Shown here piece by piece: positions 1 to 64,000 of a stretch of DNA of 64,000 nt. Both the position numbers and the translations under genes were made by a program. This DNA is from Eubacteriales bacterium (lineage in GTDB: Bacteria; Bacillota; Clostridia; Oscillospirales; CAG-272), in contig JAZQDD010000020.1 of NCBI GenBank assembly GCA_045546615.1, forward strand, positions 972 to 64,971, written 5' to 3'. How positions within the stretch are numbered: position 1 is the first letter of the stretch; each line of letters begins with the position of its first letter. The notes under the pieces are model-generated. The model did no database searches. It was not told where the DNA came from and was given only the letters and a program-made list of their open reading frames with translations.

Positions 1-2
1 TA

Positions 3-323
3 GATCTGCATTCCAACGGTGAAACGGCATTGCGCTATTTCTTTGATCGTATTGACGAGGATGCTGTATATCTTTTGGATGAGCCGGAAAATAGCCTGTC
101 AATAGAGTTTCAAATTGAACTTGCGGAATATATATCCGTAACAGCCCGTGCCACAAAAAGTCAGTTCGTTATTGCTACGCATTCCCCTATTTTGTTATCT
201 ATGCAAAATGCGAAAATATATAATTTAGATGCTTATCCCGCAGATGTTTGTTCGTGGACAGAGCTTGATAACGTGCGTAAATATTTTGATTTCTTTATGG
301 AGCATAAGGATGAATTTTGCTGA
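3..323 (+). CDS. AAA/ABC-like ATPase, C-terminal fragment (gene begins upstream of the window)
   Basis: Reading frame is open to the window edge (DLHSNGETALRYF...). Has a Walker B-like YLLDEPENSLS and an H-loop-like IATHSPILL. Confidence 0.7.
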   Translation, partial: DLHSNGETALRYFFDRIDEDAVYLLDEPENSLSIEFQIELAEYISVTARATKSQFVIATHSPILLSMQNAKIYNLDAYPADVCSWTELDNVRKYFDFFMEHKDEFC

Positions 324-547
324 TTTTATTTGTTGCTTTTTTATCCTATGAACTCAAACTCATAGGTCAAAATTGCAACCTATGCCAAAAAGCCTTGTTT
401 TACAAGGCTTTTTCGGTTTTTTAGGGCAATATTTTTGACCTTTCTTTTTTTGCAACTTTTTCCGAGCCATCGGGACTTGACCCCTCGGCAATATAATCTA
501 CTGCACTAAAACAACTCGTCGTTGTTTTTTTCTCAATTAACGAGATG

Positions 548-576
548 TGGACGGTTTTTGGAAATTGTGATATAAT
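548..576 (+). promoter_or_regulatory. putative sigma-A promoter of the 630 gene
   Basis: TGGACG-N17-TATAAT with a TG extended -10 (tgtgaTATAAT), ~55 nt upstream of the ATG. Confidence 0.5.
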
Positions 577-629
577 ATAATCACAGGAATGGTACCACCT
601 AAAATTTTCAATAAGGAGTTAATTATATT

Positions 630-1718
630 ATGTCATTTGGTCAAGTAATAAAGAGGCTACGTAGAAATGCGGAGATTACACAAGAACAACTGGCTGAAAT
701 GCTCTCGATTTCTCCACAAGCTGTTAGTCGTTGGGAAACCGATACCGCAATGCCTGATATTTCTTTTCTTCGACCACTTTCCAACATTTTTGGTGTAACG
801 GCAGACGTATTGCTGGAAATTGATGTGTCGCGTGTGAATGAGTCTGTTGAAAGCTACAAACAAATGATAGCAGAATTTTATAGGGATCATAAGTATCAAG
901 AAATGCTTGACTTGGCACGGTTGGCTTGCAAAGAAATTCCTAACAATTTTGAACTCGTAGGGGAATTGGCATTTGCACTTACAAGTGGAGAAAATGTAAA
1001 AAAAGAAGAAAATATTAACGAGGCCATTTCTCTATACAAACAGATTTTAGAAAAGTCTGTTGATAATATTTTGCGTTTCAGAGCTACTTCGGCATTATGT
1101 CGTTTGTATGCTGAGAAAAAGGCTAACAAAGAACAAGCATTGTATTTTGCCAAGCAATTACCAAAAGGCTTGATACAAACATCCTCTTATCTTATGATGC
1201 GATATGATTTGATAGATGATGACGAGAAAAACGAAACGTATCGACTTTGGATTGAACAGTATTTGAGAGCAATGACGGATACGATTTATCTCTTAGCTGA
1301 TCCAAATTACAAAAATCCGGAAAACGATTTTAGTGTGGCACAAAGAATTGAACTTTTGGAAAAATCGTTATCTATTTTTGAAATTGTTTATGGAGAGAAC
1401 CTTTTATCAGTCAACCGTGAGTTTTATGAGATTAATTGTGTGATAGCCGGTTTGCAGCTTTTAGAGAAACAATATGAAGCTGCATTGGACAAATTGGAAA
1501 AGGCGGCGGAGTATGCGATTGCTTTTGATACATATAAAGATGGTGATTCTTATACTTCGCTTATGATGTACGGTATATCTGCCGATGAGCATGGCTTATG
1601 GGATGAAAAAACAACTGACGATATGTTGCATAGACTTACAAGTCAATCTAGATATGAATGCTTGAAAAATAATGTGCGATATGAGAATATTATTAAGAAA
1701 TTGAGCAAAAGATCGTAA
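630..1718 (+). CDS. XRE-family HTH regulator with long helical (TPR-like) C-terminal domain
   Basis: AAGGAG RBS. N-terminal HTH motif LAEMLSISPQAVSRWETDTAMPDISFL. The remaining ~290 aa are helical-repeat-like. Confidence 0.85.
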   Translation: MSFGQVIKRLRRNAEITQEQLAEMLSISPQAVSRWETDTAMPDISFLRPLSNIFGVTADVLLEIDVSRVNESVESYKQMIAEFYRDHKYQEMLDLARLACKEIPNNFELVGELAFALTSGENVKKEENINEAISLYKQILEKSVDNILRFRATSALCRLYAEKKANKEQALYFAKQLPKGLIQTSSYLMMRYDLIDDDEKNETYRLWIEQYLRAMTDTIYLLADPNYKNPENDFSVAQRIELLEKSLSIFEIVYGENLLSVNREFYEINCVIAGLQLLEKQYEAALDKLEKAAEYAIAFDTYKDGDSYTSLMMYGISADEHGLWDEKTTDDMLHRLTSQSRYECLKNNVRYENIIKKLSKRS

Positions 1719-1760
1719 ATAAAAGAAGTTGTATTTTCGTACTATGACCCCAAGAAAAAA

Positions 1761-1790
1761 GCAGAAGCCTCGGGCTTCTGCTTCTTTCTT
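1761..1790 (+). terminator. rho-independent terminator-like hairpin
   Basis: GCAGAAGCC-TCG-GGCTTCTGC followed by a T-rich tract. Homologous to the hairpin at 2776, with compensatory stem changes. Confidence 0.6.
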
Positions 1791-1862
1791 CCACCCCTGC
1801 CGCCCGCTCCCCCGAGCGCGCGCGTGCGGCGCGCTCGCCCCCTCCCCGTCCCCCGAGGGGGC
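1783..1862. repeat. GC-rich palindromic repeat module, copy A
   Basis: CCGCCCGCTCCCCCGAGCGCGCGCGTGCGGCGCGCTCGCCCCCTCCCCGTCCCCCGAGGG. Clearly homologous by eye to 3255-3332. Contains a GAGCGCGC...GCGCGCTC hairpin. Confidence 0.8.
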
Positions 1863-1952
1863 ACCCATCTTACACCATTGCACCCTTTTTGCCCCTTATG
1901 CCTTGAAGTTGCTGCTTCAACCGCAGGTTGAAAAATATAAACCATTGGCTTA

Positions 1953-1981
1953 TTGTATAAATGAATTACATGTGATATAAT
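1953..1981 (+). promoter_or_regulatory. putative promoter of the 2007 gene
   Basis: TTGTAT-N17-TATAAT with a TG extended -10 (tgtgaTATAAT). Confidence 0.5.
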
Positions 1982-2006
1982 TAATTCAACGAAAGGAGTT
2001 GACAAA

Positions 2007-2738
2007 ATGGAAAACGCAAATATGGTTTTAGCAGCAAATATTTTAAAGTATAGAAAGAAAAGCGGTTTAAGTCAAGATGAGCTTGCACAAAAGTTAGGTG
2101 TTACTTTCCAATCTGTTTCAAAATGGGAAAATGCAAAATCCGCACCCGATATTACGTTCTTGCCGATAATGGCTGACATTTTCGGTTGCTACATCGATGA
2201 GCTGTTTTCACGAGAGGTCAAGACCGAAATTCATTACGACCACTGTGCGGGATTCCCATGGGCGGATGATAGCGTTATTCGCGGAGTAGTTTGCGAAGGA
2301 AGAAAAATACTGCAATATGATTCTTTAGTCGATAGATTCACCTTTGAGATAATTGGAGATGCAAAGAATGTGCAGAGTGAATGCAATATTGAGGTAAATG
2401 GGAATATATCCGGCGGTTGTAAAGCGGGAATGAATATCAATGTTTCCGGCCTTGTTTCCGGAGGATGTAATTCTGGCACAGAGACCGTTATTGGCGGTTA
2501 TTTGTCGGGCGGTTGTAATAGTGGTGGAGATATCACGGTCAGAGGCTCTTTGTCAGGAGGCTGTAATACAGGCGGCACAATTACTTGCGGTGGAAATCTT
2601 TCGGGTGATATTCACTGTGGAGGAGACGTGACAGTAAAGGGAGACATTGAAGCTGTAAGAATTAAAGGAAATGTTATTTGCAATTCTCTGAAATGTGATA
2701 AAGTTGACGGCGACATTACGATAAATAGTGTTGGCTAA
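2007..2738 (+). CDS. XRE HTH domain fused to a Cys-containing beta-helix-like (bactofilin-like) repeat domain
   Basis: AAGGAG RBS. HTH motif LAQKLGVTFQSVSKWENAKSAPDITFL. C-terminal ~16-aa repeats of type LSGGCNSGGDITVRGS (x5-6). Confidence 0.85.
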   Translation: MENANMVLAANILKYRKKSGLSQDELAQKLGVTFQSVSKWENAKSAPDITFLPIMADIFGCYIDELFSREVKTEIHYDHCAGFPWADDSVIRGVVCEGRKILQYDSLVDRFTFEIIGDAKNVQSECNIEVNGNISGGCKAGMNINVSGLVSGGCNSGTETVIGGYLSGGCNSGGDITVRGSLSGGCNTGGTITCGGNLSGDIHCGGDVTVKGDIEAVRIKGNVICNSLKCDKVDGDITINSVG

Positions 2739-2775
2739 AAAAGATTCAAATTTGTTGGGGCAACCTAAGAAAAAA

Positions 2776-2802
2776 GCAGGAGCCTCGCGCTCCTGCTTTT
2801 TT
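2776..2802 (+). terminator. rho-independent terminator
   Basis: GCAGGAGC-CTCGC-GCTCCTGC followed by TTTTTT. Confidence 0.8.
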
Positions 2803-2805
2803 CAA

Positions 2806-2985
2806 CGAAATTTGCCCTTGGGGCAAGTGAAATAGCTTCGCTGTGAAATATTTGCTACGCAAATGTGAAATGTTCGCTAACGCGAACGTGCAAATTTCAT
2901 TTCACATTGCGACTATCGGGAGCAATATTTCACAATTTTCGCAAGAAAATTATTTCACATTCGGCAACGCCGAATATTTCACTAA
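2806..2985. repeat. array of GTGAAAT / ATTTCAC heptamers separated by short unrelated hairpins
   Basis: GTGAAAT at 2827, 2843 and 2865 (variant GTGCAAAT at 2888). ATTTCAC at 2899, 2927, 2952 and 2976. Every interval is itself a small palindrome. Confidence 0.85.
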
Positions 2986-3017
2986 ATATATGAGTTGCTT
3001 TTTTGTACTATGAGGCC

Positions 3018-3243
3018 AAGGGGCTGTCTCATTTAGCGCAGAACAAAAATACAAAAATAAGTAAAGAAAAAAAGACCGTTTTTTTCGTTCAAAAGGATGA
3101 AGGAAGCGGTCTTTTTAGGTAGAAATCCTCACGGATTTCGATTTTTATACGTATTTTTTAGCCGCGCTTTTGCCATCACGCGTACCCTCGTACGCCGACG
3201 ACGGCAAAATCGCGACTTCTGCATCTAACTGAGACAGCCCCTT
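3018..3243. repeat. ~226-bp structured element bounded by ~25-bp imperfect inverted repeats (MITE-like or structured RNA)
   Basis: AAGGGGCTGTCTCATTTAGCGCAGA (3018-3042) versus the reverse complement of TCTGCATCTAACTGAGACAGCCCCTT (3218-3243). Several nested internal hairpins. No ORF. Confidence 0.75.
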
Positions 3244-3254
3244 TCTTTTTCCTT

Positions 3255-3332
3255 TTCTTTACCACCCCAACCGCCCACTCCCCCGAGCGCGGCTTGCGCG
3301 GCGCGCTCACCCCTTCGCCGTCCTCCGAGGGC
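3255..3332. repeat. GC-rich palindromic repeat module, copy B
   Basis: CCGCCCACTCCCCCGAGCGCGGCTTGCGCGGCGCGCTCACCCCTTCGCCGTCCTCCGAGGG, homologous to 1783-1862. Confidence 0.8.
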
Positions 3333-3503
3333 AAGAGAAACCGTTAGTAAGCACCTTTTTTACGCCCTTTTGGGCTTGAGGGTGCGGCTTTATCACATCA
3401 TCCGAGATCAACTGCCTTGATCGAAATTTCCTCACCAAAGCAATAAAAACTATATGCAGTCAATAAATCACTTTTTGGTTGAGGCATATCATTCATAAAT
3501 TGC

Positions 3504-3532
3504 TTGATTCAAATTCTACCGTGTGCTATAAT
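3504..3532 (+). promoter_or_regulatory. promoter of the 3560 gene
   Basis: TTGATT-N17-TATAAT. It lies inside the N-terminal extension of the longest ORF, which argues for the ATG at 3560. Confidence 0.7.
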
Positions 3533-3559
3533 ATAAATAAATCAACCGAGGGGAAGAAA

Positions 3560-5092
3560 ATGAAAATTCAGATTGCGGAAAATATAAAAAAATTTCGTAT
3601 AGCAAGCGGATATACTCAAAATGAGCTTGCGATACTTTTGTCTGTCTCTCCTCAAGCGGTGAGCCGTTGGGAAAACAGTCAAGCTTTCCCCGATATTACT
3701 CTTTTACCGACGCTTGCAAAGTATCTCAACGTAACTATAGACGAGATCGTGGGGAGTGAAGGGCAACGAAGTGAATGCTTGAAAAAAGAGTTATTCGAAC
3801 GCAAGATGGCAAATATTGACGATGAATCAGAAAGGGTGAAAAATGAACTTCGTATTCTTGTGCTTTATGAAGAATTGGCACATACGGAGTTGCCTTATCT
3901 GATCAGCTATTTTCGGCATTTAATGGATATAAAAGCCTATAAACGGTTTATACTAAATGATTTAGAGAGCCGAATTGAAAACGCGCGGCAAATGATTCGG
4001 GATCGCCTGAGAATATCAAATATGCGTGACCGTGTGACTCTGCTAAGCACCGTGGCCGCCTTCGAGGACGATGAGAACCTGACACGTTGGGCAGACGAAT
4101 ATCGGCTCCCCGAATATATTAGAGCAAACTTTTGGGATGAGCTTTTGCTGACAAGATATACAAGAGAACAAAACGTCAAAAAATTGAGCGAGCAAAACCA
4201 AAAAATCCTGTACGGGCATATCAAAAACACTATTTATTATTTGACCGACAGTATTCACGGTGATATGAGAGCGCGGGGAACAGAATTTAGTGCCCCTGAA
4301 AGATATAAAACGGCGCTTGATACGCTTTCCCTTTATTCGACACAAGTGGACGATATCTTTATCTTTGTGCGAATTATCGCAGAGGTGAGATACGCCGAAG
4401 CGCTTTTGGTGAATGAGCGCATTGAAGAAAGTCTTTCATCGTTTGCGTTAGCCGCCGAGCATCTTTCGGTATTGCATCAATTACCCGACGGGGGAGTGCT
4501 TTGCGGTTCTGTTTTTGCGCTCAGTTCGGTTCGTCTTGTCGTTGACGGTATGGATAAGCTTGAAAAATGCGTGTTCAATTTGGGCGGCTATGATGAAAAT
4601 CCGCTCTTTGACAAAATTCGCACAGACAAGCGTTTTATAGAATTTATAGAGGTGTTAGAAAAATTTCTTCCGCGGCGCAGATCGGGATGTTGGGTGAATG
4701 AGAAAGGGAGAGATACCCTCGATGCTCAATGGGAAATGCTTCTAAACAGGGCAAGCAAAGAGGCAGATAAGCTTTCGGATGGCAACGTTGTGGTGATTCT
4801 TACCGCCAAGGGAGCGGTTGCTTCGATTTCGTTTCAGAATATACATTCCGCAATTGAGGCAGAAAATGCGATGAAGTTTCTTATTGAGAAAAAGAAAAGG
4901 GGAGATGACAAAATCGAGCGGCTGATATGTATGCGGCACGATGGTGGTATTGATCTGCCTTCATTTGCTTTCAGAGAGGCGCTTGTGGCTATTGACAGCA
5001 AGAATCTTTTGACGCAGATGCTTTTGAATGGATCAAGCGGGTATGTTGTCAAGACGGTAAACGTGACGATGCCTAAAGGATACAAAAGTTAA
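3560..5092 (+). CDS. XRE-family HTH regulator with large (~440 aa) uncharacterised C-terminal region
   Basis: GAGGGGAAG RBS before ATG 3560. HTH motif LAILLSVSPQAVSRWENSQAFPDITLL. The upstream TTG at 3479 is rejected (promoter inside, no RBS). Confidence 0.85.
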   Translation: MKIQIAENIKKFRIASGYTQNELAILLSVSPQAVSRWENSQAFPDITLLPTLAKYLNVTIDEIVGSEGQRSECLKKELFERKMANIDDESERVKNELRILVLYEELAHTELPYLISYFRHLMDIKAYKRFILNDLESRIENARQMIRDRLRISNMRDRVTLLSTVAAFEDDENLTRWADEYRLPEYIRANFWDELLLTRYTREQNVKKLSEQNQKILYGHIKNTIYYLTDSIHGDMRARGTEFSAPERYKTALDTLSLYSTQVDDIFIFVRIIAEVRYAEALLVNERIEESLSSFALAAEHLSVLHQLPDGGVLCGSVFALSSVRLVVDGMDKLEKCVFNLGGYDENPLFDKIRTDKRFIEFIEVLEKFLPRRRSGCWVNEKGRDTLDAQWEMLLNRASKEADKLSDGNVVVILTAKGAVASISFQNIHSAIEAENAMKFLIEKKKRGDDKIERLICMRHDGGIDLPSFAFREALVAIDSKNLLTQMLLNGSSGYVVKTVNVTMPKGYKS

Positions 5093-5136
5093 AGAACCTT
5101 TTGTAAGACTCGAATTTGTTGGGATAACTCAGAAAA

Positions 5137-5190
5137 AGGGGGTGAGTCAAATGCAAAAATGCATTTGGTACTCACCCCCTTTTTCTTTTT
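5137..5190. terminator. bidirectional terminator hairpin
   Basis: AGGGGGTGAGT...ACTCACCCCCT with an inner palindrome CAAATGCA-AAAA-TGCATTTG. A-tract upstream and T-tract downstream. Sits between convergent genes. Confidence 0.8.
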
Positions 5191-5195
5191 TGCTT

Positions 5196-5468
5196 TTACG
5201 CCGCGAGGGCTTTTTCGCGCCTTGCGTTGATAAAGTATAGCCCAAGGTCGATGCTTACGACGATCAAATTGATAAAGTAAAGCGCTGTTACGTAATTTAA
5301 TTGATGATTCACGATCTTTCCGATAATTCCCGAAATATATCCTATTATGATAGCAATGATGAAGACGACGCTTTTGCCTTTAGTTGATTTTGAGCTTATG
5401 CTTTTGTACACGGAGATGGGCCAAGACATACCAAAGCATAGGAGCATAATAATTTCGAAGATCTGCAT
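5196..5468 (-). CDS. small 3-TM membrane protein, PQ-loop/SemiSWEET-like
   Basis: AGGAGG RBS. 90 aa. Motif SWPISVYKSISSKSTKGKS resembles the PQ-loop motif. Three hydrophobic segments. Confidence 0.6.
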   Translation of the reverse strand: MQIFEIIMLLCFGMSWPISVYKSISSKSTKGKSVVFIIAIIIGYISGIIGKIVNHQLNYVTALYFINLIVVSIDLGLYFINARREKALAA

Positions 5469-5505
5469 TTTTTGTTCCTCCTGATAAGATACCTTAATTA
5501 TACTC

Positions 5506-5534
5506 TTGACAAATGCAAAAGTAAAATATATAAT
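5506..5534 (+). promoter_or_regulatory. promoter of the LysR gene
   Basis: TTGACA-N17-TATAAT. Confidence 0.65.
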
Positions 5535-5547
5535 TTTTATTAAAATG

Positions 5548-5562
5548 ATAGGTTATTCCTAT
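5548..5562. promoter_or_regulatory. LysR-type T-N11-A box
   Basis: ATAGG-TTATT-CCTAT perfect dyad in the divergent intergenic region, 15 nt upstream of the LysR start. Confidence 0.55.
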
Positions 5563-5576
5563 ATAATGGAGGAGTT

Positions 5577-6434
5577 ATGGACATACAAAAGCTGAAATAT
5601 TTCCAAACAACAGCCCGACTTGAGCATATCACACGGGCTTCGGAGGTGTTACATATATCCCAACCGTCTCTTACCCAAGCGATACATTTACTTGAAAGTG
5701 AGCTTGGCGTTCCGCTGTTCAGGCGTGAGGGGAGAAAAGTAGCATTAACCGAGTTTGGCGTTTATTTGAAGCAGAGGTTAGATGTGTTAATACCCGAATT
5801 TGACCATCTTGCGGTTGAAATCGAGGAATTAAAGCAATCGCTTACCAAAAAGATAAGACTTAATATACTGGCAGCTTCATCCTTTGTCATAAATGCGATC
5901 ATGGAATACAAAAAGGAGAACAGCGAGGCTATCTTTGATTTCGAGCAAAACGAAACAAAAAGCAACTGCGACATACTGATCACAACGAACGGCTTGAATA
6001 GCGATTCTGAAAACAAATATTCTCGCCGTTTTGTGAAAAAAGAAAATATTTACCTTGCAGTGCCGAAAGATTCAAAGTATGCCGAGGTTTCATCTATTGA
6101 TTTGAGCGCAGTAAAGGACGAAAGCTTTATTATGCTATCCAACACCCGTTTGTTCGGTGCTATATGCAGCAGGTATTGTTCTATAGCAGGATTTTATCCC
6201 AAGGTCATATTTGAATCCGATTCGCCGACCGCGGTGCAGAATATCATCAGCATGGGCGCGGGAATAGCGTTTTGGCCCGAGCATTCGTGGGGAAAGCTAC
6301 ACAATGAAAATTTGAAGCTCGTTACCATTGCCGAGCCTGTTTGCGAGCGAGATCTGATCGTGGAATTACACGAGAGGATGCCTAAATCCATTTATGCAGA
6401 AGATTTTTACAACTTTCTGATAAATAAACTATAA
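5577..6434 (+). CDS. LysR-family transcriptional regulator
   Basis: GGAGG RBS. N-terminal LKYFQTTARLEHITRASEVLHISQPSLTQAIHLLESELGVPLF. 285 aa, typical LysR-type regulator length. Confidence 0.92.
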   Translation: MDIQKLKYFQTTARLEHITRASEVLHISQPSLTQAIHLLESELGVPLFRREGRKVALTEFGVYLKQRLDVLIPEFDHLAVEIEELKQSLTKKIRLNILAASSFVINAIMEYKKENSEAIFDFEQNETKSNCDILITTNGLNSDSENKYSRRFVKKENIYLAVPKDSKYAEVSSIDLSAVKDESFIMLSNTRLFGAICSRYCSIAGFYPKVIFESDSPTAVQNIISMGAGIAFWPEHSWGKLHNENLKLVTIAEPVCERDLIVELHERMPKSIYAEDFYNFLINKL

Positions 6435-6525
6435 GCGCATAATGGAGCAGAAGAATAGCTTTCCAACGCAAAAGCCCTTGATTTAAGGCTTTTTGGGGGA
6501 AAAAGCGAAAGCAACATAATGTTGC

Positions 6526-6554
6526 TTGACTTTTATGCCGATTATTCTTATAAT
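6526..6554 (+). promoter_or_regulatory. promoter of the 6584 gene
   Basis: TTGACT-N17-TATAAT. Confidence 0.7.
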
Positions 6555-6583
6555 GTTGATAAAGACATAAGGGGGATTTCTCG

Positions 6584-6976
6584 ATGGTAGAAAAAAATAT
6601 TAAAAATTTCAGGGAGCAAAAGGGTATTAGCCAATCTGAACTCGCGGAAAAATTAAACGTTACAAGACAAGCGGTCTCGAATTGGGAAACGGGAAAAACG
6701 CAACCCGATATAGACACGCTTCATAAAATTGCGGACATACTTGAAGTAAGCATTGATGAACTGATTTACGGCAATAAAAGAACGAATCGCGTGGAAAATA
6801 AATATTATCACATTCAAAATATTACCAATAAAGCAGGCAAAGGGATCGGCTTTGGCGCGGTTTTAGCTATGGTCATATCCTACGTAAACTGGCACTCTAT
6901 CGGTTGGGCGATCCTTCACGGCATCTTTAATTGGGGATACGTTATATATTATATCATTAAATACGGTTGGTCGTAA
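6584..6976 (+). CDS. XRE HTH protein with C-terminal membrane anchor
   Basis: GGGGGA RBS. HTH motif LAEKLNVTRQAVSNWETGKTQPDIDTL. C-terminal hydrophobic GFGAVLAMVISYV...GWAILHGIFNWGYVIYYII. Confidence 0.85.
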   Translation: MVEKNIKNFREQKGISQSELAEKLNVTRQAVSNWETGKTQPDIDTLHKIADILEVSIDELIYGNKRTNRVENKYYHIQNITNKAGKGIGFGAVLAMVISYVNWHSIGWAILHGIFNWGYVIYYIIKYGWS

Positions 6977-7026
6977 GTGCGAGAAAAGGTTCAAAGTCCG
7001 CTATCAATAAAGTAAATCAGAGGGTC

Positions 7027-7057
7027 AAAGGGGCTGCGTTATTGGCGCAGTCCCTTT
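7027..7057 (+). terminator. terminator-like hairpin
   Basis: AAAGGGGCTGCG-TTATTGG-CGCAGTCCCTTT. Confidence 0.55.
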
Positions 7058-7146
7058 CTAAAATATTGACACTGTGCGCTGTGCGTGATATAATTAATTA
7101 AAAGGAAAAAATTGCTTTTGCAAGCTTGAAAACAGAGGTTAGCGCG

Positions 7147-8256
7147 ATGGAAAAAATACTTACAGCCTTTTGCTTTACGGACATACACAACCAGCAAGCG
7201 ATGCTTGACTATCCCACCACGGTGCGCCGTTCGCTCATCCAAGCCGCGGAGCTTGCCGCGGCGGAGTTTGGGCTTGCCGACATTGCGATAGTCGGCGGGG
7301 ATAACGTGTCCGACTACCCGCATTGGAACAAGTCCTGCGCTTTGCCGAAAAAGAATTTCCTTGACTTAAAGGCTAAAATGCACGCTTGCATTTCGGACTG
7401 CACCAAGGACGGCAGGGTGCTGTACGTTGCGGGCAACAACGATATGATACTCGGCGACATCGGAACGGACGAAAACGAGCCGTATAATACCACCGATTTT
7501 TACGATCTTATGGACGGCGCATTCGGTGAGCTTCCCGACGGCGAAAAGATCATCCTTACCTCGCGCGAAAAGCCCAATGAGCTGTATTGGGGTGCGTTCC
7601 ATTACGTTGTGGGCGGTATTGACTTTATCGGCATCAATATACACCCCGACACCGCGTTCAACACCCACGAGGGGTATTACAGCGACGAAACGCTCCGCTG
7701 GGTAAAGAATAAGCTCGATGAAATCGACCCCGACGGGCATAAATGCGTATTTGTCGTAGGGCATTTGTCGGCAATATATTATTTTAACAACGGAAATCTT
7801 TGCGAAACGATGATAAACGGCGACCGCGGCTTGTTTTACGATATATTCCGCGGACACAAAAACGCCTTTTACCTCTACGGTCACGTTCACGGCGAGGATT
7901 CCTGCTACAAGGAGCATTCATCGGGCGCGGTTTTGCACATCGACGGGGACAATAAGCCCCTCGGACGCAATTTGAGTGAGGCGGATTCGCGCGGTAAGGA
8001 GTACGAGTATTCATTCGTCCACATGGGCGGACTTCGTCCCTTTGGCGGTAAATATTTCGAGAATGACGGGCTTGAGGGCTTTGGCGGCGGCACAGAGAAA
8101 AAGTATTTCCCCTGCACCGCAACGCCGCGCCTTGTGCAGTTTTTGGTTTTTGAGGTCTACGGCGACCGCGTGGTTTTTCACGTTAGAAACACGGGCGAGC
8201 ATGAGGAATATAACAAAAATGACAGACTTGCGCAATATACGGTGTATCTGACGTAA
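7147..8256 (+). CDS. metallophosphoesterase (calcineurin-like)
   Basis: AGAGG RBS before ATG 7147 (the TTG at 7126 is less likely). Motifs FTDIHN, GGDNVSD, AGNND, VGHLS, GHVHGE. Confidence 0.85.
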   Translation: MEKILTAFCFTDIHNQQAMLDYPTTVRRSLIQAAELAAAEFGLADIAIVGGDNVSDYPHWNKSCALPKKNFLDLKAKMHACISDCTKDGRVLYVAGNNDMILGDIGTDENEPYNTTDFYDLMDGAFGELPDGEKIILTSREKPNELYWGAFHYVVGGIDFIGINIHPDTAFNTHEGYYSDETLRWVKNKLDEIDPDGHKCVFVVGHLSAIYYFNNGNLCETMINGDRGLFYDIFRGHKNAFYLYGHVHGEDSCYKEHSSGAVLHIDGDNKPLGRNLSEADSRGKEYEYSFVHMGGLRPFGGKYFENDGLEGFGGGTEKKYFPCTATPRLVQFLVFEVYGDRVVFHVRNTGEHEEYNKNDRLAQYTVYLT

Positions 8257-8394
8257 AATTTCTTAAACGCCAGCGTCCTCGGCGTGAAGTTTATATAGTT
8301 AAAACAAGAATAATTTTTATAATATTTATCAAAATAAGTGTGGGTAGGAATTTGTGCCGAAAGAGGCGTAAAATACCTGCGCGGGGGGACATCT

Positions 8395-9456
8395 ATGCAG
8401 AAGAATATTTTGCTCATACTAACGGGCGGTACGATATGCTCATTTGCCGACAGCAAGGGAGAGCGCGATGCTGATACCTTGGCGGCGAGGGCTTTGATAA
8501 TCGATAATTTCAGAAACGGCACTTCGCCGTACAGAAGCAAGGAGTGCGTCAAATTCGATTCAAAATTCCCCTTGAATATTTTAAGCGAAAATCTTACGCC
8601 CGACCATTGGAACACGCTCATCGGGGAAATGAGGACGTATGATCTCTCATCCTATGACGGAGTCATTATACTTCACGGTACTGATACGCTGGCGTACACG
8701 GCGGCGCTATTTTCGCTTTTGCTTGCGGGTATTTGCGTTCCTGTGATATTCGTTTCCAGCCAGCTTGGGCTGAATGAGGCCGGAACGAACGGCAACGATA
8801 ATTTCAAAGCCGCGGTGGAGCTTATAGTCAACGGGATATCGCCAAACGTGTATGCGGTATACAGAAACGACGAGACGATGGGCAACGAGACGAAAAAAAC
8901 GCTGTATCTGCACTATGCCGCGCATTTGTTGCAGTGTGCCAACCACTCCGATAATTTTTACAGCTGTGATATGCAAGAGATAGCGTTTGAAAACGCCGCG
9001 CACGCGGGGCGCAGATGCGCATCCGCGCAAATGATTTTTAATGACGCTCGTTTTGACGGCATAAGCGCAAACGTCCTCAAGCTGTCGCCGTACGTTGGTA
9101 TAGATTACTCCAAATATTCGTTGGATGGGGTGGATGCCGTGGTGCATGGGACGTATCATTCAAGCACCGTGCCGACAGATCCTTGCGGCAGATCGACGGA
9201 TATCAGCAAGCATTCGATAATGTATTTGAAGAAAAAATGCGGCGAGGCGGGCGGCATCCCCCTCTTTATCGAGCCATGCAGCAAAACAGCGTATATAAGC
9301 ACGGGAAACGCTTTGCGCGGCGGAATACTGCCGATAAGGGGGTTAAGCTCCGAAATGGCGTATGTAAAAACGCTTTTGGGATGCTCTTTGGGGCTTCGAG
9401 CAGAAGAGCTGTACAATTTTATTAATAAAACAAACGTCAATGATGAGTTTGTGTGA
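8395..9456 (+). CDS. type I L-asparaginase family protein (AnsA/GatD-like)
   Basis: G-rich RBS before ATG 8395. Signature LILTGGTICS, second signature ILHGTDTLAYTA, and SSQLGLNEAGTNGNDNF. Confidence 0.85.
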   Translation: MQKNILLILTGGTICSFADSKGERDADTLAARALIIDNFRNGTSPYRSKECVKFDSKFPLNILSENLTPDHWNTLIGEMRTYDLSSYDGVIILHGTDTLAYTAALFSLLLAGICVPVIFVSSQLGLNEAGTNGNDNFKAAVELIVNGISPNVYAVYRNDETMGNETKKTLYLHYAAHLLQCANHSDNFYSCDMQEIAFENAAHAGRRCASAQMIFNDARFDGISANVLKLSPYVGIDYSKYSLDGVDAVVHGTYHSSTVPTDPCGRSTDISKHSIMYLKKKCGEAGGIPLFIEPCSKTAYISTGNALRGGILPIRGLSSEMAYVKTLLGCSLGLRAEELYNFINKTNVNDEFV

Positions 9457-9478
9457 GATGTTTTTTTCGAAATTGTAG

Positions 9479-9507
9479 TTGACATCGTTTGAAAAACGTG
9501 ATATAAT
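9479..9507 (+). promoter_or_regulatory. promoter of the Asn T-box leader
   Basis: TTGACA-N17-TATAAT. Confidence 0.75.
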
Positions 9508-9513
9508 AAAGCA

Positions 9514-9760
9514 AAATAAAGACAGTGATGAAGCGAGTACTGTGAGTATCTTGTGTACAGAGAGCCGTGGGTGCTGAGACACGGCACAAGACTTATGGGA
9601 AAAACACTTCGGAGTCGGCGGAAGAAAGCTACGGCGAGTAGAACCGCACGTTCGTCGCGTAAAGACGCAGTTGAGTGGATCGCCCTTGGCGGTCAATTTG
9701 GGTGGTATCGCGGAAGCTTGCCTTTCGTCCCATGCGGGGCGGAAGGCTTTTTGTTTTTAA
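9514..9760 (+). promoter_or_regulatory. T-box riboswitch leader, specifier AAC (Asn)
   Basis: AGAGAG bulge and GGTGCTGAGA distal loop. T-box sequence AATTTGGGTGGTATCGCGG (9695-9713). Terminator GCCTTTCGTCCC-ATGC-GGGGCGGAAGGC plus TTTTT. AAC-A (9603-9606) sits directly before helix CTTC, which pairs with GAAG. Confidence 0.9.
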
Positions 9761-9804
9761 TTTATAAAAAATATGCTTAAATATTTTCTTGGGAGGAAGA
9801 AAAA

Positions 9805-11580
9805 ATGTTGAGAACACATAATTGTAATGAAATAAGGCCCGAGCATATCGGTCAGAAGGTCGTTTTGACGGGATGGATGGATACGGTCCGCGATCACGGC
9901 GGTATTCTTTTCGTTGACCTTCGCGACCATTTCGGAACTACGCAGGTCGTTTTTTCCGATGATAAGATGCTTAACGGTATCCTCAAGGAGACCGTTGTGC
10001 TTATCGAGGGTGTTGTAACCGAGAGAAGCGAGGACACCGTAAACCCCAAGATCGAAACGGGAATGGTAGAGGTAAAGGCTGACCGCATTGAGGTTCTCGG
10101 CCCTTGCCTTTTCGGACTTCCTTTTGATATCGACGCGTCTACCGCCACCCGCGAGGACGTAAGACTTAAATATCGCTATCTTGACTTGAGAAACAGAAAG
10201 ATACACGATAATATCGTGCTTCGTTCAAAGATACTCAGCTATCTGCGTTCGCAGATGGAGGAGCTGGGCTTTGTTGAGATACAAACTCCCATTCTTACCG
10301 CATCGTCTCCTGAGGGCGCGCGCGACTATCTTGTACCCAGCCGTAAGCACAAGGGCAAGTTCTATGCGCTTCCGCAGGCTCCCCAGCAGTTCAAGCAGCT
10401 GCTTATGGTATCGGGCTTTGACCGCTATTTCCAGATAGCTCCTTGCTTCCGTGACGAGGACGCGCGTCAGGACCGTTCCCCCGGAGAATTCTATCAGCTC
10501 GACTTTGAGATGTCCTTCGCAACGCAGGAGGATGTATTCGAGGTTGCCGAGAGTGTTGTATACAATACTTTCTCCAAGTTCAGCAACAAGAAGGTCTCAA
10601 AGCCCCCCTTCAAGAGAATAACTTTTGCCGAGTCCATGCTTAAATACGGAACGGATAAGCCCGACCTCAGAAACCCGCTTGAGATCAAGGATCTTACGGA
10701 CTTCTTTGCCGCAAATGAATTTCTTACCGTAAACGGCAGAACCGTACCTTTCAAGAACAAGCTCGTTCGCGGTATCGTTGCCAATTATCTCGTTAAGAGA
10801 GACGGCGAGGGCGACGGCAAAAAGGCGTTTGAGAAAGCTATCGACACCTATTCAAGAAGCATAGGTATGAAGTTTGGTTGCGGTTATATCACGCTTGAGG
10901 ACGGCGAGTTCAAGGGCCCGATCGCAAAGTTCCTTACCGATGAGCAAAAGAAGGAGCTGTGCGAGCTTTGCGCAATCAAGGAGGGCGATTCTCTGTTCTT
11001 CATCAGCGACAACGCCTCCGTAATCAACAAGCTTGCGGGCGAAATGCGCACTTGGATAGCCAACGAGCTTGGTCTTATTAATAAGGATGCGTTTGAGTTC
11101 TGCTTTATCGTTGATTTCCCGATGTATGAGCTTAATCCCGAGACTAACAAGATCGACTTTACGCACAATCCCTTCTCCATGCCTCAGGGCGGAATGGATG
11201 CGCTTCTTAACAAAGATCCTCTTGAAATTTTTGCATACCAGTATGATATCGTCTGCAACGGAGTAGAATTATCCTCGGGAGCTGTCAGAAACCACAACCC
11301 CGAGATAATGAGAAAGGCGTTTGAGATCGCGGGCTACGGCGAGGACGACCTCAAGGCGAAATTCGGCGCACTCTACACGGCATTCTCCTACGGCGCACCG
11401 CCTCACGCGGGCATGGCTCCCGGCGTTGACAGAATGATAATGCTCATTGCCGAGGAGGAGACTATCCGCGACGTTATCGCATTCCCGCTTAACGGTAACG
11501 CGCAAGACCTCATGATGGGCGCACCCGGTGAGGTCACCGAACAACAGCTCCGCGAAGTTCATATAAAAGTAAGAGATTAA
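9805..11580 (+). CDS. aspS: aspartate--tRNA ligase (bacterial type, probably non-discriminating given the context)
   Basis: GGGAGGAAG RBS. 591 aa. Motifs FVDLRDHFG, LPQAPQQFKQLLMVSG, FRDEDARQDRSPGEFYQLD. Confidence 0.96.
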   Translation: MLRTHNCNEIRPEHIGQKVVLTGWMDTVRDHGGILFVDLRDHFGTTQVVFSDDKMLNGILKETVVLIEGVVTERSEDTVNPKIETGMVEVKADRIEVLGPCLFGLPFDIDASTATREDVRLKYRYLDLRNRKIHDNIVLRSKILSYLRSQMEELGFVEIQTPILTASSPEGARDYLVPSRKHKGKFYALPQAPQQFKQLLMVSGFDRYFQIAPCFRDEDARQDRSPGEFYQLDFEMSFATQEDVFEVAESVVYNTFSKFSNKKVSKPPFKRITFAESMLKYGTDKPDLRNPLEIKDLTDFFAANEFLTVNGRTVPFKNKLVRGIVANYLVKRDGEGDGKKAFEKAIDTYSRSIGMKFGCGYITLEDGEFKGPIAKFLTDEQKKELCELCAIKEGDSLFFISDNASVINKLAGEMRTWIANELGLINKDAFEFCFIVDFPMYELNPETNKIDFTHNPFSMPQGGMDALLNKDPLEIFAYQYDIVCNGVELSSGAVRNHNPEIMRKAFEIAGYGEDDLKAKFGALYTAFSYGAPPHAGMAPGVDRMIMLIAEEETIRDVIAFPLNGNAQDLMMGAPGEVTEQQLREVHIKVRD

Positions 11581-11601
11581 TCGCTTTAAAAGGAGTTTTT
11601 T

Positions 11602-11883
11602 ATGAATAAAGAAACACTTGGAAGACTTGAGCTTCTGAATCAGCTCAAGCTCACGGAAGAGCAAAGGAGCGACGTGCTGTCTTTCTTTGAGAGCAGGGAA
11701 AGAGACATGGAGCAGGTAAACACAATAGATACCGCCGACACGGAACGCATGGTTCACGTTATGCCGATTATGACGGTTGTCCGCGAGGACGTAGTTGTTC
11801 AGAACTTCTCGCGCGAGGCACTTCAAGAGGGCGCACCCGAAACCGACGAGGGCTATTGGTGCGTTCCCAAGGTCGTTGAATGA
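11602..11883 (+). CDS. gatC: aspartyl/glutamyl-tRNA amidotransferase subunit C
   Basis: AAGGAG RBS. 93 aa. Position between aspS and gatA/gatB, and typical GatC size. Confidence 0.8.
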   Translation: MNKETLGRLELLNQLKLTEEQRSDVLSFFESRERDMEQVNTIDTADTERMVHVMPIMTVVREDVVVQNFSREALQEGAPETDEGYWCVPKVVE

Positions 11884-11895
11884 TCGGAGGATGGG

Positions 11896-13071
11896 ATGAT
11901 GGAAGAAAAAAAGATCATTATTGCCGATGATATGATACTCACGGTGGGAAGCCCCACCACCGCAGGCTCAAAAATGCTTGACGGATATAACAGCTTGTTT
12001 GAGGCAGAGGTGCTTACTCGCCTTAATGCCGCAGGATATCAGCTCGGCGGCAAAGCCGACGTTGGCGAGTTCGCCATAGACCTTCTCGGCGAGACTTCAT
12101 ATAAGGGTGCTTTGGTTGCTGACGGCAAGATCAAAAATGCCGCGGCAGAGGCAATCAAGGCAAGCGATGCCGCAGCGGCAATTTGCCTTGACGTAAACGG
12201 CAGCGTCAGACGCGCCGCCGCCCAAAGCGGACTTGTCAGCCTCAAGGCTACCTACGGTACTGTTTCCCGCTACGGTACGGTTCCCGTTGCTTGCTCGGGT
12301 GAGACTGTAAGCATTCTTGCCGCAGATGCCGAGGTCTGCCGTGACGTTCTTGACGTTGTGGCAGGAAATGATAAAAAGGACGGAACGAGCCTTTCCGACG
12401 ATATCTGCGCCAAGGTCAAAAAGGGCGCGGAGTATGCTCCCGTCCGCAAGGTCGCGCTCATTTCTTCTATGATGAATGGCGCGGACGCTGACGTAAAGGA
12501 AAAGATCGACGCGGCAGTTGCCGCCATGGAGAGCAAGGGAGTTGAGGTAACTTCCGTAGATAACGGCGTTATCCCCATGGCAAGGGGCGCGTGGAACGTT
12601 CTTATGAGCGCGGAGCTTTGCAATAACGTTTCGCGTTACGACGGCGTGAAGTACGGATACCGTTCCAATACTTTTTCCAATATCGAGGAGCTTTACACCA
12701 ACAGCCGTACCGAGGCGTTCGGTGATTTGCTCAAGGCGGCAATACTCTTTGGCTCTGATACGCTCTCAAGCGAGAACTATGACGGCGTATACGATAAGTG
12801 CCTGAGAATGCGCAGAGTCATTGTTGATGAATTTTCCAAGATATTTGAAGAATTCGACGCGGTCATTATGCCGAGCTGTTCGTCCATGTCGTATGCGGCA
12901 GAGGACGTTGCGGCAAACAAATATATTTCCTTTGAGGAGAATTACTATACCGCACCTGCGTCCATTACGGGATTGCCCGCAGTAGTGGCTGGCGGCGTTC
13001 AGGTGATCGGAAGAGCTTTTTCGGAGCAGGCTTTGCTGGATTTAGCGAGAATTATTAAGGAGGGCAGATAA
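11896..13071 (+). CDS. gatA: GatA-like amidase-signature protein, short form lacking the GGSSGGS motif
   Basis: GGAGGATGGG RBS. Collinear with GatA (TTAGSKML, NGSVRRAAA, LKATYGTVSRYG, SRYDGVKYGY). Only 391 aa, and the Gly/Ser-rich loop is replaced by DGKIKNAAAEAIKAS. Confidence 0.8.
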   Translation: MMEEKKIIIADDMILTVGSPTTAGSKMLDGYNSLFEAEVLTRLNAAGYQLGGKADVGEFAIDLLGETSYKGALVADGKIKNAAAEAIKASDAAAAICLDVNGSVRRAAAQSGLVSLKATYGTVSRYGTVPVACSGETVSILAADAEVCRDVLDVVAGNDKKDGTSLSDDICAKVKKGAEYAPVRKVALISSMMNGADADVKEKIDAAVAAMESKGVEVTSVDNGVIPMARGAWNVLMSAELCNNVSRYDGVKYGYRSNTFSNIEELYTNSRTEAFGDLLKAAILFGSDTLSSENYDGVYDKCLRMRRVIVDEFSKIFEEFDAVIMPSCSSMSYAAEDVAANKYISFEENYYTAPASITGLPAVVAGGVQVIGRAFSEQALLDLARIIKEGR

Positions 13072-13072
13072 G

Positions 13073-14515
13073 ATGAGATACGAAACTGTCATAGGACTTG
13101 AGGTTCACGTTGAGCTGGCAACAAAGTCAAAGATATTTTGCTCTTGCTCCGCCCATTCTTACGGCGCTGACCCCAATACCCACGTTTGTCCCGCCTGCTG
13201 CGGAATGCCCGGAATGCTTCCCGTAGTAAACAAAAGCGTTGTTGACTACGGTATGAAGGCGGGTATGATGCTCAATTGCCATATAAACAGAGTTACAACC
13301 TTTGACAAGAAGAGCTATTATTACCCCGATCTTCCCGCCGCGTATCAAACCACGCAGTGGTTTGCTCCCGTTGCGGTAAACGGACTCGTTGAGATAAAAA
13401 CGTCAAAAGGAACAAAAAACGTCAGAATAAAGCAGATCCACATGGAAGAGGATGCAGGAAAGCTGGTTCACGACATCCGCGAGGATACGACTCACGTTGA
13501 CTTCAACCGCACGAGCGTTCCGCTTATAGAAATAGTAAGCCAGCCCGATCTGTCAAGCGCAGAGGAGGTCGAGGCTTATCTTGAAAGACTCAAGACACTG
13601 CTTCGTTATGCGAGAGTTGCGGAGTGCGAAATGGCACACGGAACTATGCGTTGCGACGTTAACCTTTCCGTACGTCCCGAGGGCAGTGACAAGCTCGGCG
13701 TTAGAACCGAGATAAAGAATATGAACTCCATAGAGGCTATAAAGCGCGCTATTGAGTATGAAACCGCAAGACATATCGACGCTATTGAGAACGGCACGGA
13801 GGTTCTCCGTCAGGAGACCAGACGCTGGGATGATATCAAGGCGAGAAGCTACGCCATGAGAACCAAGGAAACTGCGGGCGACTACCGCTATTTCCCAGAT
13901 CCCAACGTAATGCCCGTAGAGATCGACGAGGATTGGTTTGAGAATGTCAAAGCATCTCTCCCCGAATTCCCCGAGGTCAAGCTCGAGAGATATATGCGCG
14001 ATTACGGACTTAGCGAATATGACGCAACACAGCTTACCAAGAGCATTGCGCTTTGCGACTGCTTTGAGGATGCGTACCGCGTTTGCAAGTCGGCAAAGGA
14101 TGCGGCTAACTGGATGATATCCGAGGTTATGAGCATATTGAACGCCAGAAAAATGACGTATGATATGCTTGATATATGCGGAAATTCTCTCGGAAACCTG
14201 ATACTTCTCGTGTCAGAGGGTAAGGTCGGCAGAGCAAATGCCAAGAAAATACTCTTTGCCATGTTTGACGACTCATCCATCGAGCCTTACGCTTACGCCG
14301 AGGCTAACGGATATATCATTTCAAACGACGTATCCAAGATCGAGTCTGTTGTAAAAGCCGTTCTCGAGGCAGATCCCGCTTCGGTTGCTGACTATAAGGG
14401 CGGAAAAGAAAAGGCGCTTATGGCACTTTTCGGAAGATGTATGAAAGACCTCAAGGGCAACTGCGATCCGCAGACCTTGAGAGGTATTTTGATCGATCTT
14501 ATCTCCAAATCGTAA
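13073..14515 (+). CDS. gatB: aspartyl/glutamyl-tRNA amidotransferase subunit B
   Basis: 480 aa. YETVIGLEVHVELATKSKIFCSC, followed by the GatB/YqeY C-terminal region. Start is 2 nt after the gatA stop. Confidence 0.95.
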   Translation: MRYETVIGLEVHVELATKSKIFCSCSAHSYGADPNTHVCPACCGMPGMLPVVNKSVVDYGMKAGMMLNCHINRVTTFDKKSYYYPDLPAAYQTTQWFAPVAVNGLVEIKTSKGTKNVRIKQIHMEEDAGKLVHDIREDTTHVDFNRTSVPLIEIVSQPDLSSAEEVEAYLERLKTLLRYARVAECEMAHGTMRCDVNLSVRPEGSDKLGVRTEIKNMNSIEAIKRAIEYETARHIDAIENGTEVLRQETRRWDDIKARSYAMRTKETAGDYRYFPDPNVMPVEIDEDWFENVKASLPEFPEVKLERYMRDYGLSEYDATQLTKSIALCDCFEDAYRVCKSAKDAANWMISEVMSILNARKMTYDMLDICGNSLGNLILLVSEGKVGRANAKKILFAMFDDSSIEPYAYAEANGYIISNDVSKIESVVKAVLEADPASVADYKGGKEKALMALFGRCMKDLKGNCDPQTLRGILIDLISKS

Positions 14516-14617
14516 TTCGAATGCCTTGAGCCGCGCTTTAATTTGCGTATAACGTCGAAATAAATAATACGATCAAGGTATTATGTTTATCCGAAGTTTT
14601 TTGGAGGGCACAAAAGA

Positions 14618-15802
14618 ATGAAAAATTTTAAGAATCATATTGAATTCAGCACAAAGGAAGAGCTTCATTTTGAGTCTAAAGCTGTCCACGGCGCGCTTGG
14701 ATGCGAGCCGTTGACGGGTGCTGTAAGTATGCCTATCTATCAGTCAGCCACATTCCGCCACCCCGAGCTTGGAAACTCCACGGGTTTTGATTACAGCCGT
14801 CTTTCAAACCCCACAAGGCTGGAGCTGGAGCGCACCGTCGCCATTCTTGAGGGCGGCGTGCAGGGCTTTGCCTTTTCAAGCGGACAGGCGGCAAATATGG
14901 CTGTTTTCTCCCTGCTCAACGTGGGGGATCACGTCGTTATGTCCGACGATATATACGGCGGAACGCTCAGAATCATAAATGACGTTTTCGGAAAATACGG
15001 TATCAAGCACACCTGTGTTGACATGGGCGATCTTGACGCGGTAAGGGCGGCTATCACCCCCGAAACGAAAATGCTTTACGTTGAAACGCCCACAAACCCG
15101 ATGATGAAGGTTGCGGATATCGCCGCAGTCAGCGCGATAGCAAAGGAGATCGGCGCGTTGTGTGTTGTTGACAACACGTTCCTGACGCCGTATTACCAAA
15201 GACCGCTGGAGCTTGGCGCTGATATTGTAACCCACAGCTCAACGAAATACCTCGGCGGTCATAATGATACCATTTCGGGCATCGTTGTGGTAAAGGACGA
15301 TCTTGACATCTGCGCAAAGATCAGGGTGCATACCAAATCCTACGGCAGTCAGCTTGCTCCCTTGGACAGCTGGCTTGTGATACGCGGAATCAAAACGCTT
15401 GCCGTTCGTATGGACAAGCATACGGAAAACGCCAAAAAGGTTGCCGCTTGGCTCAGAACGCAGGAAAAGGTCAAAAAGGTCTACTACGTCGGCTTTGAGG
15501 ATCACGAGGGCTATGCCATCACCAAAAAGCAGACTACGGGCTTTGGCGGTATGATATCCTTTAGTGTTGACAGCGTTGATACGGTCAAAAAGATACTCAA
15601 AAACGTTGATATGGTCATGTTTGCGGAGAGTCTTGGCGGTACGGAAACGCTCATCACCTATCCCACTACGCAAACTCACGAGGATACCCCCAAGCACATC
15701 AAGGACGCTCTCGGTATAACCGACTGCTTCCTGCGCCTTTCCGTGGGTATTGAGAACGCAGAGGACATAATTGCCGACCTTGACAGGGCGATGAACGCTT
15801 AA
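14618..15802 (+). CDS. Cys/Met-metabolism PLP-dependent enzyme (cystathionine beta-lyase/gamma-synthase family)
   Basis: GGAGGG RBS. 394 aa. Contains YSRLSNPTR and the PLP-lysine motif HSSTKYLGGHND. Confidence 0.88.
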   Translation: MKNFKNHIEFSTKEELHFESKAVHGALGCEPLTGAVSMPIYQSATFRHPELGNSTGFDYSRLSNPTRLELERTVAILEGGVQGFAFSSGQAANMAVFSLLNVGDHVVMSDDIYGGTLRIINDVFGKYGIKHTCVDMGDLDAVRAAITPETKMLYVETPTNPMMKVADIAAVSAIAKEIGALCVVDNTFLTPYYQRPLELGADIVTHSSTKYLGGHNDTISGIVVVKDDLDICAKIRVHTKSYGSQLAPLDSWLVIRGIKTLAVRMDKHTENAKKVAAWLRTQEKVKKVYYVGFEDHEGYAITKKQTTGFGGMISFSVDSVDTVKKILKNVDMVMFAESLGGTETLITYPTTQTHEDTPKHIKDALGITDCFLRLSVGIENAEDIIADLDRAMNA

Positions 15803-15805
15803 ACG

Positions 15806-16699
15806 ATGAAATTTACTAAAATGCAGGCGTTTGGAAACGATTACGTTTACATTAACGCCATAAACGAGGAGCTGTGCGATCTTCCCACACTTGCGAGGTT
15901 CGTCAGCGACCGTCATTTTGCCATCGGCTCGGACGGAATGGTGCTTATCTGCCCGTCGCAGAGGGGCGATTTCCGTATGCGGATGTTCAACCCCGACGGA
16001 ACGGAGGGCGAAATGTGCGGAAACGCGCTCAGGAGCGTTGGAAAATACGTTTATGACCACGCGCTGACGGACAAGACCGAGCTTGTTATCGAAACTCTCG
16101 GCGGAATGCAAAAGCTCGCTCTTACCGTCGAGGACAGAGAGCCGAAGGACGGCGAGAGGGCGATGCCGTACAAAAACCGAGGATTTGTATCGAATATCAA
16201 AGCCGACATCGGTGCGCCCTGCCTTGACACGTCAAAAATCCCCGTAAACACGGCACTTCCCGAGTTCGTGGAGCAAAGGGTTCGTGTGCTTGACAGAGAG
16301 TTTTTCATAACCGCCGTATCGTGGGGAAATCCGCACGTTGCGATGTTTGTTGACGACGTTGCCTCGCTTGACGTTGAAAAATACGGCAAGGCGATAGAGT
16401 ATATGACGGAGCTTTTTCCGAACAAGACAAACGTCACGTTTGCCGAGCTTGTGTCGCGCGACGTGATAAAGATGCGTGAGTGGGAGCGAGGCACGGGTGA
16501 GACTATCGGATGCGGAACGGGCTGTTGCACCGCCGCCGTTGCGGGCGTGCTTACGGGCAGATGCGACAGGCGCGTGACCGTCCATCAGATAGGCGGGCCG
16601 CTTCTTGTCGAGTGGGACGAAGAAAGCGGACGTATGCTTATGACAGGCCCCAGCCACAACGTGTTTGAGGGCGAGATAGATATTTCGCATTTGTTTTAA
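15806..16699 (+). CDS. dapF: diaminopimelate epimerase
   Basis: FTKMQAFGNDYVYIN, with catalytic Cys motifs MCGNALR and GCGTGCC. Starts 4 nt after the preceding stop. Confidence 0.92.
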   Translation: MKFTKMQAFGNDYVYINAINEELCDLPTLARFVSDRHFAIGSDGMVLICPSQRGDFRMRMFNPDGTEGEMCGNALRSVGKYVYDHALTDKTELVIETLGGMQKLALTVEDREPKDGERAMPYKNRGFVSNIKADIGAPCLDTSKIPVNTALPEFVEQRVRVLDREFFITAVSWGNPHVAMFVDDVASLDVEKYGKAIEYMTELFPNKTNVTFAELVSRDVIKMREWERGTGETIGCGTGCCTAAVAGVLTGRCDRRVTVHQIGGPLLVEWDEESGRMLMTGPSHNVFEGEIDISHLF

Positions 16700-16706
16700 A
16701 ATAAGG

Positions 16707-16746
16707 ACAAAAGGTGGTTGAAGCCGAGGCTTCAACCACCTTTTGT
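16707..16746. terminator. bidirectional terminator
   Basis: ACAAAAGGTGGTTGAAGC-CGAG-GCTTCAACCACCTTTTGT between convergent genes. Confidence 0.85.
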
Positions 16747-16774
16747 CCTTCATGTTTGCCATTGGGCAAATATA

Positions 16775-17443
16775 TCACTCGCCCGAAGGGAGAATGTCAA
16801 CGTGACCGACGGTGCGTATTTTACCGTCCTCAACCACGATTCCGCCCTCGCGGGTATGGAAAACGTAGATTGGCAGTCCGCGCTCGGCGCGAGCACGGCG
16901 AATGCCATCGTCCTGCTCTTGCCTATGCTCGTAATGCACCTCAAGGTCAAAGCCCGAAAGGTAGGGCAGACCCTCGTAGTATCCGAACTCGGGGTAGTCC
17001 GCGTCGGGGGAAAGGTGATATTTGTCAAGCTGTATCACAGCTCCCGCGCTGTATCCCATTACTACGCCCTTGTGCGCCAAAAGCACGTCGCAAAGGTCAA
17101 ATTCGCGTATGCGCTCCAGCATTCTGTCGGGCAGTCCGCCCGTGAAATACACGGTGTCGGACATAAGGATCTTTTGCTTTGCGGACTCGGGTGTGTCCGT
17201 AAAATAGTTTATAAAGGTTATGTTTTCCTCGCGTACGCCAAAGGGACGAAAGGAGTCGACGGTTTCAAAATACATCCGTCCGACACCCCTGCCGAAAACG
17301 CGCTCCCACGACGGCGCGTCGAACACCTCGCTGTCGTAAAATGAAAACGCGACCACGGCGACCTTGGTTTTCGGAGAAAAATACTCTTTTAGCTCGTCGT
17401 AAAAATCATCTATATTGGGGCAGTCAAATAAAATATTTACCAT
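16775..17443 (-). CDS. peptidase S51 (dipeptidase E)-like protein
   Basis: AGGAGG RBS before ATG at 17443. Contains YFTGGLPDRM and the nucleophile-elbow-like VVMGYSAGAV. Confidence 0.7.
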   Translation of the reverse strand: MVNILFDCPNIDDFYDELKEYFSPKTKVAVVAFSFYDSEVFDAPSWERVFGRGVGRMYFETVDSFRPFGVREENITFINYFTDTPESAKQKILMSDTVYFTGGLPDRMLERIREFDLCDVLLAHKGVVMGYSAGAVIQLDKYHLSPDADYPEFGYYEGLPYLSGFDLEVHYEHRQEQDDGIRRARAERGLPIYVFHTREGGIVVEDGKIRTVGHVDILPSGE

Positions 17444-17588
17444 TTTTTCGCCTCCTTTTTTCGATATTATACCATTCCATACAGATAAAGTCAACCGGCG
17501 CGGTTCTTATTATTCATAAAACTTGTTGCTTTTTTTCGTTGCAGATGTTATAATAGATGTGACAAACATTACGAACAAGGAGAAGATC

Positions 17589-20264
17589 ATGAAAAAATCT
17601 GTGCGTATTATCTCTATTATCATGGCGCTTTTGGCGGCGCTTTGTTTTATGCTTTCATCGTGCGGCGGCACGGGTGTGTCGGGTGAAACGACCACGGGCG
17701 GCGAAACTACCACCGCGACTCCGCAAACACCGTCTGTACCCAAGGATGAATTTACTCTCCCGCTTGAGGACGGATACAACCAGCTCACCCTCTATTGGAC
17801 ACATAAGGGCGGATATGAAAATTGCGACATCTGGATGTGGTGGGGCGACAAGGCAGGTCAGGGCTACACCTTCCACGAGTGCGCCTACGGCGGCAAGGTC
17901 GTCATAAACGTTCCCGAGGGCGTAGAGGAAGTTGGCTTCATCGTCCGTGTGGATTGCTCCGAACCCGGCGGAAGCTCGTGGGGCAGTGCAACCAAGGATT
18001 TCGATCAGGACAGATTTGCCGTCATTGACGGACGCGAAACTGTCATTTATCTGAAATCGGGCGTGGAGGATCAATATACAAGTAACGATGGAGGAAAAAC
18101 TCTCGAAATGATTAAGAAATTCTCACTTGCAGGAATGGCAGACGAGAACAGAATACAGTTCAGAGTCACCCCCAAGGTGACGATATCAAGCCTTGATCAG
18201 GTCAAGGTATACAACGGTGAGCGCGAGGTCGCCGTAAAGAGCGTCTCCACTATGGGAACGGGTGCTATCAGCGGTTACATAGAGGTATCAGAGCCGCTTG
18301 ATCTTGCGGGCAATTACCGCGTTTCCATCGCAGGCTACGGCGAAAAGGCTGTTGTCCCTGTGGGCGTTTTCGACAGCAAATATTTTGCGGATAATTATCA
18401 CTACGACGGCAACGACCTTGGTGCCGTTGTCGATGGCGAGAACACGGTGTTCAAGCTCTGGGCGCCTACCGCGCAAAAGGTAGTGCTGAATCTCTTTAGC
18501 GCGGGCAACGGTGTTGATGCGTACAAGCAGGTCGAGCTTGTAAAGGGCGACAAGGGCGTTTGGTCGCACACCGAGCAGTGCGGACACGGCACTTACTACA
18601 CCTACTCCGTTACCACATCGGTCGGCACGCAGGAGGCGGTAGACCCCTACGCAAAGGCGGCAGGCGTTAACGGTGAGAGAGGAATGGTCGTTGACCTTTC
18701 ACGCACCAACCCCGAGGGCTGGGAGTCCGACTCCTCGCTCAAGAGCGTTTCGAGCTATTCCGAGGCTGTTATCTGGGAGATACACGTTCGTGATTTTTCC
18801 AACAAGATAAGCACCTCGCAGTACAAGGGCAAGTACCTTGCCTTTACCGAAAAGGGACTTGTAAACGAGCACGGACAGCCCATTGGTATCGATTACCTTA
18901 AAAATCTCGGCATCACGCACGTTCACCTGCTCCCCGTTTACGATTACGCATCGGTGGACGAGGCATCTGCCGAGCCGCAGTTCAACTGGGGATACGACCC
19001 CGAGAACTATAACGTTCCCGAGGGAAGCTATTCCACCGACCCCTACAACGGCGAGGTGAGAATAAAGGAATTCAAAGAGATGGTCATGGCTCTGCACGGG
19101 GCGGGTATCGGCGTTGTTATGGACGTTGTATATAACCACACCTACGATGCAAACAGCTCTTTTAACAAGATAGTTCCTTATTATTATTACAGATACACCG
19201 CCTCGGGCGCTAATTCTTCCGCCAGCGGATGCGGAAACGATACCGCTTCCGAGCGTTATATGTACGGCAAGTTCATGGTGGATTCCACTTCCTATTGGAT
19301 GGAAGAATATAACCTTGACGGCTTCCGCTTCGACCTTATGGGACTTCACGACCTTGCCACTATGCAAGAGGTCGAGAGTGCCGTGCACACGATAAACCCG
19401 AATGCGCTGATATACGGCGAGGGATGGACGATGGGCGCAACCATCGACGGAAGTGCGCAGGCAAATCAAGGACAGATAAGCAACGTAAAGCCCACGGGCA
19501 ACGCCATAGGTTCTATTGCCGTGTTTAACGACGTTATGCGTGACGGACTCAAGGGAAGTGTGTTTGAAAAGACCGCGCAGGGCTATATAAACGGCGCACC
19601 GAACAGCGCAAACCTTTCAAAGATAATATTCAGCATGAAGGGCGGAGTAGGCGTCGGCAAGGGCTGGACTGTGGAAAACGCTATGGTCGTAAACTATATG
19701 AGCGCGCACGACAACAACACCCTGTGGGATAAGCTCCTTTTGTCCAACGCCACCGCTTCCGACGCGGAGAGAATAGCCATGAACCGTCTTGGCGCAGCTA
19801 TTATTTTGGCGTCCAAGGGTATGCCCTTCTGGCAGGCAGGCGAGGAGATGCTCCGTACCAAGGGCGGTGACGAAAACAGCTATAAATCTTCCGACGAGGT
19901 CAACAATATCAACTGGTCCGTGCTGAAGGAAGGCAACGCCGAGTATGAAATGATGCTCTACTACAAGGGACTTATCGAAATGAGAAAGACCTTTGGCATC
20001 TTCTCGGACGGCGCAACTCTGATTAAAGAGGACGCACAGGGAAGCGGAGTCGTTGCGGTCAGCTTCGATGACGGAAACGGCGGCAAGGCGCTTCTGGTTA
20101 TGAACCCCAACAAGGTAGCTCTCCCCTATGAGCTTGGCGAGGAGTGGAATCTCGTTGCTGACTCTAATGTTGCGGGCGGCAGTGTGATAGCGCGTGAAAG
20201 CGGCTCGGTCAGCGTTAGTCCTTACGGCGTGAGAATATATGTAAACGACGCTCTTGTAAAGTGA
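17589..20264 (+). CDS. pulA: type I pullulanase (GH13), lipoprotein
   Basis: AAGGAG RBS before ATG 17589. Lipobox MLSSCGG. GH13 regions VVYNHT, GFRFDLMG, YGEGW, YMSAHDN. N-terminal CBM-like domains. Confidence 0.9.
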   Translation: MKKSVRIISIIMALLAALCFMLSSCGGTGVSGETTTGGETTTATPQTPSVPKDEFTLPLEDGYNQLTLYWTHKGGYENCDIWMWWGDKAGQGYTFHECAYGGKVVINVPEGVEEVGFIVRVDCSEPGGSSWGSATKDFDQDRFAVIDGRETVIYLKSGVEDQYTSNDGGKTLEMIKKFSLAGMADENRIQFRVTPKVTISSLDQVKVYNGEREVAVKSVSTMGTGAISGYIEVSEPLDLAGNYRVSIAGYGEKAVVPVGVFDSKYFADNYHYDGNDLGAVVDGENTVFKLWAPTAQKVVLNLFSAGNGVDAYKQVELVKGDKGVWSHTEQCGHGTYYTYSVTTSVGTQEAVDPYAKAAGVNGERGMVVDLSRTNPEGWESDSSLKSVSSYSEAVIWEIHVRDFSNKISTSQYKGKYLAFTEKGLVNEHGQPIGIDYLKNLGITHVHLLPVYDYASVDEASAEPQFNWGYDPENYNVPEGSYSTDPYNGEVRIKEFKEMVMALHGAGIGVVMDVVYNHTYDANSSFNKIVPYYYYRYTASGANSSASGCGNDTASERYMYGKFMVDSTSYWMEEYNLDGFRFDLMGLHDLATMQEVESAVHTINPNALIYGEGWTMGATIDGSAQANQGQISNVKPTGNAIGSIAVFNDVMRDGLKGSVFEKTAQGYINGAPNSANLSKIIFSMKGGVGVGKGWTVENAMVVNYMSAHDNNTLWDKLLLSNATASDAERIAMNRLGAAIILASKGMPFWQAGEEMLRTKGGDENSYKSSDEVNNINWSVLKEGNAEYEMMLYYKGLIEMRKTFGIFSDGATLIKEDAQGSGVVAVSFDDGNGGKALLVMNPNKVALPYELGEEWNLVADSNVAGGSVIARESGSVSVSPYGVRIYVNDALVK

Positions 20265-20268
20265 TAAA

Positions 20269-21564
20269 ATGAAGGCGTTTGTAAGGAGCTTTGCCCTGCT
20301 TTTACTCTGTGCCGCGTGCCTTGCCTCCTGCGGCGGAAAGAAGATAAACGCCGATTGGCGTCCGCACCCAAGCACCGCGAGGGTAGACTCCGACAGCCTT
20401 GAAATTGACACGGTGGCGGGACTTTCCGAGGATTTCATCCTCGGAATGGACGCCTCGTGCGTTCCCGCGCTTGAGGCGGCGGGGGTGAGATACTATGACC
20501 ACGGCGGCGCAGAGCGCGACGTGTACGGTATACTTGCTGACAACGGGATAAATTATATACGCGTCAGAGTGTGGAACGATCCTTTTGATGCTAATGGCAA
20601 CGGCTACGGCGGCGGAAACTGCGATATTGAAAACGCCGTAAACATAGGCAAACGCGCAACCGCGGCGGGGCTTAAACTGCTTGTGAATTTCCACTATTCG
20701 GATTTTTGGGCAGACCCCGCAAAGCAAATTGCACCAAAGGCGTGGCAGGGAATGAGCATCGAGCAAAAGGCGGATGCGCTGTATTCCTACACAAAGGAAA
20801 GTCTTACAAGGCTTGTTACGGCGGGCGTTGACGTTGGAATGGTGCAGATAGGCAACGAGACCAACGGCGCAATGTGCGGCGAAAAGTCAAGCTCGCTTGG
20901 CGGCTGGGAGCGAATAACGCGCCTTATGTCGGCGGGTGCGCGCGCTGTGCGAGACGTATGTCCCCACGCTCTTGTGGCGGTGCATTTCGCAAACCCCGAA
21001 AAGGTCGATAGTTACAAAAGCTACGGTAAAAACCTCGAATACTACGGCGTAGATTACGATGTTTTTGCATCTTCCTACTATCCGTTCTGGCACGGAAGCC
21101 TTGAAAATCTCTCCGCCGTTCTTTCGGATATAAACGAAAAGTACGGCAAAAAGGTTATGGTCGCGGAGACCTCGTATGCGTTTACGATGCGGGACAGCGA
21201 CAATTACGCAAACACCGTCGGCGGTGTTGACAGCATGGTCAAGGGGTATTCCTTTACCACAAGCGGTCAGGCAAAGCTCGTGCGTGACGTAATAGATACC
21301 GTGGCTCACACGGCGGGTGGAATAGGCGTGTTTTATTGGGAAGGCACGTGGATATCCGTCGGCGGCGGAAGCTACGGGGAAAATCTCGCCCTTTGGGAGA
21401 GGTACGGCGCAGGCTGGGCAAGCTCCTATGCATCGGAGTATGACTCTGCCGATGCGGGAAAGTGGTACGGCGGCTGTGCCGTGGACAATCAGGCGTTTTT
21501 TACCGCCGACGGAAAGGCGACAGAGGCCCTGAAGGTTTTTGCTCTCGTAAGAGGGAACGATTGA
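20269..21564 (+). CDS. arabinogalactan endo-beta-1,4-galactanase (GH53), lipoprotein
   Basis: Lipobox CLASCGG. Contains GINYIRVRVWNDP, NFHYSDFWADPAKQ, the acid/base motif VQIGNETNG and the nucleophile motif VMVAETSYA. Confidence 0.9.
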   Translation: MKAFVRSFALLLLCAACLASCGGKKINADWRPHPSTARVDSDSLEIDTVAGLSEDFILGMDASCVPALEAAGVRYYDHGGAERDVYGILADNGINYIRVRVWNDPFDANGNGYGGGNCDIENAVNIGKRATAAGLKLLVNFHYSDFWADPAKQIAPKAWQGMSIEQKADALYSYTKESLTRLVTAGVDVGMVQIGNETNGAMCGEKSSSLGGWERITRLMSAGARAVRDVCPHALVAVHFANPEKVDSYKSYGKNLEYYGVDYDVFASSYYPFWHGSLENLSAVLSDINEKYGKKVMVAETSYAFTMRDSDNYANTVGGVDSMVKGYSFTTSGQAKLVRDVIDTVAHTAGGIGVFYWEGTWISVGGGSYGENLALWERYGAGWASSYASEYDSADAGKWYGGCAVDNQAFFTADGKATEALKVFALVRGND

Positions 21565-21588
21565 AAACAATAAAAATGGAGAAGAATA

Positions 21589-23187
21589 ATGACGAAAAAA
21601 ATTGCTTTTTTATTAGCGGCGGTTATGCTTTTTGCGGCTTGCGTGCTTACGGGCTGTGATAAGCCCGAGGAGGAGCTTCCCGTGCAAGCAGATACAATAA
21701 ACGATAATTACAGAACTTTTTATCAGATATTCGTAGGCTCGTTCTCCGACTCGAACGGCGACGGCATCGGAGATCTGCGCGGTATTATCAACCGTTTTGA
21801 TTATCTGAATGACGGTAATATAAATTCGGGCAAGAGCCTTGGCGTGCAGGGAATATGGCTCTCTCCCATCTTCTCCTCGCCCTCGTACCACAAGTACGAT
21901 GCAAAGGATTACTATCAGGTGGATTGGCGTTTCGGCACACAGGCTGACCTTAAAGAGCTTATTGAGCTTTGCCATTCCCGCAACGTAAAGATAATACTTG
22001 ACGTTGCCATAAATCACACTTCAAGCTCGCATGCGTGGTACACCGAGTTCAAGAACGCGCGTGCCGCGGGGGATACGAATAACAAGTATTACGATTACTA
22101 TTCCTGCGTAACTGCGGCGGAGAAAAAGAACGGTATCGCCTATCAGAAGATAGCGGGTGCTGACTGCTGGGTGGAGTGCAACTTCTCGGGGGATATGCCC
22201 GAGCTGAATTTTGATAATCCCGAGGTAAAGGCGCAGACGCTTGATATCGCCAAGCACTATCTTGACCTTGGCGTTGACGGCTTCCGCTTTGACGCGGTCA
22301 AGTACATTTACTACGGCGACACCGCACGCTCGGTTGCGTTCTGGAAGTGGTATATGAGCGAGCTTCGCGCGATAAAGCCCGATATCTACTGCGTTGGCGA
22401 GTGCTGGTCGGGCGAGACGGAGATACTTGATTACTACGGCGCGATGAACTGCTTTAATTTCGCTATGTCGCAGGCAGAGGGTGTTGTCGCAACGGCGGCA
22501 AAGGGCTCGTCCATCACCACATATACAAAATACATCGAATCCTTTGGGGATAAGATAGCGGCAAAGAATCCAAGCGGAATGGCAATGCCCTTCCTTTCCA
22601 ATCACGATATGGATAGAATTGCAGGTGCGTTCGTTACCGAGAACCACATGCGCATGGCGGCAAATCTCTATCTTTTAAGCCCCGGCTCGCCCGTTATCTA
22701 CTACGGCGAGGAGATAGGAATGCGCGGCTCGCGCGGAAGCGAGAATACCGATGCCAACCGCCGTCTTGCTATGCTTTGGGGTGACGAGGACATGATCAAA
22801 GACCCCGTCGGCTCAACCTACCCCGAAAAAAATCAGATAAAGACAACTGTCGCACAGCAGACGGCTGATGCGGGCAGTATGTATAACTACTATTGCAAGC
22901 TCATCGCTGTCCGTCACAAATATCCCGCCATCGCACGCGGCGATTACAAGGCTGTGGACTGCTCAAGCAGATATCTCGGCGGCTTCGTTATCGAGCATGA
23001 CGGAGACAAGATAGGTCTTTTCCACAACACCTCGTCTACCGAGGAGATGAGCGTCGACCTTTCGAGCTGTGCGGCGCTTTCGGGTATCAATTTCGTTGCC
23101 GTTTGCGACTCTATCGGCATTTCGGGCGCAAGGCTTGAGGGAACGATACTCACCGTAGGCCCGCAGACCAGCGTTATTATAAAATAA
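21589..23187 (+). CDS. GH13 alpha-amylase family enzyme, lipoprotein
   Basis: Lipobox VLTGCDK. Contains GDGIGDLRGI, DVAINHTS, GVDGFRFDAVKY, VGECW, FLSNHDMDR. Confidence 0.9.
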   Translation: MTKKIAFLLAAVMLFAACVLTGCDKPEEELPVQADTINDNYRTFYQIFVGSFSDSNGDGIGDLRGIINRFDYLNDGNINSGKSLGVQGIWLSPIFSSPSYHKYDAKDYYQVDWRFGTQADLKELIELCHSRNVKIILDVAINHTSSSHAWYTEFKNARAAGDTNNKYYDYYSCVTAAEKKNGIAYQKIAGADCWVECNFSGDMPELNFDNPEVKAQTLDIAKHYLDLGVDGFRFDAVKYIYYGDTARSVAFWKWYMSELRAIKPDIYCVGECWSGETEILDYYGAMNCFNFAMSQAEGVVATAAKGSSITTYTKYIESFGDKIAAKNPSGMAMPFLSNHDMDRIAGAFVTENHMRMAANLYLLSPGSPVIYYGEEIGMRGSRGSENTDANRRLAMLWGDEDMIKDPVGSTYPEKNQIKTTVAQQTADAGSMYNYYCKLIAVRHKYPAIARGDYKAVDCSSRYLGGFVIEHDGDKIGLFHNTSSTEEMSVDLSSCAALSGINFVAVCDSIGISGARLEGTILTVGPQTSVIIK

Positions 23188-23238
23188 GATGGAAAAAATT
23201 ATAATTGAGATCAAATATTTTACAAACGAAGGTAAACT

Positions 23239-24336
23239 ATGATACTTGGAATAGATGCATCTACATATCTTGAGGAGCTGGAGCACGGCGCGAAATTTTT
23301 TGACGGCGAGCGCGAGATAGACCCGCTTGCCGCGCTTGCGGACAACGGCGTTAACTGTATGCGCATCCGCGTGTGGAACGATCCGCGCGGCGAAGACGGT
23401 GCGCCCTACCTTGCGGGCAACTGTGATATTGATAATTACGTAAAGCTCGGCAAGCTCGCAAAGAGCCGCGGTTATGACCTTCTGCTGGATTTTCATTACA
23501 GCGATTTTTGGGCAGACCCCGCAAAGCAACTTCTCCCCAAGGCGTGGCGCGGACTTGGTTTTGACGAGCTGTGCGACGCGGTGTATTCGTTTACGCGCGA
23601 GTGCCTTTGCACCGCCGCAGAGAACGGCGTTGCCCCCGCGTATATTCAGGTCGGCAACGAGATAACCCACGGTATACTCTGGCCTCACGGTAGGCTCGAG
23701 GAGGACGGCAAACGCGGAAATTATGAAAATTTCTGCCGTCTTGTCAAGGCGGGCGTGCGCGCCTGCCGCGAGATATGCCCCGAGGCAAAGCTGATACTCC
23801 ACCTTGAGCGTAGCAACGATGCGGCGGTTTATCAGGAGTTTTACGCGAAAATGGACGAATTTGGCGTGGATTACGACATTATCGGCGCGTCATACTATAC
23901 ATATTGGCACGGCACGCCCGACGAGCTTTTTGCAAATCTTCGCGCCTGCCGACGTTTCGGTAAGCCGATAATGATAATGGAGCTTGGCTACGGCTTTACG
24001 GACGAGCCGTATTACATCGACGGCAAGGCGTACCCCGTCATTATTGATGCCGAGAGGGCGTATATCAAGGGCTTGTCCGAAAAATACCCCTTTACGCCCG
24101 ACGGTCAGGCGCGCTTTATACGCGACCTGCTTGCAAGGGCGCGTGCCGACGGCATTGCGGGCGCGTTTTACTGGGAGCCGCTGTGGATACCGCGTAAGGG
24201 AATTTGCTGGGCATCCGAGTCCGCGCTTGAATATATCGGTGAGGCGGGCAAGCCCACCGCCAACGAATGGGCAAATCAATGTATGTTCGATTACGATGGA
24301 CGAAAGCTTCCCGTTTTTGAAGAATATAAGAATTAA
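23239..24336 (+). CDS. GH53 endo-beta-1,4-galactanase paralog without signal peptide
   Basis: In-frame TAA two codons upstream of ATG 23239 (23233-23235). Contains GVNCMRIRVWNDP, DFHYSDFWADPAKQ, VGNEITHG, IMIMELGYG. Confidence 0.88.
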   Translation: MILGIDASTYLEELEHGAKFFDGEREIDPLAALADNGVNCMRIRVWNDPRGEDGAPYLAGNCDIDNYVKLGKLAKSRGYDLLLDFHYSDFWADPAKQLLPKAWRGLGFDELCDAVYSFTRECLCTAAENGVAPAYIQVGNEITHGILWPHGRLEEDGKRGNYENFCRLVKAGVRACREICPEAKLILHLERSNDAAVYQEFYAKMDEFGVDYDIIGASYYTYWHGTPDELFANLRACRRFGKPIMIMELGYGFTDEPYYIDGKAYPVIIDAERAYIKGLSEKYPFTPDGQARFIRDLLARARADGIAGAFYWEPLWIPRKGICWASESALEYIGEAGKPTANEWANQCMFDYDGRKLPVFEEYKN

Positions 24337-24422
24337 TTCCAATTTTCTTTTAGATTTTGTTTAAAAATTAACCAAGTGTTTTGTATAAAGTTCATAAATC
24401 TGATTAATTTTTGACACGCTCC

Positions 24423-24451
24423 TTGACAAAAGTCTGAAAATTCGGTATAAT
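24423..24451 (+). promoter_or_regulatory. promoter of the ABC transporter genes
   Basis: TTGACA-N17-TATAAT, ~55 nt upstream of the binding-protein start. Confidence 0.7.
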
Positions 24452-24505
24452 AACAATGACGCTTTATGCGTGAATAAAAAATTACATCACAGGAGGAAAA
24501 CTTTA

Positions 24506-26056
24506 ATGAAGAAATTTTTTGCTCTTATGCTGTCAGTCCTCATGCTCGCAGCATGCCTGACCGCTTGTTCCAAGCCCGGCGACGGCGACACTACCACTAC
24601 CGGTGGCACCATTGCACCTGCAGTTGACCTTACCGGTACTTACGACATCACCATGTGGGTTTCCGAGAAGGAAGGCGTTGCCGCTAAATTCCAGGAACAG
24701 ATCGACGCTTTCGAGGCTGCTAACCCCGGCATCGTTATCAACGCTCAGATCGAGGGTGTTACCGAGGCTGACGCAGGCTCCCTCGTAGTTAACGACGTTG
24801 CTACCGCACCCGACATCTACTGCTTTGCACAGGACCAGCTCGCTCGTCTTGTTCAGGCAGCAGCTCTCGCAGCTCCCCCCTCTAAGATCGCTGATAACAT
24901 CAAGAATTCTAACGATGCAGGCTCCGTAGCAGCAGCTACCGTTGCAGGCACTCTTTACGCTTATCCTATGACCAGCGATAACGGTTACTTTATGTACTAT
25001 GACAAGAGCATAATCTCTGACGAGGATGCTGAGAGCCTTGAGAAGATCATCGCAGCTTGCGAGGCTAACAATGTTAAGTTCCGTTACGCTCTTGAGAACG
25101 CTTGGTACACCGCTTCCTTCTTCTTTGCAACCGGATGCCACTCCAACTGGACCATGGATGCAGAGGGCAAATTCAACGCAGTTGACGATACCTTCAACTC
25201 TGCTGCAGGTCTTGCCGCAATGAAGGGTATGCAGAAGCTCGCTAAGTCCTCTTGCTACGACAGCAACGCTGATATCTTCACCGATGCAGGTGTTGTTATC
25301 ACCGGTATCTGGAACGCAGAGGCAGCAGCAGCTCACTTCGGCGCAAACCTCGGTGCTACCGACCTTCCTTCCTTCAACGTTGACGGCAAGGATTACCACC
25401 TCGGCTCCTACACCGGTAACAAGCTTATGGGTGTAAAGCCTCAGACTGACGTTAACAAGGCAGCTGTTCTTGCTCTTCTTGCTGAGTACCTTACCGGTGA
25501 AGCTTGCCAGAGCCAGAGATTCGAGTCTTTCCAGTGGGGTCCCTCCAACAAGGCAGCTCAGGCTTCCCCCGCAGTTCAGGCTAACGTATCCCTCGCAGCT
25601 CTTGCTAAGCAGGGCGAGTTCGGTGTTCCCCAGGGCCAGATCCACGGTTCTTGGTGGGATATCGCAAAGGTTCTCGGCGCTGACGCTAAGGCAGCAGCTT
25701 CCGACGCTGACCTCCAGACTGCTCTTAACGAGTACAAGGCAGCTATCGACGGTCTTCTTACCATGACCGACGAGCAGAAGAGCGCTTGGGGCGTTATCGG
25801 TGCTATCTGCGGTACCAACTGGGATACCGATTTCCCCATGACCAAGGTCAACGACACCACCTATGAGTCTGCAGTTCTCGAGCTGAAGGCCGGTCAGGAG
25901 TTCAAGGTTCGTCAGGGCGCATCTTGGGACGTAAACTTCGGCGCAGATGGCTTCAACAGCTCCACTAACTGCGTTGTAGAGGCTGACGGCAACTACAAGG
26001 TACAGCTTGTTTGGGACGGCGCACAGACCGGCACCGTAACCCTTATTCCCGCATAA
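24506..26056 (+). CDS. ABC sugar-binding lipoprotein (MalE/CycB/GanS-like) with extra C-terminal beta-sandwich, CBM-like domain
   Basis: AGGAGG RBS before ATG 24506. Lipobox LTACSK. Family-1 solute-binding-protein (SBP) length, plus a ~100-aa tail WGVIGAICGTNWDTDFPM...GQEFKVRQGASWDVNFG. Strongly biased codon usage. Confidence 0.88.
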   Translation: MKKFFALMLSVLMLAACLTACSKPGDGDTTTTGGTIAPAVDLTGTYDITMWVSEKEGVAAKFQEQIDAFEAANPGIVINAQIEGVTEADAGSLVVNDVATAPDIYCFAQDQLARLVQAAALAAPPSKIADNIKNSNDAGSVAAATVAGTLYAYPMTSDNGYFMYYDKSIISDEDAESLEKIIAACEANNVKFRYALENAWYTASFFFATGCHSNWTMDAEGKFNAVDDTFNSAAGLAAMKGMQKLAKSSCYDSNADIFTDAGVVITGIWNAEAAAAHFGANLGATDLPSFNVDGKDYHLGSYTGNKLMGVKPQTDVNKAAVLALLAEYLTGEACQSQRFESFQWGPSNKAAQASPAVQANVSLAALAKQGEFGVPQGQIHGSWWDIAKVLGADAKAAASDADLQTALNEYKAAIDGLLTMTDEQKSAWGVIGAICGTNWDTDFPMTKVNDTTYESAVLELKAGQEFKVRQGASWDVNFGADGFNSSTNCVVEADGNYKVQLVWDGAQTGTVTLIPA

Positions 26057-26070
26057 ACGAATCATTTACA

Positions 26071-26097
26071 GATTGGGGAGCTCTTAGCTCCCCAATC
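26071..26097 (+). terminator. intercistronic hairpin (attenuator/mRNA stabiliser) after the binding-protein gene
   Basis: GATTGGGGAGC-TCTTA-GCTCCCCAATC, with no U-tract. Confidence 0.5.
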
Positions 26098-26145
26098 TCG
26101 AAAAAAAGGCATTGTTAGCCGAATACATGGACAACAATTGTCGTT

Positions 26146-27792
26146 ATGTATCGCCTGACAATGTTTTCTTATTATAAAAAGGAGTTTATAAACTCGGTTT
26201 ATGTTTTGGCTATGAAAAGATTAAACGATTTAGATTATTTAAAGCTAAATAAGTTCGGAAAACTTTTATATAAGCTAAAGCTGTTCCTTTTTGCCATTCC
26301 CGTTTTCTTCAAAAATCTCGGGCTTAAAATATTCGGAGCCATTAAGGGCTTCGGCTTGGGTATCAAGAACAGCGTTTCGGATATTGCTTACACCTTTGCA
26401 AAGGGTAACTGGGCTGTAAAGCTTTCATTTTTTGTGTTTGGCTTTGGTAACTTCTACTACGGTCAGATACTTCGCGGAATCCTCTTTTTGCTTTTTGAGG
26501 TGGTATTTATCGGGTACATGATAGTCCCCAGCGGCGGTATGTATTGGCTCTCAAAGGTCAATTGGTTCCAAAACGGCGAAACTGTCGGAACTGTGCAGGG
26601 CGGAAATATTTTAGTTGAACACCCCGTTCTTGGTTTTATGACGCAGAAGGTGGAGGGCGATGACTCGGTAAAGGTACTTCTCTATGGACTTCTTACCGTT
26701 ATTTTCATAATTGCCTTTGTTTACACATGGCGGATGCAGATCAAGCAGTGCCGTATCTGTATGGACATTACCGCAAAGGGCAAAAAGGTCAAGAGTGGCA
26801 AGGACGACCTTCGCTCCCTTGTTGACGACCAGTTCCACAAGACTTTGCTTGCTCTTCCTCTTGCGGGAATACTCATTTTCACGGTTCTTCCCATCATTTA
26901 CATGGTGCTTATCGCCTTTACGAGCTATGACGCCGCGCACGACGGATACTCCAACCTCTTTTCTTGGGTAGGTCTTGAGCATTTCAACGAGCTTTTGGAC
27001 TTCGGTAAGGGCGGTATCGGTCTTGCCTTTGGCGAGATACTCTCGTGGACTCTTATGTGGGCATTTTTTGCGACGTTTACAAACTACTTCCTTGGTATGT
27101 TCGTTGCGATACTGATAAACAAAAAGGGCATAAGGCTTAAAAAGCTCTGGAGAACGGTGCTGGTAATGACTATCGCTATTCCCCAGTTTGTTTCTCTGCT
27201 TTACGTTGCGAAGCTCTTTGATTCGTCGGGTATCATAGGTAAGCTCTTGCTTGAATGGAATCTTATTCCCGACTCGATGGTTGCGGCAAATCAGTTGTCC
27301 CTTTGGCAAAACCCGATATCTTCAAAGATACTTCTCATAGTTCTGAATATCTGGGTAGGTATCCCCTACATTATGCTTATGGCTACGGGAATACTGATGA
27401 ATATTCCGCAGGACCTCTACGAATCCTCTCGCATTGACGGTGCAACGGGCTGGAAGCAGTATTCAAAGATCACGCTTCCCTATATGATGTTCGTTATGGG
27501 TCCGTATCTGCTGACGAGCTTCGTTAACAACCTCAACAACTTCAACGTTATCTACCTGCTTACGCAGAACAACCAGCTCATCAATACCGACATCGGTACT
27601 GCGGGCGGCGTTTCGGTCTGCGAGACTGACCTTCTTATCACGTGGCTGTATAAGATGACGCTGAACAGCGCAGAGAGTAAATACTATATGGCGTCGATCA
27701 TTGGTATTCTCGTGTTCGTCGTTGTTGCGGTGCTGTCCCTTATCGTATATAACGTAATGCCGTCTACGAGAAACGAGGAGGATTACAAGTGA
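26146..27792 (+). CDS. ABC sugar permease (MalF/GanP-like)
   Basis: Multi-TM protein with an EAA-type loop (ESSRIDGATGWKQYSKITLP). The start is ambiguous (ATG at 26146, 26161 or 26212) and no convincing SD sequence is seen. Confidence 0.85.
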   Translation: MYRLTMFSYYKKEFINSVYVLAMKRLNDLDYLKLNKFGKLLYKLKLFLFAIPVFFKNLGLKIFGAIKGFGLGIKNSVSDIAYTFAKGNWAVKLSFFVFGFGNFYYGQILRGILFLLFEVVFIGYMIVPSGGMYWLSKVNWFQNGETVGTVQGGNILVEHPVLGFMTQKVEGDDSVKVLLYGLLTVIFIIAFVYTWRMQIKQCRICMDITAKGKKVKSGKDDLRSLVDDQFHKTLLALPLAGILIFTVLPIIYMVLIAFTSYDAAHDGYSNLFSWVGLEHFNELLDFGKGGIGLAFGEILSWTLMWAFFATFTNYFLGMFVAILINKKGIRLKKLWRTVLVMTIAIPQFVSLLYVAKLFDSSGIIGKLLLEWNLIPDSMVAANQLSLWQNPISSKILLIVLNIWVGIPYIMLMATGILMNIPQDLYESSRIDGATGWKQYSKITLPYMMFVMGPYLLTSFVNNLNNFNVIYLLTQNNQLINTDIGTAGGVSVCETDLLITWLYKMTLNSAESKYYMASIIGILVFVVVAVLSLIVYNVMPSTRNEEDYK

Positions 27793-28673
27793 TGAAAAAA
27801 GATAATAAGGCTATAAAAAAGACGGGGCTTGGCGCAAAGGCAAGCCGCAGGATCGGCAATGCCGTCGCATATATATTGCTTATTCTTATTTCTCTTATAT
27901 GGCTCTTCCCCCTGTTCGGCTTGATACTTGAGTCTTTCAAGGTCGAGGGAACGGGACAGACGAGCTATCTGTGGCCTCAGCAATTCGGACTTGATAACTA
28001 TATCCGTCTTTTCAAGGAAACGGATTTCTTTAAGTGGTTCATCAACACGGGCATTATGGGTGTTTGCACCGCCGTTTTGCAGACGATTTTCGTGCTTGCA
28101 ATGAGCTACGTTCTGTCCAGACTCAGATTTAAGGGCAGAAAGGGACTTATGAACGCTATGCTCGTTCTGGGAATGTTCCCCGGCTTCCTTACGATGCTTC
28201 TTATATATAAAGTGTTCGCGGATTTTGGACTCATTAAGGAAATGGCACCTCTCGGTCTTATTATTGTGTACTGCGCATCCAGCGGTATGGGATACTACGT
28301 TTCCAAGGGCTTCTTTGACACTATTCCGAAGAGCCTTGACGAGGCGGCGAGAGTTGACGGTGCAACGCGCTTTCAGGTGTTCTACAAGGTCATTATGCCG
28401 CTTGCAAAGCCCATCGTAATTTATACGATACTTATGGGCTTTATGGCGCCTTGGGGCGACTTTATGCTCGCAAGCTATCTGATACATCAGAACAGCGCGG
28501 GAATGAACGTTGCCGTCGGTATGTTCGAATGGCTTTCTAAAACTATGGTAAACTCACACTACACCATGTTCTGTGCTGCGGGCGTTGTTGTCGCCATTCC
28601 CGTAACCACCGTATTCCTCTGCTTGCAGAAGTATTACGTTGAGGGCGTCACGGGCGGAGCAGTAAAAGGATAA
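27789..28673 (+). CDS. ABC sugar permease (MalG/GanQ-like)
   Basis: Overlaps the previous stop by 4 nt. EAA loop LDEAARVDGATRFQVFYKVIMPLAKP. Confidence 0.9.
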   Translation: MMKKDNKAIKKTGLGAKASRRIGNAVAYILLILISLIWLFPLFGLILESFKVEGTGQTSYLWPQQFGLDNYIRLFKETDFFKWFINTGIMGVCTAVLQTIFVLAMSYVLSRLRFKGRKGLMNAMLVLGMFPGFLTMLLIYKVFADFGLIKEMAPLGLIIVYCASSGMGYYVSKGFFDTIPKSLDEAARVDGATRFQVFYKVIMPLAKPIVIYTILMGFMAPWGDFMLASYLIHQNSAGMNVAVGMFEWLSKTMVNSHYTMFCAAGVVVAIPVTTVFLCLQKYYVEGVTGGAVKG

Positions 28674-28685
28674 GAGGAGATAAAA

Positions 28686-29810
28686 ATGGCTACTGTAAAA
28701 TTAACTAACGTAAAGAAGATCTACGGCAAGGATACCGTTGCCGTTCAGGACTTCAATCTTGATATTGCTGATAAGGAATTTATCGTTTTCGTAGGTCCTT
28801 CGGGATGCGGAAAATCCACTACTCTCCGTATGATAGCAGGTCTTGAGGACATTTCGGCAGGTACTGTCGAGATCGACGGCGTTGTTGTAAACGATCTTCA
28901 GCCCCGCGACCGTGATATAGCGATGGTATTCCAGAACTACGCGCTTTATCCGCACCTTACGGTATTTGAAAATATGGCATTCAGCCTGCGCCTCAAGAAA
29001 GTTCCGCAGGATGTGGTTTACGAAAAGGTCACTCAGGCGGCTGAAATACTCGGAATTACCGAATATCTCATGAGAAAGCCCCGCGCTCTTTCGGGCGGTC
29101 AGAGACAGCGTGTTGCTATCGGACGCGCTATGGTTCGTGACAGTAAGGTATTCCTTATGGACGAGCCGCTCTCCAACCTTGACGCAAAGCTCCGTAACCA
29201 GATGAGAGCCGAGATCATTTTGCTCCGTCAGAAGATCGACACCACCTTTATCTACGTTACTCACGATCAGACCGAGGCTATGACTCTCGGTGACCGTATC
29301 GTAATAATGAAGGACGGCTTCGTTCAGCAGGTCGGCACGCCTACCGAGGTATTTGATATGCCCGACAACCTCTTCGTTGCAGAGTTTATCGGTGCGCCCA
29401 AGATGAACACCTTTAAGACCCAGCTCGTTTGCGAGAACGGCAAGTACTACGTTACTCCCTACGGTGCAAAGATAGAGGTCACGGGCGCAAAGGCAAATAT
29501 GCTGAAAGAAAAGGGAATCACCTCGCGCGAGATCATTCTCGGTGTTCGTCCCGAGCACTTCGTTCTTTCAAACAAAGACGACAGCGCGGCTATCCCCTGC
29601 AAGATAACCGTAAACGAGATGATGGGTAGTGAGCTTCACCTGCACGGTGTTGAGGAGAACGGCGACAAGCTCATCGTTCGCATTCCTACCATTTCTCTTA
29701 CCGATGAGCAGAGAAGCTCTCTGACATTTGGATCGTACATTCACGTTACTTGCGAGGGCAAGGTAATGCACTTCTTCGATCCCGAAACCGAGAAGAATCT
29801 TCTCACATAA
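28686..29810 (+). CDS. ABC sugar-transport ATPase (MsmK/MalK/UgpC type)
   Basis: Walker A GPSGCGKST, signature LSGGQRQR, Walker B FLMDEPLS, and a C-terminal TOBE-like domain. Confidence 0.94.
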   Translation: MATVKLTNVKKIYGKDTVAVQDFNLDIADKEFIVFVGPSGCGKSTTLRMIAGLEDISAGTVEIDGVVVNDLQPRDRDIAMVFQNYALYPHLTVFENMAFSLRLKKVPQDVVYEKVTQAAEILGITEYLMRKPRALSGGQRQRVAIGRAMVRDSKVFLMDEPLSNLDAKLRNQMRAEIILLRQKIDTTFIYVTHDQTEAMTLGDRIVIMKDGFVQQVGTPTEVFDMPDNLFVAEFIGAPKMNTFKTQLVCENGKYYVTPYGAKIEVTGAKANMLKEKGITSREIILGVRPEHFVLSNKDDSAAIPCKITVNEMMGSELHLHGVEENGDKLIVRIPTISLTDEQRSSLTFGSYIHVTCEGKVMHFFDPETEKNLLT

Positions 29811-29832
29811 TTATCGTTTTCAGAGGGCAAAA

Positions 29833-30456
29833 ATGTTTGAAGAAAAGGAATTTGGCAGTTTAAAATACGTGGTGCGCTATCCCAAGGGACACAAGGCGGG
29901 CGACAAGCACCCGACCATACTGTTTTTGCACGGTGCGGGTACGCGCGGCGATGATCTTGAGATGATAAAGACCAATTCGTTCTTCCGCATCACGGGCGAG
30001 TATGAGGATTTTCCATTCGTATGCGTTGCGCCGCAGTGCAGATGCGTTGACACGTGGTATGATTATTGGGAAACGCTCAAGGCGTTTGTAAAGGATATTC
30101 TTGCGTCGGATTATTGCGACGAGCATCGTTTTTACGTCATAGGCAACAGCATGGGCGGTTACGCCACGTGGCAGATGGGCATCAGTATGCCCGAGGTCAT
30201 TGCCGCCATCGCGCCCATTTGCGGCGGCGGTGTTGCGTGGAATACGGGCAGACTCAAGGACGTTGGCGTTTGGGCGTTCCATGGCGCAAAGGACCCTGCG
30301 GTGAATATCGCGGAATCCATAAGAATGGTCGACGGCGTAAACAAGCGCGGCGGCAATGCAAAGCTGACCGTGTACCCCGACGTGCAGCACGACTGCTGGC
30401 TCAACGCCTACGCAGACCCTGCGCTCTTTGAATGGTTTTTGTCACATACGAAATAA
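29833..30456 (+). CDS. alpha/beta-hydrolase esterase (phospholipase/carboxylesterase-like)
   Basis: FLHGAGTRGDD, nucleophile elbow GNSMGG, FHGAKDP, and a C-terminal His (QHDCW). Confidence 0.7.
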   Translation: MFEEKEFGSLKYVVRYPKGHKAGDKHPTILFLHGAGTRGDDLEMIKTNSFFRITGEYEDFPFVCVAPQCRCVDTWYDYWETLKAFVKDILASDYCDEHRFYVIGNSMGGYATWQMGISMPEVIAAIAPICGGGVAWNTGRLKDVGVWAFHGAKDPAVNIAESIRMVDGVNKRGGNAKLTVYPDVQHDCWLNAYADPALFEWFLSHTK

Positions 30457-30502
30457 AAGCAACAGCAGTTGGTGCAAATGCACCAACTGCTGTTGCTTTT
30501 TT
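30455..30502 (+). terminator. strong rho-independent terminator
   Basis: Perfect stem GCAACAGCAGTTGGTGCA-AA-TGCACCAACTGCTGTTGC followed by TTTTTT. Confidence 0.9.
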
Positions 30503-30513
30503 ATGTGAAAAAC

Positions 30514-30541
30514 TTGACTTTTATACAAAATAAGGTATAAT
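30514..30541 (+). promoter_or_regulatory. promoter of the GH2 gene
   Basis: TTGACT-N16-TATAAT. Confidence 0.65.
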
Positions 30542-30568
30542 ATATAATAGGGTGTCTTAGGCATCTAA

Positions 30569-33157
<2,589 letters not shown>

Positions 33158-33168
33158 GTGAAAGGAGC

Positions 33169-33819
33169 ATGGCTATGCCCGAGAACAAAACCACCCGAGG
33201 AAAGCTTATAATTTTTGAGGGAACGGACGGTTGCGGAAAGACTACGCAGACCGAGCTTTTGCGCCGCCGCATAGCCGAGCATACGGGCGCGCCCTGTCTT
33301 ATTGAGCGCGAACCCGATTCACGAAACATAGTTGGCGCAATCATTCGCTCCGCCCTTTACGGCGGAGTGAAGATAGCGCCTATGAGCATGGCGTATCTCC
33401 ACGTTGCCGACCGTATTGAGCATATTGAGTTTATGCTCCCGTTGCTTGAGCGCGGCACTCACATTGTCTGCGACAGATACTACCCTTCGAATATGGCGTA
33501 CAATTCGGGCGATGCGCTCAGCGTTGAGGACATTTACGAGCTTAACCGTCCCTGCGCCATGCGCCTTGCGCCCGATGCGATAGTGTATCTTGACGTGCCG
33601 CCCGAGGTCACTCGCGCGCGCCGCGAGGCGGACAGAGCCTCGGAGGAGATATACGATGCCGACGATAAGCAAAGGCAGATAAGGGCGCGATTTGAAAACG
33701 CGCTTGACCACATTGCAAAAATGGAGGGCGAGGCGAAGATAATAAGAATCAATGCCGCGCGTCCGATAGATGAGGTCGCGGACGAGATATGGAACAGAGT
33801 CAGCGCGCTTTTGTTCTGA
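33169..33819 (+). CDS. tmk: thymidylate kinase-like nucleotide kinase
   Basis: P-loop FEGTDGCGKTTQ, then REP, VADR, CDRYYPSNMAYN. Start is 11 nt after the GH2 stop. Confidence 0.75.
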   Translation: MAMPENKTTRGKLIIFEGTDGCGKTTQTELLRRRIAEHTGAPCLIEREPDSRNIVGAIIRSALYGGVKIAPMSMAYLHVADRIEHIEFMLPLLERGTHIVCDRYYPSNMAYNSGDALSVEDIYELNRPCAMRLAPDAIVYLDVPPEVTRARREADRASEEIYDADDKQRQIRARFENALDHIAKMEGEAKIIRINAARPIDEVADEIWNRVSALLF

Positions 33820-33840
33820 TAAAATAATTTAAGTCAATAA

Positions 33841-33876
33841 AAGAACCAAGTTCACAAGTGGACTTGGTTCTTTTTT
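33841..33876 (+). terminator. rho-independent terminator
   Basis: AAGAACCAAGT-TCACAAGTGG-ACTTGGTTCTT followed by TTTT. Confidence 0.85.
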
Positions 33877-33997
33877 GTAATATAAATTCAGAAAAAATGC
33901 AGATTAACAAAACGCAAACATTTCACAAAAAAATCAAAAACAACCCAAAGATATAATAAAGGCACAAAATCAAACAAAGACAGAGAGGTAATTTATT

Positions 33998-34363
33998 ATG
34001 AACAGAAACGATCAGCAGTTTATGGCACAGAAAATTCGTACGCAGTATATGGAAAAAGAGTCCACCGAGCTTGACGCGCTCCGCGCGCTTGACGCAAAGG
34101 TAAAGCGTCCAGCAAACGTATTCGCCTACACCTTCGGAAGCATTTCCGCGATCATCATGGGTAGCGGTATGAGCCTCGTTATGACCGACATCGGTGACAT
34201 CATCGGTATCACAAGCGCACTTGTTCCCGGTATTGCGATCGGTGTTGTCGGGCTTGGTATGGCTCTTCTCACCTACCCGATATATAAGAGAATTCTCGGC
34301 AATCGCAAGAAAAAGTACGGCGCTGAAATTTTGAAGATCAGCGAAAAGATAATGAATAACTGA
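33998..34363 (+). CDS. small 2-TM membrane protein, paralog of 37369..37776
   Basis: AGAGAGG RBS. Motifs shared with the paralog: GxGMSL(V/I)MT, GIA(I/V)GVVG, YPIY, (R)KK, EI(L/I). Confidence 0.8.
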   Translation: MNRNDQQFMAQKIRTQYMEKESTELDALRALDAKVKRPANVFAYTFGSISAIIMGSGMSLVMTDIGDIIGITSALVPGIAIGVVGLGMALLTYPIYKRILGNRKKKYGAEILKISEKIMNN

Positions 34364-34379
34364 CAGGAGATGAATTACA

Positions 34380-34628
34380 ATGGGAATCAAGGAATTTTTC
34401 AAGAATGCATTCGCTGATATGAAGGAAAGCACCAAGGCACAGCACGAGGTCGACAAGGCAAACTTTGCCGCAGCAAAAGCAGAGGCAAAAGCAAATTGGG
34501 AGGAAGCAAAGATGTCACCCTCTCAAAGACAGGCAAAAATGCAGGAAGAGCGCGATGCTCAGATTGCGGCGGCGAACGAGCGCAAAGCGGCAGCCGATGC
34601 ACGCATTGATGCGGCAAAGAAAAAATAA
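34380..34628 (+). CDS. small Lys/Ala/Glu-rich coiled-coil protein
   Basis: AGGAG RBS. 82 aa, helical low-complexity (AAKAEAKANWEEAK...). Confidence 0.6.
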   Translation: MGIKEFFKNAFADMKESTKAQHEVDKANFAAAKAEAKANWEEAKMSPSQRQAKMQEERDAQIAAANERKAAADARIDAAKKK

Positions 34629-34637
34629 GAAAGTATA

Positions 34638-34666
34638 AGGCAACACTTATTTTGGTGTTGCCTTTT
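34638..34666 (+). terminator. rho-independent terminator
   Basis: AAGGCAACAC-TTATTTTG-GTGTTGCCTT followed by TTT. Confidence 0.85.
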
Positions 34667-34754
34667 TACAAAAACACGAAGACAGCAACAAAACTTTAAC
34701 ATTTCTGTGCTATAATGAATTGTAAAAACGCAAATAAGTCTTCGGAGGAAGAAA

Positions 34755-35414
34755 ATGTTTAAAATTTTGATCGTGGAGGATGACAGAGATCTCAACCGCA
34801 GTGTGTGTTCTTTTCTCAACAACAGCGGGTATGAGGCGATAGGCTGTCTCGACGCGGAAAGCGCCTACGACGAGATGTACAAGACCACGTTTGACCTTAT
34901 CGTGTCGGACATTATGATGCCGAACATCGACGGGTTTGAATTTGCAAAGACCGTGCGCTCGCTAAACAACGATATCCCGATTTTGTTTATGACCGCGCGT
35001 GACGATTTTGCGTCCAAGCAGAGGGGCTTCCGCATCGGTATCGACGATTATATGACCAAGCCCATCGACCTTGACGAGCTTTTTTTGCGCATCGGCGCAC
35101 TTTTGCGCCGTTCCAAGATCGCCTCAAGCCGTCGCCTTGAGGTTGGTAATTTCATAATGGACGCCGACGAGAGAAGCGCAACGCTTGACGGCGAGGAGAT
35201 ACCCTTGACGGCAAGAGAATTTGACCTTCTTTACAAGCTGTTGTCATATCCGAAAAAGACCTTTACCCGCACACAGCTGATGGATGAGTTTTGGGACGTG
35301 GATACACAGACAAGCACGCGCACCGTTGACGTGTACAGCGCAAAGCTCGCGGATTGCGAATCCTTTGAGATACAGACTGTCCACGGTCTTGGGTACAAGG
35401 CGGTGGTCAAGTGA
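34755..35414 (+). CDS. OmpR-family response regulator
   Basis: GGAGGAAG RBS. Receiver motifs ILIVEDD, DLIVSDIMMP. Winged-helix C-terminus LTAREFDLLYKL...VHGLGYK. Confidence 0.93.
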   Translation: MFKILIVEDDRDLNRSVCSFLNNSGYEAIGCLDAESAYDEMYKTTFDLIVSDIMMPNIDGFEFAKTVRSLNNDIPILFMTARDDFASKQRGFRIGIDDYMTKPIDLDELFLRIGALLRRSKIASSRRLEVGNFIMDADERSATLDGEEIPLTAREFDLLYKLLSYPKKTFTRTQLMDEFWDVDTQTSTRTVDVYSAKLADCESFEIQTVHGLGYKAVVK

Positions 35415-36508
35415 AAAAGGATAAAATAAACCGAAAAATATTCAGTACGGTCAGCAACTTTTTCGTTTTCTTTCTGCTTGCCGCCTTCGTGACGACCTGC
35501 TGTATTATGCTGTTTATTTCGGCTTTGCAGGATTCTGTCGGCAGAGAGTTTACACGGAGCGAGATAACACTTGCCGCAAAGATCACGTTAGTAAACGTGG
35601 TGCTTATCAGTGTTGTAATGGCAACTATAGACTATCTGCGCCGTAAAATCACAGTGGAGCGCCCCGTGAAGATGATCAGCGAAGCAACCTCCAAAATGAT
35701 AGAGGGCGATTTTGACGTTCGTGTTGAGCAGATCGGAAAAATCGGCACGGACGATGGTTTTCATGAGATAATCGAATGTATCAACAAGATGGCAGAGGAG
35801 CTAAAGGGTGTTGAAACGCTCCGCACGGATTTTATTGCCAACGTATCCCATGAGATGAAAACGCCGCTTGCGGTTATGCAAAACTACGGAACGCTCCTTC
35901 AAGCCCCCGAACTTTCGGAGGAAAAGCGCATCGAGTACGCCAAGGTTATTACCGATTCCTCGCGCCGTCTTGCCGACATGATGACGAATATTCTCAAGCT
36001 CAATCGCCTTGAAAACCAGCAGATATACCCAAACCTCACCACATTTGACCTTGGCGAACAGCTATGCGAGAGCCTTTTGCAATTTGAGCATATCTGGGAA
36101 AGAAAAAATATCGAAATTGAAACCGACATAGCCGAGGGAGTATTTATTTTAGCCGATGCGGAGCTTCTCTCGCTTGTATGGAATAATCTTTTCTCCAACG
36201 CCTTTAAGTTTACCGAAGATGGCGGCAAGGTCAGCCTTACTCTTACGTCAGACGGCAAGTATGCTACGGTCAAAATAGCCGACACGGGATGCGGAATGAG
36301 CCGTGAGGTCGGCGAGCATATCTTTGAAAAGTTTTATCAGGCTGATACTTCGCACGCAACGCAGGGCAACGGTCTTGGACTTGCGCTCGTCAAGCGCGTG
36401 GTCGATATCATGCAGGGTGAGATAGGCGTGGAAAGCGCGGTGGGCGTCGGTACTGTCTTTAGTGTTAAAATTGGGAGAATATCTGATGAATTGGAAGAAG
36501 ATAGGTAA
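35411..36508 (+). CDS. sensor histidine kinase with very short extracytoplasmic loop (intramembrane-sensing type)
   Basis: GTG start overlapping the response-regulator stop. Two TM segments ~18 aa apart, then a HAMP domain. H-box FIANVSHEMKTPL, N-box NLFSNAFKF, G-box DTGCGM, GLGLALV. Confidence 0.92.
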   Translation: MKKDKINRKIFSTVSNFFVFFLLAAFVTTCCIMLFISALQDSVGREFTRSEITLAAKITLVNVVLISVVMATIDYLRRKITVERPVKMISEATSKMIEGDFDVRVEQIGKIGTDDGFHEIIECINKMAEELKGVETLRTDFIANVSHEMKTPLAVMQNYGTLLQAPELSEEKRIEYAKVITDSSRRLADMMTNILKLNRLENQQIYPNLTTFDLGEQLCESLLQFEHIWERKNIEIETDIAEGVFILADAELLSLVWNNLFSNAFKFTEDGGKVSLTLTSDGKYATVKIADTGCGMSREVGEHIFEKFYQADTSHATQGNGLGLALVKRVVDIMQGEIGVESAVGVGTVFSVKIGRISDELEEDR

Positions 36509-37376
36509 AGCCTTACTGTTTCCCCATATCGCAATTATGCTCATTCTCGTTCCCATAGCTACCGTTTTGCTTGTCGGCTCTATGGTGTTTATCGGAACAA
36601 CTTCCCCCATCGCCATCGCATCTTACGTTCTTGCGGCGTACACCTTGACGGTGTGGTGCTTTAAGATCCCAACACTTATCAAATTTTTTAAGACCTTCAA
36701 GGACGAAAATAAATACGCCAGAGCGTGGCTTGACGATACACGACTGCGCGTAAACGTGTCGCTCTACGGCTCGCTTGTGTGGAATTCCTTGTATGGGGTC
36801 TTTCAGTTGTGGCTTGGATTTTACCACCACACCTTTTGGTTTTACTCGCTTGGCGCATACTATATTTGCCTTGCCGCTATGCGCTTCTTTTTGGTCAGAC
36901 ACACGCGCAGATATGCGGCGGGGGAGAGGATGGAGACGGAGCTTGTGAAATACCGCGCTTGCGGGTGGGTATTTCTTTTGATGAATTTGTCGCTTGCCCT
37001 TATCATTTTCTTTATGGTATATTGGAACAGGACGTTTGAGCATCACATGATAACGGCAATTGCGATGGCGGCTTACACCTTTTCGGCATTAACTATCGCC
37101 ATTGTGAACGTCATAAAATACAGAAAATATAACAGCCCCGTCTTTTCGGCTTCAAAGGCTACCAGCTTGGCGGCGGCGCTTGTGTCGGTGCTGACACTCG
37201 AAGCCACTATGCTTACGACCTTTGGCAACGGAACGATGACGGCACTTGAGCAAAAATTACTGCTTGGCGCGACGGGCGCTGTTATCTCTTCGCTCATCGT
37301 GGCAACGGCGATATATATGATAGTTGTGGGTACAAGGAAACTTAAAACATTAAAATCAGAGGTACAAAATGGATAA
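36486..37376 (+). CDS. polytopic membrane protein (about 7-8 TM), unknown function
   Basis: GGGAG RBS before ATG 36486. Overlaps the kinase 3' end by 23 nt. Hydrophobic throughout. Confidence 0.75.
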   Translation: MNWKKIGKALLFPHIAIMLILVPIATVLLVGSMVFIGTTSPIAIASYVLAAYTLTVWCFKIPTLIKFFKTFKDENKYARAWLDDTRLRVNVSLYGSLVWNSLYGVFQLWLGFYHHTFWFYSLGAYYICLAAMRFFLVRHTRRYAAGERMETELVKYRACGWVFLLMNLSLALIIFFMVYWNRTFEHHMITAIAMAAYTFSALTIAIVNVIKYRKYNSPVFSASKATSLAAALVSVLTLEATMLTTFGNGTMTALEQKLLLGATGAVISSLIVATAIYMIVVGTRKLKTLKSEVQNG

Positions 37377-37776
37377 TAACGGACAAAACGGTTTCTCATA
37401 TAACTACTCCGCCAAGGAGCAGGCAGAGCTTAAACGCATCCGTGATAAATATACTGCTCCTACCGAGGCAGAGGACAAAATGGCACGCCTTTACCGCCTT
37501 GATGCGAGCGTGACTAACACGGCGCAAGCCGTTGCGATAATTTTAGGTGTGATCGGCACACTCCTTCTCGGCTTTGGAATGAGCCTTATTATGACAGAGC
37601 TTGCCGAAATTCTGGGGATGAGCCAAAACACGGCTATGTTTATCGGTATTGCGGTTGGCGTTGTCGGCGGTATTCTCGCAAGCCTTGCGTATCCTATATA
37701 CATCGCGGTAGTTAAGGCAAAACGCAAAAAGCTCGCGCCCGAGATAATCCGACTTACCGACGAGCTTATGAAATGA
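37369..37776 (+). CDS. small 2-TM membrane protein, paralog of 33998..34363
   Basis: Overlaps the previous gene by 8 nt. Shares motifs with 33998..34363. Confidence 0.8.
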   Translation: MDNNGQNGFSYNYSAKEQAELKRIRDKYTAPTEAEDKMARLYRLDASVTNTAQAVAIILGVIGTLLLGFGMSLIMTELAEILGMSQNTAMFIGIAVGVVGGILASLAYPIYIAVVKAKRKKLAPEIIRLTDELMK

Positions 37777-37793
37777 TATGATATATAAAAAAT

Positions 37794-37826
37794 ACGGTAT
37801 GTTTCCGAAGAAACATACCGTGTTTT
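37794..37826. terminator. bidirectional terminator
   Basis: ACGGTATGTTTC-CGAA-GAAACATACCGT flanked by A and T tracts, between convergent genes. Confidence 0.85.
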
Positions 37827-38267
37827 TTATTGTGCGTTGGGATCTTCCAACGCGGCGTCAAGGAACGCGTTAAAGACGTCCTTGTTGAAATCGACTATCT
37901 TGTATCTGCCTTCCCTGCCTGAATTAACTATGGGGTTGATATAGAGTTCGGATACCTCATCGTTAATGTAGTACACCTGATCCTCAATAGAGACTCTGTA
38001 GAACTGTCTTTGCTTAAAGACGGTGTCGGTGTCATCGTCATCGTCGAATTTTTCATAGGTGCAGTTATTTAGCATATCGACGAATGCCTTTATTTGCTGA
38101 CCATCCGCGATCTTGTATATCTCGCCGTCCTTTCTTACGTCCTTGACGGTAATAAAATCGGGTATGTCAATTGACGAAAACGGACGTCCGTTGGGGTAGC
38201 ATGCCGAAAGCAAAAGGCAACAAACAGCCAAAAGCGCAATCAGAGAAATCTTTCGGGAACGAAGCAT
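37827..38267 (-). CDS. lipoprotein, unknown function
   Basis: AAGGAG RBS. Lipobox LLLSACYP. 146 aa. Confidence 0.75.
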   Translation of the reverse strand: MLRSRKISLIALLAVCCLLLSACYPNGRPFSSIDIPDFITVKDVRKDGEIYKIADGQQIKAFVDMLNNCTYEKFDDDDDTDTVFKQRQFYRVSIEDQVYYINDEVSELYINPIVNSGREGRYKIVDFNKDVFNAFLDAALEDPNAQ

Positions 38268-38294
38268 TTTTTGAGGTTCTCCTTTAATTTAAGA

Positions 38295-39407
38295 TCAGTC
38301 CTCGGCAACGAACGCGATCTTGAGACCTTCCATGGAGATGTTCATTTCCATAGCCTCGTTCATCTTGTCGAGAGGATATTTGTGGGTGAGAAGATCGGTG
38401 ATGGGCAGACCTCTGTCCTGTGCTTCCTTGAGGAAGGAGAAGGACTGGATCCAATCCTGTGCCTGATACGTCCAAGAGCCGATAACCTTAACTTCCTTGT
38501 TGCAAAGGTCAAGGTGAGGATTGTAGGTGGTGTCACCGTTGTTTACGAAGAAGCCAAGCTCGCAGTAAGAGCCGCCGCGGCGAACGTAGCTCCATGCCTT
38601 GGAAGCAGCCTTGGGAGAGCCGGTGCACTGGAAGAGCATTTCAGCGCCGAGACCGCCCGTGATAGCCTTTACCTGCTCGGTAGCGTCAGCAGCACCTGCG
38701 TTTACGGTGTAAGCCGCGCCGAGTCTCTTTGCCATTGCAAGACGCTTGTCATCCATATCGCAAGCGATGATGTTGCGTACGCCAAGGCAACGAACCATAG
38801 CGAGAAGGAGAAGTCCGATAGGTCCGCAACCCTGAACGAGAACGTAGGAATCGAACTTGAAGTCAAAGATCTTCTTTGCCTGCTCAACAGCGTGAACGAT
38901 AACGGCTGCAGGCTCAATGAGGATGCGGAGATCGCGGTCCATATCGGAAACGTTGAATACAACGCCGCCTGCGTTGACCTTCATATACTCGCCAAACCAA
39001 CCGTTGAAGTAGTTTGCCTCACCGGGCATAAGACCGAAGATCTCGCCGCCCTCGCAAAGGTGAACGATCTCGGGCTTGAACTTGCAAACGTCGCACTCGC
39101 CGCAGGGCTTAAGACCTGTAACGATCTTGTCACCGACTGCAAGGGGCTTGCCCGTGTAGTCCTTGGTGATGTTTTTGCCGAGCTTAACGATAGTGCCCGT
39201 ACCTTCGTGACCGAGCTGAACGGGGCAGTAGCCGAAGGGGTCGCCCTTGAATTCGTGAACGTCAGTACCGCAAATGCCGCAGCCCTCGACCTTAACGAGT
39301 ATCTCGTCGTCGCTTATCTCGGGTATGGGAAGTTCCTTGAGGACCATCTTGCGGGGTTCTTCGAGAACGGAAATTTTTGCTGTCTTGGGGATGTCGAACT
39401 GTGCCAT
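38295..39407 (-). CDS. zinc-dependent medium-chain alcohol/polyol dehydrogenase
   Basis: GGAGG RBS. GCGICGTDVHEF, GHEGTG, a structural-Zn Cys cluster CGECDVCKF, and GCGPIGL. Strongly biased codons. Confidence 0.9.
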   Translation of the reverse strand: MAQFDIPKTAKISVLEEPRKMVLKELPIPEISDDEILVKVEGCGICGTDVHEFKGDPFGYCPVQLGHEGTGTIVKLGKNITKDYTGKPLAVGDKIVTGLKPCGECDVCKFKPEIVHLCEGGEIFGLMPGEANYFNGWFGEYMKVNAGGVVFNVSDMDRDLRILIEPAAVIVHAVEQAKKIFDFKFDSYVLVQGCGPIGLLLLAMVRCLGVRNIIACDMDDKRLAMAKRLGAAYTVNAGAADATEQVKAITGGLGAEMLFQCTGSPKAASKAWSYVRRGGSYCELGFFVNNGDTTYNPHLDLCNKEVKVIGSWTYQAQDWIQSFSFLKEAQDRGLPITDLLTHKYPLDKMNEAMEMNISMEGLKIAFVAED

Positions 39408-39573
39408 TTTAGTTTTCCTCCGTATATTTTATTTTATGTAGGGAATTGGCTAACTATAAACATTATACAATATTAACGGGCGTTTGTCAACTGTAAAAAT
39501 GCGCTTACAAAAGCGGGGAGAAACAAAAATCGGAAGGGAACGATCCTTTCCGATTTTTGATGTTTATGTTAAC

Positions 39574-41490
39574 TTATTTGGTCTCTTCCGTAGGAGCTGT
39601 GGTGGTTACAGCGGGAGCTGTGGTGGTGGGCATGGGAACAAATCCTGCCTGACCGAAATCGTTTGAGCCGAAGATGGATGCAATGTGCTTTGCAACGTCG
39701 ATGTTCTCAAGCGAATAGGTACTGTTTATCCACTCCTTGACTCCGCCGCCGAGGGCGAAGAGGGGAACGTTGGTGTTGGTGTGGTTGGTGCTGGTGTAGA
39801 TGAATCCGTCCTCGCTCTCCAAGATACCGCCGCACTCGTGGTCAGCAGTTATGATAAGGGCGGTGGTGGGGTGCAGCATCGTGAAGGCGATGCAGTATGC
39901 GATGCACTCGTTGTAGCGCTGTACGCAGGACATGGTGGATGCGGGATCGTTGCTGTGGGAGTTCTTGTCGATGTACGCTTCCTCGATCATGATAAAGAAC
40001 TTTTCGTTGTTTGCGGATATCTGGCTGAGGGCGTTGCGCGTTTTGGGAACGAGCTGACGGCGCAGGGAGCTTGAATTTGCGCCCCAAACGTAGTCTACGG
40101 CGTTCTCGGCAACGAGCGCGTCTATCTGTCCCTGAAGAATGCTTGAGTCGGTTCTGTCATTGTGGTGGCAAAGGAAGCCCGAGGGAGTTGCGCCCGTGAT
40201 AACGTCGGTGGTGACTACCGCGGTGTTGTAGCCGAGGGAGTGTGCAAGCTCACGAACATTGGGGATCACGTCACCCGTGGGGAGCATTCCGAGGAAGCCG
40301 TTGTTGGTCTTGTATCCCGTTGCGAGCGCGGTTGCGGATGCCGCCGAGTCGGTGTAGGTCGCTACGCCGTTGATAACGGATTGAGAGTAGGTCTTGCAGG
40401 TGGTAACTACGGGGAGTCTTGTTGCTACAAACTCATCAATGACCTGATTCTTTATGGTCATATCGATGTGGCTCTGTCCCATACCGTCACCAATCATGAG
40501 GATAGCGGAGGTGGGCTTGGGGAAGGTGAAGGAAGCCGCTTTTGCGGTGGTGGGCAGGTTAGTTACGTTAAGAGAGACGTTAGAGCCGCTTACGTTGATG
40601 TAGTTATTGACAAAATCGCTTGCGGCTGCGCCGACGAAGTAGGACGCGCCCTGCATAACGATCTTGTTGTCCGTCTGCCAGAGTATGTATTTATCGTCGC
40701 CAAGAGAGATCTTGGATGCTTCTTGGGAAACGGTACGGTTTGTAAGACCTACGAGTATCTCGTATTCGGATTCCTCTTTGGCGTCATCTACGACTTCCAA
40801 CGCAAAGCCGAGGTTGGAATTGATATAGTCGGAAAGAGCAACTGCGGTAAAGTATGTAATGCGATCCGCGGTCTTGGGATATACGATCTTGTAATTCTTT
40901 ATGTCAACACCGTTTATCGAAATGTCCTTGAACATATACGCGCGGCTCTCGACAAGATCGGGGGCGGCGGAGTTAAGAACCATGGAGGATGCGCCTGCTA
41001 CCACGTACTTTTCGATAAAGTAGTCAACAGCCGTTTCAAGGAGCGCGTCGCAACCGCCGACAATGATGATACGGTCGTTTTCAAATGCAACGGCGTAGTC
41101 AAACTCGCGCAGCATATCTTTGTACTTGGTGGATTCGGGGCGGTTTGTGTAGCCTACGAGTATCTCGTATGCCTTGGGAGCGATCTCCTCGTTTTTGCCG
41201 AGGGTGTCGTCCTTGAGCGCGGGCTTTGAGCCGAAAGCGTCACCGATCGCGTTACGAACCTTCTGCGCAAGGGCGATGGTCTCATTATCGGCGTATTCAT
41301 AGCGCACAACTGCGTACGATGCAAGTGTTTCGGGGGATATCTCTACGGGAATGTAAGGGCCGGTCGTTCCCTCGGACGTATTTGAGGGGGCGGTAGTTCC
41401 CGAACCGTCAGAGTTTGCGGGTGTACAGCCGATCAAAGTGAGGGACACCATGAGAATGGCTAAAAGAAGGGCAGTTGCTTTTTTAAACAT
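39574..41490 (-). CDS. alkaline phosphatase family lipoprotein with ~300-aa N-terminal duplicated domain
   Basis: AGGAGG RBS before ATG at 41490. Lipobox LTLIGCTP. MIGDGMGQSHID and the active-site motif TDSAASATALATGYKT. Two EILVGxTNR-containing repeats at the N-terminus. Confidence 0.88.
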   Translation of the reverse strand: MFKKATALLLAILMVSLTLIGCTPANSDGSGTTAPSNTSEGTTGPYIPVEISPETLASYAVVRYEYADNETIALAQKVRNAIGDAFGSKPALKDDTLGKNEEIAPKAYEILVGYTNRPESTKYKDMLREFDYAVAFENDRIIIVGGCDALLETAVDYFIEKYVVAGASSMVLNSAAPDLVESRAYMFKDISINGVDIKNYKIVYPKTADRITYFTAVALSDYINSNLGFALEVVDDAKEESEYEILVGLTNRTVSQEASKISLGDDKYILWQTDNKIVMQGASYFVGAAASDFVNNYINVSGSNVSLNVTNLPTTAKAASFTFPKPTSAILMIGDGMGQSHIDMTIKNQVIDEFVATRLPVVTTCKTYSQSVINGVATYTDSAASATALATGYKTNNGFLGMLPTGDVIPNVRELAHSLGYNTAVVTTDVITGATPSGFLCHHNDRTDSSILQGQIDALVAENAVDYVWGANSSSLRRQLVPKTRNALSQISANNEKFFIMIEEAYIDKNSHSNDPASTMSCVQRYNECIAYCIAFTMLHPTTALIITADHECGGILESEDGFIYTSTNHTNTNVPLFALGGGVKEWINSTYSLENIDVAKHIASIFGSNDFGQAGFVPMPTTTAPAVTTTAPTEETK

Positions 41491-41579
41491 AATAAATCCT
41501 CCTAATTCGAAAAAATCGAACATAATAACTAATTATATCATACTCAAGGAGCTTAATTGTGAACTTTTGGTTAATTTTG

Positions 41580-42362
41580 TTATGGTAGCGAGATGAAAGC
41601 GCAAAGAGGCAGGTGGTCGGAAATAAAGAAGCCGCCGCGGTCATATTCATCCACTGCGTAGGTGCGTTTTTCGTCGCACGGCATATTGGTAAAGATGTAG
41701 TCTATCTTTATGGGGTCAGCCAGCCGTCCGAAGTCGTGGAACGTGCCGCCGCACAGTCTTGTTGCGTCGGTAACTTCCGCTCCGCAAAGACTGTCGGCGG
41801 TAAAGGCGCGAATAGCCTCGGAGTCGGGCAGGGCATTCATGTCTCCCGTCAGGATAAAGGGCAGACCTATCTCGGATATTCTCTTTTTTATCACCGCCGC
41901 GCCGCGCTTGCGGGCGTTTGCGCCCTCGTGGTCGAGGTGGGTGTTGATGAAAAGGAAAGGGGAGTCATATTCCTTGTGCTTCAGCACGAGGGCGGTGTGT
42001 ATCCTCGGAAAACAGCTTTGGTCGCCGTCAAAGCGTGTACCGGGGATAAGCGGTGTGCCGGACACCCAACGGTTCTCAAGCGAGAAAAGCTCCATGTTTT
42101 CGTGTTTGTAAGCAACTATAACGGATTCGCCGCGCATATTTGCGTCTCTGCCGCATCCGACGGTAATGTATCCTCGGTGCGCCAGCTCCTCGCGCAGATA
42201 CGAGCGCATGGGGTTGGTAGCCTCTTGAAAACCGATTATATCGGGTGAGTGCTTTTCAATGCAAGCGAGGACGGTCCCGCGGCGGTTAAGAAAGCGATGT
42301 TCGCCGTCGCTCGCGACGTCTACACGCAGGTTGAAGGTCATGATTTTAAGTTCAGCAGACAC
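41580..42362 (-). CDS. endonuclease/exonuclease/phosphatase (EEP) family protein
   Basis: AAGGAG-N7-GTG start at 42362. Contains MTFNLR, IGFQE, NTHLDH, LTGDMN, SDHLP. Confidence 0.85.
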   Translation of the reverse strand: MSAELKIMTFNLRVDVASDGEHRFLNRRGTVLACIEKHSPDIIGFQEATNPMRSYLREELAHRGYITVGCGRDANMRGESVIVAYKHENMELFSLENRWVSGTPLIPGTRFDGDQSCFPRIHTALVLKHKEYDSPFLFINTHLDHEGANARKRGAAVIKKRISEIGLPFILTGDMNALPDSEAIRAFTADSLCGAEVTDATRLCGGTFHDFGRLADPIKIDYIFTNMPCDEKRTYAVDEYDRGGFFISDHLPLCAFISLP

Positions 42363-42381
42363 GGTATTTCTCCTTGTTGGT

Positions 42382-43095
42382 CTAATTATTTTTTTTAGCG
42401 GCAAAAACGAAAACGGTGAGCGCCGCAACGGATGCGAATGCAAATATTGCGCAAAGCCCGAACATGATAAAGGTCACGTCGTCGCTGTCAAGCGGTGAAA
42501 CGGCGTCGGTATTTACACTTGCCGATGTTGAGTCGGCGGATGGTTTTTCGGACGGGCTTGTATTGCTGTCGGTCTCGGGGCGGGACGGCTCATTGTCCGA
42601 GGGGGCGGCGGTGCTTGGCGGCGGGAGCCGGTCCATGTCCTCATAGGACGGGGACTGCTCGGTGTTTTCCGTCGGAGCATCCCCTGCCATGTTGTTTTCG
42701 GCAGTTGCCTTATCCTCCGACAGGCGCGGAGGAGTGGACATAAAGAATGCCGCAACAAGGAATATGCAAAGGAATGCGGCGGCAAGCGGAACAAGGCGCG
42801 ATATCTTCGGTGCGTGATACTCTTTTGTCCTGTTTTTTGCGGCATCATTTTTTACCGATGCCATTATTTGCGCGTGAAGTCCGTGGGGGAGCGGAGTCAT
42901 ATCGGGTACGTCCACGGCTTCCTCGGTCTTTACGGTTATTTCAAGATACCTGCGGCATTCGGGGCAGTTTTCCACGTGGTCAAAAAGCTCGTTTATCTCT
43001 TTTTCGGTCAGCTCGCCGTCAATATATTTATCGGTATACGAGGCAAAGCGTTCAAATTGCTCACAGCCGCGTTCCGTTTTGTTTTTTATTTCCAA
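42382..43095 (-). CDS. anti-sigma factor (zf-HC2) with two TM segments flanking a Pro/Ser/Asp-rich region
   Basis: HVENCPECRRYLE zinc-finger motif. TM segments LVPLAAAFLCIFLVAAFF and FGLCAIFAFASVAALTVFVF. Confidence 0.8.
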   Translation of the reverse strand: MEIKNKTERGCEQFERFASYTDKYIDGELTEKEINELFDHVENCPECRRYLEITVKTEEAVDVPDMTPLPHGLHAQIMASVKNDAAKNRTKEYHAPKISRLVPLAAAFLCIFLVAAFFMSTPPRLSEDKATAENNMAGDAPTENTEQSPSYEDMDRLPPPSTAAPSDNEPSRPETDSNTSPSEKPSADSTSASVNTDAVSPLDSDDVTFIMFGLCAIFAFASVAALTVFVFAAKKNN

Positions 43096-43135
43096 GAGCC
43101 TTGCCTCCTTTCGTTTTACTCATCGTTTATGACGT

Positions 43136-43735
43136 TCAGCGGGATGAAAAGTTCCGCTTGGCGAGTATTTCGCACAGCTTTTTGCGCGCCCTGTGCAGTC
43201 GGCTTTTCACCGTTCCCTCGGGTATGCCGAGCAGCTCTGCTATTTCGGCGTAGTCGGCGTTTGCCATGTGGCGCAAAAGTATCATTCTGCGCATATCGGG
43301 CGGCAGAGCGTCGACAGCCGCGCGAACCTGCGCCGCCTCGGCGTTTCTTATGTAATCCTCATCGGGAGTTGGCTCGGTGTCGGGAACATCCATGGGTGTT
43401 TCCTCGCCGTCCTCGTCGGTGTAAACGAGGGGCAGGGGCGCTCTTTTGCGTCGGCGCAGAACGTCGAGCGCGGCGTTTCGGCAAATGCGCAAAACGTAGG
43501 AGTAGAGCGATTGCGCGTCTCCCCGATATTGCGGAAGGGAGCGCCACAGCTTCAAGAAGGTGTCCTGCGCTACGTCCTCGGCATCCTCGCGGTGCGCCGT
43601 CAGCGACAGCGCAAGACCGTAAACGTAGCCCTCGTAGGCGTAGAGTATCTCTTCAAAGGCGGCGACGTCTCCATCTTTTGCGCGCGAAAGGATCTCCGCG
43701 CTGACGGCGGCAGGGCGCTTATCTGTTGTTTTCAA
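43136..43735 (-). CDS. ECF-type RNA polymerase sigma factor
   Basis: AAGGAGG RBS plus TTG start. Region 2 DAEDVAQDTFLKLW. Region 4 YAEIAELLGIPEGTVKSRLHRARKKL. Confidence 0.9.
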   Translation of the reverse strand: MKTTDKRPAAVSAEILSRAKDGDVAAFEEILYAYEGYVYGLALSLTAHREDAEDVAQDTFLKLWRSLPQYRGDAQSLYSYVLRICRNAALDVLRRRKRAPLPLVYTDEDGEETPMDVPDTEPTPDEDYIRNAEAAQVRAAVDALPPDMRRMILLRHMANADYAEIAELLGIPEGTVKSRLHRARKKLCEILAKRNFSSR

Positions 43736-43765
43736 GAGGCTCGCCTCCTTTCGTGAATTTTAAAA

Positions 43766-44767
43766 TCAGGGCAAAAGCACTCGGAGCAAGGCTTCCTCGA
43801 TCGCGGCGGCATCGCTTTGTGCCATTATCTCGGCGCGTGCGCGTGTTGCGCCGTGCAGTCCCTTGACGTAGTGCGACAGCGTGACCTTGACCTCTGCCAC
43901 GCCTTGGCGCTCGCCTTTTTCGGCAACACTGCGGCGGAGCTGGTCAATAGCGGTCGCGGCTATTTCCTCTCGCGTGGGCGGCGTGTATTCTCTGCCGTCG
44001 AGGGCGGCGGCTATCTCGTCAAATATCCACGGGTTGCCCATGGCGGCTCTGCCGATGGCAAGACCGTCACAGCCCGTTTCCTTTTTCATTTTCAGCGCGT
44101 CGGCGGCGCAGGTGATATCACCGTTGCCGAATACGGGGATCTTAACTTTTTCTTTTACGAGGCGGATAACCTCGGGCATGATGCCGGGGGTGTAGAACTG
44201 CTCGCGCGTTCTTGCGTGGATGCAAACGGCGGCGGCGCCCGCGCTTTCTGCGGCGGCGGCGCACTCGGGAGCGTTTATGCTGTCAAAGTCCCAGCCCGCG
44301 CGGAGCTTTACGGTCACGGGAAGGGCGGACGCGCGGCAAACGGCAAGGACGATATCGTGTATTTTATCGGGACGGCGCATCAGCGCACTGCCCTCGCCGC
44401 AACTTACCACCTTTTTTACGGGACAGCCCATATTTATATCAATTGCGGCGGGCAATATTCCGCAAAAGCCTCGATAATTGCCGCTTGACAGAAGCCGTGC
44501 CGCTTCAGCCATAAACTCGCTCTCCGAGCCGAATATCTGCACGGCGGTGGGGAGAGAGCCGTCTATCTTGCAAAGGGCGGCAGTTTTTACGGGGGCGGAT
44601 GCACGCCCTGATTGCTCGTAAACGAGCGCCTTTGCCGAGACCATCTCACTCACGGCGTATTGCGCCCCATGCTCGGCGCAGACGGCACGCATAGTCAGGT
44701 CAGTCACTCCCGCCATCGGTGCAAGCAAAAGCCCGTGGCGAAGTCTGACGTTTCCAATCTCTATCAT
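43766..44767 (-). CDS. dus: tRNA-dihydrouridine synthase
   Basis: LAPMAGVTD, DINMGCP, a TIM-barrel FMN enzyme pattern, and a C-terminal helical domain. Confidence 0.9.
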   Translation of the reverse strand: MIEIGNVRLRHGLLLAPMAGVTDLTMRAVCAEHGAQYAVSEMVSAKALVYEQSGRASAPVKTAALCKIDGSLPTAVQIFGSESEFMAEAARLLSSGNYRGFCGILPAAIDINMGCPVKKVVSCGEGSALMRRPDKIHDIVLAVCRASALPVTVKLRAGWDFDSINAPECAAAAESAGAAAVCIHARTREQFYTPGIMPEVIRLVKEKVKIPVFGNGDITCAADALKMKKETGCDGLAIGRAAMGNPWIFDEIAAALDGREYTPPTREEIAATAIDQLRRSVAEKGERQGVAEVKVTLSHYVKGLHGATRARAEIMAQSDAAAIEEALLRVLLP

Positions 44768-44891
44768 TACATCACCATAAATAGTTTTAATAACTTAATA
44801 ATATCACAGAAAACAGAGCAAGTCAATATTAAATCCGTACTTGACTAAAAGAGGGAATAAGTGGTATAATTAGAAAAAAGGCGGTGGTAAA

Positions 44892-47027
44892 ATGGCAGAA
44901 AAGATGAAAAGTAATATTTCTCCGTCCTCGCCCGTCAGCGTGCTGTCGGGTGTCGGTGCTACGCGTGCGGCGGCTTATGCCAAGGCGGGCGTTACAACGC
45001 TTGAGGAGCTTCTTTACCACATCCCCCGCGCCTACGAAAACAGGGGCGATATAAGACCGCTTTCCGAGTCTTATACGGGCGGCGGAAAGTCCGCGCTCGT
45101 GCTTACGATAGGAACGGAGCCGCGTGCGGCAAAGCTGCGCGGGAGAATGACGGTGATAAAGCTCCGCGCGTTTGATGAAAGCGGAACTTGCGAGCTGACG
45201 TTTTTTAATCAGCCGTATTTAAAGCAGACCTTCACCGTTGGCAGTGAGTGGCGTTTTTACGGCGTAGTGGAGCGCAAGGAAACACGCAGCGGCGTAAAGT
45301 ATTTTATGACCTCGCCTGCGTTTGAGCCGTGGCGAGAGGGCGCACTCCCCGATTTTTGCGCGGTATATCCGCTTTCCGAGGGGCTTACGCAAAAGCAGGT
45401 GGCGGCAAACGCCGCCGAGGCTATGAGGTACTGTCTGCCGCACCTGTCTGACCATCTGCCCGAAGAGGTCAGGACGTCGCGCGGACTTTGTACGCTTGCC
45501 TTTGCTATACGGAACATACACTCGCCCGAAAGCTATTCGGCTCTCGCGGCGGCAAAGCGCAGACTGATATTTGACGAGCTGTTTTTCTTTTCCCTCGGAC
45601 TTGCTATGCAAAATAAGAGGGTGAAAAAAAGCGGCGCGTTCCCCTGCAAAAAGCAGAATATATCCCCGATGTTATCCCTGCTCGGCTACGAGCTTACGGG
45701 CGCGCAAAAGCGCGTTATCAGCGAGATAGCCGCCGATATGCGCACGGACGTGCCGATGAGCCGTATCGTCGTCGGAGACGTTGGATGCGGCAAGACCGCA
45801 GTTGCGGCGGCGGCGATGTATATCGCCGCGCTGAACGGCAGGCAGTCCGCGCTTATGGCGCCCACCGAGATACTCGCACGCCAGCATTTCGAGGACTTAT
45901 CTCCGCTTTTTGAAAAGCTCGGACTTAAATGTGCGCTTCTCGTCGGCGCGACAACGGCGGCGGAGAAAAAGCGTATCCGCGCCGCACTCGCAAGCGAGGG
46001 CGAGGACAGGTGCGACATCGTTATCGGTACTCACGCGCTTATTTCGTCGGGAGTTGAGTTTTCGTCCCTTTCGCTCGTCGTGACGGACGAACAGCACCGC
46101 TTCGGCGTGGCACAGCGCGCGGCGCTTGCGGCAAAGGCGCAGAACGTTCACGTTCTCGCCATGAGCGCAACTCCCATACCCCGTTCGCTTGCGCTTGCCG
46201 TATACGGTGACCTTGATATATCAAAAATCGACGAGATGCCTGCGGGCAGACAGCGCGTGGACACCTTTACGGTGGACGAGAGCTATCGCAGGCGGCTTAA
46301 TGCATTTATTGAAAAGACCGCCGCAGAGGGCGGTCAGGTGTACGTGGTTTGCCCCGCGATAGAGGAAAACACAACGCCGAGCGGCGAGGTGGAGCTTTCG
46401 GATATCGGCATGGACGGTATCGAGCAAAAGCCGCCGCTTAAAGCCGCCACCGTTTACGCCGAGGAGCTTTCCGAGGCTTTGCCGAGCGTTAGCGTTGCGC
46501 TTATCCACGGCAAGATGAAGGCGGCAGAGAAGGAAGCGATAATGACCACGTTCTCGGCGGGGGATATCGACGTGCTGGTGTCCACCACCGTTATCGAGGT
46601 CGGCGTGAACGTGCCGAACGCCTCGCTCATGATAGTTGAAAATGCGGAACGCTTCGGACTCTCACAGCTCCATCAGCTACGCGGCAGAGTGGGCAGAGGA
46701 GCGCGCAAATCATACTGCGTTCTCGTCTCCGACACGCACAGCCCCACCTCGCGCAAGCGGCTTGAGACGATGCGCGACAATTACGACGGCTTTGCTATTG
46801 CCGAGGCAGACCTTGAATCCCGAGGTCCGGGTGACTTTTTCGGCAAGGACGGCGGCATACGGCAAAGCGGCGGTGTGAGATTCAGATTTGCCGACCTTTG
46901 CGGTGACGCTTCACTCCTCGCCGCGGCTACCGAGTCGGCACACGCCCTGCTTGCGGCAGACCCCGCACTTGACGGTCATATTGAGCTTAAAAGAATAATG
47001 ACGGAAATGCTTTCCGTCACGGATTGA
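44892..47027 (+). CDS. recG: ATP-dependent DNA helicase RecG
   Basis: 711 aa. Wedge domain, Walker A GDVGCGKT, DEQHRFG, QLHQLRGRVGRG. Confidence 0.95.
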   Translation: MAEKMKSNISPSSPVSVLSGVGATRAAAYAKAGVTTLEELLYHIPRAYENRGDIRPLSESYTGGGKSALVLTIGTEPRAAKLRGRMTVIKLRAFDESGTCELTFFNQPYLKQTFTVGSEWRFYGVVERKETRSGVKYFMTSPAFEPWREGALPDFCAVYPLSEGLTQKQVAANAAEAMRYCLPHLSDHLPEEVRTSRGLCTLAFAIRNIHSPESYSALAAAKRRLIFDELFFFSLGLAMQNKRVKKSGAFPCKKQNISPMLSLLGYELTGAQKRVISEIAADMRTDVPMSRIVVGDVGCGKTAVAAAAMYIAALNGRQSALMAPTEILARQHFEDLSPLFEKLGLKCALLVGATTAAEKKRIRAALASEGEDRCDIVIGTHALISSGVEFSSLSLVVTDEQHRFGVAQRAALAAKAQNVHVLAMSATPIPRSLALAVYGDLDISKIDEMPAGRQRVDTFTVDESYRRRLNAFIEKTAAEGGQVYVVCPAIEENTTPSGEVELSDIGMDGIEQKPPLKAATVYAEELSEALPSVSVALIHGKMKAAEKEAIMTTFSAGDIDVLVSTTVIEVGVNVPNASLMIVENAERFGLSQLHQLRGRVGRGARKSYCVLVSDTHSPTSRKRLETMRDNYDGFAIAEADLESRGPGDFFGKDGGIRQSGGVRFRFADLCGDASLLAAATESAHALLAADPALDGHIELKRIMTEMLSVTD

Positions 47028-47043
47028 TGAAAGGATATATATT

Positions 47044-47652
47044 ATGGAAAAATCAAGAGGAATTATCGTAGTAGACGCGGGCCACGGCGAAAAGGGCAAC
47101 CCCCACACCACGCGCGAGGGATTTTACGAGGGAACGCAGAACTATAAGCTCTCGCTTTATCTTCGTGACGAGCTTGTGGCTCGCGGTTTTGAGGTAAAGC
47201 TCACGCGTGAGCAGGTAACAGACGACCCCGAGCTTATGTGGCGCGGCGGTATCGCGGGCGAGATAGGTGCTGTAATGTTCATCTCGCTCCATTCAAACGC
47301 CCCCTCTACGAGCATTCCGCCCGAGGAATACATAGCCACACGCGGCGTTGAGACCTACTATTCCGTCAAGGACCTTGAGGGCAACGCCCCCATCGCGAAG
47401 GCGCTCAACGACGCCGTTATCGGCGTTATGAATACCGCTGACCGCGGCATTAAGATACGCCGTTCAAATGAAAATCCCGACGAGGATTTCTACCGCGTTA
47501 TCAGAAGCGCGGCAAATTCGGGATGCGTACGCGCCTTCCTGGTTGAGCACGGCTTCCACACCAATCCTGAGGACTCCGCAATGCTCCGGAGCGACGAGTA
47601 TCTTGCAAGAATCGCCAAGGCAGAGGCAGAGGTCATCGATAAATTCTTTTAA
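47044..47652 (+). CDS. N-acetylmuramoyl-L-alanine amidase (Amidase_3 family)
   Basis: IVVDAGHGE, SLHSNA, VEHGFHTN. Confidence 0.85.
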   Translation: MEKSRGIIVVDAGHGEKGNPHTTREGFYEGTQNYKLSLYLRDELVARGFEVKLTREQVTDDPELMWRGGIAGEIGAVMFISLHSNAPSTSIPPEEYIATRGVETYYSVKDLEGNAPIAKALNDAVIGVMNTADRGIKIRRSNENPDEDFYRVIRSAANSGCVRAFLVEHGFHTNPEDSAMLRSDEYLARIAKAEAEVIDKFF

Positions 47653-47669
47653 TAAGAAAGGGCGCATAA

Positions 47670-48362
47670 ATGAGCCTTGATACGTCAAGAACGGAATATA
47701 TTTTGGGCAAGGACGGTTGCCGCCGTCTTGCCGAGGCGCGCGTTCTCGTTTTCGGCGTCGGCGGTGTCGGCGGACATCTGTGCCAGGCGCTTGCCCGCGC
47801 GGGTGTCGGCGCGATAACGGTGATTGACGGTGACGACGTTGCCCCCTCGAACATAAACAGACAGATAATCGCTCTATCCACCACCGTCGGCAGAGCGAAG
47901 GTCGAGGTCGTAAAGGAGCGTATCGCCCTGATAAATCCCGAGTGCAAGGTAGAGGCGAAAAAGCTGTTTTATCTGCCCGAAAATGCGGACGAGATAGATT
48001 TTTCCGCCTATGATTTTGTTGCCGACGCGGTAGATACCGTCGCGGCAAAGGTGGATATAATCTGCCGCGCAAGCGCGGCGGGTGTCGGCGTGATATCCTC
48101 GATGGGCGCGGGAAATAAGCTGTATCCCGAGCGTTTTCGCGTGTCGGATATATACGAGACGTCCGTTTGCCCGCTGGCGCGAGTGATGCGCCGTGAGCTG
48201 AAAGCTCGCGGGATAAGCGCACTTACGGTGGTGTGGTCGGACGAGCCGCCCATAGCGCCGAAGGTTGCCGTCGAGGGACGCGCACCGGGCAGTATCTCCT
48301 TCGTTCCCGCCGCCGCGGGACTTGTCATGGCGGGCGAGATAGTGCGCAGATTGGCATTGTGA
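47670..48362 (+). CDS. tcdA: ThiF/TcdA-family tRNA threonylcarbamoyladenosine dehydratase
   Basis: Rossmann motif VFGVGGVGG, NINRQ, and a length of ~230 aa. Confidence 0.85.
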   Translation: MSLDTSRTEYILGKDGCRRLAEARVLVFGVGGVGGHLCQALARAGVGAITVIDGDDVAPSNINRQIIALSTTVGRAKVEVVKERIALINPECKVEAKKLFYLPENADEIDFSAYDFVADAVDTVAAKVDIICRASAAGVGVISSMGAGNKLYPERFRVSDIYETSVCPLARVMRRELKARGISALTVVWSDEPPIAPKVAVEGRAPGSISFVPAAAGLVMAGEIVRRLAL

Positions 48363-48400
48363 TTTTTTTTCGGGGGTTTTGAAAATTTTTTCAAAACCCC

Positions 48401-48429
48401 TTGACAAAGCAAACTCACTGTGTTAAAAT
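48401..48429 (+). promoter_or_regulatory. promoter of the Leu T-box leader
   Basis: TTGACA-N17-TAAAAT, directly after the tcdA terminator hairpin (GGGGTTTTGAAAA/TTTTCAAAACCCC). Confidence 0.7.
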
Positions 48430-48435
48430 GACTTT

Positions 48436-48700
48436 GTAAATTTCAAAAATCAAACGCAATGACGGAAAATGTGTATGTGAAAAGCGTTTCAGAGAGCCGA
48501 CGGCAGCTGTGAGTCGGTACGCGGTCACGATGCACTCTCATTCCCGAGTGGGACATTTGAAAGGGTGTCACGGATGCCACCGTTACAGGGCAGGGAGCTG
48601 TTAGGCTCTTGTAAAGGAGGTCGCGTAAGCGGCAATTTGGGTGGTACCGCGGTTTTTATCGTCCCTGAAGCAATGGCTTCGGGGGTTTTTTGTTTTTTAC
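48436..48700 (+). promoter_or_regulatory. T-box riboswitch leader, specifier CUC (Leu)
   Basis: AGAGAG bulge and GCAGCTGTGAG distal loop. T-box sequence AATTTGGGTGGTACCGCGG (48634-48652). Terminator CCCTGAAGC-AATG-GCTTCGGGG plus T-run. CTC-A (48537-48540) sits directly before helix TTCC, which pairs with GGAA. Confidence 0.9.
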
Positions 48701-48744
48701 GGCAATCCCACAAAATCAAAATTTTTTCAAGAGAGGTTCTAACT

Positions 48745-50157
48745 ATGAACGCAAACGCAAGAAGGATCAGAATATCGGACGCAACCATCCGCACGGGTGC
48801 GGGGGGCTATACCTTTAAGGAAAAGCTCGAGGTGCTTCGTATGCTTGGCAGGATAGGGGCTGACATCATCGAGCTTGGCTCTATCAGCGAGACGGAGGCA
48901 AAGAGCGATGCGCTTCTTTACCGCACCGCAAGCGCGATCCTTGACGATTGCACGCTTTCCCTCACCGTGAGTGCAGATAAGGCGGGTATAGATGCGGCTT
49001 GGGCTGCCATCGGCGGCGCAACAAGCCCGAGACTTTCCGTAGCTCTCCCCGTTTCCACCGTTCAGGCTGAATACATATATCATAAAAAGCCCGAGGCGAT
49101 GATCGCCGTCATCAGCGACACGGTATCATACGCCAAGAGTCTTGGCGCAGAGGTCGAATTCCGTGCGCTTGACTCAACAAGATGCGAGCTTGACTATCTT
49201 ATTACTGCCGCAAAGACTGCGGCGGAAGCGGGCGCGTCGGTAATTACCGTTTGCGACACATCGGGCGAGTCTCTCCCCGATGAGATAGCCGCCATCGTTT
49301 CATCTCTTCGCGCCGCGCTTGACGGTGTCAGCATCGGCGTTGAATGCTCCGATGCCATGGGACTTGCAAACGCCGCCGCCCTTGCCGCCATCGCGGCGGG
49401 AGCTGACGAGGTCAGCACCGTATTCTGCCGCGGCGGAGTATCCGTTTGCGACCTTGCCGCCGCCCTTGCGATAAAGGGTGATGCGATGGGCGTAACGCTT
49501 CGCATCGACACCACAAAGCTCTCCAGCACCGCCGACAGAGTTTCCCACCTTTCGGGCGACCGTCACGGCAAGAGCGTAAAGAGCGTAGTTTCCGCCTACG
49601 AGGATAGGGAGATCCCCACCGATGCCGATATTATAACGGTTGGTGAGGCTGCCGCCGCCATCGGATACAGCCTGACCGAGGACGACAGAGCAAAGGTATA
49701 CGAGTCTCTTCGCCGCCTCGGTGAAAAGACGGGCAGAAAGAGTATTACCGCACGTGAGCTTGACGCGATCGTTGCCGCCGATGCTTTGCAGGTGCCCCCC
49801 ACCTACCACCTTGTTTCTTACCTTATAAACAGCGGTAATACCATCAGCGCCACCGCGCAGATCACCCTTGACAAGAACGGTGAGATGATGACGGGACTTT
49901 GCGCGGGTGACGGCCCTATTGACGCCGCTTTCCGTGCTATCGAGCAGATACTCGGTTACCGCTACGAGCTTGACGATTTCCGCATCAGCTCCGTTACCGA
50001 GGGCAAGGGTGCGATGGGTGATGCGCTCGTCCGTCTGCGCTACGACGGTAAGCTCTATTCGGGAAGGGGACTTTCCACCGACATTATCGGCGCTTCCATC
50101 AGAGCCTACGTCAGCGCGCTGAACAAGATAGTATACGAACAGAACAACTCAAAATAA
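48745..50157 (+). CDS. 2-isopropylmalate/citramalate synthase-like protein with degenerate catalytic motifs (probable pseudoenzyme) and intact LeuA C-terminal regulatory domain
   Basis: GAGAGG RBS before ATG 48745 (the longer ORF from 48565 overlaps the T-box). Collinear with LeuA, but DTTLRDGEQ is DATIRTGAGG and HxH-NDLG is ECSDAMG. The C-terminus GDGPIDAAFRAIEQI...GRGLSTDIIGASIRAYVSALNK is conserved. Confidence 0.8.
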   Translation: MNANARRIRISDATIRTGAGGYTFKEKLEVLRMLGRIGADIIELGSISETEAKSDALLYRTASAILDDCTLSLTVSADKAGIDAAWAAIGGATSPRLSVALPVSTVQAEYIYHKKPEAMIAVISDTVSYAKSLGAEVEFRALDSTRCELDYLITAAKTAAEAGASVITVCDTSGESLPDEIAAIVSSLRAALDGVSIGVECSDAMGLANAAALAAIAAGADEVSTVFCRGGVSVCDLAAALAIKGDAMGVTLRIDTTKLSSTADRVSHLSGDRHGKSVKSVVSAYEDREIPTDADIITVGEAAAAIGYSLTEDDRAKVYESLRRLGEKTGRKSITARELDAIVAADALQVPPTYHLVSYLINSGNTISATAQITLDKNGEMMTGLCAGDGPIDAAFRAIEQILGYRYELDDFRISSVTEGKGAMGDALVRLRYDGKLYSGRGLSTDIIGASIRAYVSALNKIVYEQNNSK

Positions 50158-50175
50158 TAAAAGGAATTATCCAAA

Positions 50176-52707
50176 ATGAAACTTTCACTTTCCACAAACG
50201 GTTGGGAATCCTACGGCTGGGGTAAGCTCTTTGACGCGTTTCGTGATGCGGGCATCGAGGGTATCGAGCTTCACGGCATAGCTTCTCCCGAGCTTTCGGG
50301 CGCGGGCAAGCCCTTTTCCACCGAAAATATAAAGACCACCGCGCGCAGATTTTCAAACGTCGGAGTCACCGTTACCTGTGTTGATTCTCTCTCGGACATC
50401 TCTCTTACCGATCCCGACGCGATAGATGCGGCGATATATGAGATAGAGGAGTGCATTGCCGCCGCGCGTGACCTGCGTTGCAGATTTGTAAGGATCCACG
50501 CGTTTGGTGAGGATAAGGGCGAGACTACCGACGCCGCCGTGCGCCGTATGATAATGCGCCTGCTGCCCACCTCGGTAAATATGGGCGTTACGCTTCTTGT
50601 TGAGACCGCTGGCATCTACGCCGATACCGCGCGTCTTTGCGAGCTTCTCAATTCCTTTGCATCCGACAACGTTGGCGCACTTTGGGATATGCACCATCCG
50701 TACAGATATTGCGGCGAGGACCCCGAGCTTACCATACAGCGTCTCGGCGCGTACGTCAAGCACGTCCACATCCGCGATTCCGTAAAGAACGCCTCGGGCG
50801 ATGCGGACTTCTGCCTGATGGGTGACGGCGACCTTCCCGTTGCGGAAATGCTTGACGCGCTTGATTCCGTCGGCTACGGCGGATACATCAGCTACGAGTG
50901 CGCGCAGGGCGTTATCGAGGAGTTCGGTGCGGCGGAGATAGTTCTGCCTCATTTTGTAAGTTATATGCAAAAATTCGGCAAAAGCCAGCCGTCGATGTCA
51001 CGCCTGCCCGAAAACCGTTCAAGAACGGGACGTTTCGTTTGGCAGAAAAACGAGCTTATCGACCTCACCTTCCCGCAGGTGCTTGACAAAATGGTTGAGG
51101 AATTTCCCGACCAGCTCGCGTTCAAGTACACCACGCTCGATTACACCCGCACCTACTCGCAATTCCGTGACGACGTTGACAGCTTTGCACGCGCCCTCAT
51201 CGCTATGGGTGTTGGTGTTGGCGATCACGTTGCTATCTGGGCGACCAACGTCCCCGCGTGGTTTATCACCTTCTGGGCGGCTACCAAGATAGGCGCGGTG
51301 CTTGTTACCGTAAATACCGCGTACAAGATACATGAGGCGGAATATCTTTTCCGTCAGTCCGATACACACACGCTCGTTATGGTGGAGAGCTGCCGTGATT
51401 CCGATTACCGCGCCATCATCAACGAGATTTGCCCCGAGATCGCCTCGACTCCCTCGGGTCAGCCGCTTCATTGCAAACGGCTTCCGTTTTTGCGCAACGT
51501 CGTTACCGTCGGTTTTTCGATGGCGGGCGGCGTGACGCTTGAGGATGCTATACGAATGGGCGAGAGCGTTCCCGCCGAGGAAGTATCAAGGCGTGCCGCC
51601 GCAGTCCGTCCCGACGACGTGGCGAATATGCAGTACACCTCGGGAACTACGGGCTTCCCCAAGGGCGTTATGCTCACTCACCGCAATATAGTAAATAACG
51701 GCAAATGTATAGGCGACAGAATGGACCTTTCCACCGCCGACCGTATGATGATACAAGTGCCGATGTTCCATTGCTTCGGAATGGTGCTGTCAATGACGTC
51801 GTCAATGACGCACGGCGCAACGCTCCTTCCCATGCCGTATTTCAGCCCCAAATCCTCGCTTGCGTGCGTTCAGGCAGAGCGCATAACCGTATTTAACGGC
51901 GTTCCCACCATGTTTATCGCTATGCAGTCGCATCCCGACTTTGCAAAGACTGATTTTTCGTCCGTCCGTACGGGCATCATGGCAGGCTCTAACTGCCCTG
52001 CCGACCTTATGCTCAGCGCAACAAAGACGATGAATATGACCGAGATCATAAGCGTCTACGGTCAGACCGAGGCATCCCCCGGCTGTACTATGAGCTGTGT
52101 TGACGATCCGCTCGAGGCGCGTGTAGGCACTGTTGGTCACGCCTTCCCGAACGTTGAGTGCAAGATAATCGATCCCGAAACGGGACTTGATCTGCCCGAC
52201 GGCGAGAACGGTGAGTTCGTTGCGCGCGGATATAACATAATGAAGGGCTATTACAAGATGCCCCGCGCAACGCGTGAGGCAATTGATAGCGACGGCTGGC
52301 TTCATACGGGTGACATCGCCTGCCGCGATGCTGACGGAAACTATCGCATCACCGGCAGACTCAAGGATATGATAATCCGCGGCGGAGAGAATATCTACCC
52401 CCGCGAACTTGAGGAATTCCTCTTTACGCACCCCAAGGTCAGCGATGTTCAGGTCGTAGGCGTTCCCGACAAGAGATACGGCGAGGAATGTATGGCTTGG
52501 GTAATTCCGAAGGACGGCGAAACTCTCACCGCTGAGGAACTTCGCGAGTATTCGCTGGAGCGCATGGCTCGCCATAAAGTGCCGAGATACATCCATATCT
52601 GCTCGACCTTCCCGATGAACGATGCGGGCAAGATACTCAAATACAAGATGCGCGAGTGGGGTGCCGAGATGATAGCAGACCCAGAAAATCCCCTCTCCAA
52701 GCAGTAA
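50176..52707 (+). CDS. fusion protein: xylose-isomerase-like TIM barrel (N-terminal) plus AMP-dependent acyl-CoA ligase (C-terminal)
   Basis: 843 aa. The first ~280 aa look like a sugar-phosphate isomerase/epimerase fold (GIEGIELHG, LLVETAG, HVHIRD). The remainder has MQYTSGTTGFPKGVMLTH, YGQTE, LHTGD, GRLKDMIIRGGENIYP. Confidence 0.85.
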   Translation: MKLSLSTNGWESYGWGKLFDAFRDAGIEGIELHGIASPELSGAGKPFSTENIKTTARRFSNVGVTVTCVDSLSDISLTDPDAIDAAIYEIEECIAAARDLRCRFVRIHAFGEDKGETTDAAVRRMIMRLLPTSVNMGVTLLVETAGIYADTARLCELLNSFASDNVGALWDMHHPYRYCGEDPELTIQRLGAYVKHVHIRDSVKNASGDADFCLMGDGDLPVAEMLDALDSVGYGGYISYECAQGVIEEFGAAEIVLPHFVSYMQKFGKSQPSMSRLPENRSRTGRFVWQKNELIDLTFPQVLDKMVEEFPDQLAFKYTTLDYTRTYSQFRDDVDSFARALIAMGVGVGDHVAIWATNVPAWFITFWAATKIGAVLVTVNTAYKIHEAEYLFRQSDTHTLVMVESCRDSDYRAIINEICPEIASTPSGQPLHCKRLPFLRNVVTVGFSMAGGVTLEDAIRMGESVPAEEVSRRAAAVRPDDVANMQYTSGTTGFPKGVMLTHRNIVNNGKCIGDRMDLSTADRMMIQVPMFHCFGMVLSMTSSMTHGATLLPMPYFSPKSSLACVQAERITVFNGVPTMFIAMQSHPDFAKTDFSSVRTGIMAGSNCPADLMLSATKTMNMTEIISVYGQTEASPGCTMSCVDDPLEARVGTVGHAFPNVECKIIDPETGLDLPDGENGEFVARGYNIMKGYYKMPRATREAIDSDGWLHTGDIACRDADGNYRITGRLKDMIIRGGENIYPRELEEFLFTHPKVSDVQVVGVPDKRYGEECMAWVIPKDGETLTAEELREYSLERMARHKVPRYIHICSTFPMNDAGKILKYKMREWGAEMIADPENPLSKQ

Positions 52708-52790
52708 TATTTGTAAATTCAAAAAATATAGTGCATTTTGCGCTGTAATGTGATATAATTGACTTAACCTAAAACTTAAGGAGAAAAACT

Positions 52791-53855
52791 ATGGAAATCA
52801 AGATTACAAGAACTACAACCCCCAAGGCAAAGCCCGCAAAAGGTCAGGCTCTCGGCTTTGGCAAGATATTTACCGACCACATGTTTATGATGAATTACAC
52901 CGAGGGCAAGGGCTGGCACGATGCCAGAATCGAGCCTTTCCACAATATCGAGCTTTCCCCTGCCTGCGTGGTATTCCACTACGGTCAGGAGATGTTCGAG
53001 GGACTCAAGGCTTATCGCGGAGTTGACGGCAAGGTTCGCCTTTTCCGCCCCGAGATGAACGCCCGCCGTACCAACGCTTCGAACAAGCGTCTTTGCATCC
53101 CCGAGCTTCCCGAGGATATGTTCGTAGAGGCTGTTCGCGCAGTCGTTGACGTTGATGCGGATTGGATACCCACCGACGACGGCACTTCGCTCTACATCCG
53201 CCCCTTCATCATCGGTACTGATGAATTCCTCGGCGTTGCCCCCTCAAAGACCTACCTTTTCTGCGTAATTCTTTCTCCCTCGGGAGCATACTACGCTGAC
53301 GGACTCAAGCCCGTCGGCATTTGGATCGAGGACGATTACGTAAGAGCCGTTCGCGGCGGTATGGGCTTTGCAAAGACGGGCGGTAACTACGCTTGCTCCC
53401 TCGCGGCTCAGGTAAAGGCGCATGACGACGGATATTCTCAGGTACTTTGGCTTGACGGCGTTGAGAGAAAGTACATTGAGGAAGTTGGCGCGATGAACAT
53501 CTTCTTCAAGATCGGCGGCAAGGTAGTAACTCCCATGCTCAACGGCTCTATCCTCCCCGGTATCACCCGTGACAGCGTTCTTACGCTCTGCCGCGCGTGG
53601 GGACTTGACGTTGAGGAGCGCAAGATCTCCGTTGACGAGCTTATCGAGGCTCAAAAGAACGGTACGCTCGAGGAAGTTTTCGGAACGGGTACTGCCGCAG
53701 TTATCTCTCCCGTCGGCAAGCTCCGCTACGTTGACGAGGTAATGACCATCGGTGACGGCTCTATCGGCCCGCTCAGCCAGAAGCTCTATGATACCGTAAC
53801 GGGTATCCAGTGGGGCAAGGTAGAGGACACCATGGGCTGGACACAGACCGTCTGA
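52791..53855 (+). CDS. ilvE: branched-chain amino acid aminotransferase
   Basis: AAGGAG RBS. 354 aa. Contains FEGLKAYR, a class IV aminotransferase pattern, GGNYA, EVGAMNIFF, PGITR. Confidence 0.93.
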   Translation: MEIKITRTTTPKAKPAKGQALGFGKIFTDHMFMMNYTEGKGWHDARIEPFHNIELSPACVVFHYGQEMFEGLKAYRGVDGKVRLFRPEMNARRTNASNKRLCIPELPEDMFVEAVRAVVDVDADWIPTDDGTSLYIRPFIIGTDEFLGVAPSKTYLFCVILSPSGAYYADGLKPVGIWIEDDYVRAVRGGMGFAKTGGNYACSLAAQVKAHDDGYSQVLWLDGVERKYIEEVGAMNIFFKIGGKVVTPMLNGSILPGITRDSVLTLCRAWGLDVEERKISVDELIEAQKNGTLEEVFGTGTAAVISPVGKLRYVDEVMTIGDGSIGPLSQKLYDTVTGIQWGKVEDTMGWTQTV

Positions 53856-53856
53856 T

Positions 53857-54573
53857 ATGGAGTCGATCCTTAACAGAAACGCCAGAGTCACGCTTTTTGC
53901 GGGACACTACGGAAGCGGAAAAAGCACGGCGGCAATAGCGTTTGCCGCCGCGCTCCGCGCCAAATTTCCGCACGAAAGGCTGACTCTTGCAGACCTTGAT
54001 ATAGTAAATCCGTATTTCCGTACGACCGACTGTGCCGAGCTGCTTCGCTCGCTTGGTGTGGAGGTGGTCGCATCGGATTTTGCAGGTACTAACGTCGACG
54101 TTCCCGCCCTGCCGGGCGCGGCGTACTCGCTTATTGAAAGGCGAGACGTACGCTCAATTATCGACGTCGGCGGTGATGACCGCGGCGCACTTGCGCTCGG
54201 ACGTTACGTTCCCGCCCTCAAGGAGGAGGGAAGCTACGATATGCTTGCCGTTATCAATCCCTACCGTCCGCTGACAAGAAATGCCGCGGACACCGCAGAG
54301 GTGCTTCGCGAGATAGAGGCGGCGTGCGGCTTGGCTTTTACGGCGATACTTAACAATCCCGCCCTCGGTGTTAACACCACCGCTGACAGCGTGGTGTCGG
54401 CAACGCCCTACGCGCTTGCCGTCAGTGAGGCTATGGGCATTCCCGTGGCGTTCACCATGGCGCGCGAGGATCTGTGCGGCGAGCTTGCGACGAGAAGCGC
54501 AGAGCTGCCCGCAGACGGGCTTTTGCTGCCGTTTGCCCATAAAATCGCCCACGGCGGCATAGTTAACGGATAA
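53857..54573 (+). CDS. P-loop NTPase of unknown function (MinD/CooC-like SIMIBI type)
   Basis: Start is 2 nt after the ilvE stop. Walker A-like FAGHYGSGKST and a Walker B-like IIDVGGDD. Confidence 0.65.
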   Translation: MESILNRNARVTLFAGHYGSGKSTAAIAFAAALRAKFPHERLTLADLDIVNPYFRTTDCAELLRSLGVEVVASDFAGTNVDVPALPGAAYSLIERRDVRSIIDVGGDDRGALALGRYVPALKEEGSYDMLAVINPYRPLTRNAADTAEVLREIEAACGLAFTAILNNPALGVNTTADSVVSATPYALAVSEAMGIPVAFTMAREDLCGELATRSAELPADGLLLPFAHKIAHGGIVNG

Positions 54574-54580
54574 AATTGTA

Positions 54581-54609
54581 AAAAAACGGCTTTATAGAGC
54601 CGTTTTTTT
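54581..54609 (+). terminator. rho-independent terminator
   Basis: AAAAAACGGCT-TTATAG-AGCCGTTTTTTT. Confidence 0.85.
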
Positions 54610-54691
54610 GCAAAAAACTGTTGAACTAACGGGAATTATAATATATAATAATATAATAAGTTAAATTTTACATACCGAAAGGGAAATAAAA

Positions 54692-54901
54692 ATGGTAAAA
54701 ATCAGCTTCAGAACCGACAGATGTAAGGGCTGCGGGCTTTGCGTTACCGCCTGCCCCAAAAAGCTGCTCGCTATGGACAGCGAGAAGATAAACGCGCAGG
54801 GCCATCACCCTGCCACCATCACCGACGCATCCGCTTGCATAGGCTGTGCTTCATGCGCACTTATCTGCCCCGATTGCGTCATTACGATCATCAAGGAATA
54901 A
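54692..54901 (+). CDS. 2-oxoacid:ferredoxin oxidoreductase delta subunit (2x[4Fe-4S] ferredoxin)
   Basis: 69 aa. CKGCGLCVTACP and CIGCASCALICP. Confidence 0.9.
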   Translation: MVKISFRTDRCKGCGLCVTACPKKLLAMDSEKINAQGHHPATITDASACIGCASCALICPDCVITIIKE

Positions 54902-54913
54902 AGGAGAGAGAAA

Positions 54914-55975
54914 ATGGCAGAAAAGGTACTTATGAAAGGTAACGAGGCTATTGCCGAGGCTGCTATCGCCGCAGGCTGCCGCCATTATTTCGGTTACCCC
55001 ATCACCCCCCAGACAGAAATTGCCGCATATATGGCAAAGCGTATGCCCAAGATAGGCGGCGTTTTCCTTCAGGCTGAAAGCGAAGTTTCCGCTGTTAATA
55101 TGGTCATCGGTGCGGCTTCCGCAGGCGTGCGCGTTATGACCTCGTCCTCCTCCCCCGGAATATCCCTTAAGAGCGAGGGACTTTCCTACATGGCAGGATG
55201 CGACCTGCCCGCACTCATCGTCAACGTTCAGCGCGGCGGCCCGGGTCTTGGCGGTATCCAGCCCTCCCAGTCCGACTATTTCCAAGCTACCCGCGGCGGC
55301 GGACACGGTGACTATCACATGCTCGTTCTCGCTCCCGACTCCGTGCAGGAAATGGCTCAAATGACCATTCAGGGCTTTGCCCTTGCTGAGAAATACCGTA
55401 TGCCCTGTATGCTTTTGGCAGACGGTACTATGGGACAGATGATGGAGCCCGTTGAGCTTCCCGACACCGCACCCGAAATGGTGGAGAAGCCTTGGGCGCT
55501 CACGGGTACGGGACTTTCTCGCAAGCACAATATCATAAACTCCCTCTCTCTTACTCCGGACGAGCTTGAGAGATGGAATATCGACAGATACGCAAGATAT
55601 GCAAAGGTCGAGGCTGACGAGGTAATGTACGAGGAGTATCTTACCGAGGATGCCGACGTTTGCGTAGTTGGCTACGGCATCGCCGCAAGAGTTGCGCGTA
55701 ACGCCGTTAACGCCGCACGCGCCAAGGGCATCAAGGCAGGAATGTTCCGCCCCATCACCCTCTGGCCCTTCCCCAAGGCAGCACTTAACAAGCTCGCAAC
55801 CACCTGCCGTGCGTTCATTTCCGTTGAGCTTTCCATGGGACAGCTTATCGAGGATGTTGAGCTTGCTATCCGTTGCAGCCGCCCCGTAACTCTTTGCAAC
55901 CGTACGGGCGGTATGATCCCCTCACCCGAGCAGGTGCTTGCCTCTATCGAGGAAGCCGCCGCAAAACTTAATTAA
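54914..55975 (+). CDS. 2-oxoacid:ferredoxin oxidoreductase alpha subunit
   Basis: GGAGAG RBS. 353 aa. MKGNEAIAEAAIAAGCRHYFGYPITPQTEI. Confidence 0.9.
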   Translation: MAEKVLMKGNEAIAEAAIAAGCRHYFGYPITPQTEIAAYMAKRMPKIGGVFLQAESEVSAVNMVIGAASAGVRVMTSSSSPGISLKSEGLSYMAGCDLPALIVNVQRGGPGLGGIQPSQSDYFQATRGGGHGDYHMLVLAPDSVQEMAQMTIQGFALAEKYRMPCMLLADGTMGQMMEPVELPDTAPEMVEKPWALTGTGLSRKHNIINSLSLTPDELERWNIDRYARYAKVEADEVMYEEYLTEDADVCVVGYGIAARVARNAVNAARAKGIKAGMFRPITLWPFPKAALNKLATTCRAFISVELSMGQLIEDVELAIRCSRPVTLCNRTGGMIPSPEQVLASIEEAAAKLN

Positions 55976-55989
55976 GGAGGATGCTGAAA

Positions 55990-56739
55990 ATGGCAGTTGT
56001 ATTTGAAAGACCTCACTCCCTTGTTGACGTGCCGATGCACTATTGCCCCGGTTGCGGTCACGGTATAATTCACCGCCTTGTTGCAGAGGCTATCGACAGC
56101 CTCGGTATCGAGGGTAAGACCATTGGCGTTGCCTCGGTTGGTTGCTCGGTATTTTCCTATAATTATTTCAACACCGACATGGTTCAGGCGGCTCACGGAC
56201 GCGCTCCCGCCGTTGCTACGGGCGTAAAGCGTGCTAACCCCGAGAACATCGTTTTCACCTATCAGGGTGACGGCGACCTTGCCGCTATCGGTACTGCGGA
56301 GACTGTTCACGCCGCCGCAAGAGGTGAGAACATCACCATTATCTTTGTAAACAACGCAATTTACGGTATGACGGGCGGTCAGATGGCTCCCACCTCTCTC
56401 CCCGGTCAGATCACGCAGACCTCGCCCTACGGACGTGACGTTAACACCGTCGGATACCCCGTAAAGGTCAGCGAGATGCTTTCCCAGCTTGACGGCGCGG
56501 CTTATATCGAGCGCGTTGCTATCAACAACACAAAGAACATTCGCGCCGCCGCAAAGGCTATCAAAAAGGCGTTTACTTATCAGACCGAGGGCAAGGGTTT
56601 TACTCTTATCGAGGTAGTTTCCACCTGCCCGACCAACTGGGGACTTACTCCCGAAAAGTCTATGGCATGGCTTGAGGAGAATATGCTTCCTTACTATCCT
56701 CTCGGCGTATACAAGGATAAGTACGCCGACAAAAACTGA
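55990..56739 (+). CDS. 2-oxoacid:ferredoxin oxidoreductase beta subunit (TPP-binding)
   Basis: AAGGAGG-N9-ATG at 55990 (the ATG at 55981 abuts the RBS). Contains CPGCGHG, GDGD, NNAIYGMTGGQ. Confidence 0.9.
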   Translation: MAVVFERPHSLVDVPMHYCPGCGHGIIHRLVAEAIDSLGIEGKTIGVASVGCSVFSYNYFNTDMVQAAHGRAPAVATGVKRANPENIVFTYQGDGDLAAIGTAETVHAAARGENITIIFVNNAIYGMTGGQMAPTSLPGQITQTSPYGRDVNTVGYPVKVSEMLSQLDGAAYIERVAINNTKNIRAAAKAIKKAFTYQTEGKGFTLIEVVSTCPTNWGLTPEKSMAWLEENMLPYYPLGVYKDKYADKN

Positions 56740-56754
56740 TAGGGGGTATTGACT

Positions 56755-57291
56755 ATGACAAAGAATATTCTTATTGCCGGCTTTGGTGGACAGGGCGTGC
56801 TTTTCACTGGTAAATTTATCGCTTACGGTGCGCTTATCGAGGGCAAGGAGCTTAGCTGGCTTCCTTCCTACGGCCCTGAAATGCGCGGCGGAACTTGCAA
56901 TTGCTCCGTTATCGTCAGCGACGAGCCCGTAGGCTCTCCCATTGTTAACGAGCCTGATGTGCTTATTGCTATGAACCGCCCCTCGCTTGATAAATTTGAG
57001 GACTCTGTTGTTCCCGGCGGTGATATTTATATCGACTCCTCCCTTGTTGACAGAGAGGTACGCCGTACCGACGTAAACGTTCATTATATTCCCGCTACCC
57101 GCCTTTCCACCGAGCGCGGCTTTGACGGTATCGCCAATATGATACTGCTTGGAAGCGTTATCAAGGGAAGCGGCGTTATCAAGGAGGAGACTATCCCCGC
57201 GGCTATGTCGAAGGTAGTTTCCGCAAAGCGTCAGAATCTTTTTGATTTCAATATCCGCGCACTGCAGCTTGGCGCGGAAGTGCTTAAATAA
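56755..57291 (+). CDS. 2-oxoacid:ferredoxin oxidoreductase gamma subunit
   Basis: [32 protein letters not shown]. Confidence 0.9.
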
Positions 57292-57301
57292 TAGGTGTAG
57301 T

Positions 57302-57865
57302 ATGGCTAAAACACATTCCGAAGAGCTTCGTGAGATAGCCGCACGCCTTCAGGATATGCGCGAGATATGCGAGATATCCGAGGAGGAAATGGCGCAAAAG
57401 CTTGGCGAAACGCTCGCAGACTATCAGTCCTACGAGCGCGGCGAAAGAGATTTTCAGATCAGCTTTCTCTGCGAGGCGGCAAACGTTCTCGGTATTGACG
57501 TGCTTGATCTTATGAGCGGTACGTCGCCAACTCTTTCAGTTTGCACCGTTGTTAAAAAAGGTCAGGGCTTTAACGTTGACCGTAACAACGCGTATAAATA
57601 TAAGCACCTTGCGTTCCCCTTCCGCAACAAAAAGGCAGAGCCCTTCCTTGTTACCGTTGAGCCTAACGATTCCATCCCCGCCCTCAACTCCCACCCCGGT
57701 CAGGAATTTGACTATATGGTGTCGGGTGCGATGAAGCTCTTTATAGGTGAGGAAGAATATCTTCTTGAGGCGGGAGACAGCGCGTATTTTGACTCTTCCA
57801 CACCCCACGCGCTCAAAGCCGTGGGCGACACTGCCGCAGAGTTTTTGGCAATAGTTATCAAGTAA
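57302..57865 (+). CDS. XRE HTH plus cupin-domain transcriptional regulator
   Basis: ATG 57302 follows the gamma-subunit stop. The HTH is in the first 70 aa. C-terminal cupin motifs HPGQEFDYMVSG...YFDSSTPHA. Confidence 0.85.
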   Translation: MAKTHSEELREIAARLQDMREICEISEEEMAQKLGETLADYQSYERGERDFQISFLCEAANVLGIDVLDLMSGTSPTLSVCTVVKKGQGFNVDRNNAYKYKHLAFPFRNKKAEPFLVTVEPNDSIPALNSHPGQEFDYMVSGAMKLFIGEEEYLLEAGDSAYFDSSTPHALKAVGDTAAEFLAIVIK

Positions 57866-57874
57866 GGACGTAAA

Positions 57875-59569
57875 ATGGCTATTTATGAAAAATATCTGGG
57901 GCGCTCAAGGGACAGCTTTTCCTCGCTGAAGGATGCGCAGGAGAACTTGAAGTTCAGTTGCCCAGATGACTTTAATTTCGCGTATGACGTTATAGACGAG
58001 CTTGGCAGAACCAAACCCGACAAAACGGCTATGGTCTGGGTATCAAAGAATTGGGAGGAGAAGATAATAAGCTTCTCCGAGCTTTCGCGTGAGTCCGACC
58101 GTGCCGCCGCGTTTCTTTACGGACTCGGCATTCGTCGCGGCGACAGAGTGCTTCTCGTTCTCAAGCGCCATTACTATTTCTGGTATCTGCTCCTCGGACT
58201 TCACAAGATAGGTGCGGTTGAGGTACACGCTACGTCCATGCTCACGGCAAAGGACTATGTTTACCGCTGTAACGCCGCAAAGGTCAAGGCGGTCATAGTC
58301 TCCTGCGACGATGGCTGTACCGAGCATTTTGACGGCGGTATGGGCAAGTATGAAACTGTCGAACACCGGTTCGTTATCGGCGGCAACGCACCCGACGGCT
58401 GGCGTGATTTCAACGCCGAGTTCGAATCAACCCCCGCCGAATGGAAAAAGCCCGACTACCTTGCGGATTTCTCTGCCGACGAGACGATGATGCTCTGCTT
58501 CTCGTCGGGAACTACGGGATATCCAAAGCTCATTTCCCACGATTACCGCTACCCCCTCGGTCATATTATGACGGGTGTTTTCTGGCATCGCTGTGTTGAC
58601 GGCGGACTCCATCTGTCCGTGTCCGACACGGGCTGGATGAAGGCTTTCTGGGGTAAGATGTACGGTCAGTGGTTTGCCGAAAGCGCGATAATGGTCTATG
58701 ATTTTGACCGCTTTAACGGAGACGATATACTTAAAATAGTGGAAAAATACAAGGTCACCACCTTCTGTGTTCCCCCCACTATGTACCGCATGATACTGCT
58801 CAAGGACGTTGAAAAGTACGACCTTTCATCCATCGTGCATTGTTGCACGGCGGGTGAGGCACTCGGCCCTGAAATTTATAACGAATGGCTCACGCGCACG
58901 GGACACAAGATATACGAGGGCTTCGGACAGAGCGAAACTCCCGTTATTATTGCCTCGCTCGCGCCGTATACCGAGCCTGTACCGGGTGCGGCGGGACTTC
59001 CCGTTCCGGGTTATGACGTTCAGATAGTGGACGAGGACTGCAATCCCTGTCCGCGCGGTGTAAACGGCGAGATATGCGTTCGTGTGGACAGCATGGCGAC
59101 TCGCCCATACGGTCTGCTTTCGAGCTATAATTTCAACGAGGAGGAGACTGCAAACGCCTACCGCGACGGCTTCTATCACACGGGAGACATTGCCTACCGC
59201 GATGAAAAGGGTATGTTCCGCTACGTTGGACGTAACGATGATATAATCAAATCATCGGGTTACCGTATAGGCCCGTTCGAGATAGAGTCGGTAATGATCG
59301 AGCACCCCGCGGTGCTGGAGGTTGCGGTTACGGGCGTTCCCGACGCTCTGCGCGGCTTCCTTGTTAAGGCAACGGTCGTTCTGCGCGAGGGATATACACC
59401 CTCTGACGAGCTTGTAAAGGAGCTTCAGAACTATGTTAAGGCCAACACAGCACCGTACAAGTACCCTCGCATTATCGAGTTTGTCGATGCGCTTCCCAAG
59501 ACCTTCAGCGGAAAGATACGCCGTACGGAGATACGTCAGCGTGATGCTGAAAAGTATGCTAATAAATAA
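57875..59569 (+). CDS. medium-chain-type AMP-forming acyl-CoA synthetase
   Basis: 564 aa. FSSGTTGYPK, GFGQSET, YHTGD, GRNDDIIKSSGYRIGPFEIES, and a C-terminal SGKIRR. Confidence 0.9.
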   Translation: MAIYEKYLGRSRDSFSSLKDAQENLKFSCPDDFNFAYDVIDELGRTKPDKTAMVWVSKNWEEKIISFSELSRESDRAAAFLYGLGIRRGDRVLLVLKRHYYFWYLLLGLHKIGAVEVHATSMLTAKDYVYRCNAAKVKAVIVSCDDGCTEHFDGGMGKYETVEHRFVIGGNAPDGWRDFNAEFESTPAEWKKPDYLADFSADETMMLCFSSGTTGYPKLISHDYRYPLGHIMTGVFWHRCVDGGLHLSVSDTGWMKAFWGKMYGQWFAESAIMVYDFDRFNGDDILKIVEKYKVTTFCVPPTMYRMILLKDVEKYDLSSIVHCCTAGEALGPEIYNEWLTRTGHKIYEGFGQSETPVIIASLAPYTEPVPGAAGLPVPGYDVQIVDEDCNPCPRGVNGEICVRVDSMATRPYGLLSSYNFNEEETANAYRDGFYHTGDIAYRDEKGMFRYVGRNDDIIKSSGYRIGPFEIESVMIEHPAVLEVAVTGVPDALRGFLVKATVVLREGYTPSDELVKELQNYVKANTAPYKYPRIIEFVDALPKTFSGKIRRTEIRQRDAEKYANK

Positions 59570-59572
59570 AAT

Positions 59573-59602
59573 AAGGGGTAGAAACGCGAGTTTCTACCCC
59601 TT
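59573..59602. terminator. bidirectional terminator
   Basis: AAGGGGTAGAAAC-GCGAG-TTTCTACCCCTT between convergent genes. Confidence 0.85.
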
Positions 59603-59619
59603 ATTTTATACTTGGAGAT

Positions 59620-60390
59620 TTAAAAAACTATTCTCTCGACCTTTGTGCATCCTTTTCCCGCGGCGACCTCAAAAAGCACGGCGTTGGCGCGCACCTTGCC
59701 GCGCGCGGCGCGAAAACGCGCGGGCATAGCCGTTAGAAATTGCGCCATGATCGGCTCTGCCGCCGCGCCGAGGATGCTGTCCTCAACGCCCGTCATTCCG
59801 ACGTCGGTGATGTATCCGCTGCCGTTTGGCAATATGCGCTCGTCAGCGGTAGGAACGTGTGTGTGCGTTCCGAAAATAACGTCCACTCTGCCGTCAAGAT
59901 AACGGCCCATGGCTTGCTTTTCCGAGGTTGCCTCGGCGTGAAAATCAAGCACGGCTACGTCATACTTGCCACTCTCGCGGCGCAGAATAGCATCTGCGGC
60001 GGAAAATGGCGAGGCGAGCGCGACCTTCATCGACACGTTGCCTTGCAGATTCATAACAAGCACGCGCTGTCCTGCCGCGTTAATTATCACACTTCCGTGT
60101 CCGGGTGCGCCGCCTGGGAAATTATCGGGGCGCAAAAGGCGTTTTTCATCGTCAAGGGCGGAGTAGCAATCGCGTTGGCCAAAGGCGTGATTCCCCGTCG
60201 TTATCACGTCCGCGCCCGCATCAAAAAGAGCCGAAACGTCATCTCGGGAGATGCCCTTGATATCGGCGGCGTTTTCGCCGTTCACTATTGTCAGATCTAC
60301 GCCGAGGGCGTTTATTTTTTTTCGTAATTCTTTTCGCAAAAAGCTCACGGCATCCGCGCCGACAACGTCGCCAACAGCTAATATTCTCAT
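59620..60390 (-). CDS. ymdB: YmdB-family metallophosphoesterase (2',3'-cyclic-nucleotide phosphodiesterase)
   Basis: MRILAVGDVVG, NGENAA, TGNH, DFHAEATSEK, GTHTHVPT. Confidence 0.9.
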   Translation of the reverse strand: MRILAVGDVVGADAVSFLRKELRKKINALGVDLTIVNGENAADIKGISRDDVSALFDAGADVITTGNHAFGQRDCYSALDDEKRLLRPDNFPGGAPGHGSVIINAAGQRVLVMNLQGNVSMKVALASPFSAADAILRRESGKYDVAVLDFHAEATSEKQAMGRYLDGRVDVIFGTHTHVPTADERILPNGSGYITDVGMTGVEDSILGAAAEPIMAQFLTAMPARFRAARGKVRANAVLFEVAAGKGCTKVERIVF

Positions 60391-60392
60391 TT

Positions 60393-60893
60393 TTATCCTT
60401 CTGATTTTTTGATAGATTTCATTTTGTCCGCAAACTTGCCAACTGCGATGAACACGGCAGCTCCAAGCGCGCTCTGCGCAACGTTAAGCGGCACTCCCGC
60501 CAGCGCGCCGAATGCGCTGTGATAGACGAAGACCGTTTCGTATGCCCAATATCCCGCCGAGATGATGAGTGTTGAAGTGATTACGGCGATGATGTTGCGG
60601 CGGCTGCATATTTTGGTTTTGCGTGTGAAAAGTACCGTTGCGGCGATGCGAGTCAGCACCGTTGCGGGTATCCACAGCGTGTAGCCGAGGATGAGGTCGC
60701 AAAGCCCCATACCGATAGCGGATGCCGCCATAGCGTAGGGAAGCGGCAAGAACGCCGCCGCAAGAAAAACAAGACCGTCTCCCGCGTGCACGTAGCCGAC
60801 AGGGAGGGGGATCTTAATAAAGCAGGTAGCCGCAAATATCAGCGCGGCGAACATTGCCGATGCGGTAAGGGTGCGGACAGAGAGTTTTTTCAT
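60393..60893 (-). CDS. ECF-transporter S component (substrate unknown)
   Basis: 166 aa, ~5-6 TM. The N-terminus LTASAMFAALIFAATCFIKIPLPVGYVHAGDGLVFLAA is typical of ECF S units. Confidence 0.7.
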   Translation of the reverse strand: MKKLSVRTLTASAMFAALIFAATCFIKIPLPVGYVHAGDGLVFLAAAFLPLPYAMAASAIGMGLCDLILGYTLWIPATVLTRIAATVLFTRKTKICSRRNIIAVITSTLIISAGYWAYETVFVYHSAFGALAGVPLNVAQSALGAAVFIAVGKFADKMKSIKKSEG

Positions 60894-61813
60894 TGTAGAT
60901 TACCTTCCTTTAAGAGTGATTCATTTCCTTCAGGTGAGCATATCTGTAAAAGTCTTTCTCGCGTGCCGTCAAATTTGACGGTCTTTATTGCATTGCAATT
61001 TGAAAATGCGTAAATGCCGATCTCGGCAAGGGTAGAGGGAAGCGTGATTTTTTCAAGTGAGGTGCAATTATTAAAGGCACGGTTTTCAATTATCGTGCAT
61101 CCTTCGGGAATGGAGACGGTTTTGAGCGCTTTGCATCCGAAAAATGCGTTTTGATTTATCTTTTCGAGCTTTGCGGGCAGATTTATTTCTTCAAGTCCGA
61201 TACAGCCCGAAAACGCGCGGTCGTCAATGACACTGACCGAGTCGGGAAGAGTTACCGAGCGCAGAAAATCCGCGCCGTTGAATGCTTTTGTTCCCACGGC
61301 GGTGACAAGTGCGCCGTCAAAAACGTCGGGAACTGATACGTCCGCCCCGCCCTTGTAAAGTTCGCTGTCAAATCTTATAGCGCCTGCCGATTGAGAGTCG
61401 AGCGAGAACCACGGCATACTCTCCGAGGTCGCAACGAGAATGTCCTCCTTGCCCGCAAGCACTTGCGCGTATTTCAGCGCGGCGTCGGCGGCACGCTCAC
61501 GAGCATCGGAAAAATCGCCAAGCTCGCAAAAAAGCTCGTATGCCTTGTGGTATTCGCCCGCGTTAAAGAGTGCTGTGGCATCGTCGTATTTGTTTGAGGG
61601 GATAACGGTGTTTTTTATATAAAGCGTCAAAAGCACCGCGCCTGTTACGAGCAATAGAGCGCCGCATATTGCGGCAGAGGCGAATATGAGCTTTCTTTTG
61701 TTTTTGCGCAGAGCCGCGGCTGCGTTTTTTTCGTCGGCGCGCTGTTGGTAAAGCGCGCGCCTCTCTGCGCTTGTCAGTCGGCGTTCGCTCTCGCTGTTTT
61801 TATTTTCTTCCAT
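60890..61813 (-). CDS. membrane-anchored BspA-type leucine-rich-repeat protein
   Basis: ATG at 61813. One TM (LIFASAAICGALLLVTGAVLLTLYI). LRR units of type AFSGCIGLEEINLP / AFFGCKALKTVSIP / AFNNCTSLEKITLP. Confidence 0.8.
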   Translation of the reverse strand: MEENKNSESERRLTSAERRALYQQRADEKNAAAALRKNKRKLIFASAAICGALLLVTGAVLLTLYIKNTVIPSNKYDDATALFNAGEYHKAYELFCELGDFSDARERAADAALKYAQVLAGKEDILVATSESMPWFSLDSQSAGAIRFDSELYKGGADVSVPDVFDGALVTAVGTKAFNGADFLRSVTLPDSVSVIDDRAFSGCIGLEEINLPAKLEKINQNAFFGCKALKTVSIPEGCTIIENRAFNNCTSLEKITLPSTLAEIGIYAFSNCNAIKTVKFDGTRERLLQICSPEGNESLLKEGNLQ

Positions 61814-61817
61814 AATT

Positions 61818-62309
61818 TTATTCCTCGTCGATATAGTGAGCGCCCGCCGCAAACAGAGCAATAAGAAACTCGTCGCAAACGGTGATCTTTACCGCCTCGT
61901 CCTGCGCCTCGGGGGAGATAAAGTAGTGTGCATTCTTATCGAATGCCGCGGGGCAGTAGTTATATGTGCGCCGCTTTTTTTCGGCATCGGGCAGTTTTGC
62001 GCCGCGCGTCAGAGCCGCGCCGGTTACGCTCAAACGGCAGACTGTGCGCCGCGCCTTTCCCTTTTCCTCGACAATGGTCAGGTCAACTCCCTCGCCGTTT
62101 TGCTCAAGGGTGTATACGTATCCTGTCAGTAAATAGCGTGTGCAAAGCATGATAGCACCCATGGCAAATACAAGTCCAAGCATTTGAAGCGCTCCCGTGT
62201 AGGGGAGCTTTGCCGCAGGCGAGAGAAAGAGCAGCAGGGCAATGAAAAGCGCGGAAAAGGTCAGCGCTTTTGTAGGCGTGTTGCCCTGTGGCGGACGGTA
62301 TGAATACAT
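61818..62309 (-). CDS. hypothetical 2-TM membrane protein
   Basis: 163 aa. Its stop is 5 nt before the next start. Two hydrophobic segments, then a soluble domain. Confidence 0.6.
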   Translation of the reverse strand: MYSYRPPQGNTPTKALTFSALFIALLLFLSPAAKLPYTGALQMLGLVFAMGAIMLCTRYLLTGYVYTLEQNGEGVDLTIVEEKGKARRTVCRLSVTGAALTRGAKLPDAEKKRRTYNYCPAAFDKNAHYFISPEAQDEAVKITVCDEFLIALFAAGAHYIDEE

Positions 62310-62446
62310 TTTTACCTCACAAACAGAAATCTACATTTATATTATCACATTTTGCCGTGACAGTCAACTAAAAAGATGTGTTTTTTCTTATATGGCATCG
62401 GTACGACAAATAAATTGCGCGTCTTGAAATAAAATTGCGCAAATAT

Positions 62447-62475
62447 TTGACAAATGCGCAAAAATAGTATATAAT
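62447..62475 (+). promoter_or_regulatory. promoter of araB, overlapped by phased direct repeats
   Basis: TTGACA-N17-TATAAT. AAAT(T)GCGC occurs at 62412, 62432 and 62452. Confidence 0.7.
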
Positions 62476-62506
62476 AAATTAATTATATCTAAATTGAGGA
62501 AAAAGC

Positions 62507-64000
62507 ATGAAAAAATACGCTATCGGAATAGATTTCGGCACGCTTTCCTGCCGTGCGCTCCTCGTTTCCCTTGTAGGTGAGGACGCGGGTGCGGAGCTTG
62601 CCTGCGCTGTTTGCGATTATCCGCACGGCGTTATCGACGGAATGCTCCCCGCAAGCGGGGAGATACTCCCTGCCGACTTTGCCCTGCAGGATCCTGACGA
62701 CTACCTCTACGCCCTATCGCAGGTCGTGCCCGAGGTTATCGCCAAGGCGGGCGTGGACAAGGCAGACGTTGTTAGCGTGGGTGTGGATTTTACCTGCTCC
62801 ACACTTATTCCCGTATATGAAAACGGACTTCCGCTTTGCTTTGACCCGCGCTTTTCAAAGGAAAAGCACGCCTATGCAAAGCTGTGGAAGCACCACGCCG
62901 CGCAGAGCTATGCCGACCGCATAAGCGCCCTTGCAACAGAGCGCGGCGAGCCGTGGATCGCGCGAATGGGCGGTAAGGTCTCAAGCGAGTTTACCTTGCC
63001 AAAGCTTTGGGAGCTTCTTGATTGCGCTCCCGAGGTATACGAGGCTTGCGATTCCGTTATCGAGGCTGGTGACTTTATCGTTTCGCATCTTATCGGCAAG
63101 CAGGTGCGCAGTTACGTGACTGCCGCGTACAAGGCACAGTACAGCGAGGCGGACGGCTATCCGTCCGAGGATTTCCTTGCCGCGCTTGACGAGCGCCTTC
63201 GCTTTGCCGCGCGGGACAAGCTCTCCTCGCCGCTTCTCAAGGCAGGTTCTCTCGCGGGCAGAGTGACGGCTGCCGCCGCCGAGAATTTCGGACTTCCCGA
63301 GGGCGCGGCTGTGTCGGTTGCTATGCCGGACGCGCACGTTGCCGCCCCCGCAATGGGAGTGCTTCGCCCCGGCAAGACGGTTGGTATCTTTGGTACTTCC
63401 AATTGCTATTACTTCCTTTCCGAGGAAAATGTTTCCGTTTCGGGCATCTGCGGAAGTGCGCTTGACGGTGTTGCGCCCTCGCTTTACGGACACGAGGCGG
63501 GACTTTGCTGTGCGGGCGATCATTTTGCGTGGTTTGCTAACAATTTTACAAGCGCCGAGATAAAGGAAGCGGCAAACGCGGCGAACATTTCACCGCTTGC
63601 CTATATGATAGCCGAGGCGGCGCAAAAGCGCCCCGGCGAATCAGGTCTTATTGCGCTTGATTGGTGGAACGGCAACAGAAACATACTTAACGACAGCGAC
63701 CTTTCGGGCATGGTGCTTGGAATGAATCTGCGCACGCGCCCCATGGACGTGCTTCGCGCGCTTATCGAGGCAACGGCTTTTGCCACCCGCGTTATTTTTG
63801 AGAACTTTAAAAAGCACGGCATCGTCACCGAGCTTCTCGTGGCGGCGGGCGGAATGGCACGCAAGGACCCTTTTATGATGCAGATGTATGCCGACGTGCT
63901 TCGCCTGCGCATTGAGGTAGTCTCCTCGGCAAATCTCCCCTCGCTTGCAAGCGCGATATATTCGTCGGTGGCGGCGGGTGTATATCCCGACATATACGCG
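62507..64000 (+). CDS. araB: ribulokinase (FGGY family), 3' end outside the window
   Basis: GAGGAAAAAG RBS. Not in the ORF track because there is no stop in the window. Hand translation gives MKKYAIGIDFGTLSCRALLV...ALDWWNGNRNILNDSDLSGM...AAGGMARKDPFMMQMYADV. Confidence 0.88.
   Translation, partial: MKKYAIGIDFGTLSCRALLVSLVGEDAGAELACAVCDYPHGVIDGMLPASGEILPADFALQDPDDYLYALSQVVPEVIAKAGVDKADVVSVGVDFTCSTLIPVYENGLPLCFDPRFSKEKHAYAKLWKHHAAQSYADRISALATERGEPWIARMGGKVSSEFTLPKLWELLDCAPEVYEACDSVIEAGDFIVSHLIGKQVRSYVTAAYKAQYSEADGYPSEDFLAALDERLRFAARDKLSSPLLKAGSLAGRVTAAAAENFGLPEGAAVSVAMPDAHVAAPAMGVLRPGKTVGIFGTSNCYYFLSEENVSVSGICGSALDGVAPSLYGHEAGLCCAGDHFAWFANNFTSAEIKEAANAANISPLAYMIAEAAQKRPGESGLIALDWWNGNRNILNDSDLSGMVLGMNLRTRPMDVLRALIEATAFATRVIFENFKKHGIVTELLVAAGGMARKDPFMMQMYADVLRLRIEVVSSANLPSLASAIYSSVAAGVYPDIYA

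Follow-up and report, generated by a model that had tools for sequence, protein, structure and literature searches.

Introduction

HisZ is a catalytically inactive paralog of HisRS that serves as the regulatory subunit of the short-form ATP phosphoribosyltransferase. It is thus a dead paralog taken from the same amino acid system, held under purifying selection, through which the enzyme of a committed step is regulated by its end product. Not every inactive partner is a sensor. The aspartate transcarbamoylase of Pseudomonas contains an inactive dihydroorotase-like subunit that is required for activity and does not sense, and it provides a precedent for a dead paralog with a purely structural role.

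The bacterial short form of LeuA is a DRE-TIM metallolyase of leucine biosynthesis in which an HMGL-like barrel is joined to a leucine-responsive LeuA_dimer domain, and it is an obligate domain-swapped dimer (PMC9860122). Paralogs have arisen from LeuA by duplication and domain loss. In the MAM synthases (such as 6e1j) and the isopropylmalate synthase (IPMS) isoenzymes of Leptospira catalysis has been kept and the regulatory domain lost (PMC9860122). Leucine can also be made by a different route. Ruminococci and rumen contents form it from isovalerate by carboxylation, according to the work of Allison (1962, 1966) as it is cited in PMC7356843.

Here we analyze a LeuA paralog, pLeuA, encoded in the window, the whole stretch of 64 000 nucleotides under study. 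It presents the reverse of the MAM and Leptospira cases, in that catalysis is lost and the regulatory domain kept. The genes, domains and leader elements described below lie on the forward strand. In our judgment the chances are about even that pLeuA catalyzes nothing itself but senses leucine as the partner of an isovalerate-CoA ligase, on a carboxylation route from isovalerate to leucine.

The fold of pLeuA

The open reading frame of pLeuA (48745..50157) is intact, as an earlier note on this DNA had said, and encodes 470 amino acids. It begins with an ATG that is preceded by the ribosome-binding sequence AGAGAGG at 48730-48736. Pfam finds an HMGL-like barrel at residues 8-265 (nt 48766-49539; PF00682, 1e-29) and a LeuA_dimer regulatory domain at residues 334-462 (nt 49744-50130; PF08502, 6e-32), the latter match spanning 129 of the 131 profile positions. 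The two are connected by a shortened linker, residues 266-333. The protein is collinear with LeuA, as the note had proposed. The best NCBIfam matches are to LeuA, not to CimA. All fall well short of equivalog status, the LeuA models giving no more than 264 bits against cut-offs of 517-748. The top match is NF002086 (264 bits versus a cut-off of 532), and TIGR00973 gives 240 bits where 599 are needed. Thus pLeuA scores at about half of the curated cut-offs.

Structure prediction gives the same picture. The AlphaFold2 model has a pLDDT of 90.9, with values below 50 confined to the segment 273-282. In Foldseek the barrel superposes on the N-terminal domain of LeuA, 3ewb, with an rmsd of 1.7 Å over 271 columns and a target-normalized TM score of 0.92; the top match is the MAM synthase 6e1j. 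On profile and model alike pLeuA is a LeuA-type paralog, retaining the TIM-barrel fold and a C-terminal domain of the dimerizing and leucine-binding type.

The former active site

We mapped the motifs by HMMER alignment to the solved structures 3ewb, 3rmj and 6e1j, and by MAFFT alignment with E. coli LeuA. The DTTLRDGEQ region becomes DATIRTG----AGG in pLeuA; EQ is deleted and the metal-binding aspartate is replaced by Thr17, and the first aspartate and the arginine (Arg16) are retained. FSCEDAGR becomes FRALDSTR, placing Leu142 where the catalytic general-base glutamate (Glu218 of MtuIPMS, the IPMS of Mycobacterium tuberculosis) should be. HTHDD / HCHND becomes ECSDA, so that both histidines are gone, with Glu200 and Ser202 in their stead. 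The GIGERAGN motif with its metal-ligand asparagine is removed by a deletion of five residues. Finally about 30 residues of subdomain I (AHSSGIHQDG...YE, with the equivalents of His379 and Tyr410) are deleted. Consistent with this, the Pfam model HCS_D2 (PF22617) finds no match in pLeuA, but does so in the genuine LeuA of a related locus, L069.

The earlier note had every active-site hallmark that it could place substituted. This holds for the metal aspartate, the catalytic glutamate, both histidines and GERAGN, but not for the first aspartate and the arginine. It had also called the AHESGIHQDG segment unrecognizable; the motif is indeed missing, though by outright deletion. In terms of LeuA, pLeuA lacks the metal ligands Asp, His, His and Asn, the general-base glutamate and subdomain I. 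By these alignments the divalent-metal site and the general base are gone, and with them the accessory subdomain, whose roles are to cap the active site and to bind acetyl-CoA.

How widespread is this loss? We counted residues at the former catalytic columns over 120 pLeuA homologs. The metal-ligand columns are highly variable; none of the 120 has the aspartate or the first histidine, and just one has the second histidine. The column of the general base is E in 29, L in 26, D in 17 and V in 14, with others in the remainder. Arg16 is R in 60, K in 44 and another residue in 16. In MtuIPMS both R80K and R80A of the catalytic Arg80 abolish activity (PMC10464499). The mixture at Arg16 therefore suggests that the position is not constrained like a catalytic arginine. 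As judged from these columns, catalytic loss is a trait of the whole family and is not private to the protein in this window.

The gene is nevertheless under purifying selection, and is not decaying. Compared with an ortholog of 88% identity its dN/dS is 0.106 overall, 0.138 in the barrel and 0.093 in the regulatory domain, and the species-level genomes that encode a relative number at least 592; almost without exception they are metagenome-assembled genomes of gut or rumen Clostridia. The one cultured carrier is Neobittarella massiliensis (GCA_014269355.1), where pLeuA and its downstream partner gene lie at 8589-9998 and 10001-12502 of locus L087. In the databases the family goes under '2-isopropylmalate synthase' (one JGI record), 'alpha-isopropylmalate synthase regulatory domain-containing protein' or 'hypothetical protein'. 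That pLeuA might after all be a conventional, active isopropylmalate or citramalate synthase with shifted catalytic residues, or a decaying pseudogene, is barely credible. Its collinear homology with LeuA (HMGL-like, 1e-29) would suit such an enzyme, but the substitutions and the two deletions come out alike whether the alignment is profile-based, pairwise or structure-based, and the NCBIfam scores lie far under the equivalog cut-offs. A pseudogene would be at odds with a dN/dS of 0.11 and with orthologs that are intact in so many species.

A different kind of enzyme is another matter. The barrel of pLeuA, perhaps together with the putatively metal-binding TIM barrel of its partner (see below), might have been neo-functionalized for a new reaction that dispenses with the metal site of LeuA. 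We regard this as improbable, and equally so the more particular proposal that the substrate is a leucine precursor or an acyl-CoA, handled by invariant residues such as Cys170, Asp171, Asp143 and Arg146. The purifying selection on the barrel would be explained, as would the family-specific residues in the old pocket. Cys170, a new cysteine in the former substrate pocket, is kept in 119 of the 120 homologs and Gln107 in 107, and Lys115 is invariant across the 60 sequences of alignment A1. A nearly invariant Cys170 fits a barrel that has retained a ligand-binding, or even catalytic, role. Yet the residues at the old catalytic positions vary widely, as would not be expected of a defined active site there, and the capping subdomain that binds acetyl-CoA has been deleted.

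The regulatory domain and the T-box leader

The regulatory domain is the best-conserved portion of the family, in agreement with what the note had seen in the single protein. The GxGPxDA and GxGxxTDI motifs of LeuA are present in pLeuA, as GDGPIDA and GRGLSTDIIGASIRAY, and are invariant in the family or nearly so. Helices 391-403 and 447-469 are predicted to begin at GDGP (residues 388-391) and GxGxSTD (440-446), respectively. In MtuIPMS the carboxylate of leucine is located between two such helix N-termini at the dimer interface (PMC11057210). The leucine-pocket motifs of LeuA are therefore kept in pLeuA, and pLeuA may well bind leucine in the same manner.

The gene also appears to be under leucine-specific control. 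A sigma-70-like promoter, TTGACA-17-TAAAAT with a TG extension (48401..48429; 11 of 12 consensus positions, by pattern match), lies immediately 5′ of a T-box leader at 48450..48669. The leader matches Rfam RF00230 over the full model length with 104.9 bits, the gathering threshold being 93, and includes the conserved T-box sequence GGGUGGUACCGCG near 48640. An intrinsic terminator at 48661..48696, with an 11-pair stem (48661-48686) followed by a run of T, overlaps the T-box sequence. The specifier is CUC (48537-48539), a leucine codon, with a purine next (CUC-A, 48537-48540). Read from its specifier, this is a Leu-specific T-box, and pLeuA is the first gene behind it as had been claimed. A predicted leucine-responsive control and a tie to leucine biosynthesis are features that pLeuA shares with LeuA.

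T-boxes precede pLeuA in 53 of 84 related loci, and in all 53 the specifier column is CUC or CUG; that of N. massiliensis is CUG. In about one third of the related loci no T-box is detectable directly upstream of pLeuA. A search of the loci without one for a leucine-rich leader peptide found none, and their matches to the CodY box were no better than those in T-box loci. In one such locus, L018, the region 5′ of the gene gave nothing credible in an Rfam search with permissive settings. In some of the T-box-less loci pLeuA lies downstream of ilvE within a longer operon.

The ligase fusion

The partner of LeuA in its operons is leuBCD, whereas that of pLeuA is always an acyl-CoA ligase fusion. 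The gene immediately 3′ of pLeuA (50176..52707) encodes a protein of 843 amino acids. By Pfam and NCBIfam its N-terminal part (residues 1 to ∼270) is a xylose-isomerase-like TIM barrel of the AP_endonuc_2 type, and its C-terminal part (∼290-843) an ANL acyl-CoA ligase of the PRK12583 / YngI-like subfamily (680 bits, below the PRK12583 cut-off of 832). In every one of 79 loci the fusion gene comes directly after pLeuA; the tblastn alignment ends of the two are a median of 9 nt apart. Reciprocal look-ups beginning from the fusion found pLeuA directly upstream in four of four. The link to the ligase fusion that the note had raised is therefore firm at the level of the genes.

The ligase half is 44-49% identical to its closest annotated homologs over 96-98% of its length. 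These lie within liu/yng clusters of Paracoccus yeei and Bacillus amyloliquefaciens, together with isovaleryl-CoA dehydrogenase, methylcrotonyl-CoA carboxylase and HMG-CoA lyase. The YngI and liu-cluster ligases thus share the subfamily and the isovalerate/leucine setting, but they are stand-alone and catabolic, whereas the ligase here is fused to a TIM barrel behind pLeuA. From the gene neighborhood of relatives at that level of identity, the fusion ligase may be specific for isovalerate. Its position under a Leu T-box and its linkage to VorBAC and IlvE (see below) imply an anabolic direction. A 'sugar phosphate isomerase' is found beside the Paracoccus ligase; it is encoded on the opposite strand and shows no relationship to the TIM domain (E = 5.8 in BLASTP), and its adjacency is accordingly put down to chance.

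Where does the N-terminal barrel come from? A word-indexed search for its origin returned fragments of fusions only. An exhaustive search found stand-alone relatives of ∼270 amino acids at 27-33% identity, for which NCBIfam gives weak, generic sugar isomerase/epimerase matches only. The predicted model of the full fusion has an overall pLDDT of 75.6, with the ligase half poorly modeled. Adenylating enzymes dominate its Foldseek matches, making that search uninformative on the barrel. An apparent splitting of the TIM and ligase parts into separate genes in L086 was dismissed, as the contig is full of frameshifts and the adjoining genes are fragmented too. A predicted E-D-H-E metal site is kept in the TIM barrel of ∼60% of orthologs and broken in ∼26 of 69. 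Where it is kept the barrel may catalyze a step outside our proposed model. The tetrad, present in most orthologs, could be read in favor of a new enzymatic reaction of the paired barrels; its breakage in the others speaks against this.

The two barrels have changed together. In a mirror-tree comparison the distances of the pLeuA barrel correlate with those of the fusion TIM domain (Pearson 0.835); lower values were obtained with control proteins that evolve at a similar rate. By rank partial Mantel test the pLeuA barrel correlates with the TIM domain at 0.46 (p = 0.001) when the ligase domain is controlled for, and with the ligase at just 0.09 when the TIM domain is. Fast evolution of both barrels may inflate this signal. 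The co-variation of the two barrels is suggestive of a physical complex between pLeuA and the fusion.

Such a complex might also exist for structural reasons alone. It is conceivable, though on balance unlikely, that pLeuA is purely an assembly subunit required for folding, dimerization or stability of the fusion, with a LeuA_dimer domain that merely dimerizes and does not sense leucine. Invariable pairing of the genes (79/79) and co-evolution of the two barrels would be expected of such a subunit, and in LeuA the LeuA_dimer domain doubles as the dimer interface (PMC9860122). Against this, the strongest conservation is found in the glycine-rich loops at the helix N-termini, which hold the leucine carboxylate in LeuA. 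Invariant loops of this kind are not needed for dimerization alone, and the Leu-specific T-box indicates a role centered on leucine.

The retained dimerization domain raises one other pairing, in which pLeuA heterodimerizes with a genuine LeuA and so modulates de novo leucine synthesis. In L069 the pLeuA-fusion pair is followed directly by leuC-leuD-leuA-leuB in the same orientation, in one operon-like cluster with a genuine LeuA, and the domain-swapped dimer is obligate for LeuA. But leuA adjoins pLeuA in one of 89 pLeuA-bearing places scanned (in the flanks fetched), as against 79 of 79 for the ligase fusion. Furthermore pLeuA is devoid of the accessory subdomain that caps the active site of the partner in LeuA dimers. 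We consider this pairing most improbable, and return to pLeuA as a leucine-sensing partner of the ligase.

Pathway context and proposed function

The genes beyond the fusion would provide the remainder of a route to leucine. The branched-chain amino acid aminotransferase IlvE is encoded at 52791..53855 (NCBIfam NF009897, 502 bits versus a cut-off of 307). It is followed by an orphan P-loop protein with the sequence GHYGSGKST (53857..54573), for which Pfam, NCBIfam and the PDB give no match; no other gene lies between it and a terminator-like stem (54580-54609) on its 3′ side, and in related loci it is always beside Fd-VorBAC. The genes for a 2-oxoisovalerate:ferredoxin oxidoreductase, assigned by Pfam, span 54692..57291. 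They encode a ferredoxin-like delta subunit (54692-54901), VorB (54914-55975; NF005507, 532.7 bits with a cut-off of 399), VorA (55981-56739) and VorC (56749-57291). An HTH-cupin protein (Pfam; open reading frame listed from 57242 to 57865) and a second short-chain acyl-CoA ligase (57875-59569) complete the cluster. The ligase, assigned by Pfam, has MbcS as its best match (NF047394, 394 bits, below the cut-off of 850). The last two form a pair that is conserved in related loci, and in L088 and L089 they are fused in one open reading frame. Among 40 loci with at least 8 kb of sequence on both flanks, VorB is found within the flanks in 29 and IlvE in 20.

We can therefore outline how the module may work. 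Uncharged tRNA-Leu would switch it on through the Leu T-box, so that pLeuA is produced together with the TIM barrel-ligase fusion, most likely as a complex of the two. The ligase would convert exogenous isovalerate into isovaleryl-CoA, VorBAC would carboxylate this reductively to 2-oxoisocaproate, and IlvE would transaminate the latter to leucine. The sum corresponds to the 'isovalerate carboxylation pathway' of the rumen. Alternatively, isovalerate could be activated by the second, MbcS-like ligase of the cluster. No chemical step is missing from this route, and this is a further point against a new catalytic function for pLeuA.

Pairing with a ligase that putatively activates isovalerate, often under a Leu T-box, makes pLeuA probably the regulatory subunit of a poorly studied leucine salvage route. 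When leucine is replete, pLeuA would bind it between the two helix N-termini of the regulatory-domain dimer, and the dead barrel, docked on the N-terminal barrel of the fusion, would restrain the ligase. The outcome would be end-product feedback at the committed step, just as the regulatory domain of LeuA provides in the de novo route. More tentatively, as a possibility to which we give somewhat less than an even chance, pLeuA and the N-terminal TIM barrel together form a two-barrel allosteric adaptor, through which a reused regulatory domain of LeuA type imposes leucine feedback inhibition on an ANL ligase.

The resemblance to HisZ is then one of principle. pLeuA too is a dead paralog from the same amino acid system under purifying selection, and would likewise bring end-product regulation to the enzyme of a committed step. 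The fold is a different one and the partner is an ANL ligase, not a phosphoribosyltransferase. The complex and the allostery are here our inference.

Significance

Formation of leucine from isovalerate in the rumen has been known since the labeling studies of the 1960s, yet few of the genes have been assigned. We found no paper on the present module or its regulation. Full-text searches of the literature on isovalerate carboxylation, pseudo-IPMS, and T-box with Vor gave background on LeuA and the rumen pathway only, with no description of this family.

The pLeuA-fusion pair is widespread and often under a Leu T-box, and probably forms the entry point of the isovalerate carboxylation route. The module would connect the abundant branched-chain fatty acids of the gut with amino acid supply in uncultured taxa. 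The label of IPMS on pLeuA would falsely credit genomes with that enzyme in metabolic reconstructions of gut Oscillospirales. In evolutionary terms the family appears to exemplify the passage from enzyme to sensor, the barrel of LeuA being dead and its allosteric domain kept and attached to the enzyme of another committed step. If the two-barrel adaptor is correct, control by a pseudoenzyme subunit would be on record for an ANL ligase for the first time, and the regulated committed step of a pathway described 60 years ago would be identified, in gut and rumen Clostridia almost all of which are uncultured. N. massiliensis offers a cultured experimental handle on the module.

Loss of the catalytic residues from pLeuA

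The LeuA paralog pLeuA is encoded by an ORF of 470 codons (48745–50157, forward strand) that is intact and well provided with a ribosome-binding site (AGAGAGG 5′ of the ATG), as the earlier note had stated. Residues 8–265 form an HMGL-like barrel (Pfam, 1e-29) and residues 334–462 a LeuA_dimer domain (6e-32). The top NCBIfam models are LeuA equivalogs, yet they score no more than 264 bits against cut-offs of 517–748, and the curated libraries hold no model for pLeuA.

The motifs were mapped using HMMER against the solved LeuAs 3ewb, 3rmj and 6e1j, and MAFFT against E. coli LeuA, with concordant results. DTTLRDGEQ reads DATIRTG----AGG, in agreement with the earlier reading; the Arg is retained, Thr17 stands in place of the metal Asp and EQ is missing. 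In FRALDSTR, the counterpart of FSCEDAGR, Leu142 takes the position of the catalytic Glu, and HxHDD becomes ECSDA. Thus both His are gone, bearing out the proposed loss of the metal-binding HxH. GERAGN is indeed lost, through a five-residue deletion rather than by substitution with FCRGGVS, and the AHESGIHQDG segment was unrecognizable because ~30 residues are deleted (MAFFT, E. coli LeuA). These comprise subdomain I (AHSSGIHQDG...YE), the location of His379 and Tyr410 in M. tuberculosis 2-isopropylmalate synthase (MtuIPMS; PMC9860122). The claim that every placeable hallmark is substituted therefore stands for the metal Asp, the Glu, both His and GERAGN, but not for the Arg.

The fold is retained in an AlphaFold2 model built from an alignment of 60 homologs (pLDDT 90.9), where the sole segment below 50 (residues 273–282) lies at the missing subdomain I. 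The model barrel superimposes on the LeuA N-terminal domain 3ewb with an rmsd of 1.7 Å (Foldseek, target-normalised TM 0.92), and the best Foldseek matches are full-length M. tuberculosis LeuA and MAM synthase.

A conserved family with an intact regulatory domain

How general is this loss? The protein database holds more than 120 full-length homologs (43–56% identity), each with both domains. They are entered as ‘hypothetical protein’ or ‘alpha-isopropylmalate synthase regulatory domain-containing protein’, and a single JGI record has ‘2-isopropylmalate synthase’. There are at least 592 relatives among species-representative genomes. The best 80 of these are all MAGs, nearly all from Clostridia of the gut or rumen, with Oscillospiraceae, Acutalibacteraceae and Faecousia among them; Neobittarella massiliensis is a cultured carrier. 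The homologs share the loss. In 120 homologs the metal Asp is never present (E, Q, S, N, A and others occur), nor is the first His, and the second His is found once. At the position of MtuIPMS Glu218 there is E in 29, L in 26, D in 17, V in 14 and others in the remainder, while that of Arg80 is R in 60, K in 44 and another residue in 16; MtuIPMS reportedly loses its activity with R80K (PMC10464499).

Compared with its 88%-identical ortholog (locus L006), pLeuA has a dN/dS of 0.106 (barrel 0.138, regulatory domain 0.093), close to the values for the P-loop gene nearby (0.107) and for VorA (0.103) and above those for IlvE (0.020) and VorB (0.017). With catalytic residues lost family-wide, the chance that pLeuA is an active synthase or a decaying gene is negligible. 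It is a conserved pseudoenzyme, as the earlier note proposed in reading it as a subunit kept for sensing, regulation or scaffolding.

The same note held the regulatory domain to be well conserved, and most of the invariant columns of the family do lie there, including GDGP (388–391), A423, G425 and G440-x-G442-x-S444-T445-D446. Conserved G425 corresponds to E. coli LeuA G462, site of the feedback-resistant G462D mutation. The invariant motifs fall at the N-terminal ends of predicted helices 391–403 and 447–469 in the AlphaFold2 model; in MtuIPMS the leucine carboxylate is bound at the dimer interface between two such helix N-termini (PMC11057210). Overall, the interpretation in the earlier note is supported: pLeuA would be a regulatory subunit, a pseudoenzyme descended from the LeuA family.

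Leucine control and gene neighbourhood

As was claimed, pLeuA is the first gene after a Leu-specific T-box (48450–48669; RF00230, 104.9 bits), with a CUC specifier at 48537–48539, a terminator at 48661–48686 and a strong promoter-like site at 48401–48429. A T-box lies directly 5′ of pLeuA in 53 of 84 loci, and all 53 have CUC or CUG in the specifier column. In N. massiliensis (CUG) the gene pair formed by pLeuA and the fusion that follows it stands alone, so the Leu-specific control attaches to the pair itself. About a third of related loci (L001, L010, L014, L018, L020, L022, L025 and others) have no T-box 5′ of pLeuA; these have no leucine-rich leader peptide there, and the one locus tested, L018, gave no Rfam match. 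A second T-box in the window (9516–9735, 118 bits) precedes the aspartyl-tRNA synthetase gene (9805–11580), itself followed by GatA-like and GatB genes, and a Gut-1 RNA (2803–2876; RF01706, 64.2 bits) is consistent with a gut metagenome origin.

The fusion (50176–52707), of 843 amino acids, joins an AP_endonuc_2 (xylose-isomerase-like) TIM barrel to an ANL acyl-CoA ligase. It is followed by IlvE (52791–53855), an orphan P-loop protein (53857–54573), a ferredoxin-like subunit with VorB, VorA and VorC (54692–57291; VorB exceeds its NCBIfam cut-off), an HTH-cupin protein (57242–57865) and a second ligase, most like MbcS (57875–59569). At 54580–54649, between the P-loop and ferredoxin genes, a 12-pair hairpin with A/T flanks, a possible terminator for both directions, precedes a TTGAAC-17-TATAAT promoter-like site. 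This suggests two transcription units, the T-box unit probably comprising pLeuA, the fusion, ilvE and the P-loop gene.

By tblastn of the window proteins against fetched loci, the fusion gene lies 3′ of pLeuA on the same strand in all 79 loci with enough downstream sequence (median gap 9 nt between alignment ends), and reverse look-up from four fusion proteins found pLeuA immediately 5′ in each. Where at least 8 kb flanks both sides, VorB is present in 29 of 40 loci and IlvE in 20. The P-loop protein has a Walker A motif (GHYGSGKST) and no match in Pfam, NCBIfam or the PDB; since its gene is always directly 5′ of the ferredoxin-VorBAC genes in related loci, it may assist the oxidoreductase or its maturation. 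The HTH-cupin protein and MbcS-like short-chain acyl-CoA ligase (57242–59569) form a second conserved sensor-like/ligase pair, a single ORF of >756 amino acids in L088 and L089 (12535–14511). In Parabacteroides distasonis (L093) an XRE regulator lies directly 5′ of a PRK12583-like ligase.

In an Eggerthellaceae MAG (L069, JALCHN010000016.1, 9989–18543) pLeuA and the fusion lie directly 5′ of leuC-leuD-leuA-leuB and share their strand. The leuA of this cluster is genuine: DTTLRDGEQ, HCHND, GERAGN and SGIHQDG are all present, the HMGL-like match scores 279 bits and HCS_D2 is found as well; its product is 28% identical to the adjoining pLeuA. Thus pLeuA and an authentic LeuA can occur together, and pLeuA is more than a leftover of LeuA. 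That it might modulate the genuine LeuA we consider highly improbable. The MAG is high-GC, actinobacterial and without a T-box; the presence of the pair there could reflect horizontal transfer or contig mis-binning.

The fusion partner and a possible mechanism

No element of the locus is better conserved than the ligase half of the fusion (70–84% identity, hundreds of invariant columns). The closest annotated relatives of the ligase (PLSDB; 44–49% identity over 96–98% of the length) lie within leucine/isovalerate catabolic clusters, which points to an isovalerate-CoA ligase subfamily. In Paracoccus yeei the order is isovaleryl-CoA dehydrogenase, methylcrotonyl-CoA carboxylase beta and alpha, HMG-CoA lyase, hydratase and AMP-binding protein; the Bacillus amyloliquefaciens relative has a yngJ-yngE-like arrangement. 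Together with VorBAC and IlvE, the ligase points to a putative route from isovalerate through isovaleryl-CoA and 2-oxoisocaproate to leucine. Physiological work has demonstrated such a route in ruminococci and in the contents of the rumen (Allison 1962, 1966, as cited in PMC7356843).

The N-terminal TIM barrel (50176–50985) found no named relatives in database searches. Alignment to 3wqo and 3u0h located a predicted metal tetrad, E143-D171-H198-E241, intact in the window fusion and in ~60% of orthologs. In ~26 of 69 the tetrad is broken, for example by E143K in 15 and by D171N with E241V in five; H196, H198, D201, E31 and W170 show little or no variation (68–69 of 69). In pLeuA, Cys170 (49252–49254) replaces the Pro of the IPDTVG motif in the LeuA substrate pocket, a family-specific near-invariant residue within the dead active site (119 of 120 homologs). 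This new Cys in the old pocket, and the predicted metal site of the partner, would suit a neo-enzyme, which we nevertheless think quite unlikely.

The two proteins comprise two slow-evolving modules, the ligase (mean p-distance 0.25) and the pLeuA regulatory domain (0.32), linked through two fast-evolving barrels, those of the fusion (0.54) and pLeuA (0.58). The pairwise distances of the barrels track best (Pearson 0.835), with a rank partial Mantel value of 0.46 (p = 0.001) given the ligase, compared with only 0.09 for the pLeuA barrel and ligase given the TIM barrel. The fast-evolving controls, the P-loop protein and VorC, gave lower values. This tracking favours a model in which the dead LeuA barrel would dock onto the fusion barrel, while the retained regulatory dimer would sense leucine and restrain the isovalerate-activating ligase; we give it roughly even odds. 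A role for pLeuA as scaffold alone is possible, if on the unlikely side. In this model the T-box would act on transcription, and pLeuA would add control by the end product after translation, at the committed step. The regulatory logic, as we infer it for pLeuA, would be similar to that of HisZ with HisG.

In MAM synthases and the Leptospira isoenzymes, which are LeuA paralogs too, catalysis has been retained and regulation lost; pLeuA is the reverse. In the literature we found no description of a LeuA paralog of this kind, nor of the pLeuA-fusion gene pair. N. massiliensis offers a cultured system in which the mechanism of the pair may be studied.

Follow-up and report, generated by a model that had tools for sequence, protein, structure and literature searches.

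The closest described family to the ligase half of the fusion protein reported here is PRK12583 (NF009233), with which it shares the ANL core motifs and the A10 lysine and whose model it matches over residues 291 to 834 (model positions 12 to 555 of 558). This top NCBIfam match, at 679.8 bits, lies below the cutoff of 832: by profile score, the ligase is closest to NF009233, yet not a member by the NCBI criterion. Unlike the fusion, the family model has no ~265-aa N-terminal TIM barrel, and the fusion is further set apart by its leucine T-box control. No paper on PRK12583 was found in the literature searched. A functional counterpart is MbcS of Staphylococcus aureus, an AMP-forming ligase through which a Firmicute can draw on branched short-chain acids from its surroundings (PMC10026030); such acids replace de novo 2-oxoacid routes, which is the same physiology as that proposed for the fusion. 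MbcS, however, represents a different ANL branch (it is instead the top match of a second ligase in the window), has a single domain where the fusion has two, feeds fatty acid synthesis, and prefers 2-methylbutyrate and isobutyrate, with isovalerate used poorly (PMC10026030).

The barrel half shares its (beta/alpha)8 fold and Glu-Asp-His-Glu site with the ketose 3-epimerases, IolI, UlaE, and hydroxypyruvate isomerase (PF01261), but at 14 to 20% identity and in a gene context unrelated to sugars. In the petrobactin pathway of Bacillus anthracis, the AsbF barrel (3-dehydroshikimate dehydratase) makes a carboxylic acid that the ANL enzyme AsbC adenylates. AsbF (3dx5) is among the top structural matches of the fusion barrel (TM 0.78, 17% identity), but AsbF and AsbC are separate proteins, their substrate is aromatic, and their pathway makes a siderophore, whereas the fusion bears no sign of shikimate chemistry. 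The protein encoded upstream of the fusion has the same layout as LeuA (HMGL-like plus LeuA_dimer) and belongs to a leucine-controlled operon; in contrast with LeuA, its conservation is inverted, the regulatory domain exceeding the barrel, and its catalytic positions are not conserved. T-boxes activate their genes in response to the uncharged cognate tRNA, and the leucine T-box regulons of Firmicutes include leuS and the ilv-leu operon of Bacillus subtilis, whose leader architecture and CUC specifier recur in the window. We know of no T-box regulon in which an acyl-CoA ligase or a xylose-isomerase-like barrel is listed, and none appeared in the literature searched.

The window, a 64,000-nt stretch of a Clostridia contig, encodes a single genuine protein that joins such a barrel to an acyl-CoA ligase. 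Its features around this gene are as follows.

48401–48429, + strand: sigma-70-type promoter of the operon (TTGACA, 17-nt spacer, TAAAAT, TG extension; consensus 11/12)
48450–48669, + strand: T-box leader RNA (Rfam RF00230), specifier CUC (Leu) followed by A, bulge UGGU
48661–48696, + strand: intrinsic T-box terminator, hairpin and T run (11-bp stem at 48661–48686, then TTTTTTGTTTT)
48745–50157, + strand: LeuA-like protein, 470 aa, HMGL-like barrel (Pfam, 1.4e-29) plus LeuA_dimer (7.2e-32)
50176–52707, + strand: fusion protein, 843 aa (ORF, Pfam, tblastn, synteny)
50230–50904, + strand: xylose-isomerase-like TIM barrel, Pfam match at aa 19–243 (2.6e-26), fold from aa 1 to ~265 (AF2, Foldseek)
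50971–51045, + strand: interdomain linker, about aa 266–290 (low conservation; pLDDT below 50 to 60)
51088–52254, + strand: AMP-binding (ANL) adenylation domain, aa 305–693 (Pfam, 1e-92)
52405–52632, + strand: AMP-binding C-terminal domain, aa 744–819, with the A10 lysine K819 (Pfam, 1.8e-16)
52791–53855, + strand: IlvE, branched-chain amino acid aminotransferase (NF009897, 502 bits against a cutoff of 307)
53857–54573, + strand: P-loop protein (GHYGSGKST) with no Pfam family (Pfam scan), last gene before the terminator-like hairpin
54580–54609, strand left open (reported on the minus strand): palindromic hairpin with an A run on one side and a T run on the other, where the T-box operon probably ends
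54692–57291, + strand: VOR operon of ferredoxin, VorB, VorA, and VorC (Pfam, NCBIfam), with its own promoter at 54621–54649
57875–59569, + strand: second, unfused acyl-CoA ligase, MbcS-like (Pfam AMP-binding, 8e-62)

The fusion is one ORF, read from an ATG start with no internal stops. A first-pass annotation, made from the letters alone, had described it as a xylose-isomerase-like TIM barrel joined in one frame to a full AMP-binding acyl-CoA ligase, and the domain search that it suggested bears this out, since AP_endonuc_2 (PF01261; 93.3 bits, cutoff 31.1, profile positions 1 to 230 of 249) and AMP-binding (PF00501; 311.4 bits, cutoff 29.9) both exceed their cutoffs, as does AMP-binding_C (PF13193; 61.2 bits, cutoff 24.5). 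Its division into two parts holds as well, but the boundaries that it gave (~280 plus ~560 residues) shift: the barrel ends near aa 265 and the ligase starts near aa 291. The four ligase motifs that it had named were all located: A3 (TSGTTGFPKG) at aa 488–497, A5 (YGQTE) at 628–632, A7 (HTGD) at 710–713, and GGENIYP at 736–742, within A8 (GRLKDMIIRGGENIYP, aa 727–742). All ANL motifs, together with K819, are invariant in 32 homologues. A structure prediction of the full-length protein (pTM 0.43), intended to show whether the active sites of the two halves are turned towards one another, models the ligase half poorly, acyl pocket included, and the packing of the domains is unreadable from it; the substrate channeling suggested in the first-pass annotation is a hypothesis.

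Modeled by itself, the barrel reaches a pLDDT of 89 and a pTM of 0.87, with strand and helix elements alternating as in a (beta/alpha)8 fold, and Foldseek matches it with a probability of 1.00 to IolI, AsbF, UlaE, and ketose 3-epimerases (TM 0.69 to 0.81). In a comparison of 32 sequences, E143, D171, H198, and E241 never vary, and neither do E31, H196, and D201; over 119 sequences, the first four stay at 95% conservation or higher. Conserved positions of 3wqo and 3u0h are the alignment partners of D171, H198, and E241, and its place within the motif suggests E143 as the first Glu of the metal tetrad; the barrel keeps the E-D-H-E tetrad of a predicted metal site. No single reaction was picked out by the fold search, which returned epimerases, isomerases, dehydratases, and a hydratase alike at 14 to 20% identity, and the barrel is below every NCBIfam equivalog cutoff tried (score/cutoff: fructoselysine 3-epimerase, 35.6/305; hydroxypyruvate isomerase, 26/353; IolO, 25.6/300; IolE, 19.9/290). 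A profile search also uncovered a family of stand-alone barrels, proteins of ~268 aa with the same motifs as the fused barrel; in three members (from Caldicellulosiruptor and two other Clostridia), the neighbors are unrelated, with no adjoining ligase or LeuA-like gene.

What the first-pass annotation called an unusual fusion is instead a widespread family, already present in public databases as “AMP-binding protein” and conserved in numerous Clostridia of the gut and rumen. In the best 80 species genomes, the tblastn alignment runs unbroken from residue 1 to residue 821 or beyond, and the three-domain architecture is common to the best 120 protein clusters (61 to 100% identity), the exception being the missing AMP-binding_C of P0072, a partial record of 724 aa; the other 119 clusters exceed 800 aa. 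Among these clusters and genomes, carriers are mostly Oscillospiraceae, Acutalibacteraceae, and Ruminococcus, with Neobittarella, Anaerobacterium, and Dehalobacter also represented. The junction, where the first-pass annotation had seen neither stop nor frameshift, is in frame in all 80 independent genomes and all 120 clusters. Because the junction is conserved across relatives, the reading under which a missed stop or frameshift has fused two separate genes is refuted and retains a vanishingly small probability; nothing in the data favors it, and although one “split” homologue exists (P0130), the adjoining LeuA-like gene is also in pieces on that contig, pointing to assembly indels. As candidates for natural split genes, P0130 was rejected for its contig full of indels and frameshifts, and P0126 for ending at a contig end; no genuine split version emerged from the N-domain search (which gave only 21 matches, all short) or from the homologue contigs checked. 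That no characterized example exists, as previously claimed, agrees with our search of the literature, which turned up neither a characterized fusion nor any paper describing one.

The leucine T-box was overlooked in the first-pass annotation, and we consider it the strongest functional clue. The operon promoter is the top site in the interval 48300–60000 and lies 21 nt upstream of the leader, which scores 104.9 bits against RF00230 (gathering score, 93) over model positions 1 to 219 of 219. The specifier codon was taken from the alignment of the leader to the Rfam consensus, its T-box sequence is GGGUGGUACCGCG, and the Rfam match runs at its 3′ end into the terminator. Because this is a T-box with a leucine specifier and the mechanism is established, the operon is predicted to be transcribed when tRNA-Leu is uncharged, and read-through of the terminator should need the uncharged tRNA. 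In related leaders located upstream of the LeuA-like–fusion pair, the specifier is CUC in 36 and CUG in 7 of the 43 that could be parsed, and U occupies the bulge position in every one of 45, consistent with A as the discriminator base. Three fusions without a LeuA-like neighbor (L077, L050, and L054) nevertheless have a leucine T-box, that of L077 with CUC and an Rfam score of 97.9 bits and the other two spotted by eye. In seven loci scanned with Rfam, no T-box reached the gathering score; L006 has none even at E ≤ 1, and in L046 no T-box motif was visible by eye.

The start of the LeuA-like gene was reset to the ATG at 48745, which has an AGAGAGG ribosome-binding site; the GTG at 48565 that opens the longest ORF is not the start, because the T-box leader occupies this region. 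The encoded protein misses the cutoffs of all NCBIfam LeuA equivalogs (at best, 263.6 against 532), and its LeuA_dimer domain scores 110.5 bits in Pfam over profile positions 2 to 130 of 131. Across 70 homologues, the columns of the catalytic Arg/Asp/Glu/His/His are variable (in the window, RDGEQ has become RTGAG, LDSTR stands in the place of (P)EDAxR, and HCH has become ECS), mean identity is 35% in the barrel versus 67% in the regulatory domain, and columns with at least 90% conservation make up 13% of the former versus 42% of the latter. Judged by these residues, the LeuA-like protein is a catalytically degenerate paralogue and no normal isopropylmalate synthase. The neighbor that the first pass called LeuA-like is not an ordinary LeuA. 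A PDB search with the regulatory domain alone returned only a spurious PPR-repeat match, and no paper on LeuA_dimer-only proteins was found in the literature searched. The identification of this protein as Re-citrate synthase was rejected, the T-box being leucine-specific and the catalytic residues missing; the candidate Re-citrate synthase gene of C. thermocellum adjoins an aconitase gene (PMC6115520).

In 74 of 81 loci, the gene directly upstream of the fusion is LeuA-like, and in most loci its stop either touches the fusion start or overlaps with it. In the window, the two genes adjoin as previously noted, but the gap between the LeuA-like stop, ending at 50157, and the fusion ATG is 18 rather than 19 nt. 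On the downstream side, no terminator-like site separates the fusion from ilvE (+ strand, 52707–52791), and IlvE probably shares the fusion transcript; the symmetry of the hairpin at 54580–54609 suggests that it also terminates + strand transcription. IlvE is directly downstream of the fusion in 16 loci, and an Amidohydro_2 gene (4e-31) takes this position in 24 of 77. A survey proposed in the first-pass annotation, of recurrence beside ilvE and VOR genes, found these neighbors in about half of the loci: within 10 kb of the fusion, VorB occurs in 39 and IlvE in 35 of 81. In 41 of 81 loci, this distance also covers the P-loop protein, whose gene usually comes right before the VOR genes. The VorB of the window scores 532.7 bits against NF005507 (cutoff, 399); the second ligase, by contrast, misses the cutoff of 850 for MbcS (NF047394) at 394.4 bits and is a relative only, and such a ligase follows the VOR genes in about 20 loci. 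De novo ORF clustering of 82 loci yielded the LeuA-like, IlvE, P-loop, VorB/A/C, Amidohydro_2, HTH-cupin, and second-ligase proteins only; it detected no leuB, leuC, or leuD near the fusion and no conserved dehydrogenase or CoA-transferase.

The best explanation for these sequence patterns is that the fusion gene encodes a two-domain enzyme of a leucine-supply regulon. More specifically, we propose, with a probability of roughly 40%, that a ligase induced by leucine starvation activates isovalerate or isobutyrate for leucine formation through VOR and IlvE, the LeuA-like protein being a leucine-sensing partner. The ligase half would form the CoA ester of a branched short-chain acid present in the gut or rumen, VOR would reductively carboxylate the ester to a 2-oxoacid, and IlvE would transaminate this 2-oxoacid towards leucine; isovalerate as the substrate would give 2-oxoisocaproate directly, and isobutyrate would instead give 2-oxoisovalerate. 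The LeuA-like protein may serve as a noncatalytic leucine-binding partner that adds allosteric feedback to the T-box control (domain homology and gene coupling suggest both its binding of leucine and its contact with the fusion), and the barrel may be a metal-dependent catalyst of the isomerase, epimerase, or dehydratase type, acting on the same acid or on a precursor. In favor of this pathway, the two ligases could divide the labor, the second being MbcS-like. Against it, VOR and IlvE are missing from the 10-kb flanks in about half of the loci, the VOR operon of the window is under its own promoter and has no T-box, the barrel has no necessary part in the pathway, the seven scanned loci noted above gave no T-box at the gathering score, and the nearest family of the ligase, NF009233, whose cutoff it misses, is itself without a defined substrate. 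It is possible, but doubtful, that the LeuA paralogue and the fusion form a leucine-feedback complex on the committed steps of an undescribed leucine route, with the barrel doing real chemistry; in such a complex, an unrelated enzyme would have taken over the allosteric module of a biosynthetic enzyme as its sensor, in the form of a separate subunit.

Other readings assign different tasks to the barrel or to the LeuA-like protein. The barrel could be a noncatalytic scaffold, for oligomerization or for docking of the LeuA-like protein, with the ligase as the sole enzyme: it evolves much faster than the ligase half (mean identity of 46%, versus 74% over 118 homologues), and the pathway that we prefer works without a barrel reaction. 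The invariance of the four canonical metal/catalytic residues and of E31, H196, and D201, as well as the retention of the same motifs in the stand-alone barrels, makes this unlikely. Fainter still is the prospect that the fusion acts directly on whatever the LeuA-like protein makes or binds, the ligase thioesterifying 2-isopropylmalate or a related alkylmalate and the barrel dehydrating or isomerizing the CoA ester, as a CoA-dependent, iron-sulfur-free bypass of LeuCD. The tight, apparently translational coupling of the two genes would suit such a bypass, as would the dehydratases and hydratases of the barrel superfamily (AsbF, noted above, and the AtHYD hydratase) and the Amidohydro_2 protein of 24 loci, which could contribute a hydration step; leucine T-box control is equally compatible with it. 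But the LeuA-like protein has not conserved the Arg, Asp, Glu, and His/His needed for alkylmalate synthesis, ATP would be wasted in reactivating a thioester that LeuA hydrolyzes, the fusion stands alone with a leucine T-box in L077, L050, and L054, and neither a dehydrogenase nor a CoA-transferase is conserved nearby.

We assign a low probability to the idea that the ligase feeds a non-acetyl acyl-CoA to a retooled LeuA-like condensing enzyme (for example, isovaleryl-CoA plus glyoxylate to 3-isopropylmalate). Gene coupling and the conserved patches that persist in the LeuA-like barrel speak for it, and we also counted in its favor that alkylmalate synthases taking longer acyl-CoAs exist as EC entries; against this, neither the metal ligands nor the Arg that binds the 2-oxoacid is constant across the family, no new conserved set stands in their place, and the barrel is the least conserved part of the protein. 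Little credence is due to a catabolic role, in which branched-chain amino acids would be broken down, or the acids arising from them processed, by IlvE, VOR, and the ligase. VOR and IlvE are reversible, and VOR is usually annotated as oxidative, but T-box activation on uncharged tRNA runs counter to the needs of an operon for leucine degradation, and AMP-forming ligases work in the direction of the CoA ester.

To build branched-chain amino acids, many Clostridia of the rumen and gut depend on branched short-chain fatty acids produced by their neighbors. The conversion of isovalerate to leucine is a decades-old labeling result, and Allison and co-workers reportedly traced leucine in rumen ruminococci to isovalerate carboxylation in the 1960s. 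To our knowledge, no gene has been assigned to the isovalerate-activating enzyme of these bacteria, nor was one named in the literature searched; the fusion family, leucine-regulated and present in many species, is a concrete candidate. If confirmed, its assignment would be of general interest as a T-box regulon with an acyl-CoA ligase, a LeuA-derived pseudoenzyme retaining only its regulatory domain, and a conserved metal barrel without an assigned reaction, and it would correct the annotations “AMP-binding protein” and “fatty-acyl-CoA synthase,” along with the LeuA/IPMS-type names given to the upstream gene. Since the carriers of the fusion include cultured species, Neobittarella massiliensis and Anaerobacterium chartisolvens, the question is open to direct testing.

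The fusion is one open reading frame with an ATG start, 843 codons, and zero internal stops, and it lies among the genes and RNA elements listed here.

Features of the fusion and its surroundings (window coordinates, or fusion residues where marked aa)
48401–48429: near-consensus promoter, preceding the T-box leader
48450–48669: full-length T-box leader (Rfam, 104.9 bits versus a gathering score of 93)
48661–48686: terminator hairpin at the end of the T-box leader
48745–50157: LeuA-like gene
50176–52707, + strand: fusion
aa 19–243: AP_endonuc_2, xylose isomerase-like TIM barrel (Pfam, 93.3 bits, above threshold)
aa 305–693: AMP-binding (Pfam, 311.4 bits, above threshold)
aa 744–819: AMP-binding_C (Pfam, 61.2 bits, above threshold)
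52791–53855: IlvE, branched-chain amino acid aminotransferase, in the apparent T-box transcript
53857–54573: P-loop protein, 238 aa, Walker A motif GHYGSGKST
54580–54609: hairpin, apparent end of the T-box transcript
57242–57865: HTH and cupin regulator-like gene, preceding the second ligase
57875–59569: second ligase, AMP-forming and unfused, last gene of the VOR operon

The first-pass annotation had described a single 843-aa ORF without a stop at the junction, a description borne out by the three Pfam domains and by the single frame in relatives; every ligase motif that it quoted is present. Its placement of the ORF directly behind the LeuA-like gene was likewise right, except that the gap from stop to start measures 18 nt, not 19. 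In a protein search, all of the best 120 clusters (61 to 100% identity) combine the barrel with AMP-binding, and 119 of them exceed 800 aa, the exception being a partial record (P0072; 724 aa) without AMP-binding_C. A genome scan of one genome per species gave at least 597 confirmed matches, the best 80 of which can each be aligned in a single frame over residues 1 through 821 or beyond. Since both the best 80 genomes and the 120 clusters preserve the continuous frame, an assembly artifact or a frameshift joining two genes is excluded, and that the fusion is real is close to certain.

Most carriers are uncultured gut bacteria of the Oscillospiraceae, Acutalibacteraceae, "Ruminococcus," and other Eubacteriales, their hosts being humans, goats, deer, buffalo, and chickens; among the remainder are Neobittarella massiliensis, Anaerobacterium chartisolvens DSM 27016, and a Dehalobacter chromosome. 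One related locus (L002) matches the gene order of the window at 95% identity, which assigns the window to an uncultured Eubacteriales member living in the gut. The fusion is already in public databases, where it goes unnamed beyond "AMP-binding protein" or "fatty-acyl-CoA synthase," and both of its domains come from well-known superfamilies. A full-text literature search found no description of the architecture, in agreement with the earlier remark that no characterized example was known, nor of its control by a leucine T-box or its occurrence beside a degenerate paralogue of LeuA.

The two halves evolve at different rates. The ligase half is strongly constrained (mean identity to the window protein, 74%), with all core motifs of the ANL superfamily of AMP-forming ligases and the A10 lysine (K819) invariant. 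Its closest curated family is NF009233 (PRK12583), at 679.8 bits against a cut-off of 832, with the remaining curated families below 435 bits; among solved structures, generic fatty-acyl, feruloyl, and 4-coumarate ligases come closest. The linker (approximately aa 266 to 290) is variable and modeled with low confidence, and the full-length model (pTM 0.43) is too poor to judge domain packing. The barrel half is faster-evolving (mean identity, 46%) and reached no curated enzyme family among the family models searched. Modeled alone, it gives a confident fold (pLDDT 89; pTM 0.87) that matches IolI (TM 0.81), AsbF (0.78), UlaE (0.78), and ketose 3-epimerases (~0.75), all at 14 to 20% identity, which, with the Pfam score, upholds the assignment of the N-terminal part as a TIM barrel. 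Residues E31, E143, D171, H196, H198, D201, and E241 are invariant, and D171, H198, and E241 fall on the Asp, His, and Glu positions conserved in the family structures. On the strength of these residues, the confident fold, and the family matches, the barrel very probably catalyzes a metal-dependent reaction, although the fold does not tell which one.

The first-pass annotation had also proposed a survey of adjacent split genes near ilvE and VOR genes. Barrel-only matches close to the fusion are fragments (one lies on a frameshift-rich contig, and another stops at a contig end). When 1.84 billion representatives were searched with a profile, 387 proteins scored below 1e-30, among them a large family of complete barrels of ~265 to 272 aa with the same motifs. 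These stand-alone barrels (P0180, P0386, and relatives; loci L084, L086, and L088) are widespread in Clostridia, including Caldicellulosiruptor, and are the closest nonfused relatives of the N-terminal domain; the three members whose neighborhoods were examined are solitary genes among unrelated neighbors, with no ligase adjoining. Given the fragmentary nature of the near matches and these ligase-free neighborhoods, no natural split version was found. The fusion barrel was probably recruited from this uncharacterized stand-alone family of ~268-aa barrels. Several stand-alone barrels carry the JGI label "fatty-acyl-CoA synthase," probably an annotation transfer from the fusion.

A T-box leader heads the operon of the fusion; in alignment with the Rfam consensus, its specifier loop shows the leucine codon CUC and then A. 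At least 44 related loci have a T-box motif just 5′ of their LeuA-like gene; in the 43 related leaders that were parsed, the specifier is always a leucine codon (CUC in 36, CUG in 7), and the T-box bulge has U at its variable position throughout. Three solitary fusions have T-boxes of their own with a CUC specifier (L077, at 97.9 bits in Rfam; L050 and L054, read by eye) and neighbors unrelated to the fusion system, tying the fusion to leucine supply in its own right and not just through a leu operon. Control of this kind is common rather than universal: counting the window together with its 81 related loci, it occurs in at least 48 of 82, whereas no T-box reaches the Rfam gathering score in L006, L007, L014, L024, L037, L059, and L060 (in L006, none even at E ≤ 1), and reading L046 by eye revealed no T-box motif. 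Leucine T-box control of the fusion is close to certain. By the established mechanism of T-boxes, a Leu specifier permits transcription when tRNA-Leu is uncharged, so the operon serves leucine supply. In Neobittarella massiliensis (L001:8100-8620), two tandem T-box antiterminator/terminator modules precede the LeuA-like gene, with the T-box sequence at 8348 and again at 8471. Solitary fusions in Anaerobacterium (L037:9050-10001) and Dehalobacter (L060:9456-9998) follow a 540- to 950-nt leader with a terminator-like hairpin in which no Rfam T-box was found, and thus a different leader mechanism may be at work there.

Because the T-box leader occupies the sequence upstream, the start of the LeuA-like gene was reset to ATG 48745, giving a protein of 470 aa whose length agrees with its homologues. 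This ATG stands behind a ribosome-binding site (AGAGAGG); the longest-ORF start, GTG 48565, would add 60 spurious residues (48565–48744) across the leader and terminator. The protein has HMGL-like and LeuA_dimer domains and misses all LeuA and CimA cut-offs (best, 263.6 versus 532). Aligned in clear register with two solved isopropylmalate synthases, it shows IRTGAG in place of LRDGEQ, a replaced PEDATR glutamate, and ECS in place of the HCH metal ligands, and the catalytic columns (Arg-Asp, Glu, and His-x-His) vary across 70 homologues drawn from loci L001 to L081. The barrel is its least conserved part (35% identity; 13% of columns conserved at ≥90%) and the C-terminal regulatory domain its most conserved (67% identity; 42% of columns), with the family's LeuA_dimer domain reading GDGPIDA...ELDDFQIQSVTEG...STDII; a working synthase would be expected to show the opposite pattern. 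The missed cut-offs, replaced catalytic residues, and inverted conservation together indicate that this is not an ordinary LeuA. In 74 of 81 loci the gene lies directly before the fusion, its stop usually abutting or overlapping the fusion start codon. We infer that its product is a noncatalytic, leucine-binding partner of the fusion, making the family a candidate pseudoenzyme or leucine sensor and a possible case of a recycled allosteric domain.

The apparent T-box transcript contains the LeuA-like gene, the fusion, IlvE, and the P-loop protein; a second promoter follows, serving ferredoxin, VorB, VorA, VorC (the 2-oxoacid:ferredoxin oxidoreductase, VOR), the HTH-cupin protein, and the second ligase. 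The anticipated recurrence of the fusion near ilvE and VOR genes is seen across the 81 loci, with VorB in 39, IlvE in 35, and the P-loop gene in 41 within 10 kb; the same arrangement includes the second ligase in ~20 related loci and the HTH-cupin gene in 11. No leuB, leuC, or leuD was linked to the fusion in the surveyed loci. The P-loop protein of the window matches no Pfam or NCBIfam family and might serve VOR as an accessory or maturation factor; its gene usually sits just 5′ of those for ferredoxin and VorB. In 24 of 77 loci, the gene directly 3′ of the fusion encodes an Amidohydro_2 (PF04909) protein of ~267 aa, which the window lacks, examples being L020 (L020:12484-13290), L024, L027, L029, and L030.

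A route from branched acids to amino acids has long been known in rumen bacteria from labeling work, and an AMP-forming ligase beside VOR and IlvE fits such salvage: the ligase would activate a branched short-chain acid to its CoA ester, VOR would reductively carboxylate the ester to the 2-oxoacid, and IlvE would transaminate the product. Isovalerate would yield leucine directly, and isobutyrate would yield 2-oxoisovalerate, for which the normal leucine pathway would still be needed. To this package as a whole, with the LeuA-like protein as partner, we assign a probability of roughly 40%. It would give branched-acid-dependent leucine synthesis in the Clostridia of gut and rumen a gene open to testing. 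The best family of the second ligase is MbcS, the branched short-chain acyl-CoA synthetase of Staphylococcus aureus (394 bits, below the cut-off of 850), which activates 2-methylbutyrate and isobutyrate and uses isovalerate poorly (PMC10026030). If the second ligase behaves like MbcS, the fusion might be the isovalerate-specific enzyme, a suggestion that is weak because the two are only distant relatives.

The salvage scheme would leave the barrel without a necessary role, and yet the conservation of its metal site speaks for a function; a purely structural barrel, hard to reconcile with invariant metal ligands, is unlikely. Were the LeuA-like protein instead to make an alkylmalate that then undergoes CoA-dependent processing, both its tight coupling to the fusion and the Amidohydro_2 neighbor would be accounted for, but the lost catalytic residues and the solitary T-box-controlled fusions clash with this route, which we consider distinctly improbable. 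The same problem besets a retooled condensing enzyme taking acyl-CoA from the ligase, a very remote prospect, and a catabolic role for the operon, to which we give next to no credence, contradicts the logic of the T-box.

Elsewhere in the window, a second T-box leader (9516–9735; 118 bits) lies 5′ of an aspartyl/asparaginyl-tRNA synthetase-type gene (9805–11580), with GatA- and GatB-like genes (11896–14515) also downstream, and positions 2803 to 2876 match the Gut-1 RNA (Rfam RF01706; 64.2 bits versus a gathering score of 50).
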